Source: a virus. Taken from it: 44,087 bases of DNA. The notes beneath the pieces were generated by a model. The model ran no database searches, was not told where the DNA came from, and was given only the letters and a program-made list of their open reading frames with translations. The stretch's first letter is position 1; each line of letters begins with the position of its first letter. The DNA lies in the IMG/VR virus record IMGVR_UViG_3300025009_000032; one strand, 5' to 3'. This document shows, piece after piece, positions 1 through 44,087 of the stretch. The translations under genes were made by a program, and so were the position numbers.

Positions 1-127
1 AAAAGAGAAACTATACAATGACAGCCAATATTTTAGTATTATTAAAATTAAATTAGTATCTTTGTAAAATGAAATTATCAGAATCAGATGTAAAGTATAT
101 TAGAGCAAGTAAACTAAGTGACAAAAC
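1..127. repeat. Terminal direct repeat, left copy (identical to 43961-44087)
   Basis: Bases 1-127 are repeated exactly at 43961-44087, giving a unit length of 43960 bp. Consistent with a circularly closed assembly or a short terminal redundancy. Confidence 0.95.
57..64 (+). promoter_or_regulatory. Bacteroidota-type -7 promoter box TATCTTTG
   Basis: Matches TAnnTTTG. An ATG lies 5 nt downstream (69), so the mRNA would be nearly leaderless. Same arrangement as at 1214. Confidence 0.45.
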
Positions 128-179
128 GTTATTGCTGTATGAGGCGTTTTGCCTACCGAACAGCACAACACTTGATTAG
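69..179 (+). CDS. Small hypothetical protein (36 aa)
   Basis: ORF MKLSESDVKYIRASKLSDKTLLLYEAF... begins just after the -7 box. The N-terminus resembles the start of small HTH proteins. Below the ORF-track cutoff. Confidence 0.3.
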   Translation: MKLSESDVKYIRASKLSDKTLLLYEAFCLPNSTTLD

Positions 180-207
180 AATTACAAACTTTAAATTAGT
201 ATAAACG

Positions 208-513
208 ATGAAAAAAGATAGCAAAATGACTTATGACAGCGTGTTATATGCTGTTTGCCCAGAGTGCGGTGGCGATGGGAAAGAAACATGCACAAACCCT
301 GACCACGGGCTAATAAGTGCTTTAAGTTGGCACGATATAGGTAGAATTGGCTGTCCATGCTGTGGGCATGACCCAGACCACAAAGTGCCTAACGGTGGTG
401 AATGCGAGGCGTGCGGTGGGACTGGTAAAATGACCATGAAAGACGCTGAGGAATATGTAAGCGGATATGATTATGAAATAGGAATACAGCCTTTAGGGGC
501 AAATTGCATATAA
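208..513 (+). CDS. Cys-rich protein with DnaJ-type CxxCxGxG zinc-finger-like motifs
   Basis: 101 aa containing CPECGGDG, CPCCGHD and CEACGGTG. Locally much more GC-rich than its surroundings. Confidence 0.6.
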   Translation: MKKDSKMTYDSVLYAVCPECGGDGKETCTNPDHGLISALSWHDIGRIGCPCCGHDPDHKVPNGGECEACGGTGKMTMKDAEEYVSGYDYEIGIQPLGANCI

Positions 514-652
514 CACTTGCATTTAAGTATAAGGTAAGCCGAAGCAATATAAATGAGATAAGAAATTATAAAAAGAGAGTGAAAAATAAATAATATGTTA
601 TAAAACATTTATGTAAAATAATCAACCTATAAATCAATCACTTACAAAAAAC

Positions 653-696
653 ATGATAAAAGTCATTGTTTTGCCTTTCTTTATGTAGTATTTTTG
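653..696 (+). promoter_or_regulatory. Early promoter with palindromic operator (copy 1 of 5)
   Basis: ATGATAAAAGTCAT (653-666), then exactly 22 nt, then the -7 box TATTTTTG (689-696). Intergenic, upstream of the 720 ORF. Confidence 0.65.
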
Positions 697-719
697 TTGC
701 ATAATTAAAATATAATAAG

Positions 720-1013
720 ATGAATATAGTAGAAATAGGGCAACAAGGAAAATTAGGAAAAGAAATACTAACTGTGGTTTCTTTTAATGAAAAAACATTT
801 ACGTGCGAAGGTGGAAGAACTTTTTTATTAAATAATGCAAAGTGGATGACTGAAGGCAAAGATGTAAAAGTAAAAGCACCTAAAAAAAATAAATCTTACT
901 TTTTTAATAATGAAAAATGTGAAAAAGATTTAAATGAAAAATTAAATGTAAATGAATTTGATGTATTTTTGCAAAATTCAGTTAAAAAACAATTACCAAG
1001 TTCATTAAGATAA
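720..1013 (+). CDS. Hypothetical protein
   Basis: 97-aa ORF, the first gene downstream of operator-promoter copy 1. Confidence 0.6.
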   Translation: MNIVEIGQQGKLGKEILTVVSFNEKTFTCEGGRTFLLNNAKWMTEGKDVKVKAPKKNKSYFFNNEKCEKDLNEKLNVNEFDVFLQNSVKKQLPSSLR

Positions 1014-1020
1014 AATTATT

Positions 1021-1197
1021 ATGAAGATTATAACTAAAAAAGAAGCTGAAGAATTAGGTTGGTTGTTTTTAACTACAGGTAATACAATGACTGCCTCGAA
1101 AAAAGGAGAAACGATTCAACCTGTTAAAACATTTATAGGATGTTTATTAACTTTAAGAAAAAAAATAACAAAATTTGAAACGCAGATTAGTTGCTAA
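1021..1197 (+). CDS. Small hypothetical protein (58 aa)
   Basis: ATG 8 nt after the previous stop. Uninterrupted 58 codons counted by hand. Below the track cutoff. Confidence 0.45.
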   Translation: MKIITKKEAEELGWLFLTTGNTMTASKKGETIQPVKTFIGCLLTLRKKITKFETQISC

Positions 1198-1213
1198 ATT
1201 GTATTAATTAATA

Positions 1214-1221
1214 TATCTTTG
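1214..1221 (+). promoter_or_regulatory. Bacteroidota-type -7 promoter box TATCTTTG
   Basis: TATCTTTGCAAAATG is nearly identical to the 57-71 arrangement. GTTG lies 20 nt upstream. Located ahead of the terminase block. Confidence 0.45.
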
Positions 1222-1225
1222 CAAA

Positions 1226-1453
1226 ATGAATTATATAAAATTTCAATATAAGTATAATTTAAAAATTAGACAAAAAATATTAAATTTAAGACCTGTATTT
1301 TATGTTATAATAAGAGGTAATGGATTTACTATTCCTGATTTTATGATTGAACTATTTAATACAATTAAATTTACTCACATGTCTGCACATCATGGATTTA
1401 TGTTGATTTTTGAAATATTTAATAAACAGAAAATAGTTGAAATAGGAAACTAA
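1226..1453 (+). CDS. Doubtful small ORF (75 aa)
   Basis: Low-complexity AT-rich ORF. Its only support is an ATG 5 nt after the -7 box. Confidence 0.3.
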   Translation: MNYIKFQYKYNLKIRQKILNLRPVFYVIIRGNGFTIPDFMIELFNTIKFTHMSAHHGFMLIFEIFNKQKIVEIGN

Positions 1454-1512
1454 AATAATCATGGCTAAAAAACAAGAGATTAAACAGGATAAGAACAATT
1501 ACAGACAACATA

Positions 1513-2058
1513 ATGGCAGCACCTAAAAACAATCAATTTTGGAAATTAAGAAGTAAGCACGGAAGAGATAAGTTATTTAAAACTCCCGAGTTACTCTGGG
1601 AGGCAGCATGTGAGTATTTTCAATGGTGTGATGAAAACCCATTTAAGATAGTAGAGCAAACCAAATCACAATCAAAAGGAGTGATAAACGTAAAAACGGG
1701 AGAGGTTACATTTCCAAACGCATTAACTGAATTACCTGTTATAAGACCATATACAATTCATGGGTTGTGTTTATATTTAGATTGTAACTGTATGTATTTT
1801 AATCACTTTGAAGAAAGTTTGAAAGACAAAACAGATAAACAGTCTAAAGATTTTTCTATAATCATTACACGCATACGAGAAACTATTTATAATCAAAAGT
1901 TCTCAGGTGCTGCTTCTGGCTTCTTTAATTCAAGTATTATAGCCCGAGATTTAGGGCTTATTGATAAATCAGAAAATAAAACAGAGGTTGGAATTTCCCA
2001 AGAGTTTACTGATGTTATGAAAAAATACAACGAAATTAACGAAAATAAAAAATCGTAA
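1513..2058 (+). CDS. terS: Terminase small subunit
   Basis: N-terminal NNQFWKLRSKHGRDKLF..LWEAACEYFQWCDENPF pattern that I recognise from Bacteroidota-phage small terminases. Lies directly upstream of TerL. Confidence 0.75.
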   Translation: MAAPKNNQFWKLRSKHGRDKLFKTPELLWEAACEYFQWCDENPFKIVEQTKSQSKGVINVKTGEVTFPNALTELPVIRPYTIHGLCLYLDCNCMYFNHFEESLKDKTDKQSKDFSIIITRIRETIYNQKFSGAASGFFNSSIIARDLGLIDKSENKTEVGISQEFTDVMKKYNEINENKKS

Positions 2059-2091
2059 CTATTTGAAGGACATCCGCAGGTATAATTTTAA

Positions 2092-3531
2092 ATGAATACT
2101 GAATTAATAGACTTATCAAATAATTTAAAATCAAATTTCTTTGAATATTTCAAAGCTACATGGTCTATTTATTCAGATGAAAGATTAATTGTTGCAGATT
2201 ATCACGAATATTTATGTAATCAAGCTCAAGAGTTAGGAGGGTATATTTTAAGAAGGGAGAGACCTCCGCACAAATGGACTGTTGTAAACATTCCGCCAGG
2301 CACAAGTAAAAGTTCTATATGGTCAATTGCATTTCCTACGTGGCTACTTGCAAATGACCCTTCAGTATTCACAATTAACAGTTCATACAGTTATGAGTTA
2401 TCTGCTCAATTTGTAAGGAAATCATTAAAAATTATTAAGAGTGATTTTTTTAAATATCTTTTTGGTGAAATTGAATTAACAAAAGAGACAGAGAGCTATT
2501 TTGAGACTAATCAAAACGGAGGGAGGTATGCAACTTCAACAGGAGGAACAATAACAGGTGTACATGGTAACTTATTTATACATGATGACCCTTTAAGTGT
2601 TCAGGATAGTTCAAGTAAAGCAAAACGAGATAGTGCCAACAGGTTTATTTTTGAGGCAACTGTTGACAGGGTAAGAGATAAAGAAATTACACCTTTTATT
2701 TTAGTAATGCAAAGACTACATGAAGAAGACCCAACTGAAAGTATTTTAACAAAAAATATTAAATTAAATCATATCTGTTTACCTGCCGAATTGTCTAATA
2801 TGACAACTGAGGGCTTGGAATATCTTTATAATGATGGATTGCTTGACCCTGTAAGAATAGGGCAAGTAGTAATTGAGGAAAAAAAAGAGGAGTTGGGGAG
2901 TGTAAGTTATGCGGGGCAATATGAACAAAACCCGATTGTTAAAGGTGGTAATAAGATAAAAGGTGAATGGTTTAATTATACAACATTAAAAGAGCTACCG
3001 ACAACGTTAAAATGGGATTTATGGCTGGACGGTGCATATACTAAGCAAACAGCCAACGACCCGACAGGAATAATGATAACTGCTTTTTTAAATAATATTC
3101 TTTATATTCGTTATGCTGGTTCTAAACATTTAGAAATGCCTGAACTATTAAAGTGGCTGCAAGTTTTAGGAGTGGAGCATGAAATAAAAGCAAATAGCAG
3201 GGTGTTTATAGAACCAAAGGCAACAGGTTTAACATTACAGCAACTATTAAGGCAAAGCCATTTTAATCCTGTTTTAATTGAAAGTAAATTAGTAGGTGAA
3301 GGGAAGGAAGCGAGGATACAAACAGCAAGTCCAAAGGTTGATGCTGGAAAAGTAACACTAATAAAAAACAATTGGAATAGTGAGTTTATTTATCAATTGG
3401 AAGGCTTCCCTAACTGTAAAAATGATGAATATGTAGATTTAATAGGATATGCTGTTGATTATTATTATAAAATGAATTACTCAGCCCCAAAAACAGGTAA
3501 TGCGACTTATAATCCAAACGTAAGATTTTAA
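2092..3531 (+). CDS. terL: Terminase large subunit
   Basis: 479 aa. Walker A-like PPGTSKS, Walker B-like LFIHDDP, and a C-terminal nuclease-like region with acidic DEYVDL. Confidence 0.9.
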   Translation: MNTELIDLSNNLKSNFFEYFKATWSIYSDERLIVADYHEYLCNQAQELGGYILRRERPPHKWTVVNIPPGTSKSSIWSIAFPTWLLANDPSVFTINSSYSYELSAQFVRKSLKIIKSDFFKYLFGEIELTKETESYFETNQNGGRYATSTGGTITGVHGNLFIHDDPLSVQDSSSKAKRDSANRFIFEATVDRVRDKEITPFILVMQRLHEEDPTESILTKNIKLNHICLPAELSNMTTEGLEYLYNDGLLDPVRIGQVVIEEKKEELGSVSYAGQYEQNPIVKGGNKIKGEWFNYTTLKELPTTLKWDLWLDGAYTKQTANDPTGIMITAFLNNILYIRYAGSKHLEMPELLKWLQVLGVEHEIKANSRVFIEPKATGLTLQQLLRQSHFNPVLIESKLVGEGKEARIQTASPKVDAGKVTLIKNNWNSEFIYQLEGFPNCKNDEYVDLIGYAVDYYYKMNYSAPKTGNATYNPNVRF

Positions 3532-3579
3532 TGTTTTTAATTTTAGGAATAGCATTAATGATATTAATTGAGTTAGATA

Positions 3580-3771
3580 ATGAATAAACATGTAACAAAG
3601 TGCAAAGATTGCATTAAGGAGATTTCAGAATGTCCGATTAGAGAAAGTCAAATACAAAGAGGGCTAACTCCTGCGGGTTGTAATTTAATTACAAATAATA
3701 CAAAAAGCGAAAGGGAGGAGCTAACTGAAGAACAATTGCTAAAAAATAATCCATTTCATTTTAGTTGGTAG
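3580..3771 (+). CDS. Hypothetical protein
   Basis: 63-aa ORF containing several Cys (CKDC, C..C). Confidence 0.45.
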   Translation: MNKHVTKCKDCIKEISECPIRESQIQRGLTPAGCNLITNNTKSEREELTEEQLLKNNPFHFSW

Positions 3772-3774
3772 ATA

Positions 3775-3999
3775 ATGAATGTTAATAAGACAGTAACAGA
3801 TTGTTTAAAAGATGCTATAAAAAGAGCAGAGCGTAAGATGAACGACAATAAAGGCTTTTATATGTCTATAAATGACATTAGTCGTTTTCTTATGGTAGGT
3901 AAAAAGAAAATAAGATCTATAATAAAAGACAATAAGATTAAGCCAGTTGATGATTACGGTTGGTATTATTATTTAGATGAAATTCAAAAATATTTATGA
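3775..3999 (+). CDS. Putative helix-turn-helix DNA-binding protein (excisionase/MerR-like fold)
   Basis: 74 aa. MSINDISRFLMVGKKKIRSIIKDNKIKP resembles Xis-type HTH domains. No integrase is present. Confidence 0.45.
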   Translation: MNVNKTVTDCLKDAIKRAERKMNDNKGFYMSINDISRFLMVGKKKIRSIIKDNKIKPVDDYGWYYYLDEIQKYL

Positions 4000-4682
4000 T
4001 TAAAAAAAACGCTACAAATTTAGATAATGACTTCCCGAACACTTGGGAAGATTTAACGGTAAAACAGGGTATTCATATTAAAAATAAAATGTCTTATGAC
4101 TATCTATTGTTTGTTTTAACAGGCAAAAGATGTAAGGTTAACAATATAATTGAATACTTAGAGTTTGACAAAGAAATTGAATTAATTGAAGTTCCGAAGC
4201 AAATAACAAAAATACTTTCATACACTCCATTTAAGCAGATTAAAACAACTATACCTACTAATCCTTACATGGTGGAGTTTGGAATAAAATTGGTATGTCA
4301 AAATATCTTAAACAGGCAGCAAACAAAAAAGCTAAGTGATAACAAAATTTTGATTGAATTTACAAGTAACTGTTTAGATTTTGATGTATCAAATGAAAAT
4401 TATATACAAATGTTATCAATTTATTTTCATTATAAAGAAATGATTTTAAAATTGATTTATAATGATTCTATCTTATCACGTCCTACATCTGAAGAGCAAC
4501 TAAAAACAGGAGTTGAGTTTTCACCTGCAGAAAATCAAAATATGTTAATTCAAAGGATTGCTGCTGTTTATGGATGCAATATGGAACAAGTTATGAAATT
4601 ACCTTATACTGTTGTATTTGAGATATTAAAAACAGATATAAAGACTTATGATTTAAATTTAGCAATGAGTAAAGTAAAATGA
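3996..4682 (+). CDS. Hypothetical protein
   Basis: 228-aa ORF whose start overlaps the upstream stop by 4 nt. Confidence 0.6.
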   Translation: MIKKNATNLDNDFPNTWEDLTVKQGIHIKNKMSYDYLLFVLTGKRCKVNNIIEYLEFDKEIELIEVPKQITKILSYTPFKQIKTTIPTNPYMVEFGIKLVCQNILNRQQTKKLSDNKILIEFTSNCLDFDVSNENYIQMLSIYFHYKEMILKLIYNDSILSRPTSEEQLKTGVEFSPAENQNMLIQRIAAVYGCNMEQVMKLPYTVVFEILKTDIKTYDLNLAMSKVK

Positions 4683-4831
4683 ACGAATTAGAAAATAGAT
4701 TATTAGATATTGAGCTTAAATTTTTAGAATTGCAAATTCAAGTATTAGAAATGCAATCAAAGGAAGGTATCATAAAAAGATTTTTAAAGAAAACAGGTAA
4801 AATATTTGCAAAATTGATTTTCATGTTGTAA
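4679..4831 (+). CDS. Small hypothetical protein (50 aa)
   Basis: ATGA start/stop overlap with the upstream gene. Coiled-coil-like N-terminus and hydrophobic C-terminus. Codons counted by hand. Confidence 0.4.
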   Translation: MNELENRLLDIELKFLELQIQVLEMQSKEGIIKRFLKKTGKIFAKLIFML

Positions 4832-4850
4832 TATTGCAAAAAATATAAAT

Positions 4851-5087
4851 ATGACTAAAATCATAAAATCAAATGCTTTAAAACATGTTAAATATAAGTA
4901 TGAGAGGTCTTTTAAACTCACTACGTCAGACCCAATAAAAATATGTGAATCAATTAACAAAAACGAAATGTTTAAAGATTTATGTTATTTGGGAGATGGA
5001 GAATTAAAGTCAAAAAACGAAAACAAAGCATATTTTTATTTTGACCCTTTAAGTTGGGTTTTAGTAATTAAATATAATTTATCATGA
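4851..5087 (+). CDS. Hypothetical protein
   Basis: 78-aa ORF in the virion-module gene string. Confidence 0.5.
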   Translation: MTKIIKSNALKHVKYKYERSFKLTTSDPIKICESINKNEMFKDLCYLGDGELKSKNENKAYFYFDPLSWVLVIKYNLS

Positions 5088-5527
5088 TTTTATCAATAAT
5101 AGAAGCAATAACACCAACTCTCACCGATACCTTTGAGCTTGTTGTAGGGAAACCAGAGGAACAAGTTATAAATGATAAAGCTACTCAGATAATTATATTA
5201 GACTTGCCTTTTGGAATTACGCCGATTGAAAGTAAATCGAATGTAATACCATTAAAATATTTTATTCAATTAAGATTTTTAATAAAATCTGATTTAAAAA
5301 ACGAAAATACACGAACACAACATACAAAGTATTGTATTCCTATGATTAATGCAGCAGTTGAATTTAAGCGTTTAATTGATACATACAAGGATTCAGACGA
5401 TAATATACCGATACAGTCAGTTACTGATATAAAGATTAATCCACTATACAACTGGAAGCGGTTAAACAATAACTATTCAGGTTGTGAATTGATTTTTAAT
5501 GTAGAAATAAATAATAATAATTGTTAA
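5084..5527 (+). CDS. Hypothetical virion-module protein
   Basis: 147-aa ORF with a 4-nt overlap with the upstream gene. Confidence 0.6.
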   Translation: MILSIIEAITPTLTDTFELVVGKPEEQVINDKATQIIILDLPFGITPIESKSNVIPLKYFIQLRFLIKSDLKNENTRTQHTKYCIPMINAAVEFKRLIDTYKDSDDNIPIQSVTDIKINPLYNWKRLNNNYSGCELIFNVEINNNNC

Positions 5528-5528
5528 T

Positions 5529-5900
5529 ATGCTTGGAATAATAAAATTAAGAAATAGAGTATCTAAATTAGAGATAAAAAATAACTCATTAGAATTTAGG
5601 ATATTTCAATTAAGTACTGAGATATCAAAAACTAATGAATATTTGCATTATTTAGATTACAAAGACAAAAACCCATTTGTATATGAGATAGGATTTAAAT
5701 ACAAGGGCATAAAAGTAATAAAAAGGGAATATTTTAAAAATGTTATAAAATCAGAATATGAAAATGATTATGAGTGGGGGAAAAAATATTCGGTTATAAA
5801 TATTAATTCACATATAGTATATGACATTAACGAAAATAAATTAACAGAAATTATAAGTAATGATAATTTTAATGAATTAGCAAAAGAAAGAAATGTTTAA
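5529..5900 (+). CDS. Hypothetical protein
   Basis: 123-aa ORF, tightly packed with its neighbours. Confidence 0.55.
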   Translation: MLGIIKLRNRVSKLEIKNNSLEFRIFQLSTEISKTNEYLHYLDYKDKNPFVYEIGFKYKGIKVIKREYFKNVIKSEYENDYEWGKKYSVININSHIVYDINENKLTEIISNDNFNELAKERNV

Positions 5901-6366
5901 TCCAAAAGAAGTATTACAGCAACTTTGCGACAATCTTATTAGTGATATTGTTGCAACTGGAGTTTTAGGAGACTTGACAAAGTTAATTGATTCCGAAAGT
6001 TCAGAGAGTGGATGTAAAATTACCGTTCCTTATTGGTTTGCTGTATTTCAAGACGGGAGGAAACCAGGTTCATTTCCTCCACCAAAAGAAATATTAAAGT
6101 ACGTTCTTTCGCATGATTTGATAAATAAAATAGAAGGGTTTAAAACACCTGAACAATTAACCAACGCTATATGTTTCACTATGTATTATAAAGGGAATAG
6201 ACTTTATAGGGCGTTAAACGGAGGTGAACAAAAAGGCGGATATAATCCAAAGCGAATTGAATTTGATAAAATATTTAGCGAAAATAGGATTAATTCAGCA
6301 TTGTCATTAATTGCAGACAATTATCAAAGTGAGGTAACAAGTGATATAATAAACATATTCAAATGA
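5893..6366 (+). CDS. Hypothetical virion-module protein
   Basis: 157-aa ORF overlapping both neighbours. Confidence 0.6.
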   Translation: MFNPKEVLQQLCDNLISDIVATGVLGDLTKLIDSESSESGCKITVPYWFAVFQDGRKPGSFPPPKEILKYVLSHDLINKIEGFKTPEQLTNAICFTMYYKGNRLYRALNGGEQKGGYNPKRIEFDKIFSENRINSALSLIADNYQSEVTSDIINIFK

Positions 6367-7730
6367 GTGTAATAATATCTAAGAAACCCGAAAGGAACGC
6401 ATATTTAGCAAACGGTAATACTGACACCAATAAAGTCAGTCGCTGGGTTGTAGCGTGTAAAGATATACCTATATACTATGAATTACAACGTAAGGACTAC
6501 GGAGGTACTATTATCGGAGTTTACTATGCTTACAATGGACAATCTTTTTATTATCTTAAATTCACTCCTACATCAAATTTTGATGAAACAGTTACAAAAC
6601 AAAATCAAACAACTTATAAAGCAGGAGACTTAGTTTATATAGGTGATGAAAGCACCAATGCAACATATAGTGGGACTTATGAAGTTTTGGATATCGTAAA
6701 TAAAACAACAAATGTCTCACTTGGAACAGCGACAACATTAAACCAAACTAACTATGCCTTAATTTTAAATAAAATAGTTTCAAGTCAAATAAACAATGCC
6801 TTAGAATTAGACATCTTAGGTAATCAGGTTAATACTTTATCCTCATTTAAAACAGCATTTATAAACCTGCCATCAAGTAGAACCAACCATCATGTTGAAG
6901 TTGATATATTAGGAATAAGCATTGATACAAACGGCAATAATATATATAATATCTTAGGAACTATTGATTGTTTTTCTGATAAGGAAGGTAAGATATTAGT
7001 TCAGATTGAAGATTATATCATAACTCTTTTAACTTTTGAAAATAAATATGATTATGAAACATTAAATTGGGCAGATACTTTCAACTCAGGAGCTTTTAAT
7101 ATTGGTTATCGTGAAATTTGGAGCAATAATAAAACAGATGCAAGTCCAAACTTAGACGATAATAAAAACTTTGATGTAACTACTTTCGCTCCTCAAATGA
7201 CGTATTATTCAAATGCTGCTAAACAGATAATGGATTTGTATGGGCAAAATTTAGCAGAGTTTGTTCCTGTACAGAATCAAACATCAGTAAAAGCAAAGGC
7301 ATTAAATGATGAACGTCCTACATGGTTTCGTGGTTTTCCTTTCAGTTTTGACTTTATTTATTCTGATAATTTAGTTGTTGCTGGTTCTAATGGAATACGT
7401 TTAAAGTGGCAGGAATTTGAAGACAACGGCTATTATCAAGGTGGATTAGCAGCGGTTTATCATTATACTGATGTATTAGATAATTCACAAGCTCTTTATG
7501 TTAATAGATGCACTTTAATTGAAAATGATGTAAAATATGAACCAAGTTGCCTTGTTAAGACACTTAGGGTCGTAGTAGTGTATGACCAAGCTACAACATT
7601 AACAAATAATTTTACTGATTATTATGATGACGGTGTCGTAGAACAGGGTATAATGGCAGATATACCAATTATAAAGGTTGTTAATCAACACCCACCAACT
7701 AATGTTAACTCTTTAATTGAATTACCATAA
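6363..7730 (+). CDS. Putative virion structural protein (tail/baseplate-like)
   Basis: 455 aa, N/T/Y-rich with beta-type composition. Sits in the late block. No recognisable motif. Confidence 0.55.
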   Translation: MSVIISKKPERNAYLANGNTDTNKVSRWVVACKDIPIYYELQRKDYGGTIIGVYYAYNGQSFYYLKFTPTSNFDETVTKQNQTTYKAGDLVYIGDESTNATYSGTYEVLDIVNKTTNVSLGTATTLNQTNYALILNKIVSSQINNALELDILGNQVNTLSSFKTAFINLPSSRTNHHVEVDILGISIDTNGNNIYNILGTIDCFSDKEGKILVQIEDYIITLLTFENKYDYETLNWADTFNSGAFNIGYREIWSNNKTDASPNLDDNKNFDVTTFAPQMTYYSNAAKQIMDLYGQNLAEFVPVQNQTSVKAKALNDERPTWFRGFPFSFDFIYSDNLVVAGSNGIRLKWQEFEDNGYYQGGLAAVYHYTDVLDNSQALYVNRCTLIENDVKYEPSCLVKTLRVVVVYDQATTLTNNFTDYYDDGVVEQGIMADIPIIKVVNQHPPTNVNSLIELP

Positions 7731-8197
7731 TGCTAATAGAAATAACAGAAGAATTATTTATTGACGTAGTACAGCCACCAAGAAACCCTATATTTGTTGT
7801 TTGGTTAAATGCTAATAATGGATTATCTTATTGGTGTTTTGGAATCAATACGGTTAACGGCAAAAAAGTTGAAAGTTTAGGAACTAAGGAAGATTTTATA
7901 TTAGACTTGCAAACTACATTAAGGCGAAGTGCAGATATTGGTAAGAAAACCATTAATCAGATTGTCGCTACTTATGAACATGTGGCAAAGTCAAAAGCAG
8001 AATGGATAAGCAAGATTACAGATAGCCCTTCGGTGTGGCTTTATAAAGGAATTAGGACATTAAATGGAATTGATGAAATATTGTGGCAGCAAATAAAGGT
8101 TGGTACTGGGAGTTTTCAGGTTTCCGAAAGTGATTTTAACACAAGCAAATTAACTATAACAATTGATTTACCAGAACAATTTAATCAATCTTACTAA
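7730..8197 (+). CDS. Hypothetical virion-module protein
   Basis: 155-aa ORF whose start abuts the upstream stop. Confidence 0.6.
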   Translation: MLIEITEELFIDVVQPPRNPIFVVWLNANNGLSYWCFGINTVNGKKVESLGTKEDFILDLQTTLRRSADIGKKTINQIVATYEHVAKSKAEWISKITDSPSVWLYKGIRTLNGIDEILWQQIKVGTGSFQVSESDFNTSKLTITIDLPEQFNQSY

Positions 8198-8412
8198 TGA
8201 AATATTTAAAAATATGGGACAGAGTGAAAGCATTTAATGATATTGATGGATGGCAAAACGGCACAGTATCAAGTCAATTTAATAATGATAAAAAAGGAGT
8301 TGAACAAAAAGTATATTGCGATGTTGAATGGGACAATTCTTTTACTAATGCAAAAGTATCAATTTCTTTGGATAGTAGAATTGAAAATAATGATACATTA
8401 ATAAAAATATGA
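8197..8412 (+). CDS. Hypothetical protein
   Basis: 71-aa ORF, translationally coupled on both sides. Confidence 0.5.
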   Translation: MKYLKIWDRVKAFNDIDGWQNGTVSSQFNNDKKGVEQKVYCDVEWDNSFTNAKVSISLDSRIENNDTLIKI

Positions 8413-9032
8413 GTAACAGAAAAGCAAAAAGAGAATTAACACGGTCAAATACGTATTTAAGCAACCTTTTAAAAGATTTCTTTAATGATTGTTTGATTTA
8501 TACTGATGAATATTGTTATAAGAGATTGGCAATTAAATATAATGTTAATGTTCCTTATGATATTAGTGTTATTAAATCATTAATCATTGGACATTACGTG
8601 GCAAATAACCCAGAAACATCAAATACAAATGAAAGAATAGATTTTAAAAGTATGCTCAAAAAAGACAAAGATAATTGTTTTAAGTCTTTAATAAATGCCA
8701 AGTACTCAAAAGTAGACCACGAATGGAATAACTTTTACCACAATAAAAACAAAGATAAAAATTTCAGTATTGCATTAAAATACGGACGTATTGAAACAGC
8801 TTTAATTGATTCTTATAACTCAACTAAAGGAACTATAAAAGCTAAATTGTTTTTTGTTAAAATAATTAGAGCTTTGAAACTTGAAAACAGATTAAAATTA
8901 GAATTAAGAAATATAGGGCTTTGGATTAGTTTTTATTTTCAAAACATCAAACCAATGAATAAGATATTTATTAATTATTTCAAGGTTAATTTCAATCAGA
9001 GTTATAAACAATTTGAACAATTATTTAAATGA
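8409..9032 (+). CDS. Hypothetical protein
   Basis: 207-aa basic ORF. Confidence 0.55.
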   Translation: MSNRKAKRELTRSNTYLSNLLKDFFNDCLIYTDEYCYKRLAIKYNVNVPYDISVIKSLIIGHYVANNPETSNTNERIDFKSMLKKDKDNCFKSLINAKYSKVDHEWNNFYHNKNKDKNFSIALKYGRIETALIDSYNSTKGTIKAKLFFVKIIRALKLENRLKLELRNIGLWISFYFQNIKPMNKIFINYFKVNFNQSYKQFEQLFK

Positions 9033-9238
9033 GATATTTTGACCCTACATTATCATTTTATGATAATTTAAGCAGATTAGAGCAAAAGAAGCCTTGTATT
9101 ATACAAAAATCTATTAATTTTAAGTCGGAATATAAAAATAATATTACACATATTTTTATAACACATAATGATTTATCTCTTTATTACATAAGAGGATTGT
9201 TTATTAATTATAATGATTCAACTTTATATATGAATTAA
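9029..9238 (+). CDS. Hypothetical protein
   Basis: 69-aa ORF, coupled to its neighbours. Confidence 0.4.
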   Translation: MRYFDPTLSFYDNLSRLEQKKPCIIQKSINFKSEYKNNITHIFITHNDLSLYYIRGLFINYNDSTLYMN

Positions 9239-9571
9239 ATGAAAAAACTAATTAAAATTTTATTTAATACCCCTATTAATGCGTATATTAGTATTCAATT
9301 AATTATATTATTGATTATATTATGTATATTATTTTTCAGTTGTAAAAAAGAGAAACAGTACTTATGTACGATGTATATAAATCAAAGTACGATTTATTAC
9401 ACACCCGGTTTTCCTAAAGATTCTACATATAGTTTTTTAGTAGATAATAAAAAAGACTTTGATAAATGGAACGGTTATACAGCGAAATATGATACTGTTA
9501 TTTTTTACAGTTATCAAATTTTGCCAACAAATATACAAGTGGTTATAAATAAAAAGTGTAATTGCAAATAA
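9239..9571 (+). CDS. Putative lipoprotein
   Basis: 110 aa. Hydrophobic stretch LIILLIILCILFFSC followed by KKEK, i.e. a lipobox-like Cys with a charged tail. Lies upstream of the fibre gene (a small 9573-9740 ORF intervenes). Confidence 0.55.
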   Translation: MKKLIKILFNTPINAYISIQLIILLIILCILFFSCKKEKQYLCTMYINQSTIYYTPGFPKDSTYSFLVDNKKDFDKWNGYTAKYDTVIFYSYQILPTNIQVVINKKCNCK

Positions 9572-9572
9572 T

Positions 9573-9740
9573 ATGAATTATAGAGATATATTTAGTTATA
9601 GCGATATACCAAATAAGCCATACCTATTAAAAAATAGACATTGTTTACATAAAATTTGTAATAAAATAGTAGAAAACTATTCTTTTTTCATAATAGGAAC
9701 TATTTTAAAAGATGGTGATAATATAATTAATATGAATTAA
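9573..9740 (+). CDS. Small hypothetical protein (55 aa)
   Basis: Fills the gap between 9571 and 9741 exactly. Codons counted by hand. Confidence 0.35.
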   Translation: MNYRDIFSYSDIPNKPYLLKNRHCLHKICNKIVENYSFFIIGTILKDGDNIINMN

Positions 9741-12050
9741 ATGGACATTCTAAAAGTTGACGATGAAATTATTGAAGTAAAAAACAAGGCGACAGTTACG
9801 CTTTGTTGTAATAAGATTGGAGACTTAGAAAACCGTTACGGAACTTATTCAAACGAATTTGAACCAGTTGAAACGACAGAAAATCTTGCTAAATTAGATT
9901 TAATAAAATCCGTTCAAAACACATCTAAAAAGCCATATAAAAAGAATAAAGCAAGTTTATCTATTAATGGTACTGAGGTAATGCCTGAAGGTTTCGCAAA
10001 GATTGTAAATGGTAAGATTATTCTTTATAGTGGTATAATTGATTTGACTACACAATTAGAAGGGAAAAAGTTAAGAGATTTGGACTTATCGGCACTTGAC
10101 CATACGTGGTCATTAGCTAATATTGTTTCTTTAAACAGCACACAAGGGAATATCATTTATCCATTAATCGACTGGCATAGCGATAGTAATCCAACGAATA
10201 ATTATATAGACGGAGCATTGCATGGAATAGGTTCTATTGATGCACGTACATTATTTGCCTGTATATCTATTTTGTATATTATTCAACAAATAATTAAAGA
10301 TACAACTTATACAATTAGCGGAGATGTTTTAAGTGAAACAAAATTAACTAATCAGTATTTGCCTTTTTCGTTAGACAAATTAGAGTATGCAGAAGAGTTT
10401 ATTAAAAATAATGAGGCAACTATGGGTTTTATCAGTAGTGATATTGAATTGATTCCAGTTAGTTCATTTATAATAAGGTCTCCATTAGGATATAATCATG
10501 CTTTAAATGGTACATTTAATTTGGTTTGCGGAGGAAACATTGTATTTAGTGGCGTTGGTTACATATTATTGATTTCGTCTTCGGCAACTCCGATAACTGA
10601 CCCTGCATTTGTTGGTGGCACGTATAATGGAATATGGTATTATCCAGGCGGGACATATACTGGCGTTGGTGTTATAACAGGATATGGTATTTGTTTAACT
10701 ACTCAAAATTTGACTAATTATAATTATGAGTATGATGCCTATACTGTCTCAAGTCAATATTTTGTAAATTTTGATAATGGAATTACTTTTAATGTAGCAA
10801 AAATATTTAAAAATACAAACAATAATTTCAACATAAATACAGGAGAATATATATGTGCGTTCAAAGGCATATATACATTCGAGTTGTCTTTATATTGGAG
10901 TTTAAATATTGATATATTACCAATACTTTCATCTACGATTAGCGGTTCTGTTCAATTTGCAATATTAAAAAATGGTACAGCAATAGGAACATCGGCTGCA
11001 ATACCATTTTCACAAGCTGGTGTAGTTAATAGTTTTGGGACATCATATCAAACAACATTAATTACAACGACATCTAATTGTAATAAAAATGACCAAATAA
11101 CCGCAAGGGTAGTTAATATTCAAATTAACGGATTGCCAACAAATTCATTAAATTTTGTAAACGTATTATATGCAAATGCTTCATGGTTTGAAATAACAAT
11201 AGACCCTGCAATACAATGGGGTGGTGATATTTTCGCAAATCAGATTTTGCCTGACATGTCGCAACTGGATTTTTTAAAAACTGTACTACTTCAGCCTTTC
11301 GGACTTATTCCAAAAGTAGATAACGTAAACAAAGATATTGAATTAGTTTACTTTAAAAAGTATTATGATAATATACCAAAAGCTAAAGATTGGACTGATA
11401 AGATGGTTAAAGGTGATTATAAACCAATAACCGAAGAAAACAACACGGCGAAAAAGAATTGGTTTAAATATAAGCCAGATACTAACTTGCCACGATATAA
11501 TACAACTGGAATAGGTGATAGTTACTTTAATATAGACAATGAAAATTTACCAAAAGAAACAATTGTATTACAAAGCCCTTTTTCTGCCTCAATAGAAGTG
11601 AATAGATTTGGATTAGGTGCAAATGCTAAAAGAACGGTAAGGATTCCTAAATTGACATCTGGTGCAATGGTTAATAAAACGGAATTAAAAATAATTATGT
11701 TAGATTATAAGGTCGCACAAGGCACTATTCAATATTATGATGGCTCAAACCCTGCCTTAGCTTCGTATTATTCAACAATAATGCCTTTAGCTTATTTTGA
11801 CGATTCAACAATGCAAGATAATCTTAGTTTTGCAAATTTGATTAATCAAAACTACTATGAATATGCAAATTTTATATTCAAACAATATAAAAAGTTAAAA
11901 ATTCCTTTTTGGTTAAATGTGCGAGATATTAATAAGTTTGACTTTTTTATTCCTATATATTTAAAACAATTTGCAAGTAATTTTATAGTTGAAGAAATAA
12001 GCGAGTTTGAAGAAACATCACCAACAACCGTAACCTTAGTAAAAATGTAA
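9741..12050 (+). CDS. Tail fibre / receptor-binding-like protein with C1q/TNF-like central domain
   Basis: 769 aa. FNINTGEYICAFKGIYTFELSLYW...FAILKNGTAIGTS...NDQITARVVNI follows the C1q globular-domain pattern. Confidence 0.65.
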   Translation: MDILKVDDEIIEVKNKATVTLCCNKIGDLENRYGTYSNEFEPVETTENLAKLDLIKSVQNTSKKPYKKNKASLSINGTEVMPEGFAKIVNGKIILYSGIIDLTTQLEGKKLRDLDLSALDHTWSLANIVSLNSTQGNIIYPLIDWHSDSNPTNNYIDGALHGIGSIDARTLFACISILYIIQQIIKDTTYTISGDVLSETKLTNQYLPFSLDKLEYAEEFIKNNEATMGFISSDIELIPVSSFIIRSPLGYNHALNGTFNLVCGGNIVFSGVGYILLISSSATPITDPAFVGGTYNGIWYYPGGTYTGVGVITGYGICLTTQNLTNYNYEYDAYTVSSQYFVNFDNGITFNVAKIFKNTNNNFNINTGEYICAFKGIYTFELSLYWSLNIDILPILSSTISGSVQFAILKNGTAIGTSAAIPFSQAGVVNSFGTSYQTTLITTTSNCNKNDQITARVVNIQINGLPTNSLNFVNVLYANASWFEITIDPAIQWGGDIFANQILPDMSQLDFLKTVLLQPFGLIPKVDNVNKDIELVYFKKYYDNIPKAKDWTDKMVKGDYKPITEENNTAKKNWFKYKPDTNLPRYNTTGIGDSYFNIDNENLPKETIVLQSPFSASIEVNRFGLGANAKRTVRIPKLTSGAMVNKTELKIIMLDYKVAQGTIQYYDGSNPALASYYSTIMPLAYFDDSTMQDNLSFANLINQNYYEYANFIFKQYKKLKIPFWLNVRDINKFDFFIPIYLKQFASNFIVEEISEFEETSPTTVTLVKM

Positions 12051-12052
12051 TT

Positions 12053-14713
12053 ATGGCAACCGAAGCGAAATCAATACTTATAGAGATAAAAATTAACGTT
12101 CCTGAATTAGAAGCACAATCAAATAAGGTTGAAGAAATAATCAGGGGTATAAAAAAAGAGCAAGAACTGTTAAAGAAAACAACAGGAACGAATACTGCTG
12201 AATATAAGTTATTAGATGAGGAATTAAGAAGAAATCAACAAATATTAAGAGATAATGCTAAGGTTTTAGACGTAAATAAACAGCAATTAGACAGAAATAA
12301 TGCTTCATTAAAACAAGTTGAACAGGCGTTAAACGGAAGTAGGGCGGCTTATGCAAACCTAACAAAAGAGCAAAGGAATAATGCAGAAGTGGGAGGTAAG
12401 CTATTAACTCAAATAAAAGGCTTAACAAAAGAGCAACAACATTTAAGGGCTGAGATGGGACAGCATCAAGGTAATGTAGGTAATTATAAAACTGCATTAT
12501 CTAATTTAGGAGGTTCAATTGTTTCTTTAGCTGCTGGTTATTTATCATTACAGGGAGCTATGCAATTAGTTCGTTCAATATTTTCTGAAACAAGGGAAAT
12601 TGATGCATTAGATGCTTCATATAAACTAATGATTACCGATACAAACGAACTTGCAAATACAAACAGAGAATTAAAAAGAATTTCTGATGCGTATGGTATT
12701 TCTATAAATGAATTAAGAGGCTCATATATTAAATTTAATGCTGTTACACGTGGTACGGCATTAGAGGGGCAGAAAGGAATAGATATATTTGAAAAAGTAA
12801 GCAAAGTTTTATCATTAACAGGTAAATCGGCAGAGGAAAGCAACCGTGTATTTATGGCACTTACACAAATGATTGGTAAGGGAGCGGTAATGAGTGAGGA
12901 GTTAAAAATTCAATTAGGAGATACGTTACCTATTGCATTAAAAGCAATGGAACGTGCGACTGGATTAGTTGGGAATGAACTTTTTGAAATGATGAAAAAA
13001 GGGAAAATAATTAGTTCGGAAGTTTTACCTCAGTTTGCAATTGAACTTGAAAAAGCCATCGGTGCTGAAAGTGTAACCAAAGTTGAAACATTAAATAGTA
13101 ATATAAAAAGAAGTAAAACTGCTTGGACTGATTTTGTTGTAATATTACAAAGCTCTGGGTTTTTCTCTACGATTGTTGAAAGTTATACAAGTGCATTAGA
13201 AGGATTAACCTCAATTATTGACAAACTAACAGGAGGGTTAAAAAAAGCAGAAGCAGACAGAAATAAATTATTATCTGAATCATTAATTACATATAAGCAG
13301 TTAAATGAATTAGGTAAAAAAGATATGTTTGCGGAGCTTATTGAAAAAAGAAAATTTGCAGGTGAACAATTTAAGCAAATAACAGATAAGACTTCTAAGG
13401 AAGTTGCAAATGCAATAACTCAGGAATATTTATTATATAGTCAACAAATAAATGAAATAAGAGCATTAAATAAAGAAAAATCAAAAATAACAACAGAAAC
13501 AAATGAAGAAACAACTAATAAGATAGCCGAAGAAAATGCTAAAAAACTAAAAGCAGATAAAGACTTAGCATTAAAAAAGCTAAAAGAACAATATGAGTAT
13601 CAAAAATCACTTTATGAATTAGCAAATGAGAGTGAGATAGAATTAGAGAATTTAAGGTATGAGTATCAGAAAAAGGAGGATATATTAACAGATGCGAGTA
13701 ATACGCTTAAATTAACACATGAAACCGACCATTTAGTAAGAATGCAGCGAATAAACGAAAAGGCTGCAACTGAATTTGAAAAGTGGAAGGAAGCAAAGAA
13801 TAAAAAACAGATTGCTGATGCTGACAATGCTGCAAATGAAGCAGAAAAAGCCAAAGATGAATTTGAAAAATGGAAATTAGCTAAAAATAAAAAGCAAATT
13901 AGCGATGCAGATATAGCAGAAAAAGAAGCAGAAGAAAAAAAACAATTAATAGTAAATACATCTTATGAGATTGCAAAGGCAGGTGAAGAAATGCTTTTTG
14001 AAATACATAAAAACGGTATTCAAAGAACCTTAGATGCCGACCAGAAAGCACTCGAAGCTAAAAGAGAATTAGCATTAGCAGAACTTGAAGCACACGGAGC
14101 AACTCAGGAGGCTAAGGATAGATTAAACAAAGAATACGAAGCGAAAAGCAACAAATTAAGATATGATGCTGAAATTAAAGAATGGAATGCACAAAGATTA
14201 AAGATTGCTGTTGATGCTGCTTTAGCTATTGCTCAAATTTGGGCTAAACAATTATCTACAAAATTAGAAGCAGGTATTCCTTTCGCTATTGCTGAAAGTG
14301 CTATTGTTGCAGCACAAGCGGTGGCGGCAGAAGCGGTATTATCTAAAAACAAACCAGTTTTAGCACGTGGAGGATATGCAAAGACAGGAGCTATATTAAA
14401 TGGTAACTCTCATGCACAGGGAGGTATTGACGTTAATATGGAGGGAGGAGAAGCTGTAATAAATAAACGTTCAACTGCAATGTTTTTACCAACTTTATCA
14501 AAAATAAACCAAGCAGGAGGCGGAGTTCCATTTATGGAATCTGGCGGAATAATTCCGCAATATCAGCAGGGAGTTGTTTTGAACAATTATTTTGATATGC
14601 AAAATATGATTATGGAGGCTATAAAGAGTTTGCCCCCGCAAGTAGTTTTAGTTAAAGATATGAAAGAGGGTTTAATTAACAATCAAATTAAAGTTGATGG
14701 AGCAAGAGTTTAG
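12053..14713 (+). CDS. Tail tape measure protein (TP901-type core)
   Basis: 886 aa. LTQMIGKGAVMSEELKIQLGDTLPIALKAMERATG core, long coiled-coil, internal 87-bp tandem duplication, Gly-rich C-terminus. Confidence 0.85.
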   Translation: MATEAKSILIEIKINVPELEAQSNKVEEIIRGIKKEQELLKKTTGTNTAEYKLLDEELRRNQQILRDNAKVLDVNKQQLDRNNASLKQVEQALNGSRAAYANLTKEQRNNAEVGGKLLTQIKGLTKEQQHLRAEMGQHQGNVGNYKTALSNLGGSIVSLAAGYLSLQGAMQLVRSIFSETREIDALDASYKLMITDTNELANTNRELKRISDAYGISINELRGSYIKFNAVTRGTALEGQKGIDIFEKVSKVLSLTGKSAEESNRVFMALTQMIGKGAVMSEELKIQLGDTLPIALKAMERATGLVGNELFEMMKKGKIISSEVLPQFAIELEKAIGAESVTKVETLNSNIKRSKTAWTDFVVILQSSGFFSTIVESYTSALEGLTSIIDKLTGGLKKAEADRNKLLSESLITYKQLNELGKKDMFAELIEKRKFAGEQFKQITDKTSKEVANAITQEYLLYSQQINEIRALNKEKSKITTETNEETTNKIAEENAKKLKADKDLALKKLKEQYEYQKSLYELANESEIELENLRYEYQKKEDILTDASNTLKLTHETDHLVRMQRINEKAATEFEKWKEAKNKKQIADADNAANEAEKAKDEFEKWKLAKNKKQISDADIAEKEAEEKKQLIVNTSYEIAKAGEEMLFEIHKNGIQRTLDADQKALEAKRELALAELEAHGATQEAKDRLNKEYEAKSNKLRYDAEIKEWNAQRLKIAVDAALAIAQIWAKQLSTKLEAGIPFAIAESAIVAAQAVAAEAVLSKNKPVLARGGYAKTGAILNGNSHAQGGIDVNMEGGEAVINKRSTAMFLPTLSKINQAGGGVPFMESGGIIPQYQQGVVLNNYFDMQNMIMEAIKSLPPQVVLVKDMKEGLINNQIKVDGARV

Positions 14714-14984
14714 TTATGAAATGCCTGTTTATGACTTTTTGAAAGTCCTTAATATTGATAAATACATTAAGTATATGAATAGGAAAGGAATTAATCCTAA
14801 CACTATTTATAAAGATAGAGATATTTATGATTGTTTCTTAAAAAATAAGGAACGTTGTTTAAAAGCAAGAATTAAAGACGTGATAACACAAGCCGAATCT
14901 GATACAGTTGAAGATTTTAGGATTTTAGGATATAAATATAGTGTTAAAATGGTAAGGAGAATAAGAGTTAAATTTGCAAAATGA
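14697..14984 (+). CDS. Hypothetical protein
   Basis: The track ORF starts at TTG 14694; the first ATG is at 14697. Overlaps the TMP stop. Confidence 0.5.
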   Translation: MEQEFSYEMPVYDFLKVLNIDKYIKYMNRKGINPNTIYKDRDIYDCFLKNKERCLKARIKDVITQAESDTVEDFRILGYKYSVKMVRRIRVKFAK

Positions 14985-15691
14985 TATATCAGATATTTTA
15001 TAATAATGAATCAAAAAGCAAGCTATTCAAAGAGCTAAAGCCTTATGATAATACTGGCAAATGTAGTAAATATTTTGAAACAGATGTAATATTAGATATA
15101 TGGCAAAATAATAAATCAGAGTGGGAAAATAGTAAGTATGTAGGTGCATTGAGTTGGAGATTTCAGCAAAAAACATATTTAAGTTATAATAAACTAAAAC
15201 AAGGCATAGACAAATGTAATACACCTGTGGTTTATTTAACAAGCAGTAATAGCTTAGGTTATGGCAAAGGATTATCAGACCATTCATTTAATCAATGCAG
15301 AACAATAGCTGCGGAGATTGACAGACTTAATATTTTGGAATTTAAAATATTTTCGCATGACATAGACAAACATTCAAATTTCAGTAATTATTGGTTGTTA
15401 ACACCTGTTTTATTTGATGAATATTGTAGATTTATAAATTATATTAAAACATTTATAGATACCACTTCTAATAAAACTATAAGAGAACAATTGCGTATTC
15501 CTGTAAAATATAGGGTCGAGAATAAGATAGAATATTTTTGTCATCCGTTTTTTATGGAGAGGCTATTTGCTGTTTGGGTTTGCAATAAAGGATATGAATA
15601 TAGATATATACTTCCTGCTATTCCTGCAAATTCAGTAAGTAGGATAACTAATTTTTACAAATATAATAAAGATAATATTATTTTAGTATGA
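14981..15691 (+). CDS. Polysaccharide-locus-type protein (DUF4422-like putative glycosyltransferase)
   Basis: IYQIFYNNESK..PYDN..YVGALSWRFQQKT pattern, which I recall from uncharacterised proteins in EPS/LPS clusters. ATGA overlap with the upstream gene. Confidence 0.5.
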   Translation: MIYQIFYNNESKSKLFKELKPYDNTGKCSKYFETDVILDIWQNNKSEWENSKYVGALSWRFQQKTYLSYNKLKQGIDKCNTPVVYLTSSNSLGYGKGLSDHSFNQCRTIAAEIDRLNILEFKIFSHDIDKHSNFSNYWLLTPVLFDEYCRFINYIKTFIDTTSNKTIREQLRIPVKYRVENKIEYFCHPFFMERLFAVWVCNKGYEYRYILPAIPANSVSRITNFYKYNKDNIILV

Positions 15692-16245
15692 TTACAATTG
15701 TAACAAGGACAATGAAAGGTCGTGAAATACGACTTAAACAAATGATTGATTCCTTAAAAAGTCAAACATCAAATAATTACCAGCATTTAATTTTAAATGA
15801 CAATATAGGGTTAGGTATGTTGGAGGCTAATAAATCATTTTTCAATAATAAAGAAAAAGTAAAAGGCGACTATATTCACTTATTAGATGATGATGATTTT
15901 TATTGTTCAAGTGATTTTATAAAAGACATATCAGATATAGCATATTATAATGAGCCAGATGTTATTATTTTTAAAATGATTATAAAGATACCAAACGCAC
16001 CAATAGGATATGATTTTGTATTCCCAAAATGTTGGAATAAATCGCCTGAAAGAGCTAAAATAGGAGGCAGTTGTTTTGTTGTTTCAAATAGAATTTATCA
16101 AAAATATATACATCATTTTGGAGTTTATCCTATGGGTGATTTTAACTTTATTAATGAGGTTTGGAAAGAGCCGAATTTAAAAGTAATTTGGCAAGATAAA
16201 ATATATTGTGAAACCGGAATAGTAAGCAGAGGGAAAATATTATGA
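15688..16245 (+). CDS. Glycosyltransferase family 2 (GT-A)
   Basis: ITIVTRT...SLKSQTSNNYQHLILND N-terminus and a DxD motif (LLDDDD). Confidence 0.75.
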   Translation: MITIVTRTMKGREIRLKQMIDSLKSQTSNNYQHLILNDNIGLGMLEANKSFFNNKEKVKGDYIHLLDDDDFYCSSDFIKDISDIAYYNEPDVIIFKMIIKIPNAPIGYDFVFPKCWNKSPERAKIGGSCFVVSNRIYQKYIHHFGVYPMGDFNFINEVWKEPNLKVIWQDKIYCETGIVSRGKIL

Positions 16246-16967
16246 TAACACAAAGCAGATTTTCAGAAAGTGTTAAGTTTTTTAAATCAGAGTTTAATAA
16301 GCTATGGAATTTAAAAGAATTAACAGACAAAGCAAGTCCATGCGTATTTTTTGGAGTTTACAGCACAGCAGACGTTGAACTGATAAACAATTATAAAGGA
16401 TTTAAAGTAATATTCTTTTTAGGTGCAGACTTGCCAAATTTAAGTAGAATAGGTAAACGTAATACATTATTTTGTTCAGACAAACATAATATATTAGATA
16501 TTTATAAAAGTCAAAAATTGAATTATTATAACGGTATTATTCCAGTCAAAGATTATAATATATTTAAGCAATATCCAAAAGGTGAAAAGATTTATGTTTA
16601 TAGGAATAATACAAGTGAGGGAACTCATAAGAAATTTAAATTATGTTTATTAGAACCTGCAATTAAGTATTTTGGCAAAGATAAGTTTTTGTTTGGAATA
16701 CATGGAAATTCTATTGAAACAATGATAAATGACTATTATAAACAATCATTTGTTAATATTCAGCTTAATGAAATGGCGGGTTTTGCTTCAGCTATTGAAA
16801 TGGCTTGTATGGGTCGTAAGTCAATAAGTAATAATAAAGCTCCATTTTGCATTCCTTACACACCGACAAATATTATAGAATTGATAAAAAACGAAATGAC
16901 AAGTCCGTTAGATAATTCAGTAAAAAATTATATTAATTATTCAAATAAATGGTTAAATGAAAGCTAA
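16242..16967 (+). CDS. Hypothetical protein in glycan cluster (possibly GT-B-like)
   Basis: 241 aa. C-terminal GFASAIEMACMGRKSI resembles the GT1/GT4 acceptor-side helix. Weak evidence. Confidence 0.45.
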   Translation: MITQSRFSESVKFFKSEFNKLWNLKELTDKASPCVFFGVYSTADVELINNYKGFKVIFFLGADLPNLSRIGKRNTLFCSDKHNILDIYKSQKLNYYNGIIPVKDYNIFKQYPKGEKIYVYRNNTSEGTHKKFKLCLLEPAIKYFGKDKFLFGIHGNSIETMINDYYKQSFVNIQLNEMAGFASAIEMACMGRKSISNNKAPFCIPYTPTNIIELIKNEMTSPLDNSVKNYINYSNKWLNES

Positions 16968-17475
16968 AAGTCAAAGGGCAGATAAAGCTGCAAAAGATGG
17001 ATTAAATGATTTAATAAAATTATTACCTGATAATATTGTAGGAATAGAGTTAGGAAGTTATGCTGGAGAAAGTGCAGAAATATTCTGTCAGTCAGGGAAA
17101 TTCAAGGAATTGCATTGCTTTGATATATGGAACGGTGATTATCACGTAGGAACAGGCGAAGCGGAATTTGATTTTATAAAAAAGAAATATCCTGAGATAG
17201 TAAAATATAAAGAATATAGTAATAAAATAGTTGAGATATTTAAAAATAAACATATTGACTTTATCTATATTGATGCAATGCACACATACGAAGCCGTTAA
17301 GGAGGATATAAAAAACTCTTTAATAGTACTTAATAATAAAGGTATAATTGCAGGGCATGATTATATTGATACACCACGTAACCCTTTTGGCGGGGTGATA
17401 AAAGCCGTAAATGAAAATTTTAAACCAGATTATTTATTTCAAGATACCTCATGGATAAAGATATTACAGGAGTAG
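16957..17475 (+). CDS. Class I SAM-dependent methyltransferase (Methyltransf_24 / TylF-like)
   Basis: IVGIELGSYAGESAE SAM-binding loop, IDFIYIDAMHTYEAV, GIIAGHDY. Confidence 0.75.
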   Translation: MKAKSQRADKAAKDGLNDLIKLLPDNIVGIELGSYAGESAEIFCQSGKFKELHCFDIWNGDYHVGTGEAEFDFIKKKYPEIVKYKEYSNKIVEIFKNKHIDFIYIDAMHTYEAVKEDIKNSLIVLNNKGIIAGHDYIDTPRNPFGGVIKAVNENFKPDYLFQDTSWIKILQE

Positions 17476-18029
17476 TAGTTAATTATTGCACTTATGATTT
17501 ATTGGCAAATGCAATTAATTCAATAAGAAAATATTATCCTAATTTAAATATAGTGGTTATAGATAATACTCCAAAAGCAAAAGTAAAAAAAATAAAAGAT
17601 GTTAAAACATTAAATACTTTTGAAAATTTAGGACATGGAACCGGTTTAAATATAGGAATATCACTAATTAAATCAAATGAAATACTGATATTTGATAGTG
17701 ATATAATAATGAAAAAGCCATGTATAGAAGAAATGTATTATAACATAGGATGTAATTATGGGATAGGAAATATAATTACAGTAAACAAAAAAGGATTTAA
17801 TGATTATGTAGGAATAAAATACTTACATCCGCATTTTTGTATGATAAATAGAAGCATGTATTACAAGTACCATAGATTTATTCATCATGGGGCACCTTTT
17901 ATTAAAACTATGATAGAGTTAGATAATAAATATTTAGTTAATTTTGATACATCAAAATATATTGCTCACTTAGGAAGAGGCACTGTTAATTTAAAACCTA
18001 AAGAATTTATGGAAAATTGGGAAACATAA
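17451..18029 (+). CDS. Glycosyltransferase family 2 (GT-A)
   Basis: TGVVVNYCTYDLLANAINSIRKYYPNLNIVVIDN plus a DxD-like FDSDIIM. Confidence 0.7.
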   Translation: MDKDITGVVVNYCTYDLLANAINSIRKYYPNLNIVVIDNTPKAKVKKIKDVKTLNTFENLGHGTGLNIGISLIKSNEILIFDSDIIMKKPCIEEMYYNIGCNYGIGNIITVNKKGFNDYVGIKYLHPHFCMINRSMYYKYHRFIHHGAPFIKTMIELDNKYLVNFDTSKYIAHLGRGTVNLKPKEFMENWET

Positions 18030-18099
18030 AAAAAATTTGTACAAAGTCGTGTCCAATAAGGCGTAAATAATTGCTGTAATTTTACAGAAAATTATTTTT

Positions 18100-19242
18100 A
18101 TGTACAATTGGCTCAAAATAGAAAATAAAGGCGAAAAGGCTGTAATTAATATTACAGGCGAAATTGGTACAAATAAAGATACTTCGGCAGAGCAATTATA
18201 CAACGAATTAACATCATTATTAAATAAAGATGTTAAAGAAATAACTGTAAATATTAAAGATTCAATAGGAGGCTCGGTTATTCATGGGGCTGCAATGTTT
18301 GGATTTCTTAAAAACTCAGGGGCAAAAATAACTACATTCGCAAAAGGGAAAATAGCAAGTGCTGCGACATATCCATTTATGGCTGGTTCAGTTAGAAATG
18401 TATATAAAACAAGTGAGTTTTTACCACATCAAAGTACTATATCGGTAAGTGGGAATTCTCAAACAATAGTTAAAAATGCAGAACAGGCAGCATTAACGAT
18501 GTCTGAATTAGATAATAATATAGCGTTACTTTATAAAGACAATTCAAATGTAGAATTAGAATCAATTAAAAACATAATGTTTGAAAATAACGGAAACGGT
18601 CGTTATATAAAAGCAGATGAACTTATAAAATTAGGAATAGCAACAAATTTAATTAATATAAATATTAACGAAATGGAAAATTCAGATAAAAAGACTGGAC
18701 TTTGGAAAAATACAGCTAAGTTTTTAGCTAAATTTTTAGGAATAAAATTAGAAGATGCTGAAATTGACAGCATGGAAAACATTGAAGAGTTAGAGAATAA
18801 ATTAACAGAAAATAATACTTCTTTAATGGATGTTATAAGTAAACTTCAAAATGAATTAAGCGAAAAGGAAACCGAAATAACAACTATTAAAAATAAAAGT
18901 ACTAAAACAATTGAAGTTAAATTAACTGAAATTACCGAAGTAGCAAACAAACTTAAAGAAGTAGAAAACAGATTAACTGCAAAAGATATTGAAATAACTG
19001 ATTTAACCAATAAGGTTAAAGAGATTGAAGATTTAAAAGTTAAAGAGGTATCAGAAATAACTAATAAGTTAACCAAAGAAACAGAACTAAAAAATAATTA
19101 TTTCGGTATTCTAAAAGCTCATAAATCAGACACTTTGCCTGATGTTATTCTTGAAAATAACTTTTTACAAGTGCAAAAAATAGAAAATAAATCTAAGCAA
19201 GAACTTGCAACAGATGAAGTTAAAAAAATGTATAATTCTTAA
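18100..19242 (+). CDS. Prohead protease (ClpP/S49 family) fused to coiled-coil scaffold-like C-terminus
   Basis: ITVNIKDSIGGSVIHGAAMFGFLKNSGAKITTFAKGKIASAATYPFMAG, then a repetitive E/K/T-rich coiled coil. Confidence 0.8.
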   Translation: MYNWLKIENKGEKAVINITGEIGTNKDTSAEQLYNELTSLLNKDVKEITVNIKDSIGGSVIHGAAMFGFLKNSGAKITTFAKGKIASAATYPFMAGSVRNVYKTSEFLPHQSTISVSGNSQTIVKNAEQAALTMSELDNNIALLYKDNSNVELESIKNIMFENNGNGRYIKADELIKLGIATNLINININEMENSDKKTGLWKNTAKFLAKFLGIKLEDAEIDSMENIEELENKLTENNTSLMDVISKLQNELSEKETEITTIKNKSTKTIEVKLTEITEVANKLKEVENRLTAKDIEITDLTNKVKEIEDLKVKEVSEITNKLTKETELKNNYFGILKAHKSDTLPDVILENNFLQVQKIENKSKQELATDEVKKMYNS

Positions 19243-19252
19243 AATATATAAA

Positions 19253-20479
19253 ATGAAAAATATTAATTTTAAAAAAATCGGATTCGTATTTCTGACCATA
19301 TTGTCAGTTTTATTCTTTTTTGTTGGAGGTGCGACTAATGTAAATCAAGCAACGGCATTGCCAAGCGGTGCATTAATTGCTAATGATTTTGATTTTACAA
19401 CAAATGTAACATCGGAATTATCAAAGTTGATTTATGATGTGATACCTAAGTATTCAATTTTAACTGACGTACATGATGTTATTGAAAATGTAGTAACTGA
19501 TGACAAAATTGGATTTGTTGGTGAACTTAATGAGTTAACAGTTGCTGACCCTGGATGTGATAATAGGGTTGCAACAACTCCGCAGCTTCCTAATTCCTAT
19601 AAAGAATGGAGCATGAAAAAAATGTTGTTTTTTCCAACTTACTGTTTAGATGACTTAGATAATACGTTATTTGCATATCTAAGAAATACAGGAATAAAAG
19701 AAGGTGATTTTACGCAAGGAAGAGCAACTGTTATTCAAAAGTGGTTAGTAGATTTTATCTCACGTGCGGTTGTAAAAGATAGACGTAGAATTGTTGAATT
19801 TGCTCAAACTGGCATTGCTAAAGTTGGTTACGGAGGTATATTAACACCTGATAGTGTTGATGCTACTGTTTTAGAATCAAATTATAATATGATGAACGGC
19901 ATGTGGTATAAGATAATTGCAAATTGCAATCAATATCCTGCAAGATATAACGAAATCACAAGAAACTCCGCATTAGATGGCTCTGGTAATCTTACTTATG
20001 AAAGTCAGAAATTCACAGATGCGGACGTAACTGGCTTGGTTATGTATAAGTTAATGATGCAAATGATAAAAGATGCTGATAGTAATTTATTATCTCAACC
20101 AGGTGTTGAGTTCAGAGTTTCAAGGACAGTGTATTATCAATTACTTTCAGAATTAAGTTTGAATGATAAATTACAGGCTTCTTGGGAAATTATGCAAAAT
20201 GGAACTAAAGTTTTAAAAGTTTGGGGAATTCCAGTTATAGAAGATGTATTTATTGACGATGTATTAAGGAGAGCATTTAATACAGGTGTTTATATTGATA
20301 AACCTCACCGCATAACATTACAAAGCAAATACAACGTTCCAGTTGCAACTGGAAAACTTTCTGATACTACTGATTTCTTAATTTGGTATGAAAAATTATT
20401 AGGAAAAGTTTGTATTCAGGGAGCTTACAAAATGGATACTTTGATATTGAAAGAACAATTTACACAAGCAGCTTTTTAA
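19253..20479 (+). CDS. Putative major capsid protein
   Basis: About 408 aa immediately after the protease-scaffold gene. The first ATG after the protease stop was used rather than track start 19205. The N-terminal hydrophobic segment is atypical. Confidence 0.5.
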   Translation: MKNINFKKIGFVFLTILSVLFFFVGGATNVNQATALPSGALIANDFDFTTNVTSELSKLIYDVIPKYSILTDVHDVIENVVTDDKIGFVGELNELTVADPGCDNRVATTPQLPNSYKEWSMKKMLFFPTYCLDDLDNTLFAYLRNTGIKEGDFTQGRATVIQKWLVDFISRAVVKDRRRIVEFAQTGIAKVGYGGILTPDSVDATVLESNYNMMNGMWYKIIANCNQYPARYNEITRNSALDGSGNLTYESQKFTDADVTGLVMYKLMMQMIKDADSNLLSQPGVEFRVSRTVYYQLLSELSLNDKLQASWEIMQNGTKVLKVWGIPVIEDVFIDDVLRRAFNTGVYIDKPHRITLQSKYNVPVATGKLSDTTDFLIWYEKLLGKVCIQGAYKMDTLILKEQFTQAAF

Positions 20480-20497
20480 CCTTTAAATTATAAAGAT

Positions 20498-21082
20498 ATG
20501 ACAGATTTATGTACAGCTAATTTAAGTGCAAGTGTTGGTGACAACAAGTGCATGAAAGTAGGTATAAAAGATATTGCTTACTTAGCTAATTATGATGAAA
20601 TAGACAGTTTCACATATCATGCAACACTGCCTAATGTCATTACTAACGTAGTGATGAAAAATGACCCTTCAGGTTCACCTTATAAGATGTATGAGTTAAA
20701 AGGGATTAACAACACCAATGAAATGGCTACTGAAACTGTAAAAGGTAAGGTATATAGTTTGTTCGCTCAATCATTCAACTTTGTTTGCAATGACATGACG
20801 AGAGAAGGTTTAGAAAGAATGGATGAACTTAATAATTTTAAAGGAATTGTTATCTTTGGCAGTACTTTCGGAGGAACTAACGGAGTTGATACCTATAAGA
20901 TATTAGGAGTTGAAAATGGATTGTTTAATGACAAAATAACTGGTAGTTATAAGTCAAAAGATGGAGCTTGGATTATAAACCTTAAATCTATGACAGATTA
21001 TGAGGAAAGTAAAAACCAATATATTTTTGATGTTGGTTCAAAAGCTACAACTGAGGCTCGTTTAGCTGTTTTGATTGCTTAA
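20498..21082 (+). CDS. Abundant virion protein, possibly major tail/tube or decoration protein
   Basis: 194 aa directly after the putative capsid gene and followed by a strong terminator. Beta-rich sequence. Confidence 0.4.
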   Translation: MTDLCTANLSASVGDNKCMKVGIKDIAYLANYDEIDSFTYHATLPNVITNVVMKNDPSGSPYKMYELKGINNTNEMATETVKGKVYSLFAQSFNFVCNDMTREGLERMDELNNFKGIVIFGSTFGGTNGVDTYKILGVENGLFNDKITGSYKSKDGAWIINLKSMTDYEESKNQYIFDVGSKATTEARLAVLIA

Positions 21083-21114
21083 AATGTAGAGATTATTATT
21101 AATATGTATTAAAA

Positions 21115-21147
21115 AAGGCAATTAGAATTATTTAGTTGCCTTTTTTT
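21115..21147 (+). terminator. Rho-independent terminator
   Basis: AAGGCAA (21115-21121) pairs with TTGCCTT (21136-21142), followed by a T-run. Confidence 0.7.
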
Positions 21148-21153
21148 ATAAAA

Positions 21154-21891
21154 ATGAAAGAAGAAAGAATAAAATTAATTGAAATTGAATTAAGTAAATT
21201 TAGCGATAATACATTATATTTTAGCTTGAATGACAAACAATTATTAAGAAAAATATGTATTGAAATATTTGGAGAAAAAAAGACAGAGGCAATATATAAA
21301 AGAGGTTGTTCGAGTTGCGATATAAAAGCATATAGAGAAATAAATAATTACATTAAAAATAAAATTTATATGAATAATTTTAAATTAAAAACAGATAAAA
21401 AAGGCAATAGTGTACTAATAAACTACCCAGGCGCTGTTTATGATAATAATAATTTAACAGATGATATTGCAATAGCATGTTTGAGATATTCAAAAACAAA
21501 AGTTAGCATTTGCACGATTGATTCTTTTGAAAAATATCCAGCAAATTGGAAAGACTTAGTTGATGGAGTTGCAACTGAAATAAAAAAAGAACCAGAACAA
21601 ATAAAAATTGATTCCGAACTTTTAACAAAAAGAACAGAAGAAATTGAACCATTAAAAAAGTATCTTAAATTTAGTGTGCTTCCTTATGATGAATTACCAA
21701 AAGATAAATGGGATAATCTAATAAAATCATTAACTTTTGAAAGAGATAATGATGCTGAATATTTAAAAGCTAAAAAATTAGCTGAATTAGAAACCAAAAC
21801 TGTCAAAGAATTAAAAGAGCATCTATCAGTAGATGAATTGAAAATATATAAAAAGAAAACAGACATAATTGAATTTCTATTGAATAAATAA
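21154..21891 (+). CDS. Hypothetical protein
   Basis: Track start 21136 is a TTG inside the terminator stem. The first ATG is at 21154. Confidence 0.6.
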   Translation: MKEERIKLIEIELSKFSDNTLYFSLNDKQLLRKICIEIFGEKKTEAIYKRGCSSCDIKAYREINNYIKNKIYMNNFKLKTDKKGNSVLINYPGAVYDNNNLTDDIAIACLRYSKTKVSICTIDSFEKYPANWKDLVDGVATEIKKEPEQIKIDSELLTKRTEEIEPLKKYLKFSVLPYDELPKDKWDNLIKSLTFERDNDAEYLKAKKLAELETKTVKELKEHLSVDELKIYKKKTDIIEFLLNK

Positions 21892-23171
21892 TGGCTGATA
21901 ACCCTTCTTTATATACTCGTATAGCTTTACCTATTCCAGATAATGATTGGAATAATGAAGAAGTGTATAAATATCACATAGATAATGGCTACGACTGGCG
22001 AAACATCAATATTATAGACCATTCAACAACTGCAACTGGTTGTATAAAGGTATTAAACGATTTTGTTAATGGAAATGGTTTTAAAGACAAAAAACTTTAT
22101 GGATTAGTCATTAATAAAGACGGGGAAACAGCAGATAAATTCAGGTCGGATATTGGAAATGCAATAAATAATCAAGAGAGGTTAACTATTCACATACAAC
22201 CTAACGCATTAGGACAAATAACATCAATTAAATTAATTCCATCGTATTTAATAAGAAAAATGAAAATACAAAAAGAGGGAGTTAATAAAAAATTGATGTC
22301 TAATATGTTGGTTAAGTCAAAGTATTGGTACTATGGATATTTTTTTAGTTTAAAAGAGGACTTAGAATACTACTACCCTTTTACATTAGACCCTAAAGAA
22401 ATAGCCGAACAAATTAAACACGCTGGAGGCATTGAAAAGTATAATGGACAAATTATTGATTTAAATTACTGTGATAATTTCAACATATATCCAAAAGTAA
22501 CATATCATTCAGCATTAAACTACATGCTTACGGAGGGTGAAATTTCACTTTTTTATAACAATGCTGTAAACAATAATTTTAATGCTTCTGGTATATTAAA
22601 AACTAGTGTTTTTGAAACTGAAACAGAAGGAGGTAGAGAATTAAAAAAGAGATTTGATAAAAATATAAATAGTCATCAATCTGCTACTAATGCATTAAAA
22701 ATATTACATGTAGAATTACAGGAAGGGCAAATGTTTGACTATGTACCTACACAACCTGTTAATGTTGACAATCAATATAAAAATACAGATATAGTTTCAT
22801 TTAATAAAATTACAGCAGCGTTTGATGTTGAAGAGAAACTATTGAAAGAAACCACAGGTAACGGTTTTGATAACAAGATAAAAAAATCATTATATCAAAG
22901 TCAAAACGAAAAAACCAAAGGCAAAAGATTATTCGCAGAACAAGTAATGAAACTTGTGTTTGATAATTGGCATGAAGGCTCACCGTCAAATGATTATACA
23001 ATTGACCAATTAAAATTTGAATTAGCATTAGAAGATATACCAACTGAATTAATAAAGCTTATTTGCGACCCTTCAATTGATAAAAATGCACTTTTAGGTA
23101 CATTAATAGAAATAGGAGGATATAGTGAAGAAAGGGCAAAAAATATACTTGGATTAAATAAAAAGCCATGA
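21891..23171 (+). CDS. Putative portal protein
   Basis: 426 aa. Overall portal-like pattern (..NGNGF.., ITAAFDVEEKLL resembling the portal I.afgvP..ll motif). Assigned by eye only. Confidence 0.5.
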   Translation: MADNPSLYTRIALPIPDNDWNNEEVYKYHIDNGYDWRNINIIDHSTTATGCIKVLNDFVNGNGFKDKKLYGLVINKDGETADKFRSDIGNAINNQERLTIHIQPNALGQITSIKLIPSYLIRKMKIQKEGVNKKLMSNMLVKSKYWYYGYFFSLKEDLEYYYPFTLDPKEIAEQIKHAGGIEKYNGQIIDLNYCDNFNIYPKVTYHSALNYMLTEGEISLFYNNAVNNNFNASGILKTSVFETETEGGRELKKRFDKNINSHQSATNALKILHVELQEGQMFDYVPTQPVNVDNQYKNTDIVSFNKITAAFDVEEKLLKETTGNGFDNKIKKSLYQSQNEKTKGKRLFAEQVMKLVFDNWHEGSPSNDYTIDQLKFELALEDIPTELIKLICDPSIDKNALLGTLIEIGGYSEERAKNILGLNKKP

Positions 23172-23767
23172 ATTTAATTACATACAAAGAAGTTTTATTG
23201 ATTAATCCTTTATTATCTGATTATAATGAGGATAAGATAATGAAATATATTGTTGATAGTCAAAAATTAGACATACGACCACTTTTAGGAACTCAGTTGT
23301 ATTTAGATTTAATCAATAATATTGACTATAATCTTTCAGAGCCATACTCAGATTCAATTGTTTTTACAGATTCAAAGTATAATGATTTAATGAATGGCTG
23401 TGAATGGACGTACAACGATAAATTAGACATGCACGAAGGATTAAAGACTGTATTAGTTAATTATGCTTATGCACGATATTTACCTAATTCTACATCTGTA
23501 AATTCAGAAAGCGGGGAAATGGAATTGATAAGAGATTTTTCAAGACCGTTAAGCTCTGCGAGAATGTCCGAGATAGTTCAACAGGCTAATAGTGCAGCTT
23601 ACGTCTTTTGGCAATCAATAGAAAGATTTTTAAAACAAAACAGAACTATATATACACTATATACATGCACTCCCGATTCTGCTGAAAAATCAGGCATAAG
23701 AATAAGTGCAATAGGGGGGCAAGAAAATAAATATCCTTATAATAATTACCCATTTGAATTATGGTAG
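23168..23767 (+). CDS. Hypothetical virion protein (possible head-tail connector)
   Basis: 199 aa directly after the putative portal, with a 4-nt overlap. Confidence 0.45.
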   Translation: MNLITYKEVLLINPLLSDYNEDKIMKYIVDSQKLDIRPLLGTQLYLDLINNIDYNLSEPYSDSIVFTDSKYNDLMNGCEWTYNDKLDMHEGLKTVLVNYAYARYLPNSTSVNSESGEMELIRDFSRPLSSARMSEIVQQANSAAYVFWQSIERFLKQNRTIYTLYTCTPDSAEKSGIRISAIGGQENKYPYNNYPFELW

Positions 23768-25119
23768 AACTATATTTAACATTAAGAACATTAGTACATA
23801 GTTTTTTAACGACTGTTAATAGAAAGATAACAGCATTAGAGCATGATAGAAATATAGCATATTTATATGACTGGATTCGTTCTTTAATATATAAGACAGA
23901 GCCAAGCTGGAAGGTTGACATAACTTATTCAACTGGGGATAAAAGATATTATTCTAATTTTCTGTATCAATCAAAAGTTGATAGCAATTTAGGTAATACT
24001 CCTGTCGATGGGACTTTTGATGTGTACGGGCAGCCGATAGTTGATAATTATTGGTTAAGAATACCTCCTGAAATAAGTAATGTAAGGGAGTTAACATTAA
24101 TAGAATTTAATGAAATATTAACAAACAGCGAATTAGAGCCATATATTAATTATGAGATTCAAGATACTGAAGAAACATACATAAAGACTAATGAAAGAAT
24201 AATATTAAAAGCTATTACAAGTAATAAAATATCTCCAAATGGATATTTAAAGGCATTAAACCCAGACTATCAGGGTATAGGTGTTTATTCAGGTTGCGAA
24301 GGTTATGATGGATATGGCAACCCTATTAACAAAGGTAAATGGTATGAAGGCATAGCAGCCGATGATGGATATGGTGTAAGTTTGGTTTTAACTGACCAAA
24401 TAGTAATATACAATGGTTTGCATTATAGGAAAAAATCAGATACTATCACAGCATTAGACCCTGCGACTGACACAACGAATTATGAAGTAGTAGCCAAAAG
24501 TCTAACTACTGGCTACATATTAGAAATTGATAGCATTAAGATAGACTGGGACTATTCAGACAATACATTTGTTTGGCTTATAAGAGAGGACAAAAGAGGT
24601 AATGTTGTGAGAAGCTACCAGCCTCAACTATTTTCATGGGGCAATGATAATGTTTTTAAAAACAACAAACCTTTTGGGGCTGAATTAAACAACGTAAACT
24701 TCAGAGGAATAATGAGTAGATGTTCATTTATGACATGCTCTGGCACTTTTACATTTGATTCGACTGATGTCAATAAGTATGATGAAATCGAATTTAATAA
24801 TTTTGTTACTGAACAAACTGGAAATTATACAGTTTTGCAATCAGATATTAATTCAACAATAAAATTAAATAGCACGTCAAATTTTGAGCTAATATTTCAA
24901 CAAGATTCAGATTGTGCCAACGCTGAAGTTATACCAATGGGAGCAACAGGCAAAGTAATACAGATAGATTCAGGATATTGGACTGTTACGGCTGGTACTG
25001 GTGTAACATTAATTTTGGTAGGACTTAATTTAAAAACTTCACAAGGAGCAATTATATTTTGGGAAAAAGTAGCAGAAAACACATTTGCTGTTAGTCAAAC
25101 AACATCATTAACGGCATAA
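23761..25119 (+). CDS. Putative tail fibre/spike-like protein
   Basis: 452 aa with N/T/G/Y-rich beta composition. Position only. Confidence 0.4.
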   Translation: MVELYLTLRTLVHSFLTTVNRKITALEHDRNIAYLYDWIRSLIYKTEPSWKVDITYSTGDKRYYSNFLYQSKVDSNLGNTPVDGTFDVYGQPIVDNYWLRIPPEISNVRELTLIEFNEILTNSELEPYINYEIQDTEETYIKTNERIILKAITSNKISPNGYLKALNPDYQGIGVYSGCEGYDGYGNPINKGKWYEGIAADDGYGVSLVLTDQIVIYNGLHYRKKSDTITALDPATDTTNYEVVAKSLTTGYILEIDSIKIDWDYSDNTFVWLIREDKRGNVVRSYQPQLFSWGNDNVFKNNKPFGAELNNVNFRGIMSRCSFMTCSGTFTFDSTDVNKYDEIEFNNFVTEQTGNYTVLQSDINSTIKLNSTSNFELIFQQDSDCANAEVIPMGATGKVIQIDSGYWTVTAGTGVTLILVGLNLKTSQGAIIFWEKVAENTFAVSQTTSLTA

Positions 25120-25120
25120 T

Positions 25121-25441
25121 ATGGATAATTCAGAATTAGCTTTAATAGTAGGGAAGATGCAGTCAGATGTTGCTGCAGTAAAAGAGATACTGAATAGGTG
25201 GATTGAAACCAATGAAAAAAAAATTTTATCTCACGAAGAATTAATTAAAAAAGTTGATGCTAAATGCAAAGTATGTCCTGAAAATGAACCTGCAATTATG
25301 GTTATATCTCAAAAGACTTATGAGGCATTAAATACATCATACAGGAATAGAATTAACTGGATAATAGGTATTTTTACATTTATATTTATAACAGTTGAAT
25401 TTATGCAGAATTTTGATAAATTTATAAAATATCTTTTATGA
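25121..25441 (+). CDS. Membrane-anchored protein (C-terminal TM)
   Basis: 106 aa with a single hydrophobic helix, INWIIGIFTFIFITVEF, near the C-terminus. Confidence 0.5.
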   Translation: MDNSELALIVGKMQSDVAAVKEILNRWIETNEKKILSHEELIKKVDAKCKVCPENEPAIMVISQKTYEALNTSYRNRINWIIGIFTFIFITVEFMQNFDKFIKYLL

Positions 25442-25905
25442 GATGGCTATATTTAATTATATTTATTCTTTTATTGCAATCGTGTTCTATTTCAAAGAAA
25501 TTAGACAAATATTGTCCATTATGTCCAACCAAGACGATTATTAAAGACAGCATTTCGGTTGTTTATAAAGACAGTTTAGTTATATTTGATTTGCCTTCTG
25601 ATACAGTATTTAACATTCAAAAAATACCATGTGAAAATATAAATATACCTTTAAAAAGAATAGTTAAAGGAATTATAACAGCAGAAAGCTATGTTATTAA
25701 CTCTAATTTATATATCAATGCTTATCTTAATCAAAAAATTATCAAAGATTCAATTAAAATTAAATATGTTACTGAAACAAAAATTAAACAGATTGATAGA
25801 AATATTGAAGTCGTAAAATATAAAACTCCACTATCTAATTATGCTATTTTTGGACTTTTAGGAATGCTTATTATTTTATTAATATATTTAGTATTTAAAA
25901 AATGA
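25438..25905 (+). CDS. Lipoprotein with C-terminal TM helix (unimolecular-spanin-like)
   Basis: N-terminal MRWLYLIIFILLLQSC lipobox and C-terminal AIFGLLGMLIILLIYLVF TM helix, the same topology as T1 gp11-type u-spanins. Confidence 0.5.
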   Translation: MRWLYLIIFILLLQSCSISKKLDKYCPLCPTKTIIKDSISVVYKDSLVIFDLPSDTVFNIQKIPCENINIPLKRIVKGIITAESYVINSNLYINAYLNQKIIKDSIKIKYVTETKIKQIDRNIEVVKYKTPLSNYAIFGLLGMLIILLIYLVFKK

Positions 25906-26072
25906 AATCTTATAAAACAACTATAATCGGCTTGCTTTTGGCTATTTGCATAGCATTACAGCCATATTTTGAAACAAATGAGATTAATTATAAGTCTTTA
26001 GTAATTGCCTTACTTGTGGCTATATTAAGCTATTTTGCAAAAGACAAAGACGTAAGTGGGGAAAATAAATGA
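25902..26072 (+). CDS. Small two-TM membrane protein (holin-like)
   Basis: 56 aa. TTIIGLLLAICIAL and SLVIALLVAILSYF helices with a charged C-terminus. ATGA overlaps at both ends. Below the track cutoff. Confidence 0.45.
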   Translation: MKSYKTTIIGLLLAICIALQPYFETNEINYKSLVIALLVAILSYFAKDKDVSGENK

Positions 26073-28309
26073 ACACTTTCGGAAGGTTAACGGCTGGTAA
26101 TACTTATACAATTAATATCTCATTAGTAGATGTTAACGGCTCGGCTGTGGACTTTTCAAATGCTAATGTTTGCCCTATTCAAATTTATGCAAAAAAATAC
26201 AATGAACTATTGCAAGAGTTTGATAAATCTGATTTATCAATACTTGCCGATGTAGGTTCTTTTAACTTCACACCAACGGTAACTGATGAAATATTCATAA
26301 AAATAAATAATAGTGCTTTTGAAGTTTCTGAGGTGCAAGTAGGTTCTGATTTCGATGTAATTACTCAGTTTGTTTATAATGTTATCTCAACACCAGTTGA
26401 CATATTAGGAACATTATTAGCAGGATTAGGAGTTGGGACAGATACACCTATATTAGCTGCAAATAGCGTTCTAACTGCATTTGAAAATTTACAGGCACAG
26501 ATAACAGCAAGAATTAGCGGAAGCGGAACAACCAATTATATACCTAAGTTTACTGGGGCAAGTGCAATAGGTAACTCATTATTATTTGACAATGGAACAA
26601 ATATAGGAATAAACACAATATTGCCTTCAAGTAAATTGTCAATATGGGACGCTGGGGCAGACGGATTAACCATAAGTTCATTTTCAACTACATATCAGAA
26701 AATGGCTACTATTAATTTAAATAGTTCATATAATGATACGTTAGGCACATATACAGAGACGGTAACAGGACAGGAATTATCAGCAATAAACACTTACGGT
26801 GTTAATACAGCGAGTGCATTAAGTTTGGGTTCATCAATAAAAACCGTGCAAATTGGAGCAGCAGGAACATACTTAACCACGAGGCTTTATTTTTTAATGC
26901 CTAAGTCAACAACCGTAGCACCAACAAGGGCGGCAGTTTTGACATACAAAGGACAGCTTTCGTTAGGAAATACGACCTATGAGGCTAATAATAATCCCGC
27001 TTATAATCTGACTTTTGAAGGCAGCATGAATGCTACTTTTGGAATGTCTAGAAACACATTAAATGCAACACAGGGAGCAGATATGTACTTCACGGCTGGT
27101 GCCCCTAAGATTGCCCAAACAAATATAAACGGAGGGAATTTTAGAATATACTCAGGAATATCGACAGGCACAGGAACGTCTAACATTCTTTTCTTTACTG
27201 CTTCTGCAGGTGTTTCGGGTACAGCAGACAACACCCCTACTGAAAAAATGAGAATTGACGGAGCAGGAAATGTTGGTATTGGAATAACTGCCCCAACGTG
27301 TAAATTACATATAAAAGACGGAACTGGAACTGGGGTTAATGCTGGGGTGGTTACTTTAGATGCAGGAGTATCAAGCGGACAAATTAATTTAAGTTTTGCA
27401 GATAATGGCACAATTAAATGGAGTATATTTAAGGGAGGGGAAAACGACTTGCATATCTGGGATTCTACATATAGGGTAACATTTAAGCAAGGAGGAAATG
27501 TATTAATTGGTACTACCACAGACGGCATGACTGCTGGTGGCTCTTTGGCAATAGCTAAAGACTTTGCACATAGGGGGACGTATTTCGGTGCATATAATGT
27601 AACTCCAATTACCAAGCCCGCAAATACTGTTGCAATAAATACTTTATTAGTTAATTTGGGTTTCAGGGCTTCGGGTGGATATGCTAATTTTGACACTACG
27701 TTAATGCCAAGAGCTGGGACTGCTTCGGCAAATACAGCCCCGATAAAGTTTACTTCTGGTCCGTTACTTGCAACTCCTGAAAACGGAACGATAGAATATT
27801 ATGATGATAGATTTTGGATTACAAATATAGCACATCAAAGAGTAATTGACAGAACATCAGACGTTAAAATAACTACTACGACAGTAACTAATACAGTAAT
27901 AGAAACGTTGGTTTATACAGCACCAATTGATGCTAACAGTTTGAAAATTAAAAATATTATAAAACTGTATTTATACGGAGTTATTGACGAAGCAGCCGTA
28001 GCTGATGCGGTTACAATTAGAGTGTACATGGGTGGTGTATTAATGGCTTCTATTGTTAGCCCTGCAACTGGAGTTACAGCTAAATGTTGGAAAGTAAAAG
28101 GTACGGCAACGGTAAGAACAATAGGAATTACCGCAAGTATGGCTTGGGACATAGATATGGTAGCAGAATCAGTTACATCAAATTCGTGTGGAGTTTCATC
28201 ATTTGATAGTACTGTCGCTAATGATATAACCGTTACTGCTCAATGGAATAATGCTAAGGTAGGGAACATTTTTACTTGTGAACAAGGTTTTGTAAATTAT
28301 AAACATTAA
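26069..28309 (+). CDS. Tail fibre protein
   Basis: 746 aa. GSGTTNYIPKFTG.., NIGINT, GNVGIGITAPTCKLHI repeats typical of Bacteroidota-phage fibre proteins. Confidence 0.75.
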   Translation: MNTFGRLTAGNTYTINISLVDVNGSAVDFSNANVCPIQIYAKKYNELLQEFDKSDLSILADVGSFNFTPTVTDEIFIKINNSAFEVSEVQVGSDFDVITQFVYNVISTPVDILGTLLAGLGVGTDTPILAANSVLTAFENLQAQITARISGSGTTNYIPKFTGASAIGNSLLFDNGTNIGINTILPSSKLSIWDAGADGLTISSFSTTYQKMATINLNSSYNDTLGTYTETVTGQELSAINTYGVNTASALSLGSSIKTVQIGAAGTYLTTRLYFLMPKSTTVAPTRAAVLTYKGQLSLGNTTYEANNNPAYNLTFEGSMNATFGMSRNTLNATQGADMYFTAGAPKIAQTNINGGNFRIYSGISTGTGTSNILFFTASAGVSGTADNTPTEKMRIDGAGNVGIGITAPTCKLHIKDGTGTGVNAGVVTLDAGVSSGQINLSFADNGTIKWSIFKGGENDLHIWDSTYRVTFKQGGNVLIGTTTDGMTAGGSLAIAKDFAHRGTYFGAYNVTPITKPANTVAINTLLVNLGFRASGGYANFDTTLMPRAGTASANTAPIKFTSGPLLATPENGTIEYYDDRFWITNIAHQRVIDRTSDVKITTTTVTNTVIETLVYTAPIDANSLKIKNIIKLYLYGVIDEAAVADAVTIRVYMGGVLMASIVSPATGVTAKCWKVKGTATVRTIGITASMAWDIDMVAESVTSNSCGVSSFDSTVANDITVTAQWNNAKVGNIFTCEQGFVNYKH

Positions 28310-28312
28310 ATA

Positions 28313-28630
28313 ATGGCACTAATAAACACAAACGGACAGTATTTAAGAATTATTAACATTGATACTGATAATATTATTGATGTTGAGATTTTTGAAAACA
28401 AAGAACATAAAGATAATATTTCTGAATTTTATAAACCTATTATAAAAAAATATTATGTTGCAAATTTGTCTAATATAATTAATCAATCAATACCAAGTGA
28501 ACTAACGACCGTAGAAAATAATATAAAAACAGTTGCATATTTGGAGTTGTCAAATATTATAGATAATTTTGCAGCATGGTCTCCTGATATAACATTGGAG
28601 CAAATAGAAATTATAAATAAATTTATATGA
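28313..28630 (+). CDS. Hypothetical protein
   Basis: 105-aa ORF just after the fibre gene. Confidence 0.5.
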   Translation: MALINTNGQYLRIINIDTDNIIDVEIFENKEHKDNISEFYKPIIKKYYVANLSNIINQSIPSELTTVENNIKTVAYLELSNIIDNFAAWSPDITLEQIEIINKFI

Positions 28631-28974
28631 AGCTAAAAATTAAAGATTGCATTAAGATAGTAGATAATATTGATGTATTTGCTAAATTTGAATTAAGTAA
28701 ATTCAAAGAAATATTTAAGAAAATTAAAGTGGTTAAAGATATTGCCGAGCCTTATATAATAAAAAGAAGCTCTATGCAAAATAATTTAAATATTGAATTT
28801 ACAGAGGCACAAACTGACAATGATAAGGAACAAGTTAATCTAAAATATTATAAGGAAGTTGAAAGCTATAAAAAAGATATAGAAAAACTTACCGACATTG
28901 AATTTAAAATTAAAGAAAAAGATTTACCAGATGTGAGTTCAAAAGATTACTTGTTTTTACAAGACTTTTTTTAA
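28627..28974 (+). CDS. Hypothetical protein
   Basis: 115-aa ORF, the last gene of the late block. Confidence 0.5.
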   Translation: MKLKIKDCIKIVDNIDVFAKFELSKFKEIFKKIKVVKDIAEPYIIKRSSMQNNLNIEFTEAQTDNDKEQVNLKYYKEVESYKKDIEKLTDIEFKIKEKDLPDVSSKDYLFLQDFF

Positions 28975-28997
28975 TTTTCTTCATATATTCTTTTTCT

Positions 28998-29031
28998 GAG
29001 AGGGTAGCTAAACGAGCTGCCCTCTTTTTTT
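28998..29031 (+). terminator. Rho-independent terminator ending the late block
   Basis: GAGGGTAGCT..GAGCTGCCCTC stem followed by T7. Confidence 0.75.
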
Positions 29032-29053
29032 ATGCTATCAAACATGTTTTTTT

Positions 29054-29097
29054 ATGATAAATGTCATAGATTTATTTAATTTCATACTGTATCTTTG
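29054..29097 (+). promoter_or_regulatory. Early promoter with palindromic operator (copy 2 of 5)
   Basis: ATGATAAATGTCAT (29054-29067), 22 nt, TATCTTTG (29090-29097), then CAGAGTTAA. Confidence 0.7.
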
Positions 29098-29133
29098 CAG
29101 AGTTAATTTTTAATAGTAATAAATAATAATAAA

Positions 29134-29604
29134 ATGAAAGTAAGTAAACCAAATATGTCAGAAGAAAAAAAAAAGGCACTTTTAAAAGATGCTAAAACAG
29201 TAAAATTTAAAAATGTTACAGGAATTCGTTATAGTCATATAATAGAAGTAACATCAGATAAATTAATATTAAATGAGGAATGGTATTATCTCAAAAACAT
29301 TACCATTCTCGAAATAGACGGTAAGCCATTAAATAATGAACTTGACGAGATTGCTTTAAAATATTTTAATAAAAAGTTTGATAACTTAAATAATGATATG
29401 AATGGAAAAGAAGGTATGATTTATCAAAAACACTATTGCCTCAAACAACTTGAAAGCCGATTAAACGGTGGAAAGTTAACAGATACGCATTTAAAAGGTT
29501 TGTTTGATTTTAATTCTGCTGAATTAAAAGAAAAATTCATCTCAATCGTAGGAGAGGAAAGACTAATTAATTTTTTAAAAGAATATCAAAATATTGGATA
29601 TTAA
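29134..29604 (+). CDS. Hypothetical protein
   Basis: 156-aa ORF downstream of operator-promoter copy 2. Confidence 0.6.
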   Translation: MKVSKPNMSEEKKKALLKDAKTVKFKNVTGIRYSHIIEVTSDKLILNEEWYYLKNITILEIDGKPLNNELDEIALKYFNKKFDNLNNDMNGKEGMIYQKHYCLKQLESRLNGGKLTDTHLKGLFDFNSAELKEKFISIVGEERLINFLKEYQNIGY

Positions 29605-29636
29605 TTTGCACAATAAATAAATTATATATATTTTTG
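29605..29636 (+). promoter_or_regulatory. Canonical Bacteroidota promoter (TTTG-N20-TATTTTTG)
   Basis: TTTG at 29605-29608 and TATTTTTG at 29629-29636. Both boxes are followed by CACA. Confidence 0.55.
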
Positions 29637-29668
29637 CACACTCGATTAAAAATTTACTTATTATTATT

Positions 29669-29700
29669 AGAGGAGAGTTTCGGCTCTCCTCTTGTTTTTT
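29669..29700 (+). terminator. Hairpin plus T-run (terminator/attenuator) abutting the RusA start
   Basis: AGAGGAGAG (29669-29677), loop TTTCGG, CTCTCCTCT (29684-29692), then TGTTTTTT. An ATG lies at 29703. Confidence 0.6.
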
Positions 29701-29702
29701 AA

Positions 29703-30047
29703 ATGAATAGGATAGAATATAAGGCATTATCGGTAAATCAATGTTGGCAAGGTAAAAGGTTTAAAACACCTATATACAATCAATATGAAATAGATTTATT
29801 ATCTATATTACCTAAAATCAAGCTACCACCTGAACCTTTAGAACTTCATTTATTAGTTGGATTTAGTTCCAGTTTAGCAGACTTGGATAATATATTAAAA
29901 CCTCTTTTGGATATAATGCAAAAGAAATATAGTTTTAATGACAAAAATATTTATAAGATTATTGTTGAAAAGACAAAAGTAGAAAAAAGAAAAGAGTTTA
30001 TAGAATTTGAATTTAAAAGTTACATATCAAATTTAAACCCAAAATAA
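29703..30047 (+). CDS. rusA: RusA-like Holliday junction resolvase
   Basis: 114 aa. SVNQCWQGKRFKT.. and the acidic DLDNILKPLLDIMQ motif characteristic of the RusA family. Confidence 0.7.
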   Translation: MNRIEYKALSVNQCWQGKRFKTPIYNQYEIDLLSILPKIKLPPEPLELHLLVGFSSSLADLDNILKPLLDIMQKKYSFNDKNIYKIIVEKTKVEKRKEFIEFEFKSYISNLNPK

Positions 30048-30057
30048 AGGCAATAGA

Positions 30058-30081
30058 AGTATTAAAATAAAAAGTAATACT
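30058..30081. terminator. Weak bidirectional hairpin between convergent genes
   Basis: AGTATTA (30058-30064) pairs with TAATACT (30075-30081). AT-only stem between the RusA and lysin 3' ends. Confidence 0.3.
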
Positions 30082-30535
30082 AATTATTAACTGGGAAGTG
30101 AATAAACATGTGTACGCTGCTTGTATGTCTATGTCTAAGCATTACTTCGCCGCCGTTAGAATCATTGCCTAACGATGTGTTTCCTTCAATTGTATTGAAG
30201 TAATTATCTACATTGAAATATTTAAAAATACCTACATGGTCATAATGTCCGTCTTTATTCCAGTCAAACACTACAATATCACCTTCTTTTGGCTCACTAA
30301 CTATTAGGTTATGTTTTTTTGCATAATCAATTAAAGTTTGCACACCTGCGAAACCATTAGTAAAACCAATTGGAGGGAGTTGTTTCCCAGCAAAGGCATA
30401 ACACCAACTAACAAATATACCACACCATGCAACGCCATCCCACCCGAACCACTCGCCATATTTAGTTTTATTACTATTTTTAGGACATTCTTTAGTTCCT
30501 ATCTCTTTTTCTGCTACTTCAATTATTTTATTCAT
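30080..30535 (-). CDS. CHAP-domain peptidoglycan hydrolase (endolysin)
   Basis: 151 aa. Catalytic Cys context GVAWCGIFVSWCY and His context GDIVVFDW..DGHYDHVGI. The only minus-strand gene. Confidence 0.85.
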   Translation of the reverse strand: MNKIIEVAEKEIGTKECPKNSNKTKYGEWFGWDGVAWCGIFVSWCYAFAGKQLPPIGFTNGFAGVQTLIDYAKKHNLIVSEPKEGDIVVFDWNKDGHYDHVGIFKYFNVDNYFNTIEGNTSLGNDSNGGEVMLRHRHTSSVHMFIHFPVNN

Positions 30536-30548
30536 ATTGTTTTTTCGG

Positions 30549-30556
30549 CAAAATTA
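30549..30556 (-). promoter_or_regulatory. -7 promoter box TAATTTTG for the endolysin gene
   Basis: The reverse complement of CAAAATTA is TAATTTTG. It ends 13 nt upstream of the lysin ATG (start codon 30533-30535 on the minus strand). Confidence 0.45.
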
Positions 30557-30618
30557 ATAATAATTTTTTAAATATGCTAAAAAACATAATTATCTAACAT
30601 ATAAAAAATATCAAATAC

Positions 30619-30662
30619 ATGACAAATATCATAGATTAAAATAGAATCATGTATTACTTTTG
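30619..30662 (+). promoter_or_regulatory. Early promoter with palindromic operator (copy 3 of 5)
   Basis: ATGACAAATATCAT (30619-30632), 22 nt, TACTTTTG (30655-30662). Confidence 0.7.
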
Positions 30663-30706
30663 TAGCATATTTTTTTTAACAATTTAATAATTTAATAAGT
30701 AGTAAA

Positions 30707-31045
30707 ATGAATACAATTAATACAATAAAAGAAAATATAATTGATTATTTAAATAATGAATTAATTAATTATAATGAAAAAGATATTGATAAATTAATCA
30801 ATAATATTAAATTAAGTATTAGAAAGGATTTTTTTAAAAATATTCATACTTTGAAAATAAAAAGTATTAATATTAATAAGTTTAAAATTTATAATAATAT
30901 TAAATTAAAAGACGATGTTCTTGTCTATACTAATGATGAGGGTATTAAATCATATATATTTATATATGAGCTAAGATTATCTGATATAATAGAGATAAAT
31001 AATAAACCATTTATTTATAATAAAGATATAAGTTTAATTCAATAA
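30707..31045 (+). CDS. Hypothetical protein (N/I/K-rich)
   Basis: 112-aa low-complexity ORF downstream of operator-promoter copy 3. Confidence 0.45.
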   Translation: MNTINTIKENIIDYLNNELINYNEKDIDKLINNIKLSIRKDFFKNIHTLKIKSININKFKIYNNIKLKDDVLVYTNDEGIKSYIFIYELRLSDIIEINNKPFIYNKDISLIQ

Positions 31046-31054
31046 GTAAAAAAT

Positions 31055-31234
31055 ATGTATAAGTATTTAGAAATCGTAAAAGATGATACAAACGAAGTAG
31101 TATCAAGAATGGACGTTACGGACAAATCGGAACGTCAAATAGACAAAATATGGGACGGTGCGAGTATCAATCTTAACCATGATGATTATTCATTGCAATT
31201 AAATGAATGTGAAACAAAATTTGATAAAATTTAA
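31055..31234 (+). CDS. Small conserved-looking hypothetical protein (59 aa)
   Basis: MYKYLEIVKDDTNEVVSRMDVTDKSERQIDKIWDGASINLNHDDY. Hand-translated; below the track cutoff. Confidence 0.5.
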   Translation: MYKYLEIVKDDTNEVVSRMDVTDKSERQIDKIWDGASINLNHDDYSLQLNECETKFDKI

Positions 31235-31245
31235 TAAGGAAAAAG

Positions 31246-31443
31246 ATGAAAGAACAATTAAAAGAAATAATAGGATTATTTTATGATTTACAACAAACCA
31301 AAAATATAGGATTTCAAATATTAGACGAAAAGACATTTGATATTGCGTATTTTAGCGGAAACAAATGTACGGAAGTAATCACATTTGATATTAACGAAAA
31401 GGGATTAAACGATTGTATATTATATTTAAAAAGCCAACTATGA
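31246..31443 (+). CDS. Hypothetical protein
   Basis: 65-aa ORF. Confidence 0.5.
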   Translation: MKEQLKEIIGLFYDLQQTKNIGFQILDEKTFDIAYFSGNKCTEVITFDINEKGLNDCILYLKSQL

Positions 31444-31721
31444 TAGATATTACCGATAAGTTAATTGAAGCTCTAAAAAAGAGCAAAGAAATACACGACT
31501 TTATCAAAGGAATTATGTATGATAAAACATATAAAGCCGTAGAAATATGCGAATATAATCTAACTATTGTATTCACAATTGAATACCATTTAACAGTTAA
31601 TAAAGATGACAATTTAGAAGTTGATTACTGCGAAAATCACAAATTAGACGTGTGGAACGAAAGTTCAGATTTGACAAATAATTATATATATAACATTAAC
31701 AAAATAATAGAATCATTATGA
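31440..31721 (+). CDS. Hypothetical protein
   Basis: The internal ATG at 31440 gives an ATGA overlap with the upstream stop. Track start 31413 is less likely. Confidence 0.5.
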   Translation: MIDITDKLIEALKKSKEIHDFIKGIMYDKTYKAVEICEYNLTIVFTIEYHLTVNKDDNLEVDYCENHKLDVWNESSDLTNNYIYNINKIIESL

Positions 31722-31855
31722 AAGAATTAAAAAATTGTAAACACCCAGAAAACACAATCTGCACATGTTGTAATGATTGTTTAAAAGAAAACATTAAAAA
31801 GGCAAAGTTCAGAGTTACTTTGCAAAGTAATATTAATAAATTTTTAAATAAATAG
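31718..31855 (+). CDS. Small Cys-rich protein (45 aa)
   Basis: MKELKNCKHPENTICTCCNDCLKEN... ATGA overlap with the upstream gene. Hand-counted. Confidence 0.4.
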   Translation: MKELKNCKHPENTICTCCNDCLKENIKKAKFRVTLQSNINKFLNK

Positions 31856-31858
31856 TAT

Positions 31859-32299
31859 ATGATAGAAGTAAAATTTAGAGGAAAAATAAAATATAACGGC
31901 AATTATTTGTTTTCTGGCGATTGGGCTTTCGGTAGTTTGATTTTGAAATCAAAAGGAGCATTTATATATGTCATAGAAAAAGATAATTTTGATAATATTA
32001 TAAGAGAATATGAGGTTGAAGTTATCCCTGAATCAGTCGAACAGTTTACAGGTTTGAAAGATAAAAATGAAGTTGAAATATTTGAAAAGCAAATATTTAA
32101 ATTTAAGTTTTTAAAAGAACTTCATAATCCAATTGAATTAACAGGATATTTTACATTTGGAGAAGATTTATCATTTGAAATTGATGTATTGAAAAATAAA
32201 GAGTATATATGTTTGAAATATATTAGTAATGGTGTATTTTATGATTTTGAATTAACTGGAGAAAATGCTTTTGACAACCCTGAATTACTTAATAAATGA
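31859..32299 (+). CDS. YopX-like protein
   Basis: KFRGK..., VIPESVEQFTGLKDKNEVEIFEKQIFKF matches the YopX pattern (..tvgqyTGlkDkng.eIyEgDi..). Confidence 0.55.
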   Translation: MIEVKFRGKIKYNGNYLFSGDWAFGSLILKSKGAFIYVIEKDNFDNIIREYEVEVIPESVEQFTGLKDKNEVEIFEKQIFKFKFLKELHNPIELTGYFTFGEDLSFEIDVLKNKEYICLKYISNGVFYDFELTGENAFDNPELLNK

Positions 32300-32448
32300 A
32301 AACACATTTAATAAAAAATAAAAGAATATTAGATATGGATGTAACGAAAACCAAATGTGGTTTGCGTGGTGGTGATTTATTAAGAACTGAAAATATTAAA
32401 AAAGTAACATGTAAAAATTGTCTAAGGAAAAAGAATAGGTGTTTTTAA
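32296..32448 (+). CDS. Small zinc-ribbon-like protein (50 aa)
   Basis: KCGLRGG...CKNC Cys pairs. ATGA overlap with the upstream gene. Hand-counted. Confidence 0.4.
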   Translation: MKTHLIKNKRILDMDVTKTKCGLRGGDLLRTENIKKVTCKNCLRKKNRCF

Positions 32449-32460
32449 ACATATTTCTAT

Positions 32461-32504
32461 ATGATAAAAATCATGTTTAAATCAAATTTAAAGTAGTTAC
32501 TTCG
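32461..32504 (+). promoter_or_regulatory. Early promoter with palindromic operator (copy 4 of 5)
   Basis: ATGATAAAAATCAT (32461-32474), 22 nt, TTACTTCG (32497-32504), then CAGAGTAAA. Confidence 0.7.
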
Positions 32505-32566
32505 CAGAGTAAAATTGAGTAAGCCTAATCTCATTAAAATTAGGCGAAATTTAAATATAAGTAAAA

Positions 32567-32704
32567 ATGAAAAAAATTACAGAATTAACAGAGTTAGAAA
32601 TATTGAATCTAACAGAAGAAGAAATCGCATTAAATTTCTTAAATAAAGCATACGGGTTAACCGAAGAAGAAAAAACTTTTGTTTTAGAAAATTACAATAA
32701 ATGA
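32567..32704 (+). CDS. Small acidic protein (45 aa)
   Basis: First ATG after promoter copy 4. Hand-counted 45 codons. Confidence 0.4.
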   Translation: MKKITELTELEILNLTEEEIALNFLNKAYGLTEEEKTFVLENYNK

Positions 32705-32790
32705 TTATCAACAAATTTCAAGAAACCAAAGCAACAGAGGAAGTAAAACGCCTCTTTGCTTTATAAATAGTAACAATTAATATTAAATAA

Positions 32791-33468
32791 ATGGAAAATA
32801 AAACTTTACTACCAAAATTAGCAAATTTATATGAAGACAATATTGAACTTGCGTATAAAAATGATCAGTTCAATGTTTTGATGAATCAAAACCCAAAGCC
32901 TGAATGGGTAAAAATAAATGAATATGCAAATAATTCAAAGTATATTCCAATAGGAATTATCGAAACATTATTGAGCAAAGTATTTAAATCATGGTATCCT
33001 GAAATAATAAGGGAAGGGGTGGCTTTTAATGGTGTGTATGTTGTAATAAGATTGCATTGTTTAGACTTAATGACAAATGAATGGAAACAATATGATGGGA
33101 TAGGAGCAGTGGAATTACAGGTTAAAAAAGGCTCAAGTCCTGCCGAACTTCAGAACTTAAATAAAGGTGCTATTATGATGGCTTTCCCTATGGCAAAAAG
33201 CTATGCAATTAAGGATGCAGCTGAACATATCGGAAAATTATTTGGACGTGATTTAAATAGAAAGGATACTATGTTGTTTGAAGCAGATAAATCAATTATC
33301 AATTCAATTGATGGTATAAATGATGCAAAAGAAAAAAATAGAATTATTGATTTTATAAACAAAGCTACTTCACCTGAGCAGTTACAGCAAATTTCAGAAG
33401 ATATACTTTTGAAATATAATTTAGTAGATTTAAAATGTGATAAATTAAGTGAATTAATAACAGAATAA
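32791..33468 (+). CDS. Rad52/Sak-like single-strand annealing protein
   Basis: YIPIGIIETLLSKVFKSWYPEII...VVIRLHCLD...YDGIGAVE and AKSYAIKDAAEHIGKLFGRDL parallel the Rad52 N-domain signature. Adjacent to the exonuclease gene. Confidence 0.65.
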   Translation: MENKTLLPKLANLYEDNIELAYKNDQFNVLMNQNPKPEWVKINEYANNSKYIPIGIIETLLSKVFKSWYPEIIREGVAFNGVYVVIRLHCLDLMTNEWKQYDGIGAVELQVKKGSSPAELQNLNKGAIMMAFPMAKSYAIKDAAEHIGKLFGRDLNRKDTMLFEADKSIINSIDGINDAKEKNRIIDFINKATSPEQLQQISEDILLKYNLVDLKCDKLSELITE

Positions 33469-33470
33469 AT

Positions 33471-34163
33471 ATGGATGAAATATTAATTAGAGCAAGTCAG
33501 GCTCATAAAATAATGACAGAACCAAAACTAAAATCTGACAAAGAGGCGGGTTTGCTTGGTGAAACATCAAAAACTTATATAAAAGAATTATTTTTATATA
33601 ATGAATTTGGATATAAAGAGCCTTTGTACACACCTCAAATTATGAAAGGTCAGTTATGTGAGCAAGACAGCATGGCATTAGTTCAGGAGGTTTTAGGTGG
33701 CGAATTTCGTACTAAATGCAACGAAAAAAAGAGTAACGAATTTATTTGCGGAACTCCCGATGTTGTTTTAAAAGAAAGTGATTACATTGAAGATATCAAA
33801 ACAAGCTGGGATATTAAAACATTTTTTAATGCAGAGCTTGAAAAATCTTATTACTGGCAGGGACAATGTTATATGGCTTTATTTGGCAAAACAAAATATC
33901 GTTTAATTTATTGTTTGGTGCAAACACCTGAAGAGTTAGTTCGTGAAGAAATAAAGAAATACTTTTTTAAGTTTGGATGCGATGAAATGAATGAGGATTA
34001 TATTACTGTTGAAAATCAAATCACTCAAAATTTTGACATTTCAAAAATAGAACCTAAAAAACGTTTAAGGATATTTGAATTTGATTACAACCAGTCAGAT
34101 ATTGATAAACTTTATTTGCAGGTTAAAAAAGCACGTGAGTATTATAAAACTCTTAAACTTTAA
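33471..34163 (+). CDS. PD-(D/E)xK exonuclease (YqaJ/lambda Exo-like)
   Basis: GTPD ... IEDIKTSWD motif. 230 aa. Paired with the annealing protein. Confidence 0.7.
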   Translation: MDEILIRASQAHKIMTEPKLKSDKEAGLLGETSKTYIKELFLYNEFGYKEPLYTPQIMKGQLCEQDSMALVQEVLGGEFRTKCNEKKSNEFICGTPDVVLKESDYIEDIKTSWDIKTFFNAELEKSYYWQGQCYMALFGKTKYRLIYCLVQTPEELVREEIKKYFFKFGCDEMNEDYITVENQITQNFDISKIEPKKRLRIFEFDYNQSDIDKLYLQVKKAREYYKTLKL

Positions 34164-34166
34164 TTT

Positions 34167-34322
34167 ATGTTAGAGCTAATAAAACTAAAATATGATATTA
34201 ATGAGCTTTTGGAATCATTAAAACTCAGAAATACATTTTTAAAATTAAATAATGTTTCAAAGGAGGAAATTGAAGCAAACGAAAAGGTGATAGATAAATT
34301 AGAATTAATAATAAAATTTTAA
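34167..34322 (+). CDS. Small hypothetical protein (51 aa)
   Basis: Hand-counted ORF that fills the gap. Confidence 0.4.
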   Translation: MLELIKLKYDINELLESLKLRNTFLKLNNVSKEEIEANEKVIDKLELIIKF

Positions 34323-34326
34323 TATT

Positions 34327-34872
34327 ATGGAAATAAAAATATGCAAGTGCTGTAAAAAAGAGTTACAGGCAACTAAAGATAATTTTTATGTTCAGAAAAG
34401 AGGTAAATATGGAGTAAAGGCAATTTGTAAAATATGCGAAAATATAAGACAAAAACAATATAGATTAAAACCAGAATACAGAGAAAAGCATAGAATTCAA
34501 GCTAAAAATTGGAGGAAAAATAATCCAGAAAAGGCATTAGAAATAAACAGAAAATCATTTAATAAAAGAAGACATATATATAATGAAAAAAGAAAACATA
34601 GATACCATAATGATATGGAATACAAGTTAAATAAAGATATTAAAAATAAAATTTATAGACAATCAGAGAAAGGTCAATTAATGCTACATAAAGATAAAAA
34701 TATTACAAATTCAATAGAAAGGAGCAAAAACAATAGGGCAAATTTATCAAAATGTTATATAGCTCAATTGAATAAAATTAGAGTAAAAGACATGAATAAT
34801 GATGAATATGAAATAAAAAAAACAATCATAGAATTAAAAAGAGAATTAAATATTAAAAATAATAAATTTTAA
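34327..34872 (+). CDS. Zinc-ribbon, highly basic putative nucleic-acid-binding protein
   Basis: CKCC...CKIC pairs followed by a K/R-rich repetitive region. Confidence 0.55.
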   Translation: MEIKICKCCKKELQATKDNFYVQKRGKYGVKAICKICENIRQKQYRLKPEYREKHRIQAKNWRKNNPEKALEINRKSFNKRRHIYNEKRKHRYHNDMEYKLNKDIKNKIYRQSEKGQLMLHKDKNITNSIERSKNNRANLSKCYIAQLNKIRVKDMNNDEYEIKKTIIELKRELNIKNNKF

Positions 34873-34875
34873 AAG

Positions 34876-35091
34876 ATGGAAAGAGATTTAAATTTTGAAG
34901 TAAAAACCAGCATCGATTTAAATAAAATGCTTACAGGTTTATTAATGGACGTAAGAAGAGGCGAAGTAGATTACGAAAAAGCAAAGGCAATAACTTTAGT
35001 TGCAGATAAAATAAATAAAAATAATGTTAATGCTTTAGAATATAAAAGAATAACTAAGCATAATAATAATTTATCATTTTTTGAAGAATAA
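34876..35091 (+). CDS. Hypothetical protein
   Basis: 71-aa ORF. Confidence 0.5.
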   Translation: MERDLNFEVKTSIDLNKMLTGLLMDVRRGEVDYEKAKAITLVADKINKNNVNALEYKRITKHNNNLSFFEE

Positions 35092-35139
35092 AATTTTAAA
35101 ATAAACCTCAAAATATTTTTTTAATTAAAAAATAGATAT

Positions 35140-35147
35140 TATCTTTG
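35140..35147 (+). promoter_or_regulatory. -7 promoter box TATCTTTG
   Basis: Matches TAnnTTTG. A T-rich tract lies about 20 nt upstream. Intergenic. Confidence 0.5.
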
Positions 35148-35151
35148 TGCC

Positions 35152-35270
35152 GAAATAAAAAATATATTGTATGCAAACAATCTTAGATTTCACTTTATTA
35201 AAATATACCAATATTAATTGGGGAGTTTTTGGCAGCCTGCATACCTGCATATTTCACTCCCCTTTTTTTA
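35152..35270 (+). ncRNA. Candidate ~115-nt small RNA or leader/attenuator
   Basis: Lies between the promoter box and a terminator: GGGGAGT (35220-35226) pairs with ACTCCCC (35256-35262), followed by T8. The loop holds the tandem CCTGCATA CCTGCATA. No credible ORF. Confidence 0.4.
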
Positions 35271-35288
35271 TTGGATTTTTATTATATT

Positions 35289-35453
35289 ATGAATAAAAAC
35301 AAAGAAATTAAACACAAATTTTGCGACTTTTTCACAAGTAAAATAATCAGAAAAATAGATAAGCAAAACAATACTGATGTTATTAATATGCCACTTCCAC
35401 AGATAAAAGGGTACTTAAAGTGTGCTAAAGTTTCACAATATAAAGATAAATAA
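35289..35453 (+). CDS. Small hypothetical protein (54 aa)
   Basis: First ATG after the terminator. The track ORF from TTG 35229 would read through the hairpin. Confidence 0.45.
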   Translation: MNKNKEIKHKFCDFFTSKIIRKIDKQNNTDVINMPLPQIKGYLKCAKVSQYKDK

Positions 35454-36002
35454 ATGAGAGATTCAACAATTATTTATCGTAGTTTTTATGAAGCAATAAA
35501 AGAATTGCCTAAAAAAAATCAAGCTGACCTATGGGAAGCTATATTTGAATACTCATTAAATTTTAATGAAATTAAATTAATTGGTATTTCTGAAACAGTT
35601 TTTAAATTAATAAAACCGCAACTTGATTCTAACATAAAAAAATATAAAGATGGTTGCAAAGGCAAAGAGTATGGTATTCAGGGAGGTAGACCAAAAAAAA
35701 ATAACCCCACAAGAACCCCACAGAAACCCCACAAGAACCCCACAGAAACCCCTAATGATAATGATAATGATAATGTAAATTATAATGTAAATGAAAATGT
35801 AAATGTAAATATTAATGACGTTATAAAATATTTTTCTTTAAAAGGATATACAAAAGAATCTGCAATAAAATTTTATAATTATTATGAAGCTGCAAACTGG
35901 ATTAATAAAGATGGCAAAGAAGTTAAAAACTGGAAATTAACAGCAGTTCAAGTTTGGTTTAAGCCAGAAAATGAAAAACCTAAAAGTAAATTTCAACCAT
36001 AA
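35454..36002 (+). CDS. Putative replication organiser / initiator
   Basis: Two domains joined by a low-complexity linker encoded by iterons. The C-terminal FYNYYEAANWINKDGKEVKNWKLTAVQVWF resembles phage DnaD-like replisome organisers. Directly upstream of the primase-helicase. Confidence 0.5.
   Translation: MRDSTIIYRSFYEAIKELPKKNQADLWEAIFEYSLNFNEIKLIGISETVFKLIKPQLDSNIKKYKDGCKGKEYGIQGGRPKKNNPTRTPQKPHKNPTETPNDNDNDNVNYNVNENVNVNINDVIKYFSLKGYTKESAIKFYNYYEAANWINKDGKEVKNWKLTAVQVWFKPENEKPKSKFQP
35705..35752. repeat. Iteron array: 4.4 x 11-bp units (CCCCACAAGAA / CCCCACAGAAA)
   Basis: Exact alternation of two 11-mers, equivalent to 2 x 22 bp plus CCCC. Confidence 0.9.
35753..35818. repeat. AT-rich microsatellite-like tract (TAATGA x4, then TGTAAA-type repeats)
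   Basis: taatgataatgataatgataatgtaaattataatgtaaatgaaaatgtaaatgtaaat, immediately 3' of the iterons. Confidence 0.85.
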
Positions 36003-37687
36003 TGGAAAATATCACAGATTATAATTATTTAGGATTTAATCTTAAAGGCAAAACATCTGGGCAAATAAGAACTACTTGCATACATTGTTCACATTTAAGG
36101 AAAAAGAAAACAGACCCTTGTTGTAGTGTTAATTTAGACGATGGGACTTATTATTGTCATAACTGCGAAAAGTCAGGAAGTTTACATAAATTTAAAAGGA
36201 ATAAAGTTGAGGCAATAAAGTATATTATTCCGTTATGGAAAAATAAAACTGAAATACCTGATAAAGTTGTTAAATGGTTTGAAACTCGCAAAATAAGTCA
36301 AAAAACATTGATGGAAATGAAAATAACATACGGCAATGATTATTTTCCTCAAATAGAAAAAGAACAAAGTTGTATTGAATTTAATTATTTCAAAGACAAT
36401 GAACTTATAAATGTAAAGTATAGAACTGGAGATAAATTATTCAAACTTCATAAAGGTAGTGAATTAATATTTTATAATTATGATTCTATTTTAAAAAATA
36501 AAGAAATAGTAATCGTAGAAGGCGAAATTGATTGTTTGAGTTATATTGAAGCTGGCATTAGAAATGTAATTTCAGTTCCTAATGGTGCTAATTTGAATAA
36601 AAACAACCTTCAATACTTAGATAGTTGTATTGATATATTTGATAATATAGATAAGGTCTATTTAGCTACTGACAATGATATTGCAGGTATTAATTTAAGG
36701 AATGAATTAATAAGAAGGTTGGGAAGTGATAAATGCTTTATTGTTGATTTTAATGATTGCAAAGATGCTAATGAATATTTAATTAAATATGGATTATTTG
36801 AACTTAAAAAAACTATTGAATTAGCCACAGAAATTCAAATTGAAGGTATTTTTAAAGTAGAAAATTTTGAGGAAGAGTTAGATGTGCTTTATTCAAAAGG
36901 ATTGCAACCTGGACTAAAGATAGGATTTAATAAGTTAGATAATTTAATTACTTGGGAAAAATCAAAGCTTGCAATAGTAACGGGCATACCTTCACATGGT
37001 AAATCTGAGTTTATAGACCAGATAATTGAAAGATTAAATGCATTACATAAATGGAAATTTGGTATATTTTCGCCAGAATGTTTTCCTATTCAAATTCATG
37101 CTGCAAATTTAATAAGTAAAATAACAGGAAAAGTGTTTAATGAAAATAGGTTAAGCATAGATGAATATTTTGAAGCAAAAAAATATTTAAATGATAATTT
37201 TTATTTTATAAAGCCAGAAGACAGCGGGTATTATTTAGATAATATCTTAACAAAAGCTAAGGTTCTAATTAAAAAGTATGGTATTGATGGATTAATTATA
37301 GACCCGTATAATAGACTTGAACATGCCTTACCTTCTGGCATGCCTGAAACTAATTATATTAGTCAATTACTTGATAAATTAACTAATTTTTCACAGGCTA
37401 ATAACATATTAATATTTTTAGTTGCACACCCTCGCAAGATGTTAAAACAAAAGGGTAATAATTATTATGAAGTTCCAAACTTATATGATATAAATGGTAG
37501 TGCTAATTTTTACAATAAAGCAGACTATGGATTAACTGTTTATAGAAATTATAATTTAGGTGGTATATGCGAGGTACATGTGCAAAAAGTAAAAAGAAAA
37601 AATTTAGGAACTACTGGACTTGTAACATTTAATTATGATATGGATTCAGGAAGGTTTATTGAGCAAGAATTAAATAATGTTTTTTAA
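36002..37687 (+). CDS. Bifunctional DNA primase-helicase (T7 gp4/Twinkle-like)
   Basis: Zinc ribbon CIHC..CHNC, TOPRIM VIVEGEIDCLS..ATDNDIAG, Walker A GIPSHGKSEF, DnaB-type C-terminal domain. Confidence 0.9.
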   Translation: MENITDYNYLGFNLKGKTSGQIRTTCIHCSHLRKKKTDPCCSVNLDDGTYYCHNCEKSGSLHKFKRNKVEAIKYIIPLWKNKTEIPDKVVKWFETRKISQKTLMEMKITYGNDYFPQIEKEQSCIEFNYFKDNELINVKYRTGDKLFKLHKGSELIFYNYDSILKNKEIVIVEGEIDCLSYIEAGIRNVISVPNGANLNKNNLQYLDSCIDIFDNIDKVYLATDNDIAGINLRNELIRRLGSDKCFIVDFNDCKDANEYLIKYGLFELKKTIELATEIQIEGIFKVENFEEELDVLYSKGLQPGLKIGFNKLDNLITWEKSKLAIVTGIPSHGKSEFIDQIIERLNALHKWKFGIFSPECFPIQIHAANLISKITGKVFNENRLSIDEYFEAKKYLNDNFYFIKPEDSGYYLDNILTKAKVLIKKYGIDGLIIDPYNRLEHALPSGMPETNYISQLLDKLTNFSQANNILIFLVAHPRKMLKQKGNNYYEVPNLYDINGSANFYNKADYGLTVYRNYNLGGICEVHVQKVKRKNLGTTGLVTFNYDMDSGRFIEQELNNVF

Positions 37688-37961
37688 AAATAAAATGATA
37701 AAATCAAAACAGTTTACTCAAGAGCAAAAGGAAATGATTTATCCTTGCTATTTGCAACATATAAGTTATAACATGCAAGTAAAATTAATAGACCAGCAAC
37801 GTAGTATTGCAGTAAGGCAAACTCCTTCAGGAGCAGGGTTTAATATAAATTATGAATATTATGGTGGAGGTAATTTATATTTGTATGATAGTAATTATAA
37901 GCCAAGTAATGCAGTTAATTTTAAAGAGTTGTTAAAAATAGGAAATGAGTTTTATAAATAA
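37677..37961 (+). CDS. Hypothetical protein
   Basis: 94-aa ORF overlapping the primase-helicase stop. Confidence 0.5.
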   Translation: MFFKNKMIKSKQFTQEQKEMIYPCYLQHISYNMQVKLIDQQRSIAVRQTPSGAGFNINYEYYGGGNLYLYDSNYKPSNAVNFKELLKIGNEFYK

Positions 37962-37977
37962 TTATAAATGTTAGCAA

Positions 37978-38229
37978 ATGAAAAATAAAGAATTTAGGTT
38001 AGCTGCAAAACTTTTAGAAATGGCAGATGAGGAATTCGGAAATCACGTATGCAATGATGTCTATGAATCATTTTGGGATGGATGGGAAAAAGAAGAAAGA
38101 CAAGAATTTGTAAAACAATATCACGAATGGAACGGCGACCCAGAAGAATTTGACCCAAACTTTTTACTATTGCCAGACTATGCAATAATGGGCTTTTTGG
38201 CTCACAAACTGCGTGTGTTGGCGGATTAA
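37978..38229 (+). CDS. Hypothetical acidic protein
   Basis: 83 aa, W/E-rich, and more GC-rich than its neighbours. Confidence 0.55.
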   Translation: MKNKEFRLAAKLLEMADEEFGNHVCNDVYESFWDGWEKEERQEFVKQYHEWNGDPEEFDPNFLLLPDYAIMGFLAHKLRVLAD

Positions 38230-38281
38230 AAATTTGCGTATAGCAACTGTTATAAATAAGTGTTAAACAACATATTTTATT

Positions 38282-38325
38282 ATGACAAAAATCATTTTAT
38301 GTTAAAATAACAATTTGTAATTTCG
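38282..38325 (+). promoter_or_regulatory. Early promoter with palindromic operator (copy 5 of 5)
   Basis: ATGACAAAAATCAT (38282-38295), 22 nt, TAATTTCG (38318-38325), then CAGAGTAAA. Confidence 0.7.
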
Positions 38326-38399
38326 CAGAGTAAAAATAAGTAATAAAGGAGTAACCTGAAAATCCATAAAGAGTAGGGAAAATTAAAAAAAAATAAAAA

Positions 38400-38834
38400 A
38401 TGGAAGTAGAAAAATTAATTTTTCAGGAAGAAAAAAACCCTGAAAAAAAAGCACAATTAATTAAAGATAATTGTGATGAAGTATTAGAGAATTATTCATA
38501 CACTAAAAAGTTTACCCCTGATGAATTAGATGAATTCAAAGATGAATTATCAGAAGTATCAATTGAAGAAGACAACTTACAGGAGGAGTTAAAAGAGTTG
38601 TCTAAGGGGTTAAAAGAAAAGATTAAACCAAAAAAAGAACAGAAAAAAATCTTATTAAAAAGATTAAGAGAAAAATCAGAAATGATAAAAGATTCTGTTT
38701 ATGTCCTTAAAGATGAAGAAAATTATTGTGTTTATAATTCAGAAGGAGAATTAATTACAAGTAGGAAATTAAAACAAAGTGAAAAACAAAAAACAATTTT
38801 TCAAACAATTAGAAAAACAGGTACAAACAACTAA
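38400..38834 (+). CDS. Hypothetical charged coiled-coil protein
   Basis: 144 aa, E/K-rich. Confidence 0.6.
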   Translation: MEVEKLIFQEEKNPEKKAQLIKDNCDEVLENYSYTKKFTPDELDEFKDELSEVSIEEDNLQEELKELSKGLKEKIKPKKEQKKILLKRLREKSEMIKDSVYVLKDEENYCVYNSEGELITSRKLKQSEKQKTIFQTIRKTGTNN

Positions 38835-38845
38835 AAATCAAACAA

Positions 38846-39556
38846 ATGACAAAAGAAGAAATTAAAATCAATGTTACAAAAGATTGTAACGAGTTAGTAA
38901 TCAGAGAAGGCAAAGCGTTAGAATTAAAAGAGCCAACGCAAGTATCAATTAGTGGAATTATCACAACTATTTTTATATGGCTGTCGATAAGGATAACTGA
39001 AATAAAGCAAAAATCATGCTATATATTGGTTGACAAAGCAAATTTAACAATGAAATTAATAGTTGGTGAGTTGAATTTTTACAAAACAACTATTATTTCA
39101 TCTTTGGAATTATCAAAAGAGTTTATAAAATTTGGTATTAATTCTGAAAAAACATGGGACTGCTTCAAATTGTCTGATTTTATTAAAATGAATCGTAGCT
39201 ACTTTGTTGATAAAGCAAAAGCTATGATTTTAGTTACAGAACTAAGGAATTTCAAAGCTAAAGTTAATAATGAATTGGATAAATTTAAGGACGACAGGGC
39301 AAATTATGAACTAAGAAAAAAGCAAACAGTTGAAAGTAATTTGCCAGATATGTTTCAGGTTTGTATTCCAATATTTAAAGGTGAAGAAAAAATAATTTTA
39401 AATGTAGAAATAAGTATTGACCCAAATACTTTAGAATGTCAGTTTATTTGTCCCGAAGCAACGGACTTTATAAATGAACAAACTGATTTAATTTTTGATG
39501 AACAAATTAAAAAGATTAGTGAAATTACTCCTGATATAGCAATATTATATCAATAA
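38846..39556 (+). CDS. Hypothetical protein
   Basis: 236-aa ORF. Confidence 0.6.
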   Translation: MTKEEIKINVTKDCNELVIREGKALELKEPTQVSISGIITTIFIWLSIRITEIKQKSCYILVDKANLTMKLIVGELNFYKTTIISSLELSKEFIKFGINSEKTWDCFKLSDFIKMNRSYFVDKAKAMILVTELRNFKAKVNNELDKFKDDRANYELRKKQTVESNLPDMFQVCIPIFKGEEKIILNVEISIDPNTLECQFICPEATDFINEQTDLIFDEQIKKISEITPDIAILYQ

Positions 39557-39567
39557 AATAATATAAA

Positions 39568-39594
39568 CAGGGTGGTTAATTCTACCCTGCTTTT
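39568..39594 (+). terminator. Rho-independent terminator
   Basis: CAGGGTGG..TACCCTG hairpin followed by CTTTT. Confidence 0.6.
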
Positions 39595-39617
39595 AAATAA
39601 GTAAATATAATTAAGAA

Positions 39618-39821
39618 ATGGAATATAATCACAAAAATATGACTAAAAAAGATTTTGAAAACTTGAAAAAAGATACTATATGTATCCACAGAGGCGTAGA
39701 ATATTACTGTACAGGGGTTAATTATGCTTCAAACATGGTTCATTTATCTTTTGCAAATAGTAGATTTAGCAACGGATGTGATATATTTGTATATTTTCGT
39801 AATGTTAAAATAAAGAAATGA
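39618..39821 (+). CDS. Hypothetical protein (paralogous 5' end with next gene)
   Basis: 67 aa. GAATATAATCACAAAAATATGACTAAAAAAGATTT is echoed at 39824. Confidence 0.5.
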   Translation: MEYNHKNMTKKDFENLKKDTICIHRGVEYYCTGVNYASNMVHLSFANSRFSNGCDIFVYFRNVKIKK

Positions 39822-40180
39822 AAGAATATAATCACGAAAATATCACCGAAAAAAGATTTAGGGAATTTTTTGAAGAGCTTGGAAATGCTGCGGAAAGATA
39901 TGAAAATGGCAAAAAAGTAATTGTTTATACGCTTCACAGAAAAATAGATAACAATTTCAATCTTTCTTATCATTTAGAATTTCCGCAAAAAAATGTAAAA
40001 TTCAATTTTTGGTTTGAAAAAATAAATTATCTAAATTCAAGAGAAAGTGTAACAATTTCATTTCATAATCCAAATGAACATGGAGTAAACAGGTTAAAAA
40101 GCATATTAAGCACTGATTGCATTAATGAGTTAAAGGCAAAAGTAGATGAAATATTCATTAAATATAGTTTAAAAAGTTGA
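39818..40180 (+). CDS. Hypothetical protein
   Basis: 120 aa. The N-terminus MKEYNHENITEKRF parallels MEYNHKNMTKKDF of the upstream gene. Confidence 0.55.
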   Translation: MKEYNHENITEKRFREFFEELGNAAERYENGKKVIVYTLHRKIDNNFNLSYHLEFPQKNVKFNFWFEKINYLNSRESVTISFHNPNEHGVNRLKSILSTDCINELKAKVDEIFIKYSLKS

Positions 40181-40217
40181 ATAGCAAACATTAAATTTTT
40201 AAAAAATTAGAATATTT

Positions 40218-40364
40218 ATGAGTGATATAATAATATTTATAACAAGTTTAAGCGGATTAGTAATTTCTGTTTATTGCTTACGCCGTATGAAAAAAATAAG
40301 TGATGAAAATAAAAACATATATAAAAAAGTAAATAATAAATATGAATCATGGGAAAAATGGTAG
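40218..40364 (+). CDS. Small single-TM protein (48 aa)
   Basis: IIIFITSLSGLVISVYCL helix. Hand-counted. Confidence 0.4.
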   Translation: MSDIIIFITSLSGLVISVYCLRRMKKISDENKNIYKKVNNKYESWEKW

Positions 40365-40615
40365 CACCATTTAGTAATGCAACAGAAGCTGAAATGTGGT
40401 TGAATCGAAACTGCTATTCGTGTACAACTTCAAAAAATTGTACAGCCTTTAAACATTTAGAAGAAGGTTTTATTTTTGGCGGAATATCTGAAAGGACAGC
40501 ACGTTATATTGGTACAGTAAATATAACGGCTGCGGGTATGGGCTGGCGGCTTTTTCTGCCGCTTGCTTATACCCGTTGTTACCAGCTGGCACGGATTATT
40601 AATAACAAAAGCTAA
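40349..40615 (+). CDS. Hypothetical Cys-containing protein
   Basis: 88 aa. FSNATEAEMWLNRNCYSC.. An alternative start at 40358 overlaps the upstream stop. The last ~28 codons are read through GC-rich element A. Confidence 0.5.
   Translation: MGKMVAPFSNATEAEMWLNRNCYSCTTSKNCTAFKHLEEGFIFGGISERTARYIGTVNITAAGMGWRLFLPLAYTRCYQLARIINNKS
40524..40606 (+). repeat. GC-rich structured element, copy A (hairpin plus L arm)
   Basis: Stem GCGGGTAT (40532-40539) pairs with ATACCCGT (40569-40576). Inner hairpin GGCGGC/GCCGC. The 3' L arm is TGTTACCAGCTGGCAC (40577-40592). Homologous to copy C. Confidence 0.7.
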
Positions 40616-40619
40616 TTAG

Positions 40620-41561
40620 ATGAACGAAACAGTTTTTAATAATTTTTTGAGGGATGGCAAAAACGGCTTGTCCGAAGATTTTAATGTATTATCATTATTT
40701 GATGGTATGAGTTGTGGCCAAATTGCACTTAATAACATAGGGTTGAAGCCTACAAGATATTACGCTGCCGAAATAAAGAAACACGCTATTCAATGCACAT
40801 TAGATAATTTTCCCGATACTATTCAGATTGGAGATGTAACCAAAGTAAATGGCCAAGATTTACCAAAAATAAACTTATTGATTGGTGGTAGCCCTTGCCA
40901 AGATTTTAGTAGAGCAAATAGTGTAAGAGATGGATTGAAAGGTATGAAATCAATGTTATTTTATGAATACATAAGATTACTTGAAGAAACAAAACCAGAT
41001 TACTATTTACTTGAAAATGTGATAATGGATGATTTAGGTTACAATACAATTACTGAAGTATTAGGAACCGAACCAGTAAGATTATGTGGTAGTAAAGTAA
41101 GTGGAGCTTTGAGAGATAGATTATTTTGGACTAATATCGGGCCTGAAAGTTTTGATTTATTTGGAAATAGAAAATGTGCAATACCACAACCGAGAGATAA
41201 AAAAATAATGCTGAATGATGTTTTAGAATACGGATATTCAGATAAGAAAAAGCACACTTGCTTAAATACAAGTTGTGGCCGAGATGCAAACCAAAGATAT
41301 ATGTTGCATAGATACACTACTACTGGAATGACTACCATTATTTACACGGATGAAACAATGGATGAAAGTAAAGGAGTAAGATATTGCACACAAACAGAAT
41401 TAGAAAAACTGCACAATATACCTTTAGGTTATACAAGAAACCTAAATAAAGCACAAGCTGGCAATTTGATTGGAGATGGATGGAGTGTTGGAATAGTTGA
41501 ACATATCTTTTCTTTTTTAAAAGGGGAGGAAAAAAAAATATTTAAAACTGAACCGAAATGA
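40620..41561 (+). CDS. dcm: DNA (cytosine-5)-methyltransferase
   Basis: Motif I LFDGMSCG, motif IV GGSPCQDFS, motif VI LLENV, C-terminal GNLIGDGWSV. No partner endonuclease, so it is an orphan enzyme. Confidence 0.9.
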   Translation: MNETVFNNFLRDGKNGLSEDFNVLSLFDGMSCGQIALNNIGLKPTRYYAAEIKKHAIQCTLDNFPDTIQIGDVTKVNGQDLPKINLLIGGSPCQDFSRANSVRDGLKGMKSMLFYEYIRLLEETKPDYYLLENVIMDDLGYNTITEVLGTEPVRLCGSKVSGALRDRLFWTNIGPESFDLFGNRKCAIPQPRDKKIMLNDVLEYGYSDKKKHTCLNTSCGRDANQRYMLHRYTTTGMTTIIYTDETMDESKGVRYCTQTELEKLHNIPLGYTRNLNKAQAGNLIGDGWSVGIVEHIFSFLKGEEKKIFKTEPK

Positions 41562-41600
41562 TTAATCGAAGAACATCCGTAGTGCTTGCTGGTAACACCT
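41561..41600 (+). repeat. R arm (inverted partial copy of element A 3' block)
   Basis: GTGCTTGCTGGTAACA (41582-41597) is complementary to 40577-40592 at 15 of 16 positions (14 Watson-Crick plus one G:T), with one T:T mismatch. ATTAAT..ATCCG also mirrors 40593-40603. Confidence 0.7.
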
Positions 41601-41697
41601 ACCTACTGCGACCTTGAGATGTTTTGTAAAAACAAGGATAAAAGATATATTAAAATACAATCAATTTGCCCTCCTGACTTTTTAAATTCAATAATAA

Positions 41698-41874
41698 ATG
41701 AAAGAACAAATTAAGCATAATCTAATTAAAACAATATTCTTATTTTTATACATAGGAATATTAACAATTATTAGTTATTATTTATGTACTTACTTGGATA
41801 TTCCAAAATATATGACTTACTTTGTATTTTGTTTTAGTATTTATAGCGGTGTAATGTTTTTTAAAAATGAATAA
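41698..41874 (+). CDS. Small two-TM membrane protein (58 aa)
   Basis: Hand-counted. The stop overlaps the HNH start. Confidence 0.4.
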   Translation: MKEQIKHNLIKTIFLFLYIGILTIISYYLCTYLDIPKYMTYFVFCFSIYSGVMFFKNE

Positions 41875-42199
41875 TATACAGAAGAAATTAGATACTTCAA
41901 CATATTTAAAAGTATGGAATAATAAGCCTCATGAATGCGAAGAGTGCGGTAAATGGTTAGAATATGCAGTTCAAGAAAATGTTATAAAAGATAGGAGTGT
42001 ATTTAGCCATATATTATCAAAAGGTGCATTTCCAGAGCATAGGAACAATGTAGAAAATTTTAACTTACTTTGTTTTGAACACCATCAACAATATGAGTTT
42101 GGAAACAGAAAAAGCATGAAGATATTTAAGAATAATGAGTTAATAATAGATAAATTAAAAAGAAAATATAATAATTTAAAAATTAAATTTTATGAGTGA
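41867..42199 (+). CDS. HNH endonuclease
   Basis: CEECGKWL zinc knuckle, SHILSKG..NNVENFNLLCFEHH (H-N-H). 110 aa, the size of packaging-associated HNH proteins. Confidence 0.8.
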   Translation: MNNIQKKLDTSTYLKVWNNKPHECEECGKWLEYAVQENVIKDRSVFSHILSKGAFPEHRNNVENFNLLCFEHHQQYEFGNRKSMKIFKNNELIIDKLKRKYNNLKIKFYE

Positions 42200-42377
42200 T
42201 AAAAATTCAAATGTAAAACAACTGAGACATGGAACTTTAGAATGGTTAAAAGATTCGCAAGATTTCACATGCAATAAAATTAAAAAAACAGATATAGATT
42301 CAAAGGTAAAACAACTCTTAGATGAAGAGTTGATTGAAAAATGTGAACAAAGTAACGGCTGGCGGTATGGCTTGTAA
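42192..42377 (+). CDS. Hypothetical protein
   Basis: 61 aa. The last 7 codons are read into GC-rich element C. Confidence 0.45.
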   Translation: MSDKNSNVKQLRHGTLEWLKDSQDFTCNKIKKTDIDSKVKQLLDEELIEKCEQSNGWRYGL

Positions 42378-42466
42378 GCCTTGCACTACCACTTCAATTC
42401 CCCGTAATAGCTTCGGCTTATAAGCTATACCGCTTGTTACCTGCTGGGCGGTTTAATTAGCAGGAT
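42354..42466 (+). repeat. GC-rich structured element, copy C (multi-hairpin plus L arm)
   Basis: Stem GGCGGTAT (42361-42368) pairs with ATACCGCT (42427-42434). Inner hairpins are GGCT-TGTA-AGCC (42369-42380) and AGC-TTCG-GCT (42409-42418). The L arm is GTTACCTGCTGGGC (42436-42449). Confidence 0.7.
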
Positions 42467-42482
42467 TTAAAAAAGGAACTAA

Positions 42483-42845
42483 ATGAGTTTAGACGTTTAT
42501 TTAAACAGAAAAAGGTATTTAAGCTACAATGAAGGCAAAACATATACCGAAGATGACGAACAAGTTTACTGGGCAAACATTACCCATAACTTAGGCAAAA
42601 TGGCAGGTGAAGCAGGAATTTACGAAGCACTTTGGCGACCAGAAGAAATTGGAAAAACAAAGGCAAGTGAAATAATTGAATTACTTGAAAAAGGATTGGC
42701 TGACTTAAAAGCAAGACCTGAACATTTTGAGAAATTCAACTCGCCTAATGGATGGGGAATGTATGAACATTTTGTTCCTTTTGTCGAGAAGTATTTAGAA
42801 GCCTGCAAAGTATATCCCGATGCCGTTATCGAAGTGTCAAGGTAG
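42483..42845 (+). CDS. Conserved-looking hypothetical protein
   Basis: 120 aa, relatively GC-rich. NITHNLGKMAGEAGIYEALWRPEE..NGWGMYEHFVPFVEKYLEAC looks like a widespread phage family of unknown function. Confidence 0.65.
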   Translation: MSLDVYLNRKRYLSYNEGKTYTEDDEQVYWANITHNLGKMAGEAGIYEALWRPEEIGKTKASEIIELLEKGLADLKARPEHFEKFNSPNGWGMYEHFVPFVEKYLEACKVYPDAVIEVSR

Positions 42846-42858
42846 CCTTGCAGGTAAC
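42845..42858 (+). repeat. R arm complementary to the copy C L arm
   Basis: GCCTTGCAGGTAAC pairs with 42436-42449: 12 Watson-Crick pairs, one G:T and one T:T, the same geometry as the dcm pair. Confidence 0.65.
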
Positions 42859-42973
42859 TAATGGATATGTTGAAGAGCTAATAGAAAGGTTTAAAAATAA
42901 ATCAATAGTTAATGTTAGGGATTTAAAAACAGAATTAAGTAAAAGAATAATAATTAAAAAAGGAACAGTATAA
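42848..42973 (+). CDS. Possible small ORF with TTG start (41 aa)
   Basis: Reads ..NGYVEELIERFKNKSIVNVRDLKTELSKR.. and ends in a TAATG overlap with the next gene. The start codon is uncertain. Confidence 0.2.
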   Translation: MQVTNGYVEELIERFKNKSIVNVRDLKTELSKRIIIKKGTV

Positions 42974-43404
42974 TGAAACTGCCAGAAGCAATAAAAATAG
43001 TAAAAGAGTATAAAGATTGGAGAGATAATATTATTTTAAATCAAGATGTAATAGGGGAGGTTCCAGTAGGATTAGGTATCGCAATAGATATAGTAATTAA
43101 ATATTGTGAGGAGCAAATAAAAGAATCGGCTAAGTTTGAAAAATTAGTTGATGAGTGCGAAAAATTTACAGGAGTTAGTGAAAAAGATATACGTCCAAAT
43201 CTTTATGACTACATCATGCAAAATGGAAGTACTTTATTAAAAAATAGGGTTAAATGCATTGAAAAAGAATGGTTGAGATTACATGGGGAGATTAACGGAT
43301 ATTTAAAATATATTCAAAAATCAGGATTAGTAAAAGTTCAAGGTATCGGCAAAGCAACTGCAAATGAGTTCATAAGACTTAGAGATGAATATTTAAAATT
43401 ATAA
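42973..43404 (+). CDS. Hypothetical protein with C-terminal helix-hairpin-helix motif
   Basis: 143 aa. VQGIGKATANEFIRLR fits the HhH GIGxxxA signature. Confidence 0.5.
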   Translation: MKLPEAIKIVKEYKDWRDNIILNQDVIGEVPVGLGIAIDIVIKYCEEQIKESAKFEKLVDECEKFTGVSEKDIRPNLYDYIMQNGSTLLKNRVKCIEKEWLRLHGEINGYLKYIQKSGLVKVQGIGKATANEFIRLRDEYLKL

Positions 43405-43407
43405 GAT

Positions 43408-43629
43408 ATGAAAAAATTTTTAATAATAATTAGTGTTGCAATATTTATGTTTATAAGATCAAATTTTATGATATATGAACTTTGTACAATAAATAATTGC
43501 TATAAGAGTATGTGTTATTGGGGTGAAAACTCGCAATTGTTTTTAAATATATTTTTTACAATCACATTAATAATATTATTGACAATAATAGCAATAAGTT
43601 TATTTCTAAATGTAATAGATAAAGATTAA
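43408..43629 (+). CDS. Small membrane protein
   Basis: 73 aa with two hydrophobic helices. Confidence 0.45.
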   Translation: MKKFLIIISVAIFMFIRSNFMIYELCTINNCYKSMCYWGENSQLFLNIFFTITLIILLTIIAISLFLNVIDKD

Positions 43630-43738
43630 AATTATAGGATTAAGCAAATATGGAAAACGGAATAACTCTTGAATAAATTACTTATAACGATAGCATGTAT
43701 GTTTAGTGTGAATTATTAAAAAACAAATTTTATAAATA

Positions 43739-43981
43739 ATGATAACGATTAAGGAATTACAATTAGATGATGCAACAGCATTGAGATTGCTGGAACTGAT
43801 AAAAAAAGAAGAACCTGAAATATGGGAAGTTTTTAAACATGTATTAAAGCAAGCATTAAATACACCTGATGTTAGCGATACTGTTTGCTCTTGCCAAAAA
43901 GCACGATGTAATTACAAAACAGTTAGATTTGGAGGATTGCCAAATTTATGTTCAAACCCTAAAAGAGAAACTATACAATGA
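43739..43981 (+). CDS. Hypothetical protein
   Basis: 80-aa ORF. The last 21 nt lie in the terminal repeat, so its 3' end is also seen at 1-21. Confidence 0.5.
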   Translation: MITIKELQLDDATALRLLELIKKEEPEIWEVFKHVLKQALNTPDVSDTVCSCQKARCNYKTVRFGGLPNLCSNPKRETIQ

Positions 43982-44087
43982 CAGCCAATATTTTAGTATT
44001 ATTAAAATTAAATTAGTATCTTTGTAAAATGAAATTATCAGAATCAGATGTAAAGTATATTAGAGCAAGTAAACTAAGTGACAAAAC
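43961..44087. repeat. Terminal direct repeat, right copy
   Basis: Identical to bases 1-127. Confidence 0.95.

Follow-up and report, generated by a model that had tools for sequence, protein, structure and literature searches.

A glycosyltransferase and methyltransferase cassette between the tape measure and prohead protease genes of a probable flavobacterial phage: a candidate system for virion glycosylation

A 44-kb genome of siphovirus type was found to carry a cassette of five overlapping genes, encoding four glycosyltransferase-type proteins and one SAM methyltransferase, between its tape measure and prohead protease genes. The best reading of this cassette, unproven and to our minds falling a little short of an even chance, is that it glycosylates one or more virion proteins. 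The whole stretch of 44,087 nucleotides was analysed and is referred to as the window. Its large terminase and tape measure protein find their best matches in phages of Flavobacteriia, which makes the Bacteroidota host of the original prediction plausible; the source is probably an uncultured phage with a host among the flavobacteria. The gene cluster and its enzymology proved to be as first described, while the argument from its placement was weakened, as discussed below.

Table 1. Features of the cassette and its surroundings in the window
Feature	Coordinates	Strand	Length	Remarks
Tape measure protein	12053-14713	+		upstream flank; PF20155 TMP_3 E=6e-29; phrog_18891 E=2e-49
O0	14697-14984	+	95 aa	small conserved protein 5′ of the cassette
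O1	14981-15691	+	236 aa	
O2	15688-16245	+	185 aa	
O3	16242-16967	+	241 aa	
O4	16957-17475	+	172 aa	
O5	17451-18029	+	192 aa	
Clp-type prohead protease	18100-19242	+		downstream flank; PF00574 E=1e-12; phrog_94 E=1e-22; phrog_2976 head maturation protease
Major capsid protein	19253-20479	+		24% identity to the XkdG-like capsid gene of Bacteroides phage BS-TP3
Capsid N-terminal extension	19253-19363	+	residues 1-37	hydrophobic, signal-peptide-like; 15-residue Kyte-Doolittle hydropathy 2.73
C5-cytosine methyltransferase	40620-41561			

The ORF coordinates match exactly the original prediction of five translationally coupled genes at 14981-18029, between the tape measure and prohead protease genes. 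At every cassette junction start and stop codons overlap: ATGA is shared at O0/O1, O1/O2 and O2/O3, whereas O3/O4 overlap by 11 nt and O4/O5 by 25 nt. Such overlaps run unbroken from the tape measure gene to O5, no terminator-like site was found on the + strand between 14.7 and 18.1 kb, and the cassette appears to be co-transcribed with the structural genes. The C-terminal half of the downstream protease is coiled-coil. A sixth small conserved gene, O0, had been left out of the cluster; it shares bases with the stop codon of the tape measure gene and with the start codon of O1, and has no Pfam match above noise. Its homologues are 79-aa (L003) and 78-aa (L013) genes in the equivalent position, with 16-33% identity (alignment A8) and a phmmer match between the latter two at E=2e-6, and further genes of this family lie 3′ of the tape measure gene in L036, L045 and L085.

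Two of the products had been described as GT-A/GT2 enzymes with DxD motifs. This was borne out for O5, which matches PF00535 at 45.3 bits (cutoff 23.3; E=1.2e-11) over profile positions 3-163 of 168, possesses its DxD motif as D82-S-D84, and has orthologues at 39% identity in L003 and in L005/L006, an unrelated phage; its sequence clearly identifies it as a GT2 family glycosyltransferase. O2 falls below the same cutoff (19.5 bits, E=1e-3), but a profile of its family (alignment A6) matches the GT-A structures of the TagF N-terminal domain (1.2e-4), 3bcv (4e-4) and 5tze (1e-3), as well as SpsA and PglI, and residues D67-D70 of the family's LDDDD motif are invariant in five of five sequences. 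O2 is predicted to be a GT-A-like glycosyltransferase, and homologous domains are found in proteins of 404 aa (L003), 461 aa (L006) and 728 aa (L024), and in P0014.

The assignment of O4 to Methyltransf_24 stands: it matches PF13578 over the full profile (1-105) at 54.7 bits, above the Pfam cutoff of 26.3 (E=2e-14), and contains the glycine-rich SAM-binding motif VGIELGSYAG. By these sequence features it is clearly a SAM-dependent methyltransferase of that family; identity to the L003 orthologue is 61%. In L026 the same domain is joined to O3 (O3-Methyltransf_24-GNAT) and in P0020 to O1, and the methyltransferase domain of P0020 also matches RMNT_CmcI, a rhamnosyl O-methyltransferase family (E=5e-7). 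O4 itself matches PF13578 only, and is presumed to be a sugar O-methyltransferase. The PHROG label of O4, “DNA methyltransferase” (phrog_2675), is an automatic name.

O1 has no Pfam, PHROG or NCBIfam match, and 137 homologues were found among 1.84 billion representative proteins. Its earlier label, “DUF4422-like,” survives as a remote profile match, that of the O1 family to the WbbM DUF4422/GT111 domain (PDB 6u4b; E=1.5e-3 over 89 residues). This is a galactofuranosyltransferase domain of the Klebsiella protein, with which the O1 family shares the motif order YxE...YxG, N-(Y/M)-(W/F), ERLF. O1-family domains are also found in multidomain polysaccharide enzymes; in homologues the O1 domain is fused to Methyltransf_24 or RMNT_CmcI, RgpF, GT2 and GT1. 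Against the label, the Pfam scan gave no PF14393 match in O1 at E<=0.1, and one of 60 homologues has such a match (E=5.7e-3). The AlphaFold2 model of O1 (pLDDT 92.5) yielded no significant fold match in a Foldseek search of the PDB, which did not list 6u4b. It does match three uncharacterised viral proteins in BFVD, with E down to 1e-12, one of them from a giant virus (Hyperionvirus). We presume O1 to be a glycosyltransferase of an unannotated family, remotely related to DUF4422/GT111.

O3, described at first as a possible 241-aa GT-B-like protein, is without a Pfam match, including to the GT1 and GT4 families of that database, and was recognised by structure. Its AlphaFold2 model (pLDDT 92.3), submitted to the Foldseek check that had been proposed, falls among solved GT-B proteins, from which we confidently predict a miniature GT-B fold. 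The best PDB matches, mostly glycosyltransferases, are tll1591, SdgB, TarM and WsaF together with the accessory proteins Asp1 and GtfA/B (best E=1.6e-4, TM ~0.55, or 0.56 normalised to the query). All of the top 39 matches are of GT-B fold, comprising glycosyltransferases, accessories of the Asp1/GtfB type and one UDP-GlcNAc 2-epimerase. Compared with these GT4-type enzymes and adaptors, O3 is about 100 residues shorter and superposes with a TM of only ~0.5. It retains a G-F-x4-E-x3-M-G-R segment equivalent to the nucleotide-binding EX7E region, in which the second Glu (E186) is conserved (alignment A1) and the first Glu of the GT4 motif is absent. Because of this missing residue O3 may be non-catalytic; Asp1 and GtfB, among its fold matches, are inactive GT-B-like adaptors. 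The O3 family comprises 113 protein clusters, without Pfam annotation except for one fusion protein, P0245, which has three Pfam matches including a hexapeptide-repeat family. The contigs are phage-like, the longest being 112 kb, and IMG/VR contains 14 loci. No O3 was found by tblastn in 50,697 deposited phage genomes, and a scan of species-representative genomes with a single pattern also gave none. In all phages examined O3 is the constant element of the cassette.

Fusions elsewhere, namely O1-O2 (P0014/L013), methyltransferase-O1 and O3-methyltransferase, suggest that the five genes serve one glycan pathway. Pfam and PHROG scans of 42 ORFs in the window (all of at least 143 aa and a few shorter ones) revealed no genes for sugar-nucleotide synthesis, flippase, polymerase or initiating transferase, and neither a thymidylate-synthase homologue nor a 5-methylpyrimidine dioxygenase (TET/JBP). 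This is congruent with the original statement that nucleotide-sugar synthesis, flippase and polymerase genes and a hydroxymethyl-pyrimidine pathway are all missing. An integrase was likewise not found among the scanned ORFs, and none of O0-O5 possesses a hydrophobic segment (19-residue Kyte-Doolittle maximum <=1.12); all five cassette proteins are predicted to be soluble. Serotype-converting O-antigen modification of the gtrABC type was considered and rejected on these last two observations.

The interval between the tape measure and protease genes measures 3,386 bp here versus a median of 878 bp in 41 related phages, and exceeds 2 kb in only five of the latter. In this lineage it is usually a short slot with variable cargo, in which the cassette is an accessory insertion and not a core structural element; L036 and L085 carry other glycan cargos in the same slot. 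Because the slot is variable, the argument from placement within the virion module loses weight, and such slots often carry genes without a role in the virion. The O2-O3-GT2 core is also present in unrelated phages, often adjoining head, tail or packaging genes, and the cassette is horizontally mobile. It also appears to be retained under selection, since its proteins are 39-62% identical to those of the syntenic relative L003, versus 22-34% for the structural proteins, and its GC content and codon usage are like those of the rest of the genome.

Of about twelve independent contexts with an O3-containing cassette, six place it directly beside head, tail or packaging genes. It lies between the tape measure and protease genes in the window, L003, L013 and L108; adjoins portal, protease and capsid genes in L014; is immediately 3′ of the capsid gene in L024; adjoins a T4-type prohead protease in L022; is located between the large terminase and sheath/tail genes in L005, L109 and L111; and is immediately 5′ of the terminase genes in L007 and L008. 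In addition, an O1-family gene is found between capsid and portal genes in L074 and L046, accompanied in L074 by a methyltransferase. In about half of its contexts, however, O3 lies in a large sugar island where no structural gene is visible (e.g., L110), and a rough binomial estimate of the adjacency, made by hand arithmetic and with the independence of the contexts arguable, reaches only about P = 0.05. The original step from placement to virion glycosylation is weakened by the nature of the slot, and has gained new, indirect support from this repeated adjacency and from an extension of the capsid protein.

This N-terminal extension of the major capsid protein (Table 1) is present in both O3-cassette phages with a visible capsid gene (the window and L003), and absent from 35 of 35 sampled relatives, in none of which an O3 homologue was detected in the sequence recovered. 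Among the latter is L036, the capsid protein of which is closest to that of L003 and which has a different glycan cargo in the slot. By inference only, and with a correlation that involves two positive genomes, the extension is a candidate partner of the cassette. The DNA of the extension is also scored as a hairpin of terminator type, and the real start of the capsid gene could be a TTG in the same frame.

We favour, tentatively, the following scheme for the glycosylation of virion proteins. The folds and families, the solubility, the fusions, the mobility and the accessory status of the cassette are shown by the analysis, whereas co-transcription with the structural genes, the acceptor and the order in which the enzymes act are inferred. 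The genes would constitute a late-expressed, horizontally mobile glycosylation cassette consisting of a GT111-like (O1), a GT-A (O2), a miniature GT-B (O3) and a GT2 (O5) protein together with the methyltransferase O4. Since neither donor synthesis nor export functions are encoded, the enzymes would act in the cytoplasm and draw on host nucleotide sugars. O3 would recognise the acceptor, either as a priming transferase or as an adaptor like GtfB/Asp1; elongation of the glycan would fall to the GT-A, GT2 and GT111-like enzymes and its methylation to O4, giving a short oligosaccharide bearing an O-methyl group. The acceptor would most likely be a virion protein whose assembly shares this compartment and timing, the prime candidate being the major capsid protein.

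The same enzymes might instead remodel the host envelope, with O-antigen, capsule or the Bacteroidota general O-glycan modified through their undecaprenyl-linked host precursors on the cytoplasmic side of the membrane. The cell surface would be altered, for instance to mask receptors, exclude superinfecting phages or keep progeny from adhering to debris. Among cellular proteins, those closest to O1, O2 and O5 are indeed polysaccharide-synthesis enzymes (the WbbM GT111 domain, RgpF and RMNT_CmcI fusions, and GT-A structures of the TagF, TarS, SpsA and PglI type). The slot is moron-like, its alternative glycan cargos in L036 and L085 resembling diversification of the serotype type, and modification of the host surface has been favoured for the glycosyltransferase islands of cyanophages (PMC12801897). 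We nevertheless regard envelope remodelling as unlikely. With no integrase detected, there would be no lysogenic stage in which conversion could pay, and lysogenic conversion is itself unlikely for that reason; the genes overlap the late tail genes without an intervening terminator; a membrane protein, a flippase, an initiating transferase and components of the GtrA/B/C type are all missing; and the constant element, O3, was seen only on phage-like contigs. A cytoplasmic target outside the virion, whether a small molecule or a non-virion protein of the phage or its host, as in anti-defence or host-takeover cargo, would suit an accessory and mobile cassette, some O3 contexts without structural neighbours, and the existence among O3 analogues of protein O-glycosyltransferases and adaptors that act on non-structural substrates. 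This we consider distinctly unlikely, as the window gives no hint of any particular acceptor of this kind and both the proximity of head, tail and packaging genes and the correlation with the capsid extension would have to be coincidental.

Sugar hypermodification of DNA, in which the glycosyltransferases decorate a modified base before packaging, is very improbable. Glycosylation of 5hmC or 5hoC by phage enzymes of the GT-A and GT-B types is known, and clusters of this kind can lie near structural or terminase genes (bioRxiv 10.1101/2023.12.21.572611; PMC13326640); the window also encodes a C5-cytosine methyltransferase, and O4-like proteins bear the automatic DNA methyltransferase name mentioned above. 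The clusters of Pyle et al. and Lee et al. (2026) likewise combine several such glycosyltransferases, sometimes near structural genes, but they require an enzyme that generates the hydroxyl acceptor, either a thymidylate-synthase homologue or a 5-methylpyrimidine dioxygenase, and neither was found among the ORFs of at least 143 aa scanned in the window. Furthermore, the C5 methyltransferase is 23 kb distant, the α- and β-glucosyltransferases of T4 are absent from the top 50 fold matches of O3, and the neighbours of O3 homologues are sugar-nucleotide and not base-modification enzymes.

Virion glycosylation, the reading we prefer, has its closest phage parallel in the mycobacteriophages, which encode enzymes that attach glycans to the subunits of their capsid and tail tube (Freeman et al. 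2023, Cell Host Microbe 31:1216, cited after PMC12363180 and PMC12619734); a methyltransferase is sometimes present in these systems (PMC13313380). Both they (Che8 gp110, Corndog gp38, Myrna) and the present cassette rely on soluble phage-encoded glycosyltransferases. They differ in that the mycobacteriophage hosts are Actinobacteria, versus probably Flavobacteriia here, and in that the acceptor here is putative. A tblastn search with O1, O3 and O5 of the 50,697 deposited phage genomes revealed no homology to enzymes of the Che8 gp110/Corndog gp38 type, and the O1 (GT111-like) and O3 (miniature GT-B) families had no match in that collection, mycobacteriophages included. Cyanophages and large aquatic phages possess islands of glycosyltransferase and sugar-nucleotide genes, and O3 homologues in IMG/VR occur in such islands, with GT2, DegT, acyltransferase, dehydratase and epimerase genes as neighbours; the cassette in the window differs in being minimal, with five enzymes and no donor synthesis. 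A further parallel is chlorovirus PBCV-1, in which virus-encoded cytoplasmic enzymes build a methylated capsid glycan from host nucleotide sugars without host export machinery, and the A064R protein of which combines two glycosyltransferase domains with a methyltransferase domain. PBCV-1 is a eukaryotic giant virus, and the one link found to such viruses is the match of O1 to the Hyperionvirus protein.

ORF calling recovered the five plus-strand genes of the cassette (O1 to O5) exactly as the original prediction had placed them, together with a sixth, small ORF (O0) that spans the interval from the stop codon of the tape measure gene to the start codon of O1. Start and stop codons overlap at every junction of the cassette, three times as ATGA and then by 11 nt and 25 nt. 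The gene on the 5′ side encodes the tape measure protein (PF20155, E=6e-29); on the 3′ side a 70-nt gap is followed by a Clp-type prohead protease and then by the major capsid protein. No terminator-like site was found on the plus strand between 14.7 and 18.1 kb, in a scan that is uninformative (4 sites versus 2.7 expected). Promoter-like sites occur at chance frequency only and are equally uninformative, the promoter types of the tool excluding those of Bacteroidota. The GC content of the cassette (26.9% versus 28.6% for the window) and its codon usage (cosine 0.93-0.96) are in line with the remaining genome, and membrane-like segments are found in none of the six proteins O0 to O5. The window amounts essentially to a complete phage genome of 44 kb, and its sequence recurs in groundwater metagenomes as well as on a contig of 44,170 bp.

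Coordinates of the cassette genes and of the other features discussed in the text
Feature	Sequence	Coordinates	Strand	Length
O0, small ORF	window	14697-14984		
O1, GT111-like	window	14981-15691	+	236 aa
O2, GT-A-like	window	15688-16245	+	185 aa
O3, GT-B-like	window	16242-16967	+	241 aa
O4, methyltransferase	window	16957-17475	+	172 aa
O5, GT2	window	17451-18029	+	192 aa
Conserved structural modules	window	1513-25119		
Fibre-like protein	window	9741-12050		769 aa
Capsid ORF	window	19253-20479		
Capsid extension	window	19253-19363		37 residues
Terminator-like hairpin	window	19292-19307		
Further ORF	window	21136-21891		251 aa
CHAP/NlpC-P60 lysin	window	30080-30535	-	
Early-region protein	window	32791-33468		225 aa
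C5-cytosine DNA methyltransferase	window	40620-41561		
Minus-strand gene	L003	12081-12602	-	
Capsid extension	L003	13866-14039		58 residues
Gene after O3-GT2-GT2	L007	2773-3150		125 aa
Homologue of early-region protein	L008	1753-2295		
Gene after O3-GT2-GT2	L008	11491-11868		125 aa
Slot cargo	L036	2317-5926		
Minus-strand gene	L036	5309-5926	-	
O1-family gene	L046	4492-5169		
O1-family gene plus methyltransferase	L074	15851-17255		
Slot cargo	L085	4424-8548		

Single-sequence searches of the PDB gave no significant match for any of the five cassette proteins. By its Pfam score (45.3 bits versus a cutoff of 23.3), O5 is an unremarkable GT2 enzyme, and it has a D82-S-D84 motif. O4, as predicted, is a Methyltransf_24 SAM methyltransferase (54.7 bits versus 26.3). 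Of the two GT-A/GT2 enzymes originally proposed, O5 thus stands on its Pfam score; O2 falls under the Pfam GT2 cutoff, but its family profile matches GT-A structures (the N-terminal domain of TagF at 1.2e-4, 3bcv, 5tze, SpsA and PglI) and an LDDDD motif is invariant in the family alignment. O3 has no match in Pfam, PHROG or PDB sequences, the last of these searched both with the single sequence and with a profile. Its AlphaFold2 model, built with 11 homologues, is confident (pLDDT 92.3), and the best PDB folds retrieved with it all have the GT-B fold (top E=1.6e-4, TM about 0.55), which bears out the earlier suggestion of a GT-B-like protein. These matches are mostly glycosyltransferases (tll1591, SdgB, TarM, WsaF, PimA), with the accessory proteins Asp1 and GtfA/B also present. 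Unlike the matched enzymes, O3 is approximately 100 residues shorter, and in the family alignment it retains only the second Glu of an EX7E-like segment.

The family of O1 has no dedicated Pfam model. A word-index homology search returned only O1 itself, and an exhaustive search of representative proteins yielded 137 representatives. Against WbbM (6u4b) the family profile matches the DUF4422/GT111 domain (E=1.5e-3), and the order of the motifs is the same in both; this domain is a galactofuranosyltransferase with a fold of its own (PMC12269835). The O1 model (pLDDT 92.5) has no significant structural neighbour in the PDB by Foldseek, and matches three uncharacterised viral proteins in BFVD. 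The label "DUF4422-like" given to O1 is therefore reasonable, though its support is remote. Between the O1 family and E. coli WbbI hhalign detected no similarity, and WbbI was dropped as a candidate DUF4422 protein.

Among 60 O1 homologues scanned, the fused domains are Methyltransf_24 (9) and RMNT_CmcI (5), as well as GT2, RgpF, GT92 and GT1. P0020 is such a fusion of Methyltransf_24/RMNT_CmcI with O1, further homologues have RgpF, GT2 or GT1 domains attached, P0014 (on L013) joins O1 to O2, and a protein of L026 joins O3 to Methyltransf_24 and a GNAT acetyltransferase. Because they are fused in other loci, the cassette genes can be connected into one pathway. A Pfam scan of 130 genes near O3 homologues on IMG/VR contigs revealed GT2 (15), DegT aminotransferases (11), hexapeptide acyltransferases (8), GDP-mannose dehydratase, WbqC, epimerases, UDP-glucose dehydrogenase and Methyltransf_24 (3 each), and Phage_capsid (2), which places the O3 family in phage sugar loci.

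The cassette occupies the same place in three further loci (L003, L013 and L108), in the order tape measure, O0-like, GT-A/O1 module, O3, methyltransferase (in some), GT2 and protease. Between the window and L003 the cassette proteins are 39-62% identical and the structural proteins 22-34%. The O2-O3-GT2 core is also found, at 37-55% identity, in a contractile-tail-type phage (L005, L006, L109, L111) that has no other gene in common with the window; here the large terminase, of GpA type, is on one side of it and the sheath and tail genes are on the other. More distant O3 and GT2 sets are located immediately 5′ of the small and large terminase genes (L007, L008), immediately 5′ of the portal, S78 protease and capsid genes (L014), immediately 3′ of the capsid gene (L024), or adjoining a T4-type S77 prohead protease (L022). 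Other O3 contexts are large sugar islands with no visible structural gene, such as L110. In L007 and L008 the gene next after O3-GT2-GT2, upstream of the terminase, encodes a product with a lipoprotein-type N-terminus (MENKLIIIALLFIIGCKKE).

The O3 profile search gave 113 clusters, the only Pfam-annotated one being the fusion protein P0245, with three Pfam matches of which one is to a hexapeptide-repeat family. The longest contig carrying a member of the family is 112 kb. No O3 was found in 50,697 deposited phages, nor in species-representative genomes, where one pattern was scanned and sensitivity is thus limited. Megablast of 9 kb of the window against the deposited phages gave no match, and single-protein scans of IMG/VR with O5 or with the protease returned nothing.

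A metagenome scan with the C-terminus of the tape measure protein yielded 80 related loci, 41 of which show both the end of the tape measure gene and the protease. The slot between these genes has a median length of 878 bp with 0-3 small ORFs in the 41 loci and exceeds 2 kb in five of them; in the window it measures 3,386 bp. We therefore regard the cassette as accessory cargo at a hot spot rather than as a core virion component, and the original argument from its position within the virion module is accordingly weakened. In L036 the slot encodes a GT-A domain that shares 45% identity with the N-terminal half of a 404-aa protein of L003, and the L085 slot contains a GT2-like gene. A second slot, between capsid and portal, holds an O1-family gene in L074 and L046, accompanied in L074 by a methyltransferase. 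Relatives thus carry differing glycan cargo, which points to diversification of such genes at a hot spot, and the lineage repeatedly gains and varies glycan enzymes within its virion gene block. With hhalign, local O1, O2, O3, GT2 and methyltransferase profiles gave nothing at a probability of at least 50% for the rest of the L036 and L085 cargo, the genes flanking the O1-family gene in L046, or the 251-aa ORF of the window. Read by eye, the L036 slot also appears to encode a hexapeptide-repeat acyltransferase-like protein and two proteins with DxD-type motifs. L003 and L036 share a minus-strand gene (42% identity), absent from the window, between the glycan cargo and the protease. It carries the motif VLGLGESL...GVNDI...DY, and a PDB profile search did not support a Maf- or GT42-like identity.

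The capsid ORF of the window begins 37 residues before the conserved core (MKNINFKKIGFVFLTILSVLFFFVGGATNV...) and that of L003 begins 58 residues before it. Both extensions include a strongly hydrophobic, signal-peptide-like stretch (15-residue Kyte-Doolittle values of 2.73 and 2.45, respectively). The capsid genes of all 35 relatives start at the core, with a maximum hydropathy of 1.56, and no O3 homologue is detectable within the sequence recovered for them. Among the cassette-bearing phages the capsid gene is visible in two, and these two alone have the extension, so that the correlation counts only two positive genomes. In a crude neighbour-joining tree of capsid cores, L003 is nearest to L036, which has neither O3 nor the extension, and the window branches outside both; by this topology O3 and the extension co-vary over at least two events. 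The true capsid start of the window is uncertain, because a terminator-like hairpin and an in-frame TTG near 19355, a possible alternative start, fall inside the extension.

Of the ORFs in the window, 42 were scanned against Pfam and PHROG, namely every ORF of at least 143 aa and a few shorter ones. They include small and large terminases, a weak portal match, DUF6712, YopX, an exonuclease, endonuclease VII, a primase-helicase, a C5 DNA methyltransferase and a CHAP lysin. The best matches of the large terminase are to phages of Croceibacter, Riemerella, Cellulophaga, Chryseobacterium and Flavobacterium, and the C-terminus of the tape measure protein matches Cellulophaga and Elizabethkingia phages; on these similarities the host is likely to be a member of the Flavobacteriia. 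The structural modules of the window and of L028-L107 run in the order small terminase, large terminase, tail-like, fibre-like, tape measure, prohead protease, capsid and portal. Placing the tail before the head in this way is unusual, and the arrangement is conserved in a large, mostly marine metagenomic lineage with many contigs labelled TARA. The fibre-like protein, whose gene is immediately 5′ of that for the tape measure protein, shows a short C1q match (PF00386, E=3.6e-5, residues 336-386); in 43 related loci a homologue likewise lies before the tape measure gene. The lysin gene is the sole Pfam-annotated minus-strand gene found and coincides with a local dip in GC skew. PF00145 matches residues 21-134 only of the C5-cytosine DNA methyltransferase, approximately its N-terminal third, and the scan detected no TET or thymidylate-synthase partner for it. 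L008, an O3-bearing phage otherwise unrelated to the window, has beside a YqaJ exonuclease a gene whose product shares 64% identity with the 225-aa early-region protein of the window; this is probably a shared recombination module.

We have good confidence that the region specifies a pathway of soluble proteins acting in the cytoplasm, four of them glycosyltransferase-type and one a methyltransferase, that the cassette is mobile and accessory, and that it has persisted through deep divergence. As acceptor we favour a virion protein, with the capsid protein as the likeliest candidate, a proposal to which we give slightly less than an even chance. It is favoured by the overlap of the cassette with late genes, its recurrence next to head, tail and packaging genes, the lack of a membrane or export component or of a detected integrase, the presence of O3 in every cassette examined and its detection only on phage-like contigs, and the co-occurrence with the capsid extension. 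A precedent is phage-encoded virion glycosylation in mycobacteriophages (PMC12363180, PMC12619734, PMC13313380).

As originally noted, no nucleotide-sugar enzyme, flippase or polymerase was found among the 42 scanned ORFs, nor was an initiating transferase or an integrase. Remodelling of host envelope glycans, the alternative raised at the outset, seems to us rather unlikely, and action on another cytoplasmic target more unlikely still. Glycosylation of DNA is very improbable, because the published clusters need an enzyme that creates the acceptor base (bioRxiv 10.1101/2023.12.21.572611; PMC13326640) and none was found in the scan, which returned no thymidylate-synthase homologue and no TET/JBP dioxygenase. 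This agrees with the earlier view that DNA hypermodification is unlikely.

Taking virion glycosylation as the preferred reading, a joint interpretation can be put forward, although as a whole it is doubtful. O3 would represent an undescribed mini GT-B family (113 clusters, seen on phage-like contigs only) that forms, with GT2-type partners, a portable virion-glycosylation module, and tailed phages of aquatic bacteria, those of Bacteroidota among them, would share this module despite being unrelated. In the lineage of the window its target would be the major capsid protein, via a dedicated hydrophobic N-terminal extension, and relatives would vary the glycan at one hot spot, where accessory enzymes (methyltransferase, acetyltransferase, GT111-like) are exchanged. 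Glycosylated virions would then be widespread beyond actinobacteriophages; if the target is host glycans or another molecule, the cassette is still a defined case of glycan cargo that diversifies at a fixed hot spot in phages. Five enzymes in a compact cassette of small soluble proteins offer a concrete and cheap system for testing virion glycosylation as a general phage strategy, one which could also give the O3 and O1 families, and the sugar islands of aquatic phages, a function.

To our knowledge, glycosylated phage particles have so far been demonstrated for a few mycobacteriophages only, and the mycobacteriophage study of Freeman et al. reportedly found little evidence of them in other phages. 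Phage glycosyltransferase cassettes as such are already known; what is new here is the composition, with two unannotated families of which one is seen only on phage-like contigs, the portability among unrelated phages, and the diversification at a hot spot together with the link to a capsid extension.

Follow-up and report, generated by a model that had tools for sequence, protein, structure and literature searches.

One stretch of viral DNA of 44,087 nucleotides (IMG/VR record IMGVR_UViG_3300025009_000032; we call this whole stretch the window) carries two accessory genes, dcm and orf120, that are each bracketed by complementary inverted arms attached to similar GC-rich hairpins. The question is whether these brackets delimit mobile units and, if so, how such units would move. 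An earlier note, made from the sequence alone, had described this layout, could not match it to a described class of element, and offered three hypotheses: (i) long-range RNA stems around individual accessory mRNAs, (ii) invertible segments, and (iii) transposase-less mobile cassettes that deliver accessory genes into phage genomes.

First, in order to assess whether the observation was real, we re-examined the sequence, and everything that the note described is present in it. The 5' blocks TAACGGCTGCGGGTATGG (40524-40541) and TAACGGCTGGCGGTATGG (42353-42370) are the only two matches in the window, and shuffles gave 0. L arms TTGTTACCWGCTGG lie at 40576 and 42434, and R arms CTTGCWGGTAAC lie at 41585 and 42847. 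The first L:R pair extends over 16 nt and the second over 14 nt, both with the same T:T mismatch followed by a G:T wobble and with compensatory differences between the two. The shared block falls in different codon phases, AAC starting at codon position 3 in copy A and at position 1 in copy C, and both 5' elements fold strongly (z about -3.8). The note had stated that the genome encodes no recombinase or transposase. None was found in the window by Pfam or PHROGs on the 45 plus-strand-dominated ORFs of at least 90 aa upstream of 39.6 kb and on the ORFs of the 39.8-43.4 kb region, or by tblastn with the array-linked recombinase described below.

We then refined the boundaries. The unit runs from the base after a (T)AAC (40528; 42357) to the TAAC that ends the R arm (41596; 42858). 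A second shared 3' block, ATCGAAG-N7-GTAG, precedes both R arms and consists of the last codons plus stop codon of the cargo. The HNH gene and its small neighbours between the two units are phage backbone and not cassette, and a third cassette of the same build, absent from the note, lies at 128-514. Each cassette has a 5' hairpin module starting right after a (T)AAC, an L arm (GTTA...), one cargo ORF, and an R arm ending in TAAC; the arms pair over 14-15 bp with a conserved G:T at position 11. Below, names such as L032 denote fetched viral contigs or loci. The features are as follows.

40349..40527 (+), 5' part of the DUF8270 backbone gene that cassette A splits; the uninterrupted 98-aa protein P0001 is 99% identical over the join.
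40524..40527 (+), TAAC at the insertion point of cassette A, present once in the empty site and shared with the TAAC that ends the cassette.
40528..41596 (+), cassette A, a 1,069-bp insertion carrying dcm.
40528..40577 (+), 5' hairpin module of cassette A: GGCT, then an 18-bp imperfect stem with a 7-nt loop, then a final T before the L arm.
40578..40592 (+), L arm of cassette A, GTTACCAGCTGGCAC, pairing with 41582-41596 with T:T at position 10 and G:T at position 11.
40620..41561 (+), cargo of cassette A, a C-5 cytosine DNA methyltransferase of 313 aa (PF00145, E = 2.8e-27; PHROG 116).
41582..41596 (+), R arm of cassette A, GTGCTTGCTGGTAAC; the cassette ends at the C of TAAC.
41597..41714 (+), 3' part of the split DUF8270 gene.
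42353..42356 (+), TAAC at the left junction of cassette C, the same junction sequence as in cassette A.
42357..42858 (+), cassette C, carrying orf120.
42357..42435 (+), 5' hairpin module of cassette C: a 20-bp stem with a roughly 34-nt loop; this module differs between copies of the cassette.
42436..42449 (+), L arm of cassette C, GTTACCTGCTGGGC, pairing with 42845-42858.
42483..42845 (+), cargo of cassette C, a 120-aa protein of unknown function (PHROG 4019, E = 2e-15), whose TAG stop codon overlaps the first base of the R arm.
42845..42858 (+), R arm of cassette C, GCCTTGCAGGTAAC.
128..514 (+), cassette B: AAC at 125-127, 5' hairpin module 128-242 that holds the start codon, L arm 243-256, Cys-rich 101-aa cargo 208-513, and R arm 501-514; the arm pair GTTATATGCTGTTT / AAATTGCATATAAC has the same T:T and G:T, the junction construct folds with z = -3.3, and no homologue was found in the fetched loci.

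In order to determine whether these units are insertions, we looked for genomes lacking them. Two near-identical phage genomes, L032 and L033, match the window at 99.95-100% on both sides of cassette A and read GTAAATATAACACCTACC, with one TAAC where the window has TAAC plus 1,069 bp ending in TAAC. Alignment to the window breaks at 40527/41593 with a 4-nt overlap. Filled and empty forms come from sibling samples. Cassette A is thus a DNA insertion that splits a DUF8270 gene. No empty site was found for cassette C. The same two cassettes also occur, at 88-93% identity, in unrelated flanks in a dozen viral contigs, where homology ends exactly at the TAAC end of the R arm and, for dcm, also starts at the left TAAC. 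Cassette A is 88-92% identical over window positions 40522/40524-41596/41597 to L022, L017, L014 and L026. For cassette C, the L arm, cargo and R arm are 87-93% identical to L023, L027, L024, L020, L015, L028, L013 and L025, with homology ending at 42858 or 42864, and a cassette with the same 14-nt arm sequences lies in an array next to the recombinase gene in L094.

In these other contigs the cassettes lie in tandem arrays in which neighbours share a single TAAC. We counted 257 arm-bracketed units in 806 kb against 15-24 in shuffles, of which 214 are unique; cassette calling is heuristic, with about 8% false pairs judged from shuffles. Arm positions 5-9 and 12-14 use all four Watson-Crick pairs, position 11 is G:T in 93%, and pairing stops after position 15. 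With sites defined only by the 5' hairpin, 81.7% of arm cells pair against 64.6 +/- 1.0% in shuffles (0 of 500 as high), while slid controls give 31-40%. Arms of the same cassette pair at 9-10 of 10 positions in 45 of 88 cases, against 2 of 88 for arms of the same junction. The arms therefore covary within a cassette and not across a junction, which fits a folded site that forms when the cassette ends meet. Conversely, 5' modules defined by arms alone are strong predicted hairpins (median z of -5), with G at +1 in 94%, T at -1 in 99% and A at -7 in 100%. Junction constructs are predicted to fold as one hairpin, and for cassette A the coding strand is more stable than its complement (-30.1 against -24.9 kcal/mol).

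We next asked what lies beside the arrays. In 41 of 43 loci with upstream sequence the arrays lie directly upstream of, and on the strand of, a gene for a 267-aa Xer/IntI-clade tyrosine recombinase, with 183 units upstream against 6 downstream. In most loci the last detected TAAC is 33-60 or about 73 nt before the aligned start of the recombinase, and it is followed by a conserved TATTATATATA in 33 loci. The protein scores with XerA, XerC, XerD and integron-integrase models, and its best matches among solved structures are a XerC-like recombinase (4a8e) and IntI4. This link is a correlation. The cultured Polaribacter phages Freya_1 and Freya_10 have 100% and 99.7% identical flanks and differ by a 4,941-bp block inserted at ..ACAAC|ACCCC next to the integrase gene; the block starts GGATATGG and ends ..GCTAAC. 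Other Freya isolates carry subsets of it at 98.7-100% identity, and Danklef phages share parts of it at 97%. However, the Freya, Ingeline and Danklef integrases are only about 37% identical to the array-linked one, and the authors of the Freya isolates read that integrase as a lysogeny gene (PMC8776804); it could serve both roles. Among the cargo, 19 of 147 ORFs are DNA methyltransferases, and Mom, Tad6 and an ADP-ribosyltransferase also occur.

Taken together, we are fairly confident that these are gene cassettes of a phage-borne, integron-like site-specific recombination system, which we could not find described. In this view the two ends of a cassette meet, either in an excised circle or by pairing across the cargo in single-stranded DNA, and the cassette-specific arms (GTTA + N5 + AGT.. 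and ..ATT + N5 + TAAC) zip into a 14-15-bp stem stacked on the 5' hairpin, giving on the coding strand one bulged, attC-like hairpin about 35 bp long. The recombinase encoded directly downstream of the arrays in related phages would exchange strands at TAAC|G. Cassettes would go mainly into the conserved TAAC|TATTATATATA site, which would build arrays, and now and then into another (T)AAC. The three cassettes of the window, where no recombinase was found, would be solo insertions at such secondary sites, presumably made by a recombinase supplied in trans, for example by a co-infecting phage. The cargo is largely DNA methyltransferases and other likely counter-defence genes. The cassette boundaries, the empty site, the arrays, the covariation of arms within cassettes and the link to the recombinase gene rest directly on the sequences compared, whereas recombination itself, a circular intermediate, folding of single-stranded DNA, catalysis of excision and integration by this recombinase, and which strand acts are inferred. 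An exact-pattern scan found no circular-junction sequence. Moreover, the same cargo occurs with unrelated 5' hairpins, so exchange also happens near the L arm or hairpins turn over, which the simple model does not explain.

The interpretation in the earlier note was therefore partly supported. Its hypothesis (iii) is essentially right, although the note could not see that a dedicated recombinase exists, encoded next to cassette arrays in related phages and not in this genome. Its statement that the layout matches no described class needs qualifying, since the layout is that of integron cassettes with several defining differences.

Among the alternatives, RNA-level elements (hypothesis i) survive best but seem unlikely as the main explanation. 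Here the arms would form 5'/3' stems around each cistron and, with the 5' hairpin, direct processing, stability or translation. Both conserved wobbles (arm position 11, and G+1 with T-1) are G:T on the coding strand and would be A:C on the other, which fits an RNA structure as well as single-stranded DNA; the coding strand of cassette A folds better, and start codons often lie in the hairpin loop and stop codons at the edge of the R arm or in TAAC. However, no Rfam family matches, and this reading does not explain why the inserted DNA ends exactly at TAAC, why arrays end at one conserved site before a recombinase gene, or why isolates differ by blocks at that junction. It is not excluded as a secondary role of the same sequences.

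Less likely still is shuffling by homologous or illegitimate recombination between repeated regulatory hairpins, as proposed for the promoter/stem-loop (PeSL) cassettes of T4-type phages, with the neighbouring integrase serving only lysogeny. The 5' modules recur between cassettes, A and C share their outer blocks, the same cargo occurs with different hairpins, and some of the phages encode RecT or ERF recombinases. Nevertheless, insertion A went into a coding sequence that shares only TAAC with the cassette, the arms are cassette-specific and covary, which homology-driven exchange does not need, and array ends sit at a fixed distance from the recombinase gene in dozens of divergent loci.

Single-strand transposition of the IS200/IS605 type by an unseen HUH (Y1) transposase is very unlikely. 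Insertion is 3' of a fixed tetranucleotide without target duplication, the element ends in the same tetranucleotide, which would allow tandem arrays, and there is a sub-terminal hairpin with all cassettes in one orientation. However, no Y1 or HUH protein appeared among the Pfam families reported for the window or the array loci, the hairpin is at the 5' end only where this type has sub-terminal hairpins at both ends, left-right arm complementarity is not part of that mechanism, and the enzyme that does co-occur is a tyrosine recombinase.

Invertible segments (hypothesis ii) or self-splicing introns are the least likely, for although inverted repeats flank each ORF, a GTTAC-type motif is used by Bacteroides invertons, and removing cassette A restores an open reading frame, inversion is not supported, as no inverted copy was seen in 13 or more homologous cassettes, which are all collinear from arm to arm, 250 of 257 cassettes carry the longer ORF on the sense strand, and the asymmetric G (L arm) and T (R arm) at position 11 is kept in 93%, while for introns there is no Rfam ribozyme match even at E up to 10, no possible terminus ends in G (group I) or starts with GUGYG (group II), and cassettes stand in tandem with no exon between them.

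We then compared the system to its closest known counterparts, of which the nearest are integrons, including the CALINs and attC sites reported in phages (Qi et al. 2023, PMC9892861). In both, a tyrosine recombinase of the Xer/IntI clade lies next to a tandem array of mostly single-ORF cassettes, the crossover (inferred here) is at the AAC, and solo cassettes occur at secondary sites. Complementarity belongs to the cassette and only makes sense once its ends are joined, which was the classic argument for circular integron cassettes. The sites here are imperfect inverted repeats in which only AAC/GTT-type triplets are fixed, and a hairpin with a 3-4-nt bulge and fixed G:T wobbles is predicted, though box sizes and geometry differ from attC as judged without an attC model (HattCI or IntegronFinder): the arms are 14-15 bp and cassette-specific and not a 7-bp R box. 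A conserved TAAC|TATTATATATA lies beside the recombinase gene in most loci, but the gene is downstream of the array and on its strand, not divergent from it. The recombinase lacks the IntI-specific insertion: aligned to IntI4 (2a3v), its residues 179-209 stand where IntI4 has 181-259, about 48 residues fewer, and TIGR02249 scores 150.5 bits against a cut-off of 265, with XerA, XerC and XerD models scoring as well or better. In integrons the crossover at G|TT leaves almost the whole site 3' of the ORF, whereas here the hairpin and L arm lie 5' of the ORF and only the 15-nt R arm lies 3' of it, which equals the integron layout with the ORF on the opposite strand. Many cassettes carry their own start codon inside the hairpin loop, the carriers are Flavobacteriia-type phages, and the published CALIN phage P12002L shows no such architecture.

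Xer-exploiting elements also use a Xer-like recombinase. In CTX-phi the site is created by folding single-stranded DNA, and in Acinetobacter pdif modules discrete cargo modules are bracketed by inverted sites and carry no recombinase of their own. Here, however, there is no 28-bp dif-like site with fixed XerC and XerD arms, as in IMEX or pdif modules, since outside GTTA/TAAC and positions 10-12 the arms vary through all four base pairs, and the recombinase is phage-encoded and array-linked and not the host's chromosome-dimer resolvase. In the PeSL mobile regulatory cassettes of T4-type phages (Arbiol et al. 2010), small accessory ORFs flanked by repeated stem-loop elements reportedly move as modules by recombination between the repeated promoter/stem-loop sequences; here there are cassette-specific covarying arms, an exact TAAC junction and a linked tyrosine recombinase. 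The GTTAC(N7)GTAAC motif that the note had mentioned is a real Bacteroides inverton repeat (PMC4611039), and there too the motifs are GTTAC/GTAAC-type, the host phylum is Bacteroidota and a tyrosine recombinase lies nearby. In invertons, however, the motif is a palindrome within each repeat that flanks a promoter which flips, whereas here GTTA and TAAC are the inner ends of two arms separated by a cargo ORF.

It is somewhat more likely than not that this is a previously undescribed, widespread class of gene-capture platform in phages of Flavobacteriia and related hosts, in which a compact Xer-like tyrosine recombinase without the IntI domain uses folded split hairpin sites to assemble and exchange arrays of single-gene cassettes, many of them methyltransferases and other counter-defence genes. 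It would be either a convergent re-invention of the integron or a relative of its Xer-like ancestor, working on the virus side of the arms race. Integrons are the textbook bacterial device for capturing and shuffling genes, and recent work shows that chromosomal integrons store anti-phage defence cassettes (bioRxiv 10.1101/2024.07.02.601686). A phage-borne counterpart, with its own recombinase type and site geometry and with cargo rich in DNA methyltransferases and including at least one known anti-defence protein (Tad6), would show that viruses use the same strategy to stock and swap counter-defence genes. It would explain much of the variability in small unknown ORFs in these phage genomes and give hundreds of neatly delimited candidate anti-defence genes. 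That the recombinase lacks the IntI-specific domain yet seems to act on folded sites bears on how integron integrases evolved from Xer recombinases. The system is directly testable, because cultured isolates (Polaribacter phages Freya_1 to Freya_10 and Danklef) already differ by cassette blocks at the predicted junction. The recombinase family is abundant in metagenomes, with more than 120 clusters at 69% identity or more, which sources label only 'XerD' or 'integrase'.

In order to assess whether the earlier note held, we first re-examined the elements that it had described around the dcm and 120-aa ORFs. The observation is real. Copy A and copy C share TAACGGCTG(SS)GGTATGG, which occurs only twice in the window while shuffles gave 0. 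They also share the block ending in TTGTTACCWGCTGG, and the partners CTTGCWGGTAAC lie just after the dcm ORF and the 120-aa ORF. L1:R1 pair over 16 nt and L2:R2 over 14 nt, and both have the same T:T mismatch followed by a G:T wobble, together with compensatory differences between the cassettes. The shared block sits in different codon phases in the two upstream ORFs, as the note had claimed, and both 5' elements fold well (z about -3.8). A further shared block, ATCGAAG-N7-GTAG, precedes both R arms and consists of the last codons and stop codon of the cargo. Rfam searches of the window (gathering threshold), of the region at E up to 10, and of ten array loci returned no family on the elements. 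The window is a circular assembly of a siphovirus-like phage with 28.6% G+C. Its terminase is closest, at 40% identity, to that of Croceibacter phage P2559S, followed by other phages of Flavobacteriia, and no integrase or transposase is detectable in it by Pfam or PHROGs on the 45 plus-strand-dominated ORFs of at least 90 aa upstream of 39.6 kb and on the ORFs of the 39.8-43.4 kb region, or by tblastn with the array-linked recombinase described below. The features of the window referred to below are as follows.

1-127 and 43961-44087: terminal overlap of 127 nt of the circular assembly.
128-514: cassette B, a third cassette of the same family that was not part of the original finding.
35702-35755: short tandem array of CCCCACA(A/G)(G)AA-type repeats.
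38346-38379 (+): Rfam match to the DUF805b RNA motif (RF02914).
38400-38834: ORF just downstream of that match.
40528-41596: cassette A, the inserted segment carrying dcm.
41559-41561: TGA stop codon of dcm in the window, within 41559-41581, where the other copies read on.
42858 or 42864: end of the homology of cassette C, which carries the 120-aa ORF (orf120), with its copies elsewhere.

We then asked whether the units are discrete DNA insertions. A search for related loci with a spliced DUF8270 model found nothing, but a protein search with the two ORF fragments that flank cassette A, joined together, found an uninterrupted 98-aa DUF8270 protein (P0001). The contigs that encode it (L032 and L033) match the window at 99.95-100% on both sides, and they read GTAAATATAACACCTACC where the window has GTAAATATAAC + 1,069 bp + ACCTACC. 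The inserted segment begins GGCTG and ends GGTAAC, and one TAAC is shared between target and cassette. Filled and empty forms come from sibling samples. An apparent second polymorphism between L033 and the window is only a scaffold gap. Exact-pattern scans of viral and metagenome contigs found no empty site for cassette C. A similar scan of metagenome contigs found no circular junction of cassette A; in a junction of this kind the TAAC of the R arm would be joined to the cassette's own G at +1, for example GCTTGCTGGTAAC|GGCTGCGGG. For cassette B, the terminal overlap of the assembly ends exactly at the left boundary of the cassette (128), as if the assembly graph branched there, which would fit a population polymorphic for this cassette.

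The same cassettes occur elsewhere, in arrays. A scan of viral contigs with the pattern of the 5' block gave 11 chance hits in GC-rich coding DNA and one true hit (locus L012). The 3' block was the productive pattern and returned 19 AT-rich loci, which hold the same two cargo types in different flanks. By blastn, identity to cassette A is 88-92% over window 40522/40524-41596/41597, and identity to cassette C is 87-93%. In the window dcm stops at its TGA, whereas in the other copies of the cassette the frame reads on through ..CLIEERP to the TAG just before the R arm, and the window copy therefore has a slightly truncated C-terminus. In many of these loci the TAAC is followed directly by another G(G/T)TT... 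hairpin module, so cassettes stand head to tail and share one TAAC. Copies of the same cassette (L arm, cargo, R arm) carry unrelated 5' hairpin modules in different contigs, as seen when window 42414-42435 is compared with loci L023, L028, L020 and L024, and window 40563 with locus L029. Only the last 6-7 nt before the L arm are shared, so the hairpin module can be exchanged independently of the cargo. A simple scan for GTTA.../...TAAC arm pairs found 257 units in 806 kb, against 15-24 in shuffled sequence, and 214 of them are unique. The same scan found cassette B, which has the same T:T and G:T signature. It carries a G+C-rich, Cys-rich 101-aa ORF (CxxC repeats, zinc-finger-like) for which no homologue was found in the fetched loci.

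The anatomy of a cassette is as follows. After the TAAC comes G (94%) and then a 5' module of 40-130 nt. The module has 4-5 unpaired bases, or a G:T pair plus a 3-4-nt bulge, then a stem of 12-20 bp and a loop of 7-80 nt; it ends in T (99%), and A at -7 is invariant. In 87% of modules defined by arms alone, at least 11 of the first 12 stem positions pair, and their folding energies have a median z of -5. Next comes the L arm, GTTA-N5-AGT.., followed by the cargo and by the R arm, ..ATT-N5-TAAC. Arm positions 5-9 and 12-14 use all four Watson-Crick pairs, position 11 is G:T in 93%, and pairing stops after position 15. The start codon lies either in the hairpin loop or just after the L arm, and the stop codon lies at the outer edge of the R arm or is the TAA of TAAC. 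The longer ORF is on the sense strand in 250 of 257 cassettes. One of the only 7 exceptions is the cassette next to the recombinase gene in locus L040 (sense-strand coordinates 7450-7957), whose longer ORF (149 aa) is on the antisense strand.

In order to determine whose arms pair, we compared the arms of one cassette with the arms that meet at one junction. The arms of one cassette pair with each other, while the R arm and L arm that meet at one junction do not (mean 9.75 against 5.2 of 10 positions). Complete junction sites with matching arms are rare, which showed that the arms belong to the cassette and not to the junction. In order to avoid circular reasoning, we then defined sites by the 5' hairpin alone and repeated the comparison. 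The L arm of site j pairs at 9-10 of 10 positions with the R arm before site j+1 in 45 of 88 cases, compared with 2 of 88 for the R arm of the same junction. On this unselected set 81.7% of cells are paired, against 64.6 +/- 1.0% in shuffles (0 of 500 as high), the covariation score is 0.417 against 0.143, and slid controls give 31-40%. So the paired structure exists only when the two ends of one cassette come together. Joined end to end, cassettes A, B and C are each predicted to fold into one long bulged hairpin. For cassette A the coding strand is more stable than its complement, and both conserved wobbles are G:T on the coding strand.

The candidate enzyme was found by motif and tblastn. 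In L012, L029 and another array locus, L031, the last cassette is followed by a 267-aa tyrosine recombinase gene (product P0004) on the same strand. Searching viral contigs with it gave 53 loci. In 41 of the 43 loci with usable upstream sequence arm-bracketed units lie upstream, with 183 units upstream against 6 downstream. In most loci the last detected TAAC is 33-60 or about 73 nt before the aligned start of the recombinase. That TAAC is followed by a conserved TATTATATATA in 33 loci, which we regard as a primary, attI-like site. An attI-like motif in the window itself is no commoner than chance (26 matches against 19 expected). Cassettes with the arm sequences of the window's own cassettes occur in such arrays, namely the orf120 arms in L094 and a dcm-type arm pair in L084. 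The protein scores with XerA, XerC, XerD and integron-integrase models, although all scores are below the respective cut-offs. Its best matches among solved structures are a XerC-like recombinase (4a8e) and IntI4, and against IntI4 it lacks about 48 residues where the IntI-specific domain lies. More than 120 clusters at 69% identity or more exist in metagenomes, and sources call them only 'XerD' or 'integrase'. A scan of reference genomes with the recombinase gave only MAG contigs. Two of the three closest relatives (L093 and L094) carry arrays and are labelled Gammaproteobacteria and Bacillota, but their composition and arrays suggest mis-binned phage contigs.

Cultured phages offer a comparison at the same kind of junction. 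The Polaribacter phages Freya_1 (L105) and Freya_10 (L106) have 100% and 99.7% identical flanks. Freya_1 reads ..TTGTTTACAAC|ACCCCTATAAC.. and then the integrase gene (Freya integrase, QQV91304). Freya_10 has a 4,941-bp block with 12 extra ORFs at exactly that point, immediately upstream of the integrase gene; the block begins GGATATGG, ends ..TTGCTAAC, and contains arm-bracketed units. The ten co-isolated Freya phages range from 44.0 to 48.9 kb, and the integrase position shifts with genome length across the other isolates. Other Freya isolates carry subsets of the block at 98.7-100% identity. Danklef, which infects another Polaribacter strain, shares 38% of a 4.2-kb stretch of that block at 97% identity. 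The paper that describes these phages reads the integrase as a sign of a temperate lifestyle and does not mention cassettes (PMC8776804).

The best reading of these results is an integron-like system, and the interpretation of the earlier note, which had proposed long-range RNA stems, invertible segments or transposase-less mobile cassettes, was partly supported. In this view a folded site would form from the joined cassette ends, a Xer-like recombinase would exchange strands at TAAC|G, and insertion would go mainly into the site next to its gene and rarely into other (T)AAC sites. The window phage has no recombinase, so its three cassettes would be solo insertions at such secondary sites. Cassette A split a gene. 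The cassette boundaries, an empty site, the arrays, covariation within cassettes and the link to the recombinase are shown by the comparisons made here, while circles, folding of single strands, catalysis and choice of strand are inferred. One loose end is that the same cargo occurs with unrelated 5' hairpins. Among the alternatives, an RNA role for the same stems remains possible, although it does not explain the DNA boundaries or the recombinase link. Homology-driven shuffling does not explain an insertion that shares only TAAC with its target, or the covarying arms. An intron would fit the frames, but the termini, the tandem arrays and the lack of a ribozyme speak against it. No HUH transposase was found among the Pfam families reported for the window or the array loci, and no inverted copy was found among the homologous cassettes.

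Although the logic is that of integrons, several of their defining features fail. There is no IntI domain, the recombinase gene is downstream of the array and on its strand, relative to the cargo the site is split the other way, and the arms are long and cassette-specific. Phage CALINs have been reported (Qi et al. 2023, PMC9892861), but their example in this host group, Polaribacter phage P12002L, lacks this architecture and shows only chance-level arm pairs. Full-text literature searches found no description of this system, although the collection searched is incomplete and leaves out most subscription journals, so that a prior description cannot be ruled out.

Of 147 cargo ORFs, 19 are DNA methyltransferases (9 N6_N4, 8 C-5, one MT-A70 and one Dam). 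There are also Mom, the Thoeris inhibitor Tad6, an ADP-ribosyltransferase and a tRNA-synthetase-like protein, while most cargo ORFs have no family. The tRNA-synthetase-like protein is a 442-aa class-I (Met-type) tRNA-synthetase-like ORF in an array cassette of locus L017 (3896-5221, minus strand), an unusual cargo among mostly 60-150-aa proteins, and the Tad6 (anti-Thoeris) homologue is carried by another cassette. Elsewhere in the window, the CCCCACA(A/G)(G)AA-type repeats form one of the few G+C-rich patches in the genome, and the match to the DUF805b RNA motif scores 37 bits against a gathering score of 35.6 (E = 5e-7).

Follow-up and report, generated by a model that had tools for sequence, protein, structure and literature searches.

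What is a short inverted repeat doing around a single methyltransferase gene in a phage? The locus lies in a viral sequence of 44,087 nucleotides (IMG/VR record IMGVR_UViG_3300025009_000032), and this whole stretch is referred to here as the window. An earlier note, made from the sequence alone, had pointed out two arms, TGTTACCAGCTGGCAC (40577–40592) and GTGCTTGCTGGTAACA (41582–41597), and had proposed that they bound an invertible segment or close a loop in the mRNA. Our analysis shows that a DNA methylase gene has been brought into a gene of a Flavobacteriaceae phage on a mobile cassette of 1,069 bp, whose two ends are marked by the inverted repeat. The cassette belongs to a large integron-like family found in Bacteroidota and their viruses, which appears to be undescribed.

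The arms pair as described, with 14 Watson-Crick pairs, one G:T and one T:T, and they enclose one ORF only. Its product is a C-5 cytosine methylase, matching PF00145 in a Pfam search (E = 2.8e-27) and the phrog_116 DNA methyltransferase family (E = 5.9e-39); there is no adjacent restriction gene. The extent of the arms has to be adjusted slightly: the pairing is real, but the conserved part is 15 nt long, of the form GTT...AAC (40578–40592 and 41582–41596), and the outermost T and A vary in relatives. The weaker mirrored similarity that had been noted, which lies inward of the arms, is lost in relatives.

The arm pair alone is statistically ordinary: 1.8 kb of sequence contains 69 inverted pairs, of which it is one. 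Exact inverted 10-mer seeds that are GC-rich and have the arm spacing are not enriched in the window (5 against 4.1 expected), nor are matches in a loose 15-nt GTTA/TAAC scan (49 against 49.5 expected). The pattern GTTAYNNGC followed by the complementary GCNNRTAAC occurs three times in the window, where 0.041 occurrences are expected (maximum two in 1000 simulations). It is only as a member of a family that the arm pair gains significance.

The comparison with related phages suggested in the earlier note proved decisive, as near-identical genomes with an empty site were found. Over the sequence that they have in common with the window (up to about 20 kb for L101), three independent assemblies (L101–L103) are 99.95–100% identical to it, and they are without exactly positions 40528–41596. 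The empty site reads ...ATATAAC|ACCTACC... and leaves intact a small DUF8270 gene, whereas the filled site has the junctions ATATAAC|GGCTG and GGTAAC|ACCTACC. Among the source metagenomes, ENA ERZ27254731 has the filled and ERZ27254811 the empty site; the others are JGI 3300025010 and 3300025087. Empty-site genomes encode the 98-residue protein P0001 and filled genomes the 88-residue protein P0002; excision of the cassette in silico gives a product 100% identical to P0001, which is found on six contigs. The alignments of the flanks in filled and empty sequences overlap by exactly 4 nt, TAAC, and the junction is resolved to those 4 nt: the cassette is placed after one TAAC and itself ends in TAAC. 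A crossover at AA|C (G|TT) is compatible with the junction, placed within TAAC at this 4-nt resolution. The target, ATATAAC|ACC (GGTG|TTATAT on the other strand), lies inside DUF8270 and is a minimal GWT target outside att sites. The polymorphism is therefore one of insertion versus empty site, with exact boundaries.

These boundaries bear on two further statements made earlier. The absence of a target-site duplication holds for the arms themselves, but the actual insertion has a 4-nt direct repeat TAAC (40524–40527 and 41593–41596). The mobile unit is also larger than the arm-to-arm span: its first base is 40528, so that 50 nt precede the left arm, and it consists of a GC-rich hairpin, the left arm, dcm and the right arm, in that order (Table 1). 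The proposal that the arms are functional partners bounding a discrete unit with the orphan methyltransferase was correct. Promoter-like sites are no more frequent in the cassette than in shuffled sequences, and the single terminator-like call in it is the tip of the site hairpin. A Pfam scan of the 78 ORFs in the 44-kb genome identified no recombinase (tyrosine, serine or invertase).

Table 1. Positions of the cassettes and of the interrupted gene in the window. Functional assignments of the arms and of the left site follow the model proposed in the text.
Feature	Position	Strand	Remarks
5' part of interrupted DUF8270 gene (PF26802)	40349..40527	+	ORF reads into the cassette, stop at 40615, 88 aa
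Target tetranucleotide TAAC in the phage gene	40524..40527	+	G|TTA on the other strand; insertion directly 3'
Putative left part of recombination site	40528..40577	+	Unpaired GGCTG (40528–40532), imperfect 18-bp hairpin (stems 40533–40550 and 40558–40575, loop TTTTTCT), then TT
Left arm GTTACCAGCTGGCAC, proposed 3' half of basal stem	40578..40592	+	R'-like box extended to 15 nt; complement of 41582–41596, with compensatory changes
Leader	40593..40619	+	27 nt, left arm to dcm start codon; kept with the cassette in L001–L006
dcm, orphan C5-cytosine DNA methyltransferase	40620..41561	+	313 aa; cassette cargo; PF00145 and phrog_116
Right arm GTGCTTGCTGGTAAC, proposed 5' half of basal stem	41582..41596	+	R''-like box; terminal TAAC is the right cassette end
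3' part of interrupted DUF8270 gene	41597..41714	+	In frame with 40349–40527 after removal of 40528–41596
Second full cassette, same family	42357..42858	+	Site 42357–42435 after TAAC 42353–42356; left arm 42436–42450; 120-aa ORF 42483–42845 (phrog_4019); right arm 42844–42858
Arms-only pair GTTATATGCTGTTTG/CAAATTGCATATAAC, same design	243..514	+	No upstream hairpin; inside ORF 208–513

The dcm cassette also occurs elsewhere. In six other viral contigs (L001–L006), homology to the window is limited to about 40522–41597 and the flanks are unrelated; at the right arm the homology ends at 41596, which is also the end of the insertion. The left hairpin travels together with dcm in L001, L002 and L004–L006. 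Homologues of dcm were found in at least 15 distinct right-flank contexts, and dcm keeps one orientation relative to the arms and hairpin throughout its more than 20 independent contexts. Within the dcm lineage the arms covary: A7T in L003 is accompanied by T to A in the partner arm and C9T in the L012 group by G to A, while the L007 group has the arms GTTGCCAGCAGTACT/AGTATTGCTGGCAAC. In L003, dcm and its arms sit behind another hairpin, the one that is also present at positions 3026–3103 of L301, a locus with a cassette array. This swap counts against the cassette model, because one crossover at AA|C does not account for it.

When the right arm, the hairpin and the left arm are joined end to end, they give an 80-nt site that folds as one long imperfect hairpin, similar to a folded integron attC site. 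As single-stranded DNA this junction has a predicted energy of –29.1 kcal/mol (z = –9.65), compared with –24.2 kcal/mol for the complementary strand, and the fold of 40528–40577 has –38.3 kcal/mol on the + strand and –26.1 kcal/mol on the – strand. The predicted folds have a central spacer with 3–5 unpaired nucleotides on the 5' side (GGCTG, GGTTG or GTTTT) and 1–2 on the 3' side, and an inner stem that contains symmetric mismatches and G·T pairs and no clear single-base bulges or extrahelical bases. The structure is strand-asymmetric, and the asymmetry arises from G·T pairs: among sites found by the hairpin alone, there are 201 on one strand and 5 on the other. Arm position 11 is G:T in 146 of the 181 unique arm pairs of array cassettes.

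The pairing of the arms is specific to each cassette. Among the hairpin-found sites, the left arm pairs with the right arm of its own cassette at 10 or more of 12 positions in 65 cases out of 143, compared with 7 out of 142 for arms paired across a site and 4 out of 104 for pairing with the next cassette. Every site has TAAC ... GTTA at its flanks. Arm positions 1–3 are GTT/AAC in all 183 pairs, a count in which these triplets were part of the search pattern; the presence of GTT/AAC in the outer boxes is however supported independently by the insertion and homology boundaries.

Cassettes of the same design form dense tandem arrays adjoining Xer-like tyrosine recombinases. We found 378 arm pairs in 80 recombinase loci, compared with 108 in shuffled sequences, and many of these loci have an array beside the recombinase. 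The L145 locus has four cassettes in an array that ends at a tyrosine recombinase gene, and roughly 50 nt separate the last cassette of L301 from the start of its recombinase. The physical association of cassettes with Xer-like recombinases is thus clear. The site between cassettes has a median length of 115 nt. In 164 of the 172 array cassettes, as in the window, the presumed folded ("bottom") strand carries the ORF, and the site is 5' of it. The same site and arm design is found in at least 11 bacterial cassettes and in the L145 array with cargo genes that are antisense to the strand of the G·T pairs. Since the bacterial copies keep the design with their cargo on the opposite strand, the structure is a feature of the DNA and is not bound to a transcript.

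The array-linked enzymes consist of SAM-like and catalytic domains, and their best structural matches are XerA (4a8e) and IntI4 (2a3v). An array recombinase matches NF040815, "tyrosine recombinase/integron integrase", with 244 bits (cutoff 220), and its nearest solved structure is the integron integrase of V. cholerae, 2a3v. The L145 enzyme scores 243 bits against TIGR02249, which is under the cutoff of 265, and aligns with IntI4 in two pieces, skipping residues 205–246 of 2a3v, which we take to be the IntI-specific domain; the alignment of the L292 enzyme with the XerA-like 4a8e runs from end to end. The L145 and L111 recombinases have an extra N-terminal region of about 100 residues, and the L301 recombinase is minimal at 266 residues. 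On the basis of these alignments, the array recombinases appear to lack the IntI-specific insertion near patch III. This counts against an integron model, because the insertion is regarded as essential for integron function.

Most matches in a pattern scan of bacterial genomes were due to chance and came from unrelated phyla; about 25 copies passed a filter for the full architecture and are genuine, essentially all of them in Bacteroidota. Rfam searches at the gathering threshold and at E ≤ 10, which covered the window, the region itself and 30 loci where copies are clear, left the site unmatched, and no tRNAs were found, so that a tRNA-like origin is unsupported. A megablast search with 39500–42500 for close phage relatives gave no match, and a distant blastn search with two variants of the site against 50,697 deposited phage records found a fragment resembling the left arm in one uncultured phage only. 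A literature search with the string GGCGGTATGG retrieved only unrelated primers.

The window contains only two hairpin-type sites, one of them the hairpin at 40528–40577. The second full cassette (Table 1) folds in a comparable way, its circularised junction having a predicted energy of –28.8 kcal/mol as single-stranded DNA (z = –6.5). The region upstream of the arms-only pair is unstructured (z = –1.29), and this pair is possibly a degenerate cassette.

We consider it likely that the cassette is of the integron type and is moved by a recombinase of the Xer/IntI type. Its recombination site would be specific to one folded single strand, with each arm providing one half of the basal stem. In the free circle, the right arm (...TAAC), about 5 unpaired nucleotides, the inner hairpin, 2 nucleotides and the left arm (GTTA...) would together form a long imperfect hairpin, with GCTGGTAAC|GGCTGCGGG as the circle junction in this model. 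The recombinase would cut beside AA|C on the folded + strand, and the cut strand would be joined to double-stranded DNA at a minimal target, G|TT(A), which in this phage was the TAAC within the small DUF8270 gene. Joining would linearise the circle and leave the right arm beyond the cargo, at a distance of about 1 kb, and hence produce the inverted repeat around dcm. Since the phage has no recombinase of its own, we infer that a recombinase of the Bacteroidota host acts in trans during infection. The folding strand, the enzyme and the circular intermediate are proposed here from the sequence comparisons, as is a benefit against restriction: dcm is read in the same direction as all the phage genes, and plausibly protects phage DNA from host restriction.

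Several other explanations were weighed. The mRNA loop proposed in the earlier note can be extended to an RNA-level element, in which the arms would close a loop in the dcm mRNA for RNase III-like processing or stabilisation and the cassettes would spread because such self-contained expression units recombine well. This fits with an ORF on the strand of the G·T (G·U) pairs in the phage and in almost all array cassettes, with the better folding of the + strand, and with the location of the arms in the 5' leader and right after, or overlapping, the stop codon. The cassettes in bacterial chromosomes and in the L145 array that carry antisense cargo speak against such a role for the arms, whose ends are recombination junctions. 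A role in RNA would predict neither that the limits of homology and insertion fall at the arm ends and TAAC nor the tight association with recombinase genes, and no Rfam family matches; we therefore regard it as improbable, although the arms may have an additional effect at the RNA level in the phage.

IS200/IS605 elements and their transposase-less derivatives move in a strand-specific, hairpin-guided manner and insert 3' of a tetranucleotide with no duplication and a seamless empty site; the target of IS608 is TTAC. A PATE-like, transposase-less element of the HUH (Y1) "peel and paste" kind, inserting 3' of TAAC, would account for the fixed tetranucleotide in which the element also ends, for the absence of any further duplication, and for the strand-specific structure, the seamless empty site and the subterminal hairpin at the left end. 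However, here there is one local hairpin, the right end having none, and the ends pair over a long range. TnpA/HUH is absent from the window and from the ten ORFs inspected in bacterial loci (eight cargo and two nearby recombinases); the arrays instead adjoin tyrosine recombinases, and tandem single-gene arrays are not known as a trait of the IS200/IS605 group. The chance of such an element is even slimmer than that of an RNA element.

A third alternative is that the hairpin and arm motifs are passive linkers, providing short homologies for homologous or illegitimate exchange between co-infecting phages, a mechanism like that suggested for PeSL cassettes in T4-type phages. Many unrelated contigs do share the left motif TAACGGYTGNNGGTATGG, and the hairpin swap in L003 could come from homologous exchange. 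The insertion site in the window nevertheless shares only TAAC with the cassette, and homologous exchange leaves the covariation of arms within cassettes, the conserved G·T and the linkage to recombinases unexplained, which makes this the least probable of the three. Finally, an invertible segment, in which recombination between the arms would flip dcm away from the + strand transcription to give phase-variable anti-restriction, has the inverted repeats around one gene in its favour, as well as relatives of the array recombinases that include invertases (although as weak NCBIfam matches far under cutoff), but can be virtually dismissed, as the window has no recombinase, the orientation of dcm is constant in all its contexts, the polymorphism seen is one of presence and absence, the arms vary between cassettes and have a fixed mismatch or wobble unlike invertase sites, and the hairpin and TAAC are left unexplained as boundaries.

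Two further candidates were rejected. A self-splicing intron was considered, as excision of 40528–41596 restores the ORF; neither a group I nor a group II signal was detected at E ≤ 10, the non-coding sequence (about 92 and 35 nt) leaves too little room for an intron, and the empty allele is present at the DNA level. A MITE or TIR transposon does not fit with arms that differ and covary, a left boundary 50 nt outside the left arm, and a sole repeat, TAAC, that is shared with the end of the element.

If the integron-type model is right, the locus provides direct natural evidence that a single-gene, integron-type cassette can enter the genome of a virulent-type phage through a minimal secondary site. 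The earlier evidence for off-site insertion comes mainly from the laboratory, and attC sites in phages have been inferred from static genomes. Standard integron surveys report almost nothing for Bacteroidota (PMC9024848). The hundreds of cassettes in the loci examined here indicate a large cassette pool in this phylum, and its absence from such surveys may be explained by the non-canonical recombinase and site. Phage cargo is rich in DNA methyltransferases, both C5 and DPPY-type N-MTases, which suggests a route for the rapid exchange of counter-defence genes between phages. The site would also represent a structural variant of structure-specific recombination, with a long basal stem present only in the excised circle and strand asymmetry provided by G·T pairs. 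More tentatively, and with the balance of probability somewhat against it, the family may form a separate Bacteroidota/phage branch of integrons, with an Xer-like enzyme that has no IntI domain, a cassette-specific stem of about 15 bp formed in the circle only, strand choice by G·T pairs and the ORF on the folded strand, a pool that virulent phages would tap through host enzymes for anti-restriction methylases. The window would then be one such event, caught as a live insertion/empty-site polymorphism.

In comparison with known systems, the cassettes most resemble those of integrons. Each unit has one mostly promoterless ORF; the site, like attC, is an imperfect palindrome with AAC/GTT in the outer boxes, an unpaired spacer and strand-asymmetric folding; the junction is AA|C (G|TT), and the first integrated bases complement the box at the other end; and tandem cassettes lie beside a tyrosine recombinase. 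There are also clear differences, some of which weigh against the integron model. The basal stem here is about 15 bp long and cassette-specific, whereas that of integrons is 7 bp and semi-conserved; a near-fixed G·T at position 11 is found in place of recognisable extrahelical bases; and the linked recombinase has no IntI-specific insertion. The hairpin precedes the ORF on the coding strand in the phages and in most arrays, whereas the canonical site is 3' of the gene, an arrangement seen here only in the L145 array and in the bacterial copies with antisense cargo. IS200/IS605 elements differ in having an HUH transposase where the present arrays have a neighbouring tyrosine recombinase. Xer resolves chromosome dimers at dif, whereas the enzyme here is at the end of gene-cassette arrays. 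The array-linked enzymes resemble Xer-type recombinases and the "integron-like" YR subgroup of Smyshlyaev et al. (2021, PMC8138268), and fall in the simple YR group, where the insertion typical of IntI is "not fully conserved". Integrases are able to insert cassettes at GWT sites outside att sites, termed "attG" (Loot et al., bioRxiv 10.1101/2022.09.11.507474), and the insertion in the window is similar to isolated SALIN/CALIN cassettes at such attG sites: it interrupts a gene at a minimal GTT target, and there is no integrase in the vicinity. Clusters of attC sites that lack an integrase occur in virulent phages, one of them a phage of Polaribacter (Flavobacteriia), with methyltransferase cargo for which an anti-restriction benefit has been proposed (Qi et al., 2023, PMC9892861). 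The sites of Qi et al. were found with canonical attC models and are recombined by IntI1; here, natural filled and empty alleles are seen in near-isogenic genomes.

The inverted repeat described in the earlier note is present as TGTTACCAGCTGGCAC (40577-40592) and GTGCTTGCTGGTAACA (41582-41597); of its 16 positions, 14 form Watson-Crick pairs, one is G:T and one is T:T. The single ORF between its arms is a C5-cytosine methyltransferase gene, dcm (PF00145, E 2.8e-27; also phrog_116), with no restriction gene adjoining it. The arm pair by itself is statistically ordinary: 69 inverted pairs, this one included, occur within 1.8 kb, and the window contains 5 GC-rich exact 10-mer inverted seeds at the same spacing, compared with 4.1 expected. 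It is set apart by its GC content (the genome is 28.6% GC) and by an 18-bp GC-rich local hairpin directly upstream.

Six unrelated IMG/VR contigs carrying dcm (L001-L006) share nucleotide homology with the window limited to approximately 40522-41597; comparison of 38500-44087 gave no match to them beyond this. Base-level alignments place the right boundary at 41596, the final C of GGTAAC. The left boundary is the TAAC just 5′ of the upstream hairpin in L001, L002 and L004-L006, and precisely the left (L) arm in L003. Within the dcm lineage (approximately 85% nucleotide identity) there are compensatory differences between the arms, and L003 has a compensatory double change (A to T in the left arm, T to A in the right); the right flanks represent at least 15 different contexts. 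The cassette is mobile as a discrete unit and has moved into many contexts.

In-silico excision of 40528-41596 fuses an 88-aa ORF (40349-40615) in frame with a small ORF (41586-41714), giving a 98-aa protein whose coding sequence overlaps the next gene at its 3′ end. A protein 100% identical to this product over 98 aa (P0001, PF26802/DUF8270) is encoded on 6 contigs, and the truncated 88-aa form (P0002) on 5. L101-L103 are three empty-site contigs; two of their source samples are JGI samples and the third is from ENA. On either side of the cassette they match the window at 99.95-100% identity, in L101 over window positions 30349-40527, 41593-44087 and 1-7754. They are without exactly 1,069 bp, and the flanking alignments share a 4-nt overlap, TAAC. 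The empty site reads AAATATAAC/ACCTACC and the filled site AAATATAAC/GGCTG...GGTAAC/ACCTACC, which places the insertion 3′ of TAAC, with the cassette ending in its own TAAC. The dcm cassette is therefore a live presence/absence polymorphism within one phage population. The earlier note had suggested this comparison of related phages; the polymorphism that it revealed is the presence or absence of 1,069 bp and not a flipped dcm, and so lends no support to the proposed inversion switch.

Features of the two complete cassettes in the window
Feature	Position	Strand	Content
Target	40524-40527	+	TAAC
Unpaired bases	40528-40532	+	GGCTG
Imperfect hairpin	40533-40575	+	
Dinucleotide	40576-40577	+	TT
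L arm	40578-40592	+	
27-nt leader	40593-40619	+	
dcm	40620-41561	+	
20-nt stretch	41562-41581	+	
R arm	41582-41596	+	
Second complete cassette	42353-42858	+	TAAC, 79-nt hairpin site, L arm GTTACCTGCTGGGCG, R arm AGCCTTGCAGGTAAC

With the cassette ends brought together, as they would be in a circle, the right (R) arm, the hairpin and the L arm are predicted to form one continuous imperfect hairpin in single-stranded DNA (-29.1 kcal/mol, z -9.65; complementary strand -24.2). Since the joined ends fold in this way, the arms would constitute the basal stem of a composite site split by integration: as modeled, the inverted repeat around dcm is the split basal stem of the folded site of an integron-like cassette.

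The window contains three occurrences of the strict motif GTTAYNNGC with a complementary GCNNRTAAC, at 243/514, 40578/41596 and 42436/42858; the expectation is 0.041 and the maximum among 1000 simulations was 2. The hairpin 5′ of the third pair, TAAC/GGCTGGCGGTATGG...TATACCGCTT/GTTACC, resembles the dcm hairpin, with compensatory stem changes, and for both the + strand is predicted to fold better. A detector based on the hairpin alone found exactly two sites in the window, those of the dcm cassette and the third pair, both on the + strand (shuffles gave 0.34 per strand). The third pair belongs to the second complete cassette, whose cargo is a 120-aa ORF of unknown function (phrog_4019); the 61-aa ORF upstream (42192-42377) extends into its site, as at the dcm locus. 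This cassette is found in dcm-filled and dcm-empty genomes alike. An HNH-endonuclease-like ORF between the two cassettes (41867-42199; phrog_20279, phrog_144) is present in both alleles and therefore lies outside the dcm cassette. The pair at 243-514 has family-type arms (13 Watson-Crick pairs and one G:T, with TG/TT at positions 10-11), is without an upstream hairpin, and lies inside ORF 208-513, which encodes a small CxxC-rich protein; the pair could represent either a cassette that has decayed or a gene into which one has been incorporated.

A scan of IMG/VR with TAACGGYTGNNGGTATGG found many genuine copies in unrelated viral contigs, with several apex variants and an upstream context that differs each time, always ending in TAAC. 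Tandem cassettes occur in L001 (three) and L002 (two). In viral contigs the arm sequence is particular to each cassette, and the two arms of a cassette are complementary to one another apart from a mismatch or wobble at positions 10-11. Each cassette carries a single sense-oriented ORF, whose stop codon is often the TAA within the terminal TAAC. The cargo includes dcm, DPPY-type N-methyltransferases (contigs L001 and L018), a C5-methyltransferase-like ORF (L062) and many small ORFs. In L018 (2463-3856) the N-methyltransferase cassette is directly upstream of a dcm cassette, and the methyltransferase appears to have a GIY-YIG-like ORF (KSGIYQI...YIGSA) either inserted in it or fused to it; such an arrangement would place a homing-endonuclease gene within a cassette. 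Among deposited phage records, the sole match to site plus L arm is in an uncultured 635-kb phage (LR745206.1, 590446-590480), approximately 900 bp upstream of its own dcm homologue (591392-592249, 39% identity).

A scan of bacterial genomes returned mostly noise; filtering for the full architecture left approximately 25 genuine copies, essentially all from Bacteroidota. Their sites are branched and 115-135 nt long, and their arms form 13-14 Watson-Crick pairs plus one G·T. Their cargo, encoded antisense to the G·T strand of the site, includes an N6/N4 methyltransferase (748 aa), Fic/DOC, RDD, an ABC ATPase, an HNH nuclease and peptidase S41; cassettes with larger cargo are isolated or arrayed (L111, L134, L135, L145, L153, L183, L192, L194, L205, L209 and L213). 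Group II introns (Rfam RF00029, RF01998, RF01999, RF02001) lie within 1.5-5 kb of cassette sites in two Bacteroidota loci (L117 1501-4072, L183 4064-5920), a situation reminiscent of group IIC-attC introns, which target the attC sites of integrons.

L145 is a four-cassette array with a tyrosine recombinase gene at its end (Phage_int_SAM_4 and Phage_integrase domains). On NF040815 'tyrosine recombinase/integron integrase' the recombinase reaches 244 bits, above the cutoff of 220; on TIGR02249 'integron integrase' it reaches 243 bits, below the cutoff of 265. At 80 viral-contig loci with relatives of this recombinase we found 378 arm pairs, compared with 108 in shuffles, in dense arrays that end right at the recombinase gene; the arrays are physically linked to Xer-like recombinases. 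The 181 unique arm pairs include every one of the four Watson-Crick pair types at positions 5-9 and 13-15, and 146 of them have G:T at position 11; the inter-cassette site has a median length of 115 nt, and in 164 of 172 cases the G·T strand carries the longest ORF. This set had been chosen by pairing, and the test was therefore repeated on sites detected by hairpin alone, which lie on the recombinase strand in 201 cases and on the other in 5. At least 10 of the 12 variable positions of the L arm pair with the R arm of its own cassette in 65/143, compared with 7/142 for the R arm across the site and 4/104 for that of the next cassette: the arms covary within the cassette. The predicted folding of the cassette sites is strand-asymmetric: in the recombinase locus L301, whose 266-aa recombinase gene begins approximately 50 nt past the last cassette, the + strand folds better at every site, the exception being 1282-1380, a weak gap region which does not qualify as a hairpin site. 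Cargo is antisense in isolated chromosomal copies and L145, and sense in phage and IMG/VR array copies. Site structure is thus independent of cargo orientation, which argues against the mRNA loop also proposed for dcm.

The attC bottom strand, whose 5′ arm carries the cut AA/C, suggests by analogy that the + strand would be the one that folds and recombines; a circular cassette intermediate and a host recombinase acting in trans would complete the process, and dcm may protect the phage against restriction. The large terminase shares 34-40% identity with its counterparts in Croceibacter, Riemerella and Cellulophaga phages, which makes a host in Flavobacteriaceae, within Bacteroidota, plausible. 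A 78-nt hairpin site is common to L003 (3880-3957, 5′ of dcm) and L301 (3026-3103, 5′ of an unrelated 281-aa ORF), and the window dcm hairpin is a different one, of 50 nt. Hairpins can therefore be separated from, and re-assorted with, arm-ORF-arm units, an uncoupling that is not predicted by a single AA/C crossover.

We note that the sole Rfam hit above gathering in the window is a DUF805b RNA (RF02914, 38346-38379; 37 bits vs 35.6), approximately 20 nt upstream of ORF 38400-38834; Bacteroidota locus L194 also has a DUF805 RNA hit (3349-3419). The window termini (1-127 and 43961-44087, mapped via L101) are identical over 127 nt, indicating a circularly closed, complete assembly of approximately 43.96 kb with assembler overlap.

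An integron-like cassette carried the orphan methylase into a phage gene. The likeness to integron cassettes comprises a structured, strand-specific site, AAC/GTT outer boxes, an unpaired spacer, a proposed cut at AA/C, and an integrated cassette whose first bases are complementary to the box at the opposite end. The array-linked recombinases, unlike integron integrases, are without the IntI-specific insertion: the L145 recombinase aligns with IntI4 (2a3v) in two pieces, skipping residues 205-246, which we take to be that insertion, and the recombinase of locus L292 aligns end to end with the XerA-like 4a8e. The insertion is regarded as defining and essential (PMC9668308, PMC8138268). Strict integron membership is departed from also in the basal stem, which is approximately 15 bp and cassette-specific, and, in phages and most arrays, in the placement of the ORF, which shares the folded strand with the site and lies 3′ of that site. 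No extrahelical bases are evident in the predicted folds of these sites, and the strand asymmetry seems to be carried by the G·T wobble. Surveys with IntegronFinder record hardly any integrons in Bacteroidetes (PMC9024848), and we found no published description of this type of cassette site in the part of the literature covered. The 44-kb genome of the window contains no recombinase, and the cassette's target is a minimal G/TTA inside a gene, in agreement with what Loot et al. (bioRxiv 10.1101/2022.09.11.507474) described as 'attG' insertions (consensus GWT) and isolated 'SALIN' cassettes. It also agrees with the report by Qi et al. (PMC9892861) of methylase-carrying attC clusters in virulent phages, among them a phage of Polaribacter. 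The element is thus of a known kind, an integron-like cassette; what appears to be new is the Xer-like enzyme, the long cassette-specific stem with its G·T mark, the ORF on the folded strand, and the distribution across Bacteroidota and phages.

Follow-up and report, generated by a model that had tools for sequence, protein, structure and literature searches.

The closest described systems are integrons, including the integrase-less attC clusters and single sites known as CALIN and SALIN. An attC site is a folded single strand with an AAC/GTT core and an unpaired spacer. Its stem is conserved in structure rather than in sequence, its variable tip comes in discrete size classes, and the cassettes carry one gene each and stand in arrays. 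The crossover is one-sided, hence the first bases of a cassette pair with its own last bases in the circle. One end of the array is marked by a tyrosine recombinase gene and a distinct terminal site, and strays occur at secondary sites. The phage hairpins described below are like integron sites in all these respects, with a circle that is predicted from the cassette ends. Folded single strands are also used elsewhere: at attP of the CTX phage, Xer-family enzymes act on a folded single-strand hairpin. The dif modules of Acinetobacter plasmids are small accessory-gene modules with Xer flanks. Both systems use host XerCD and dif-like 28-bp sites, and no arrays, variable-tip hairpins or dedicated phage enzyme are known in either. 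In T4-type phages, repeated stem-loops bracket small accessory genes in the hyperplastic regions as PeSL (promoter-early stem-loop) cassettes; PeSLs are regulatory elements thought to recombine by homology. What sets the phage hairpin family apart from PeSLs is a crossover core of 4 nt, matching cassette ends and linkage to a recombinase.

The IntI-specific domain, ~35 residues near patch III, is the defining criterion of IntI (PMC4889954). A survey with IntegronFinder 2.0 found almost no integrons in Bacteroidetes (PMC9024848). Phage-borne CALINs and attC sites in phages, including Polaribacter phage P12002L, are reported by Qi et al. 2023 (PMC9892861). According to that paper, P12002L_attC1 gave no verified recombinants with IntI1 and was detected by HattCI only (PMC9892861). 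A literature search found no description of the system set out here; a single site of the family was found in print, as an attC (Qi et al. 2023). The site at the center of this work, element C, is most likely an attC-like recombination site, made of folded DNA, of a 502-bp mobile cassette, and not a riboswitch-like RNA.

The phage genome and its cassettes

The window is the whole stretch of DNA that was analysed, 44,087 nucleotides from IMG/VR virus record IMGVR_UViG_3300025009_000032. Its long ORFs all lie on one strand. Positions 1-127 and 43961-44087 are identical over exactly 127 nt, an overlap left by circular assembly; thus the genome is complete, at ~43,960 bp. A search of IMG/VR for close relatives of the phage via three neighbouring proteins found none. 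The window holds three cassettes, with the following parts:

40524-41592, + strand: cassette 1, 1069 bp, with the element A hairpin at 40524-40581 and the dcm gene (C5-methyltransferase) at 40620-41561
40578-40592 and 41582-41596, + strand: end repeats of cassette 1, GTTACCAGC at 40578 and, inverted, GCTGGTAAC ending at 41596
42353-42854, + strand: cassette 2, 502 bp from TAAC to the next TAAC, with boundaries placed by analogy with cassette 1
42483-42845, + strand: cassette 2 cargo gene for a 120-aa phage protein without assigned function, phrog_4019
42845-42858, + strand: right-end repeat GCCTTGCAGGTAAC, which ends in the right TAAC (42855-42858) and forms the right boundary of cassette 2
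124-514, + strand: third, degenerate cassette, with AAAC for TAAC (124-127), a weak hairpin and a covariance-model match of 19.8 bits at 125-245
243-251 and 506-514, + strand: ends of the third cassette, GTTATATGC and right end GCATATAAC, the latter present once in the window, where predicted

In the third cassette, ORF 208-513 has its start within the hairpin and takes its stop codon from the core (TAA). An HNH endonuclease gene (41867-42199) is located between cassettes 1 and 2, inside neither. The sole Rfam match above the gathering threshold in the window is a DUF805b RNA (38346-38379, 37 bits), upstream of ORF 38400-38834.

Element C folds as one long hairpin

Element C (42353-42439) is a stable, GC-rich hairpin, with 50% G+C amid an AT-rich, phage-like contig. 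Its parts are as follows:

42353-42356, + strand: left TAAC core, the 5' half of an R-box-like helix, left boundary of cassette 2 and putative crossover point
42357-42360, + strand: unpaired 5' spacer GGCT, with T42435 alone on the 3' side, as read from family spacers and the covariance-model alignment
42361-42380, + strand: 5' arm of the 20-bp stem, including GGCGGTAT, from minimum free energy (MFE) folds and family covariation
42381-42414, + strand: variable tip, containing cUUCGg at 42411-42416; unconserved in the family alignment, its mini-hairpins energetically disfavoured
42415-42434, + strand: 3' arm of the 20-bp stem, including ATACCGCT, from MFE folds and the covariance-model alignment
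42436-42449, + strand: GTTA core and left-end repeat of cassette 2, GTTACCTGCTGGGC, complementary to 42845-42858 and kept in L001, L004 and L009-L025
42440-42464, + strand: local leader hairpin CCTGCTGG...TTAGCAGG, in the MFE fold, which competes with the end-to-end pairing of cassette 2

An earlier note on this DNA, made from the sequence alone, took A and C to be homologous structured elements with covarying stems, and this description holds. The stretch 42354-42466 folds at -46.6 kcal/mol, which 0 of 200 shuffles equal, and both elements are more stable than shuffled controls (C, z -4.67; A, z -5.03). The closing stems form as drawn: GGCGGTAT (42361-42368) pairs with ATACCGCT (42427-42434) in C, and GCGGGTAT (40532-40539) with ATACCCGT (40569-40576) in A, with two adjacent pairs swapped between them in a compensatory manner. 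A and C have in common a 5' block of 18 nt and a 3' block of 22 nt, and the common sequences TAACGGCTGSSGGTATGG and TATACCSSTTGTTACCWGCTGG were confirmed. A protein-coding reading of the common 3' block (YT.CY.L, in frame in A and C) was rejected, with three stop codons inside C; the similarity of this block between A and C comes from a shared DNA site.

The interior of C is a different matter from what the note described. The inner hairpins GGCT-TGTA-AGCC and AGC-TTCG-GCT exist as sequence, but a fold that contains them loses to a single 20-bp stem, 42361-42380 with 42415-42434, around a 34-nt tip. This stem, the MFE structure, scores -36.4 kcal/mol, whereas the fold with mini-hairpins reaches -15.9 kcal/mol, or -18.1 at best, both forced, and is thus ~18-20 worse. 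The long stem is also present in the consensus of the hairpin family described below. On the 3' side, the local hairpin of CCTGCTGG (42440-42447) with TTAGCAGG (42457-42464), likewise proposed before, is found in the MFE fold and is retained in relatives, in some via G.T wobble (CAGTAGG). Its partner TTAGCAGG looks like a second, decayed right end. The long-range partner GCCTTGCAGGTAAC does exist at 42845-42858 and pairs with the arm after the hairpin. This complementarity is real, but its reading as an RNA switch is unlikely: the two arms are most likely the two ends of a mobile cassette.

No known RNA class was found at C. The Rfam scan that the note had suggested gave no family at the gathering threshold and nothing relevant at E<=1, the best sub-threshold match being a plant miRNA precursor model (20.9 bits vs a threshold of 70). 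A tRNA/tmRNA scan returned none. A terminator scan found no terminator-like site at C and no T-run; TGTTACCTGC comes after the stem. An exact copy of the hairpin, sought in IMG/VR, had no match.

A hairpin family in uncultured phages

The hairpins that resemble C form a family, of which C itself is typical. The family layout is (A/C)TTGCnnn-TAAC, a spacer of 3-5 nt, a covarying stem, a variable tip, the returning stem, 0-1 nt, and GTTA-nnnGC. In a scan of loci there is one element per small gene, often in arrays, on the gene-sense strand; non-redundant elements number 189 on that strand vs 28 on the other. Stem pairs are 83% Watson-Crick, 11.7% G.T and 0.85% A.C. The frequency of G.T and the rarity of A.C point to selection to fold on the sense strand only. 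By length the hairpins group into three discrete classes, around 48, 88 and 126 nt and ~39 apart, and the tips of the 88-nt class have loose common motifs such as TTACCAC and ATAG.

The family alignment comprises 40 elements of the 88-nt class, none of them from the window. Its RNAalifold consensus has 23 pairs, 17 of them with compensatory double changes, so the stem conservation among homologues on which the earlier note had made its reading depend is present. Paired cells amount to 95.6%, against 70.7% in shuffles and 35-54% with slid partners, a fraction inflated by the stem-requiring scan from which the set was drawn, unlike the double changes and the covariance-model matches on unseen sequence. 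The covariation score of the alignment is 0.625 vs 0.171, and TAAC is invariant in 40 of 40 members. A covariance model of these 40 non-window elements finds strong matches in the 44-kb window only at C (55.3 bits, E 2.8e-10) and A (51.2 bits). The match of C is full length with no broken pair, and its length of 87 nt is that of the main size class. Across the family, the hairpins precede unrelated genes and the tip is unconserved.

Cassette ends match across the gene

What does each hairpin belong to? There is a rule that links the two ends of a cassette: the variable triplet that follows GTTA is fully complementary, across the gene, to the triplet just ahead of the next TAAC. It holds for 79 of 121 non-redundant cassettes and is violated by 35%. 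Tested across the hairpin instead of the gene, the same complementarity holds for 13 of 121; with shuffled partners the average is 9.7 and the highest count 19. Cassette 2 obeys the rule (GTTACCTGCTGGGC, 42436-42449, vs GCCTTGCAGGTAAC, 42845-42858), and an A/T difference between the left ends of cassettes 1 and 2 is mirrored in their right ends. Among 155 cassettes, the median length is 388 bp and the longest ORF is on the folding strand in 148. The ORF starts inside the hairpin module in 54 of the 155, and in 25 the TAA of TAAC is the stop codon.

Joining the cassette ends in silico extends the core helix and lowers the energy of the DNA fold (DNA parameters), from -18.1 to -31.6 kcal/mol for cassette 1 and from -18.8 to -28.8 kcal/mol for cassette 2. 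Such a drop is what a circular intermediate predicts.

Cassettes are gained and lost at TAAC

Where related contigs differ by a gained or lost cassette, the difference begins and ends exactly at TAAC. For example, loci L021, L012 and L015 have common flanking cassettes and differ by whole inserted cassettes, with junctions that overlap in TAAC. Cassette 1 provides a case within the source of the window itself. Its empty site was predicted beforehand and then sought in proteins, contigs and unitigs. A metagenome contig (L233) is without the 1069 bp, with flanks 99.95-100% identical and a 4-nt TAAC overlap, and the uninterrupted target gene that had been predicted is a natural 98-aa protein, P0003. 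Insertion swaps the last 38 residues of this phage protein for 28 cassette-encoded residues. Hence the overlap of A with the end of ORF 40349-40615, which had been noticed before and is real, results from insertion into a gene. Both forms coexist at comparable depth in unitigs of the source groundwater runs X2 and X4, the skip joint having depths of 22 and 53 vs 8.7 and 48 for the cassette. Because the insert starts with the hairpin, the hairpin belongs to its downstream gene, and the crossover would fall in the 5' TAAC.

In cassette 2, the box after the hairpin, GTTACCTGC at 42436, recurs inverted as GCAGGTAAC ending at 42858, around the 120-aa ORF. The cargo protein has 61 relatives in IMG/VR. 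About 20 of these keep both boxes, and the DNA beyond is entirely different. Homology among >20 cargo loci ends exactly past GGTAAC, and another hairpin often starts there. The AlphaFold2 model of the cargo protein (pLDDT 92.7) is a beta hairpin with a helical bundle; it has no fold match in the PDB at E<=0.001, and the protein has no match in Pfam, with an atlas lead to DUF7739 at 0.93. An unrelated cargo gene (L001 13683, L004 6003) is found between the same leader module, GTTACCTGCTGGGCGGTTTAATTAGCAGG, and right end, GCCTTGCAGGTAAC, as in cassette 2; therefore, the cargo can change inside constant ends.

Predicted removal of cassette 2 leaves GAACAAAGTAAC joined directly to TAATGG, and ORF 42192 then ends in EQSN. 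This predicted empty site had no match in IMG/VR. No skip of cassette 2 was found in the contigs of four runs over 40200-43300, in all of which cassette 2 is continuous; stretches of X5 and X6 without coverage do not count as evidence. Because no empty form was found, we infer the insertion of cassette 2 from cassette 1 and from the family. The sole homologue match of ORF 42192-42377 is a near-identical copy, also with the cassette-derived tail. The overlap of C with the end of this ORF, which the earlier note had also pointed out, is real as well, and would likewise result from insertion into a gene.

A recombinase gene and a terminal site adjoin the arrays

The L012 locus is part of a 310-kb IMG/VR contig with terminal repeats, and its sole tyrosine recombinase gene comes directly after the hairpin array. 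The 268-aa recombinase is below the cut-offs for XerA/integron integrase, IntI, XerC and XerD, including those of TIGR02249 and NF011946. Among relatives of solved structure, the best matches are a Pyrococcus XerC-like protein and IntI4. Against IntI4, residues 179-213 of the recombinase span 180-262, with ~48 residues absent exactly at the IntI-specific domain. The recombinase keeps the catalytic residues R, HxxR, H and Y. There are ~40 close relatives of the recombinase in IMG/VR, many on contigs of 80-360 kb. Directly upstream, 2-12 same-strand hairpins are found in 25 of the ~27 distinct close-recombinase loci with enough upstream DNA, compared with essentially none at 38 loci with distant recombinases. 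The arrays finish at a cassette right end fused to a conserved TAAC-TAT(T/A)ATATATA, 50-60 nt before the recombinase start. This attI-like site can be written as TAAC followed by TATTATATATA. A search of the window found no recombinase and no attI-like site. Therefore, its three cassettes look stranded at secondary TAAC sites.

Analogous arrays are located in Fontibacillus and Paenibacillus chromosomes (L156, 9399-16372; L160), with the form TAAC-gtt-CTTGTATTCACG...GTGAATACGGT-GTTA and GC-rich tips of 140-190 nt. They obey the end-matching rule and adjoin a recombinase with 41-48% identity to that of the phages, but array and enzyme are oriented differently relative to each other.

Mechanism and alternative explanations

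How might a cassette of this kind move? The sense strand would fold into a site with a TAAC/GTTA core helix, an asymmetric unpaired spacer, a 20-bp stem that needs only to be paired, and a variable tip. In the free cassette, probably a circle, GCCTTGCAGG and CCTGCTGGGC at its two ends would come together and lengthen the core helix, which would explain the match between the arm after the hairpin and a partner 400 nt away. A Xer-type tyrosine recombinase would then exchange strands within the 5'-side TAAC of the folded single strand, the exact bond being a prediction from the junctions. The partner TAAC could be that of another hairpin, the attI-like site beside the recombinase gene, or a secondary site. 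The putative catalyst would be the enzyme encoded beside the cassette arrays in large phages, not by the window phage. The three cassettes of the 44-kb phage, at secondary TAAC sites at or inside phage genes, would presumably have been delivered in trans.

The earlier note suggested instead that C is a cis-acting RNA in the 5' leader of the 120-aa gene, with two conformations that gate the 42483 start codon and so control translation or mRNA stability. Folding on the sense strand, with G.U tolerated and A.C not, fits an RNA role equally well. The very stable fold, the ORFs that begin inside the hairpin module (54 of 155 cassettes), and the local hairpin at 42440-42464, retained in relatives with wobble changes, also speak for this role. 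However, the comparative evidence points elsewhere. This class of hairpin precedes unrelated genes, its tip is unconserved, there is neither an Rfam family nor a terminator tail, and a regulatory RNA leaves unexplained the TAAC-bounded indels, the empty site, the cross-gene end matching, and the linkage to a recombinase and attI-like site. A cis-regulatory RNA is therefore an unlikely account of C, although an added effect of C on the mRNA is possible because the folding strand is the sense strand. It is very improbable that the hairpins are conserved intergenic regulatory stem-loops whose genes are shuffled by homologous or illegitimate recombination without a dedicated enzyme, much as in the PeSL cassettes of T4-type phages. 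The repeated conserved blocks could act as short homologies, and the small cassette-bearing phages are without any recombinase. Against this, the junctions are confined to a single 4-nt core, on just one side of the hairpin; the ends covary across the gene; cassettes also enter bare TAAC sites without flanking homology; and the hairpins are linked, closely and in a fixed orientation, to one recombinase family and to a conserved terminal site.

A recombination site is also what C would be if it were an ordinary integron attC in a classical cassette moved by a host IntI integrase. The layout is equal (core TAAC/GTTA, spacer, stem, variable tip), as is the cassette logic of one crossover at the core, and HattCI called a family member in phage P12002L an attC (PMC9892861). 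In that paper, P12002L_attC1 is the one site of six that IntI1 did not recombine, and it failed the Infernal attC step. The linked enzyme is Xer-like and 268 aa long; it lacks the IntI-specific domain and falls short of the NCBIfam cut-offs for integron integrases. C has the AAC/GTT core, but the outer core of the family is GTTAnnnGC/GCnnnTAAC (GTTACCT in C), not the GTTRRRY/RYYYAAC of integrons. Cargo orientation is opposite to that of integrons: family genes are encoded on the strand that folds and so point toward the recombinase end, and the hairpin is upstream of the ORF, whereas the cargo ORF of an integron is upstream of attC, on the strand opposite the recombinogenic (bottom) strand. 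The hosts of the family are phages, with arrays in large ones and strays in small ones, and complete integrons are nearly absent from Bacteroidetes (PMC9024848). Taken together, an ordinary attC has very little probability. Least probable, to the point of being barely credible, is a small transposon with terminal inverted repeats GTTACCTGC...GCAGGTAAC that targets hairpins. Inverted repeats do stand at both cargo ends, but the cassette 1 insert includes the hairpin and begins at TAAC, not GTTA; there is no transposase, no target duplication beyond the common TAAC, and one core per junction in the arrays. Group I/II introns, repeats of diversity-generating retroelements, IS200/IS605 ends and TIR transposons were each tried and set aside for misfits in boundaries or array structure.

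Implications

What would an attC-like role for C mean? If this reading is right, the hairpin marks a gene-capture system through which phages take up and exchange small accessory genes in the form of finished cassettes; the genes carried here encode a DNA methyltransferase and a conserved protein whose fold is unknown. The odds are somewhat better than even that phages and some bacteria own an IntI-independent kind of integron, with a Xer-type recombinase, an attI-like TAAC and sense-strand hairpins, that spills into small phages and is either a sister lineage of integrons or convergent with them. Such a system would be a natural experiment on the origin of integron-type recombination from Xer enzymes. 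It would also account for the islands of high G+C and the chimeric gene ends seen in AT-rich phage genomes. It would largely escape standard integron finders because the enzyme is not IntI and the sites differ. The dcm cassette, polymorphic in the source samples, is a concrete, testable case of recent movement.

The family also extends to a cultured phage. P12002L_attC1 matches the family covariance model with 31.3 bits and is thus a member; it sits among methyltransferase genes, like the dcm cassette of the window. In its accessible text, Qi et al. 2023 treats this site as an integron attC and does not describe the other ~4 family sites, the end-matching rule or the Xer-like recombinase (PMC9892861). 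In all, four or five family sites precede methyltransferase and Mom-like genes in P12002L (L072), at 38867-38948, 38023-38102, 32211-32293, 29996-30068 and 30897-30967, and this phage is a ready laboratory model of such sites.
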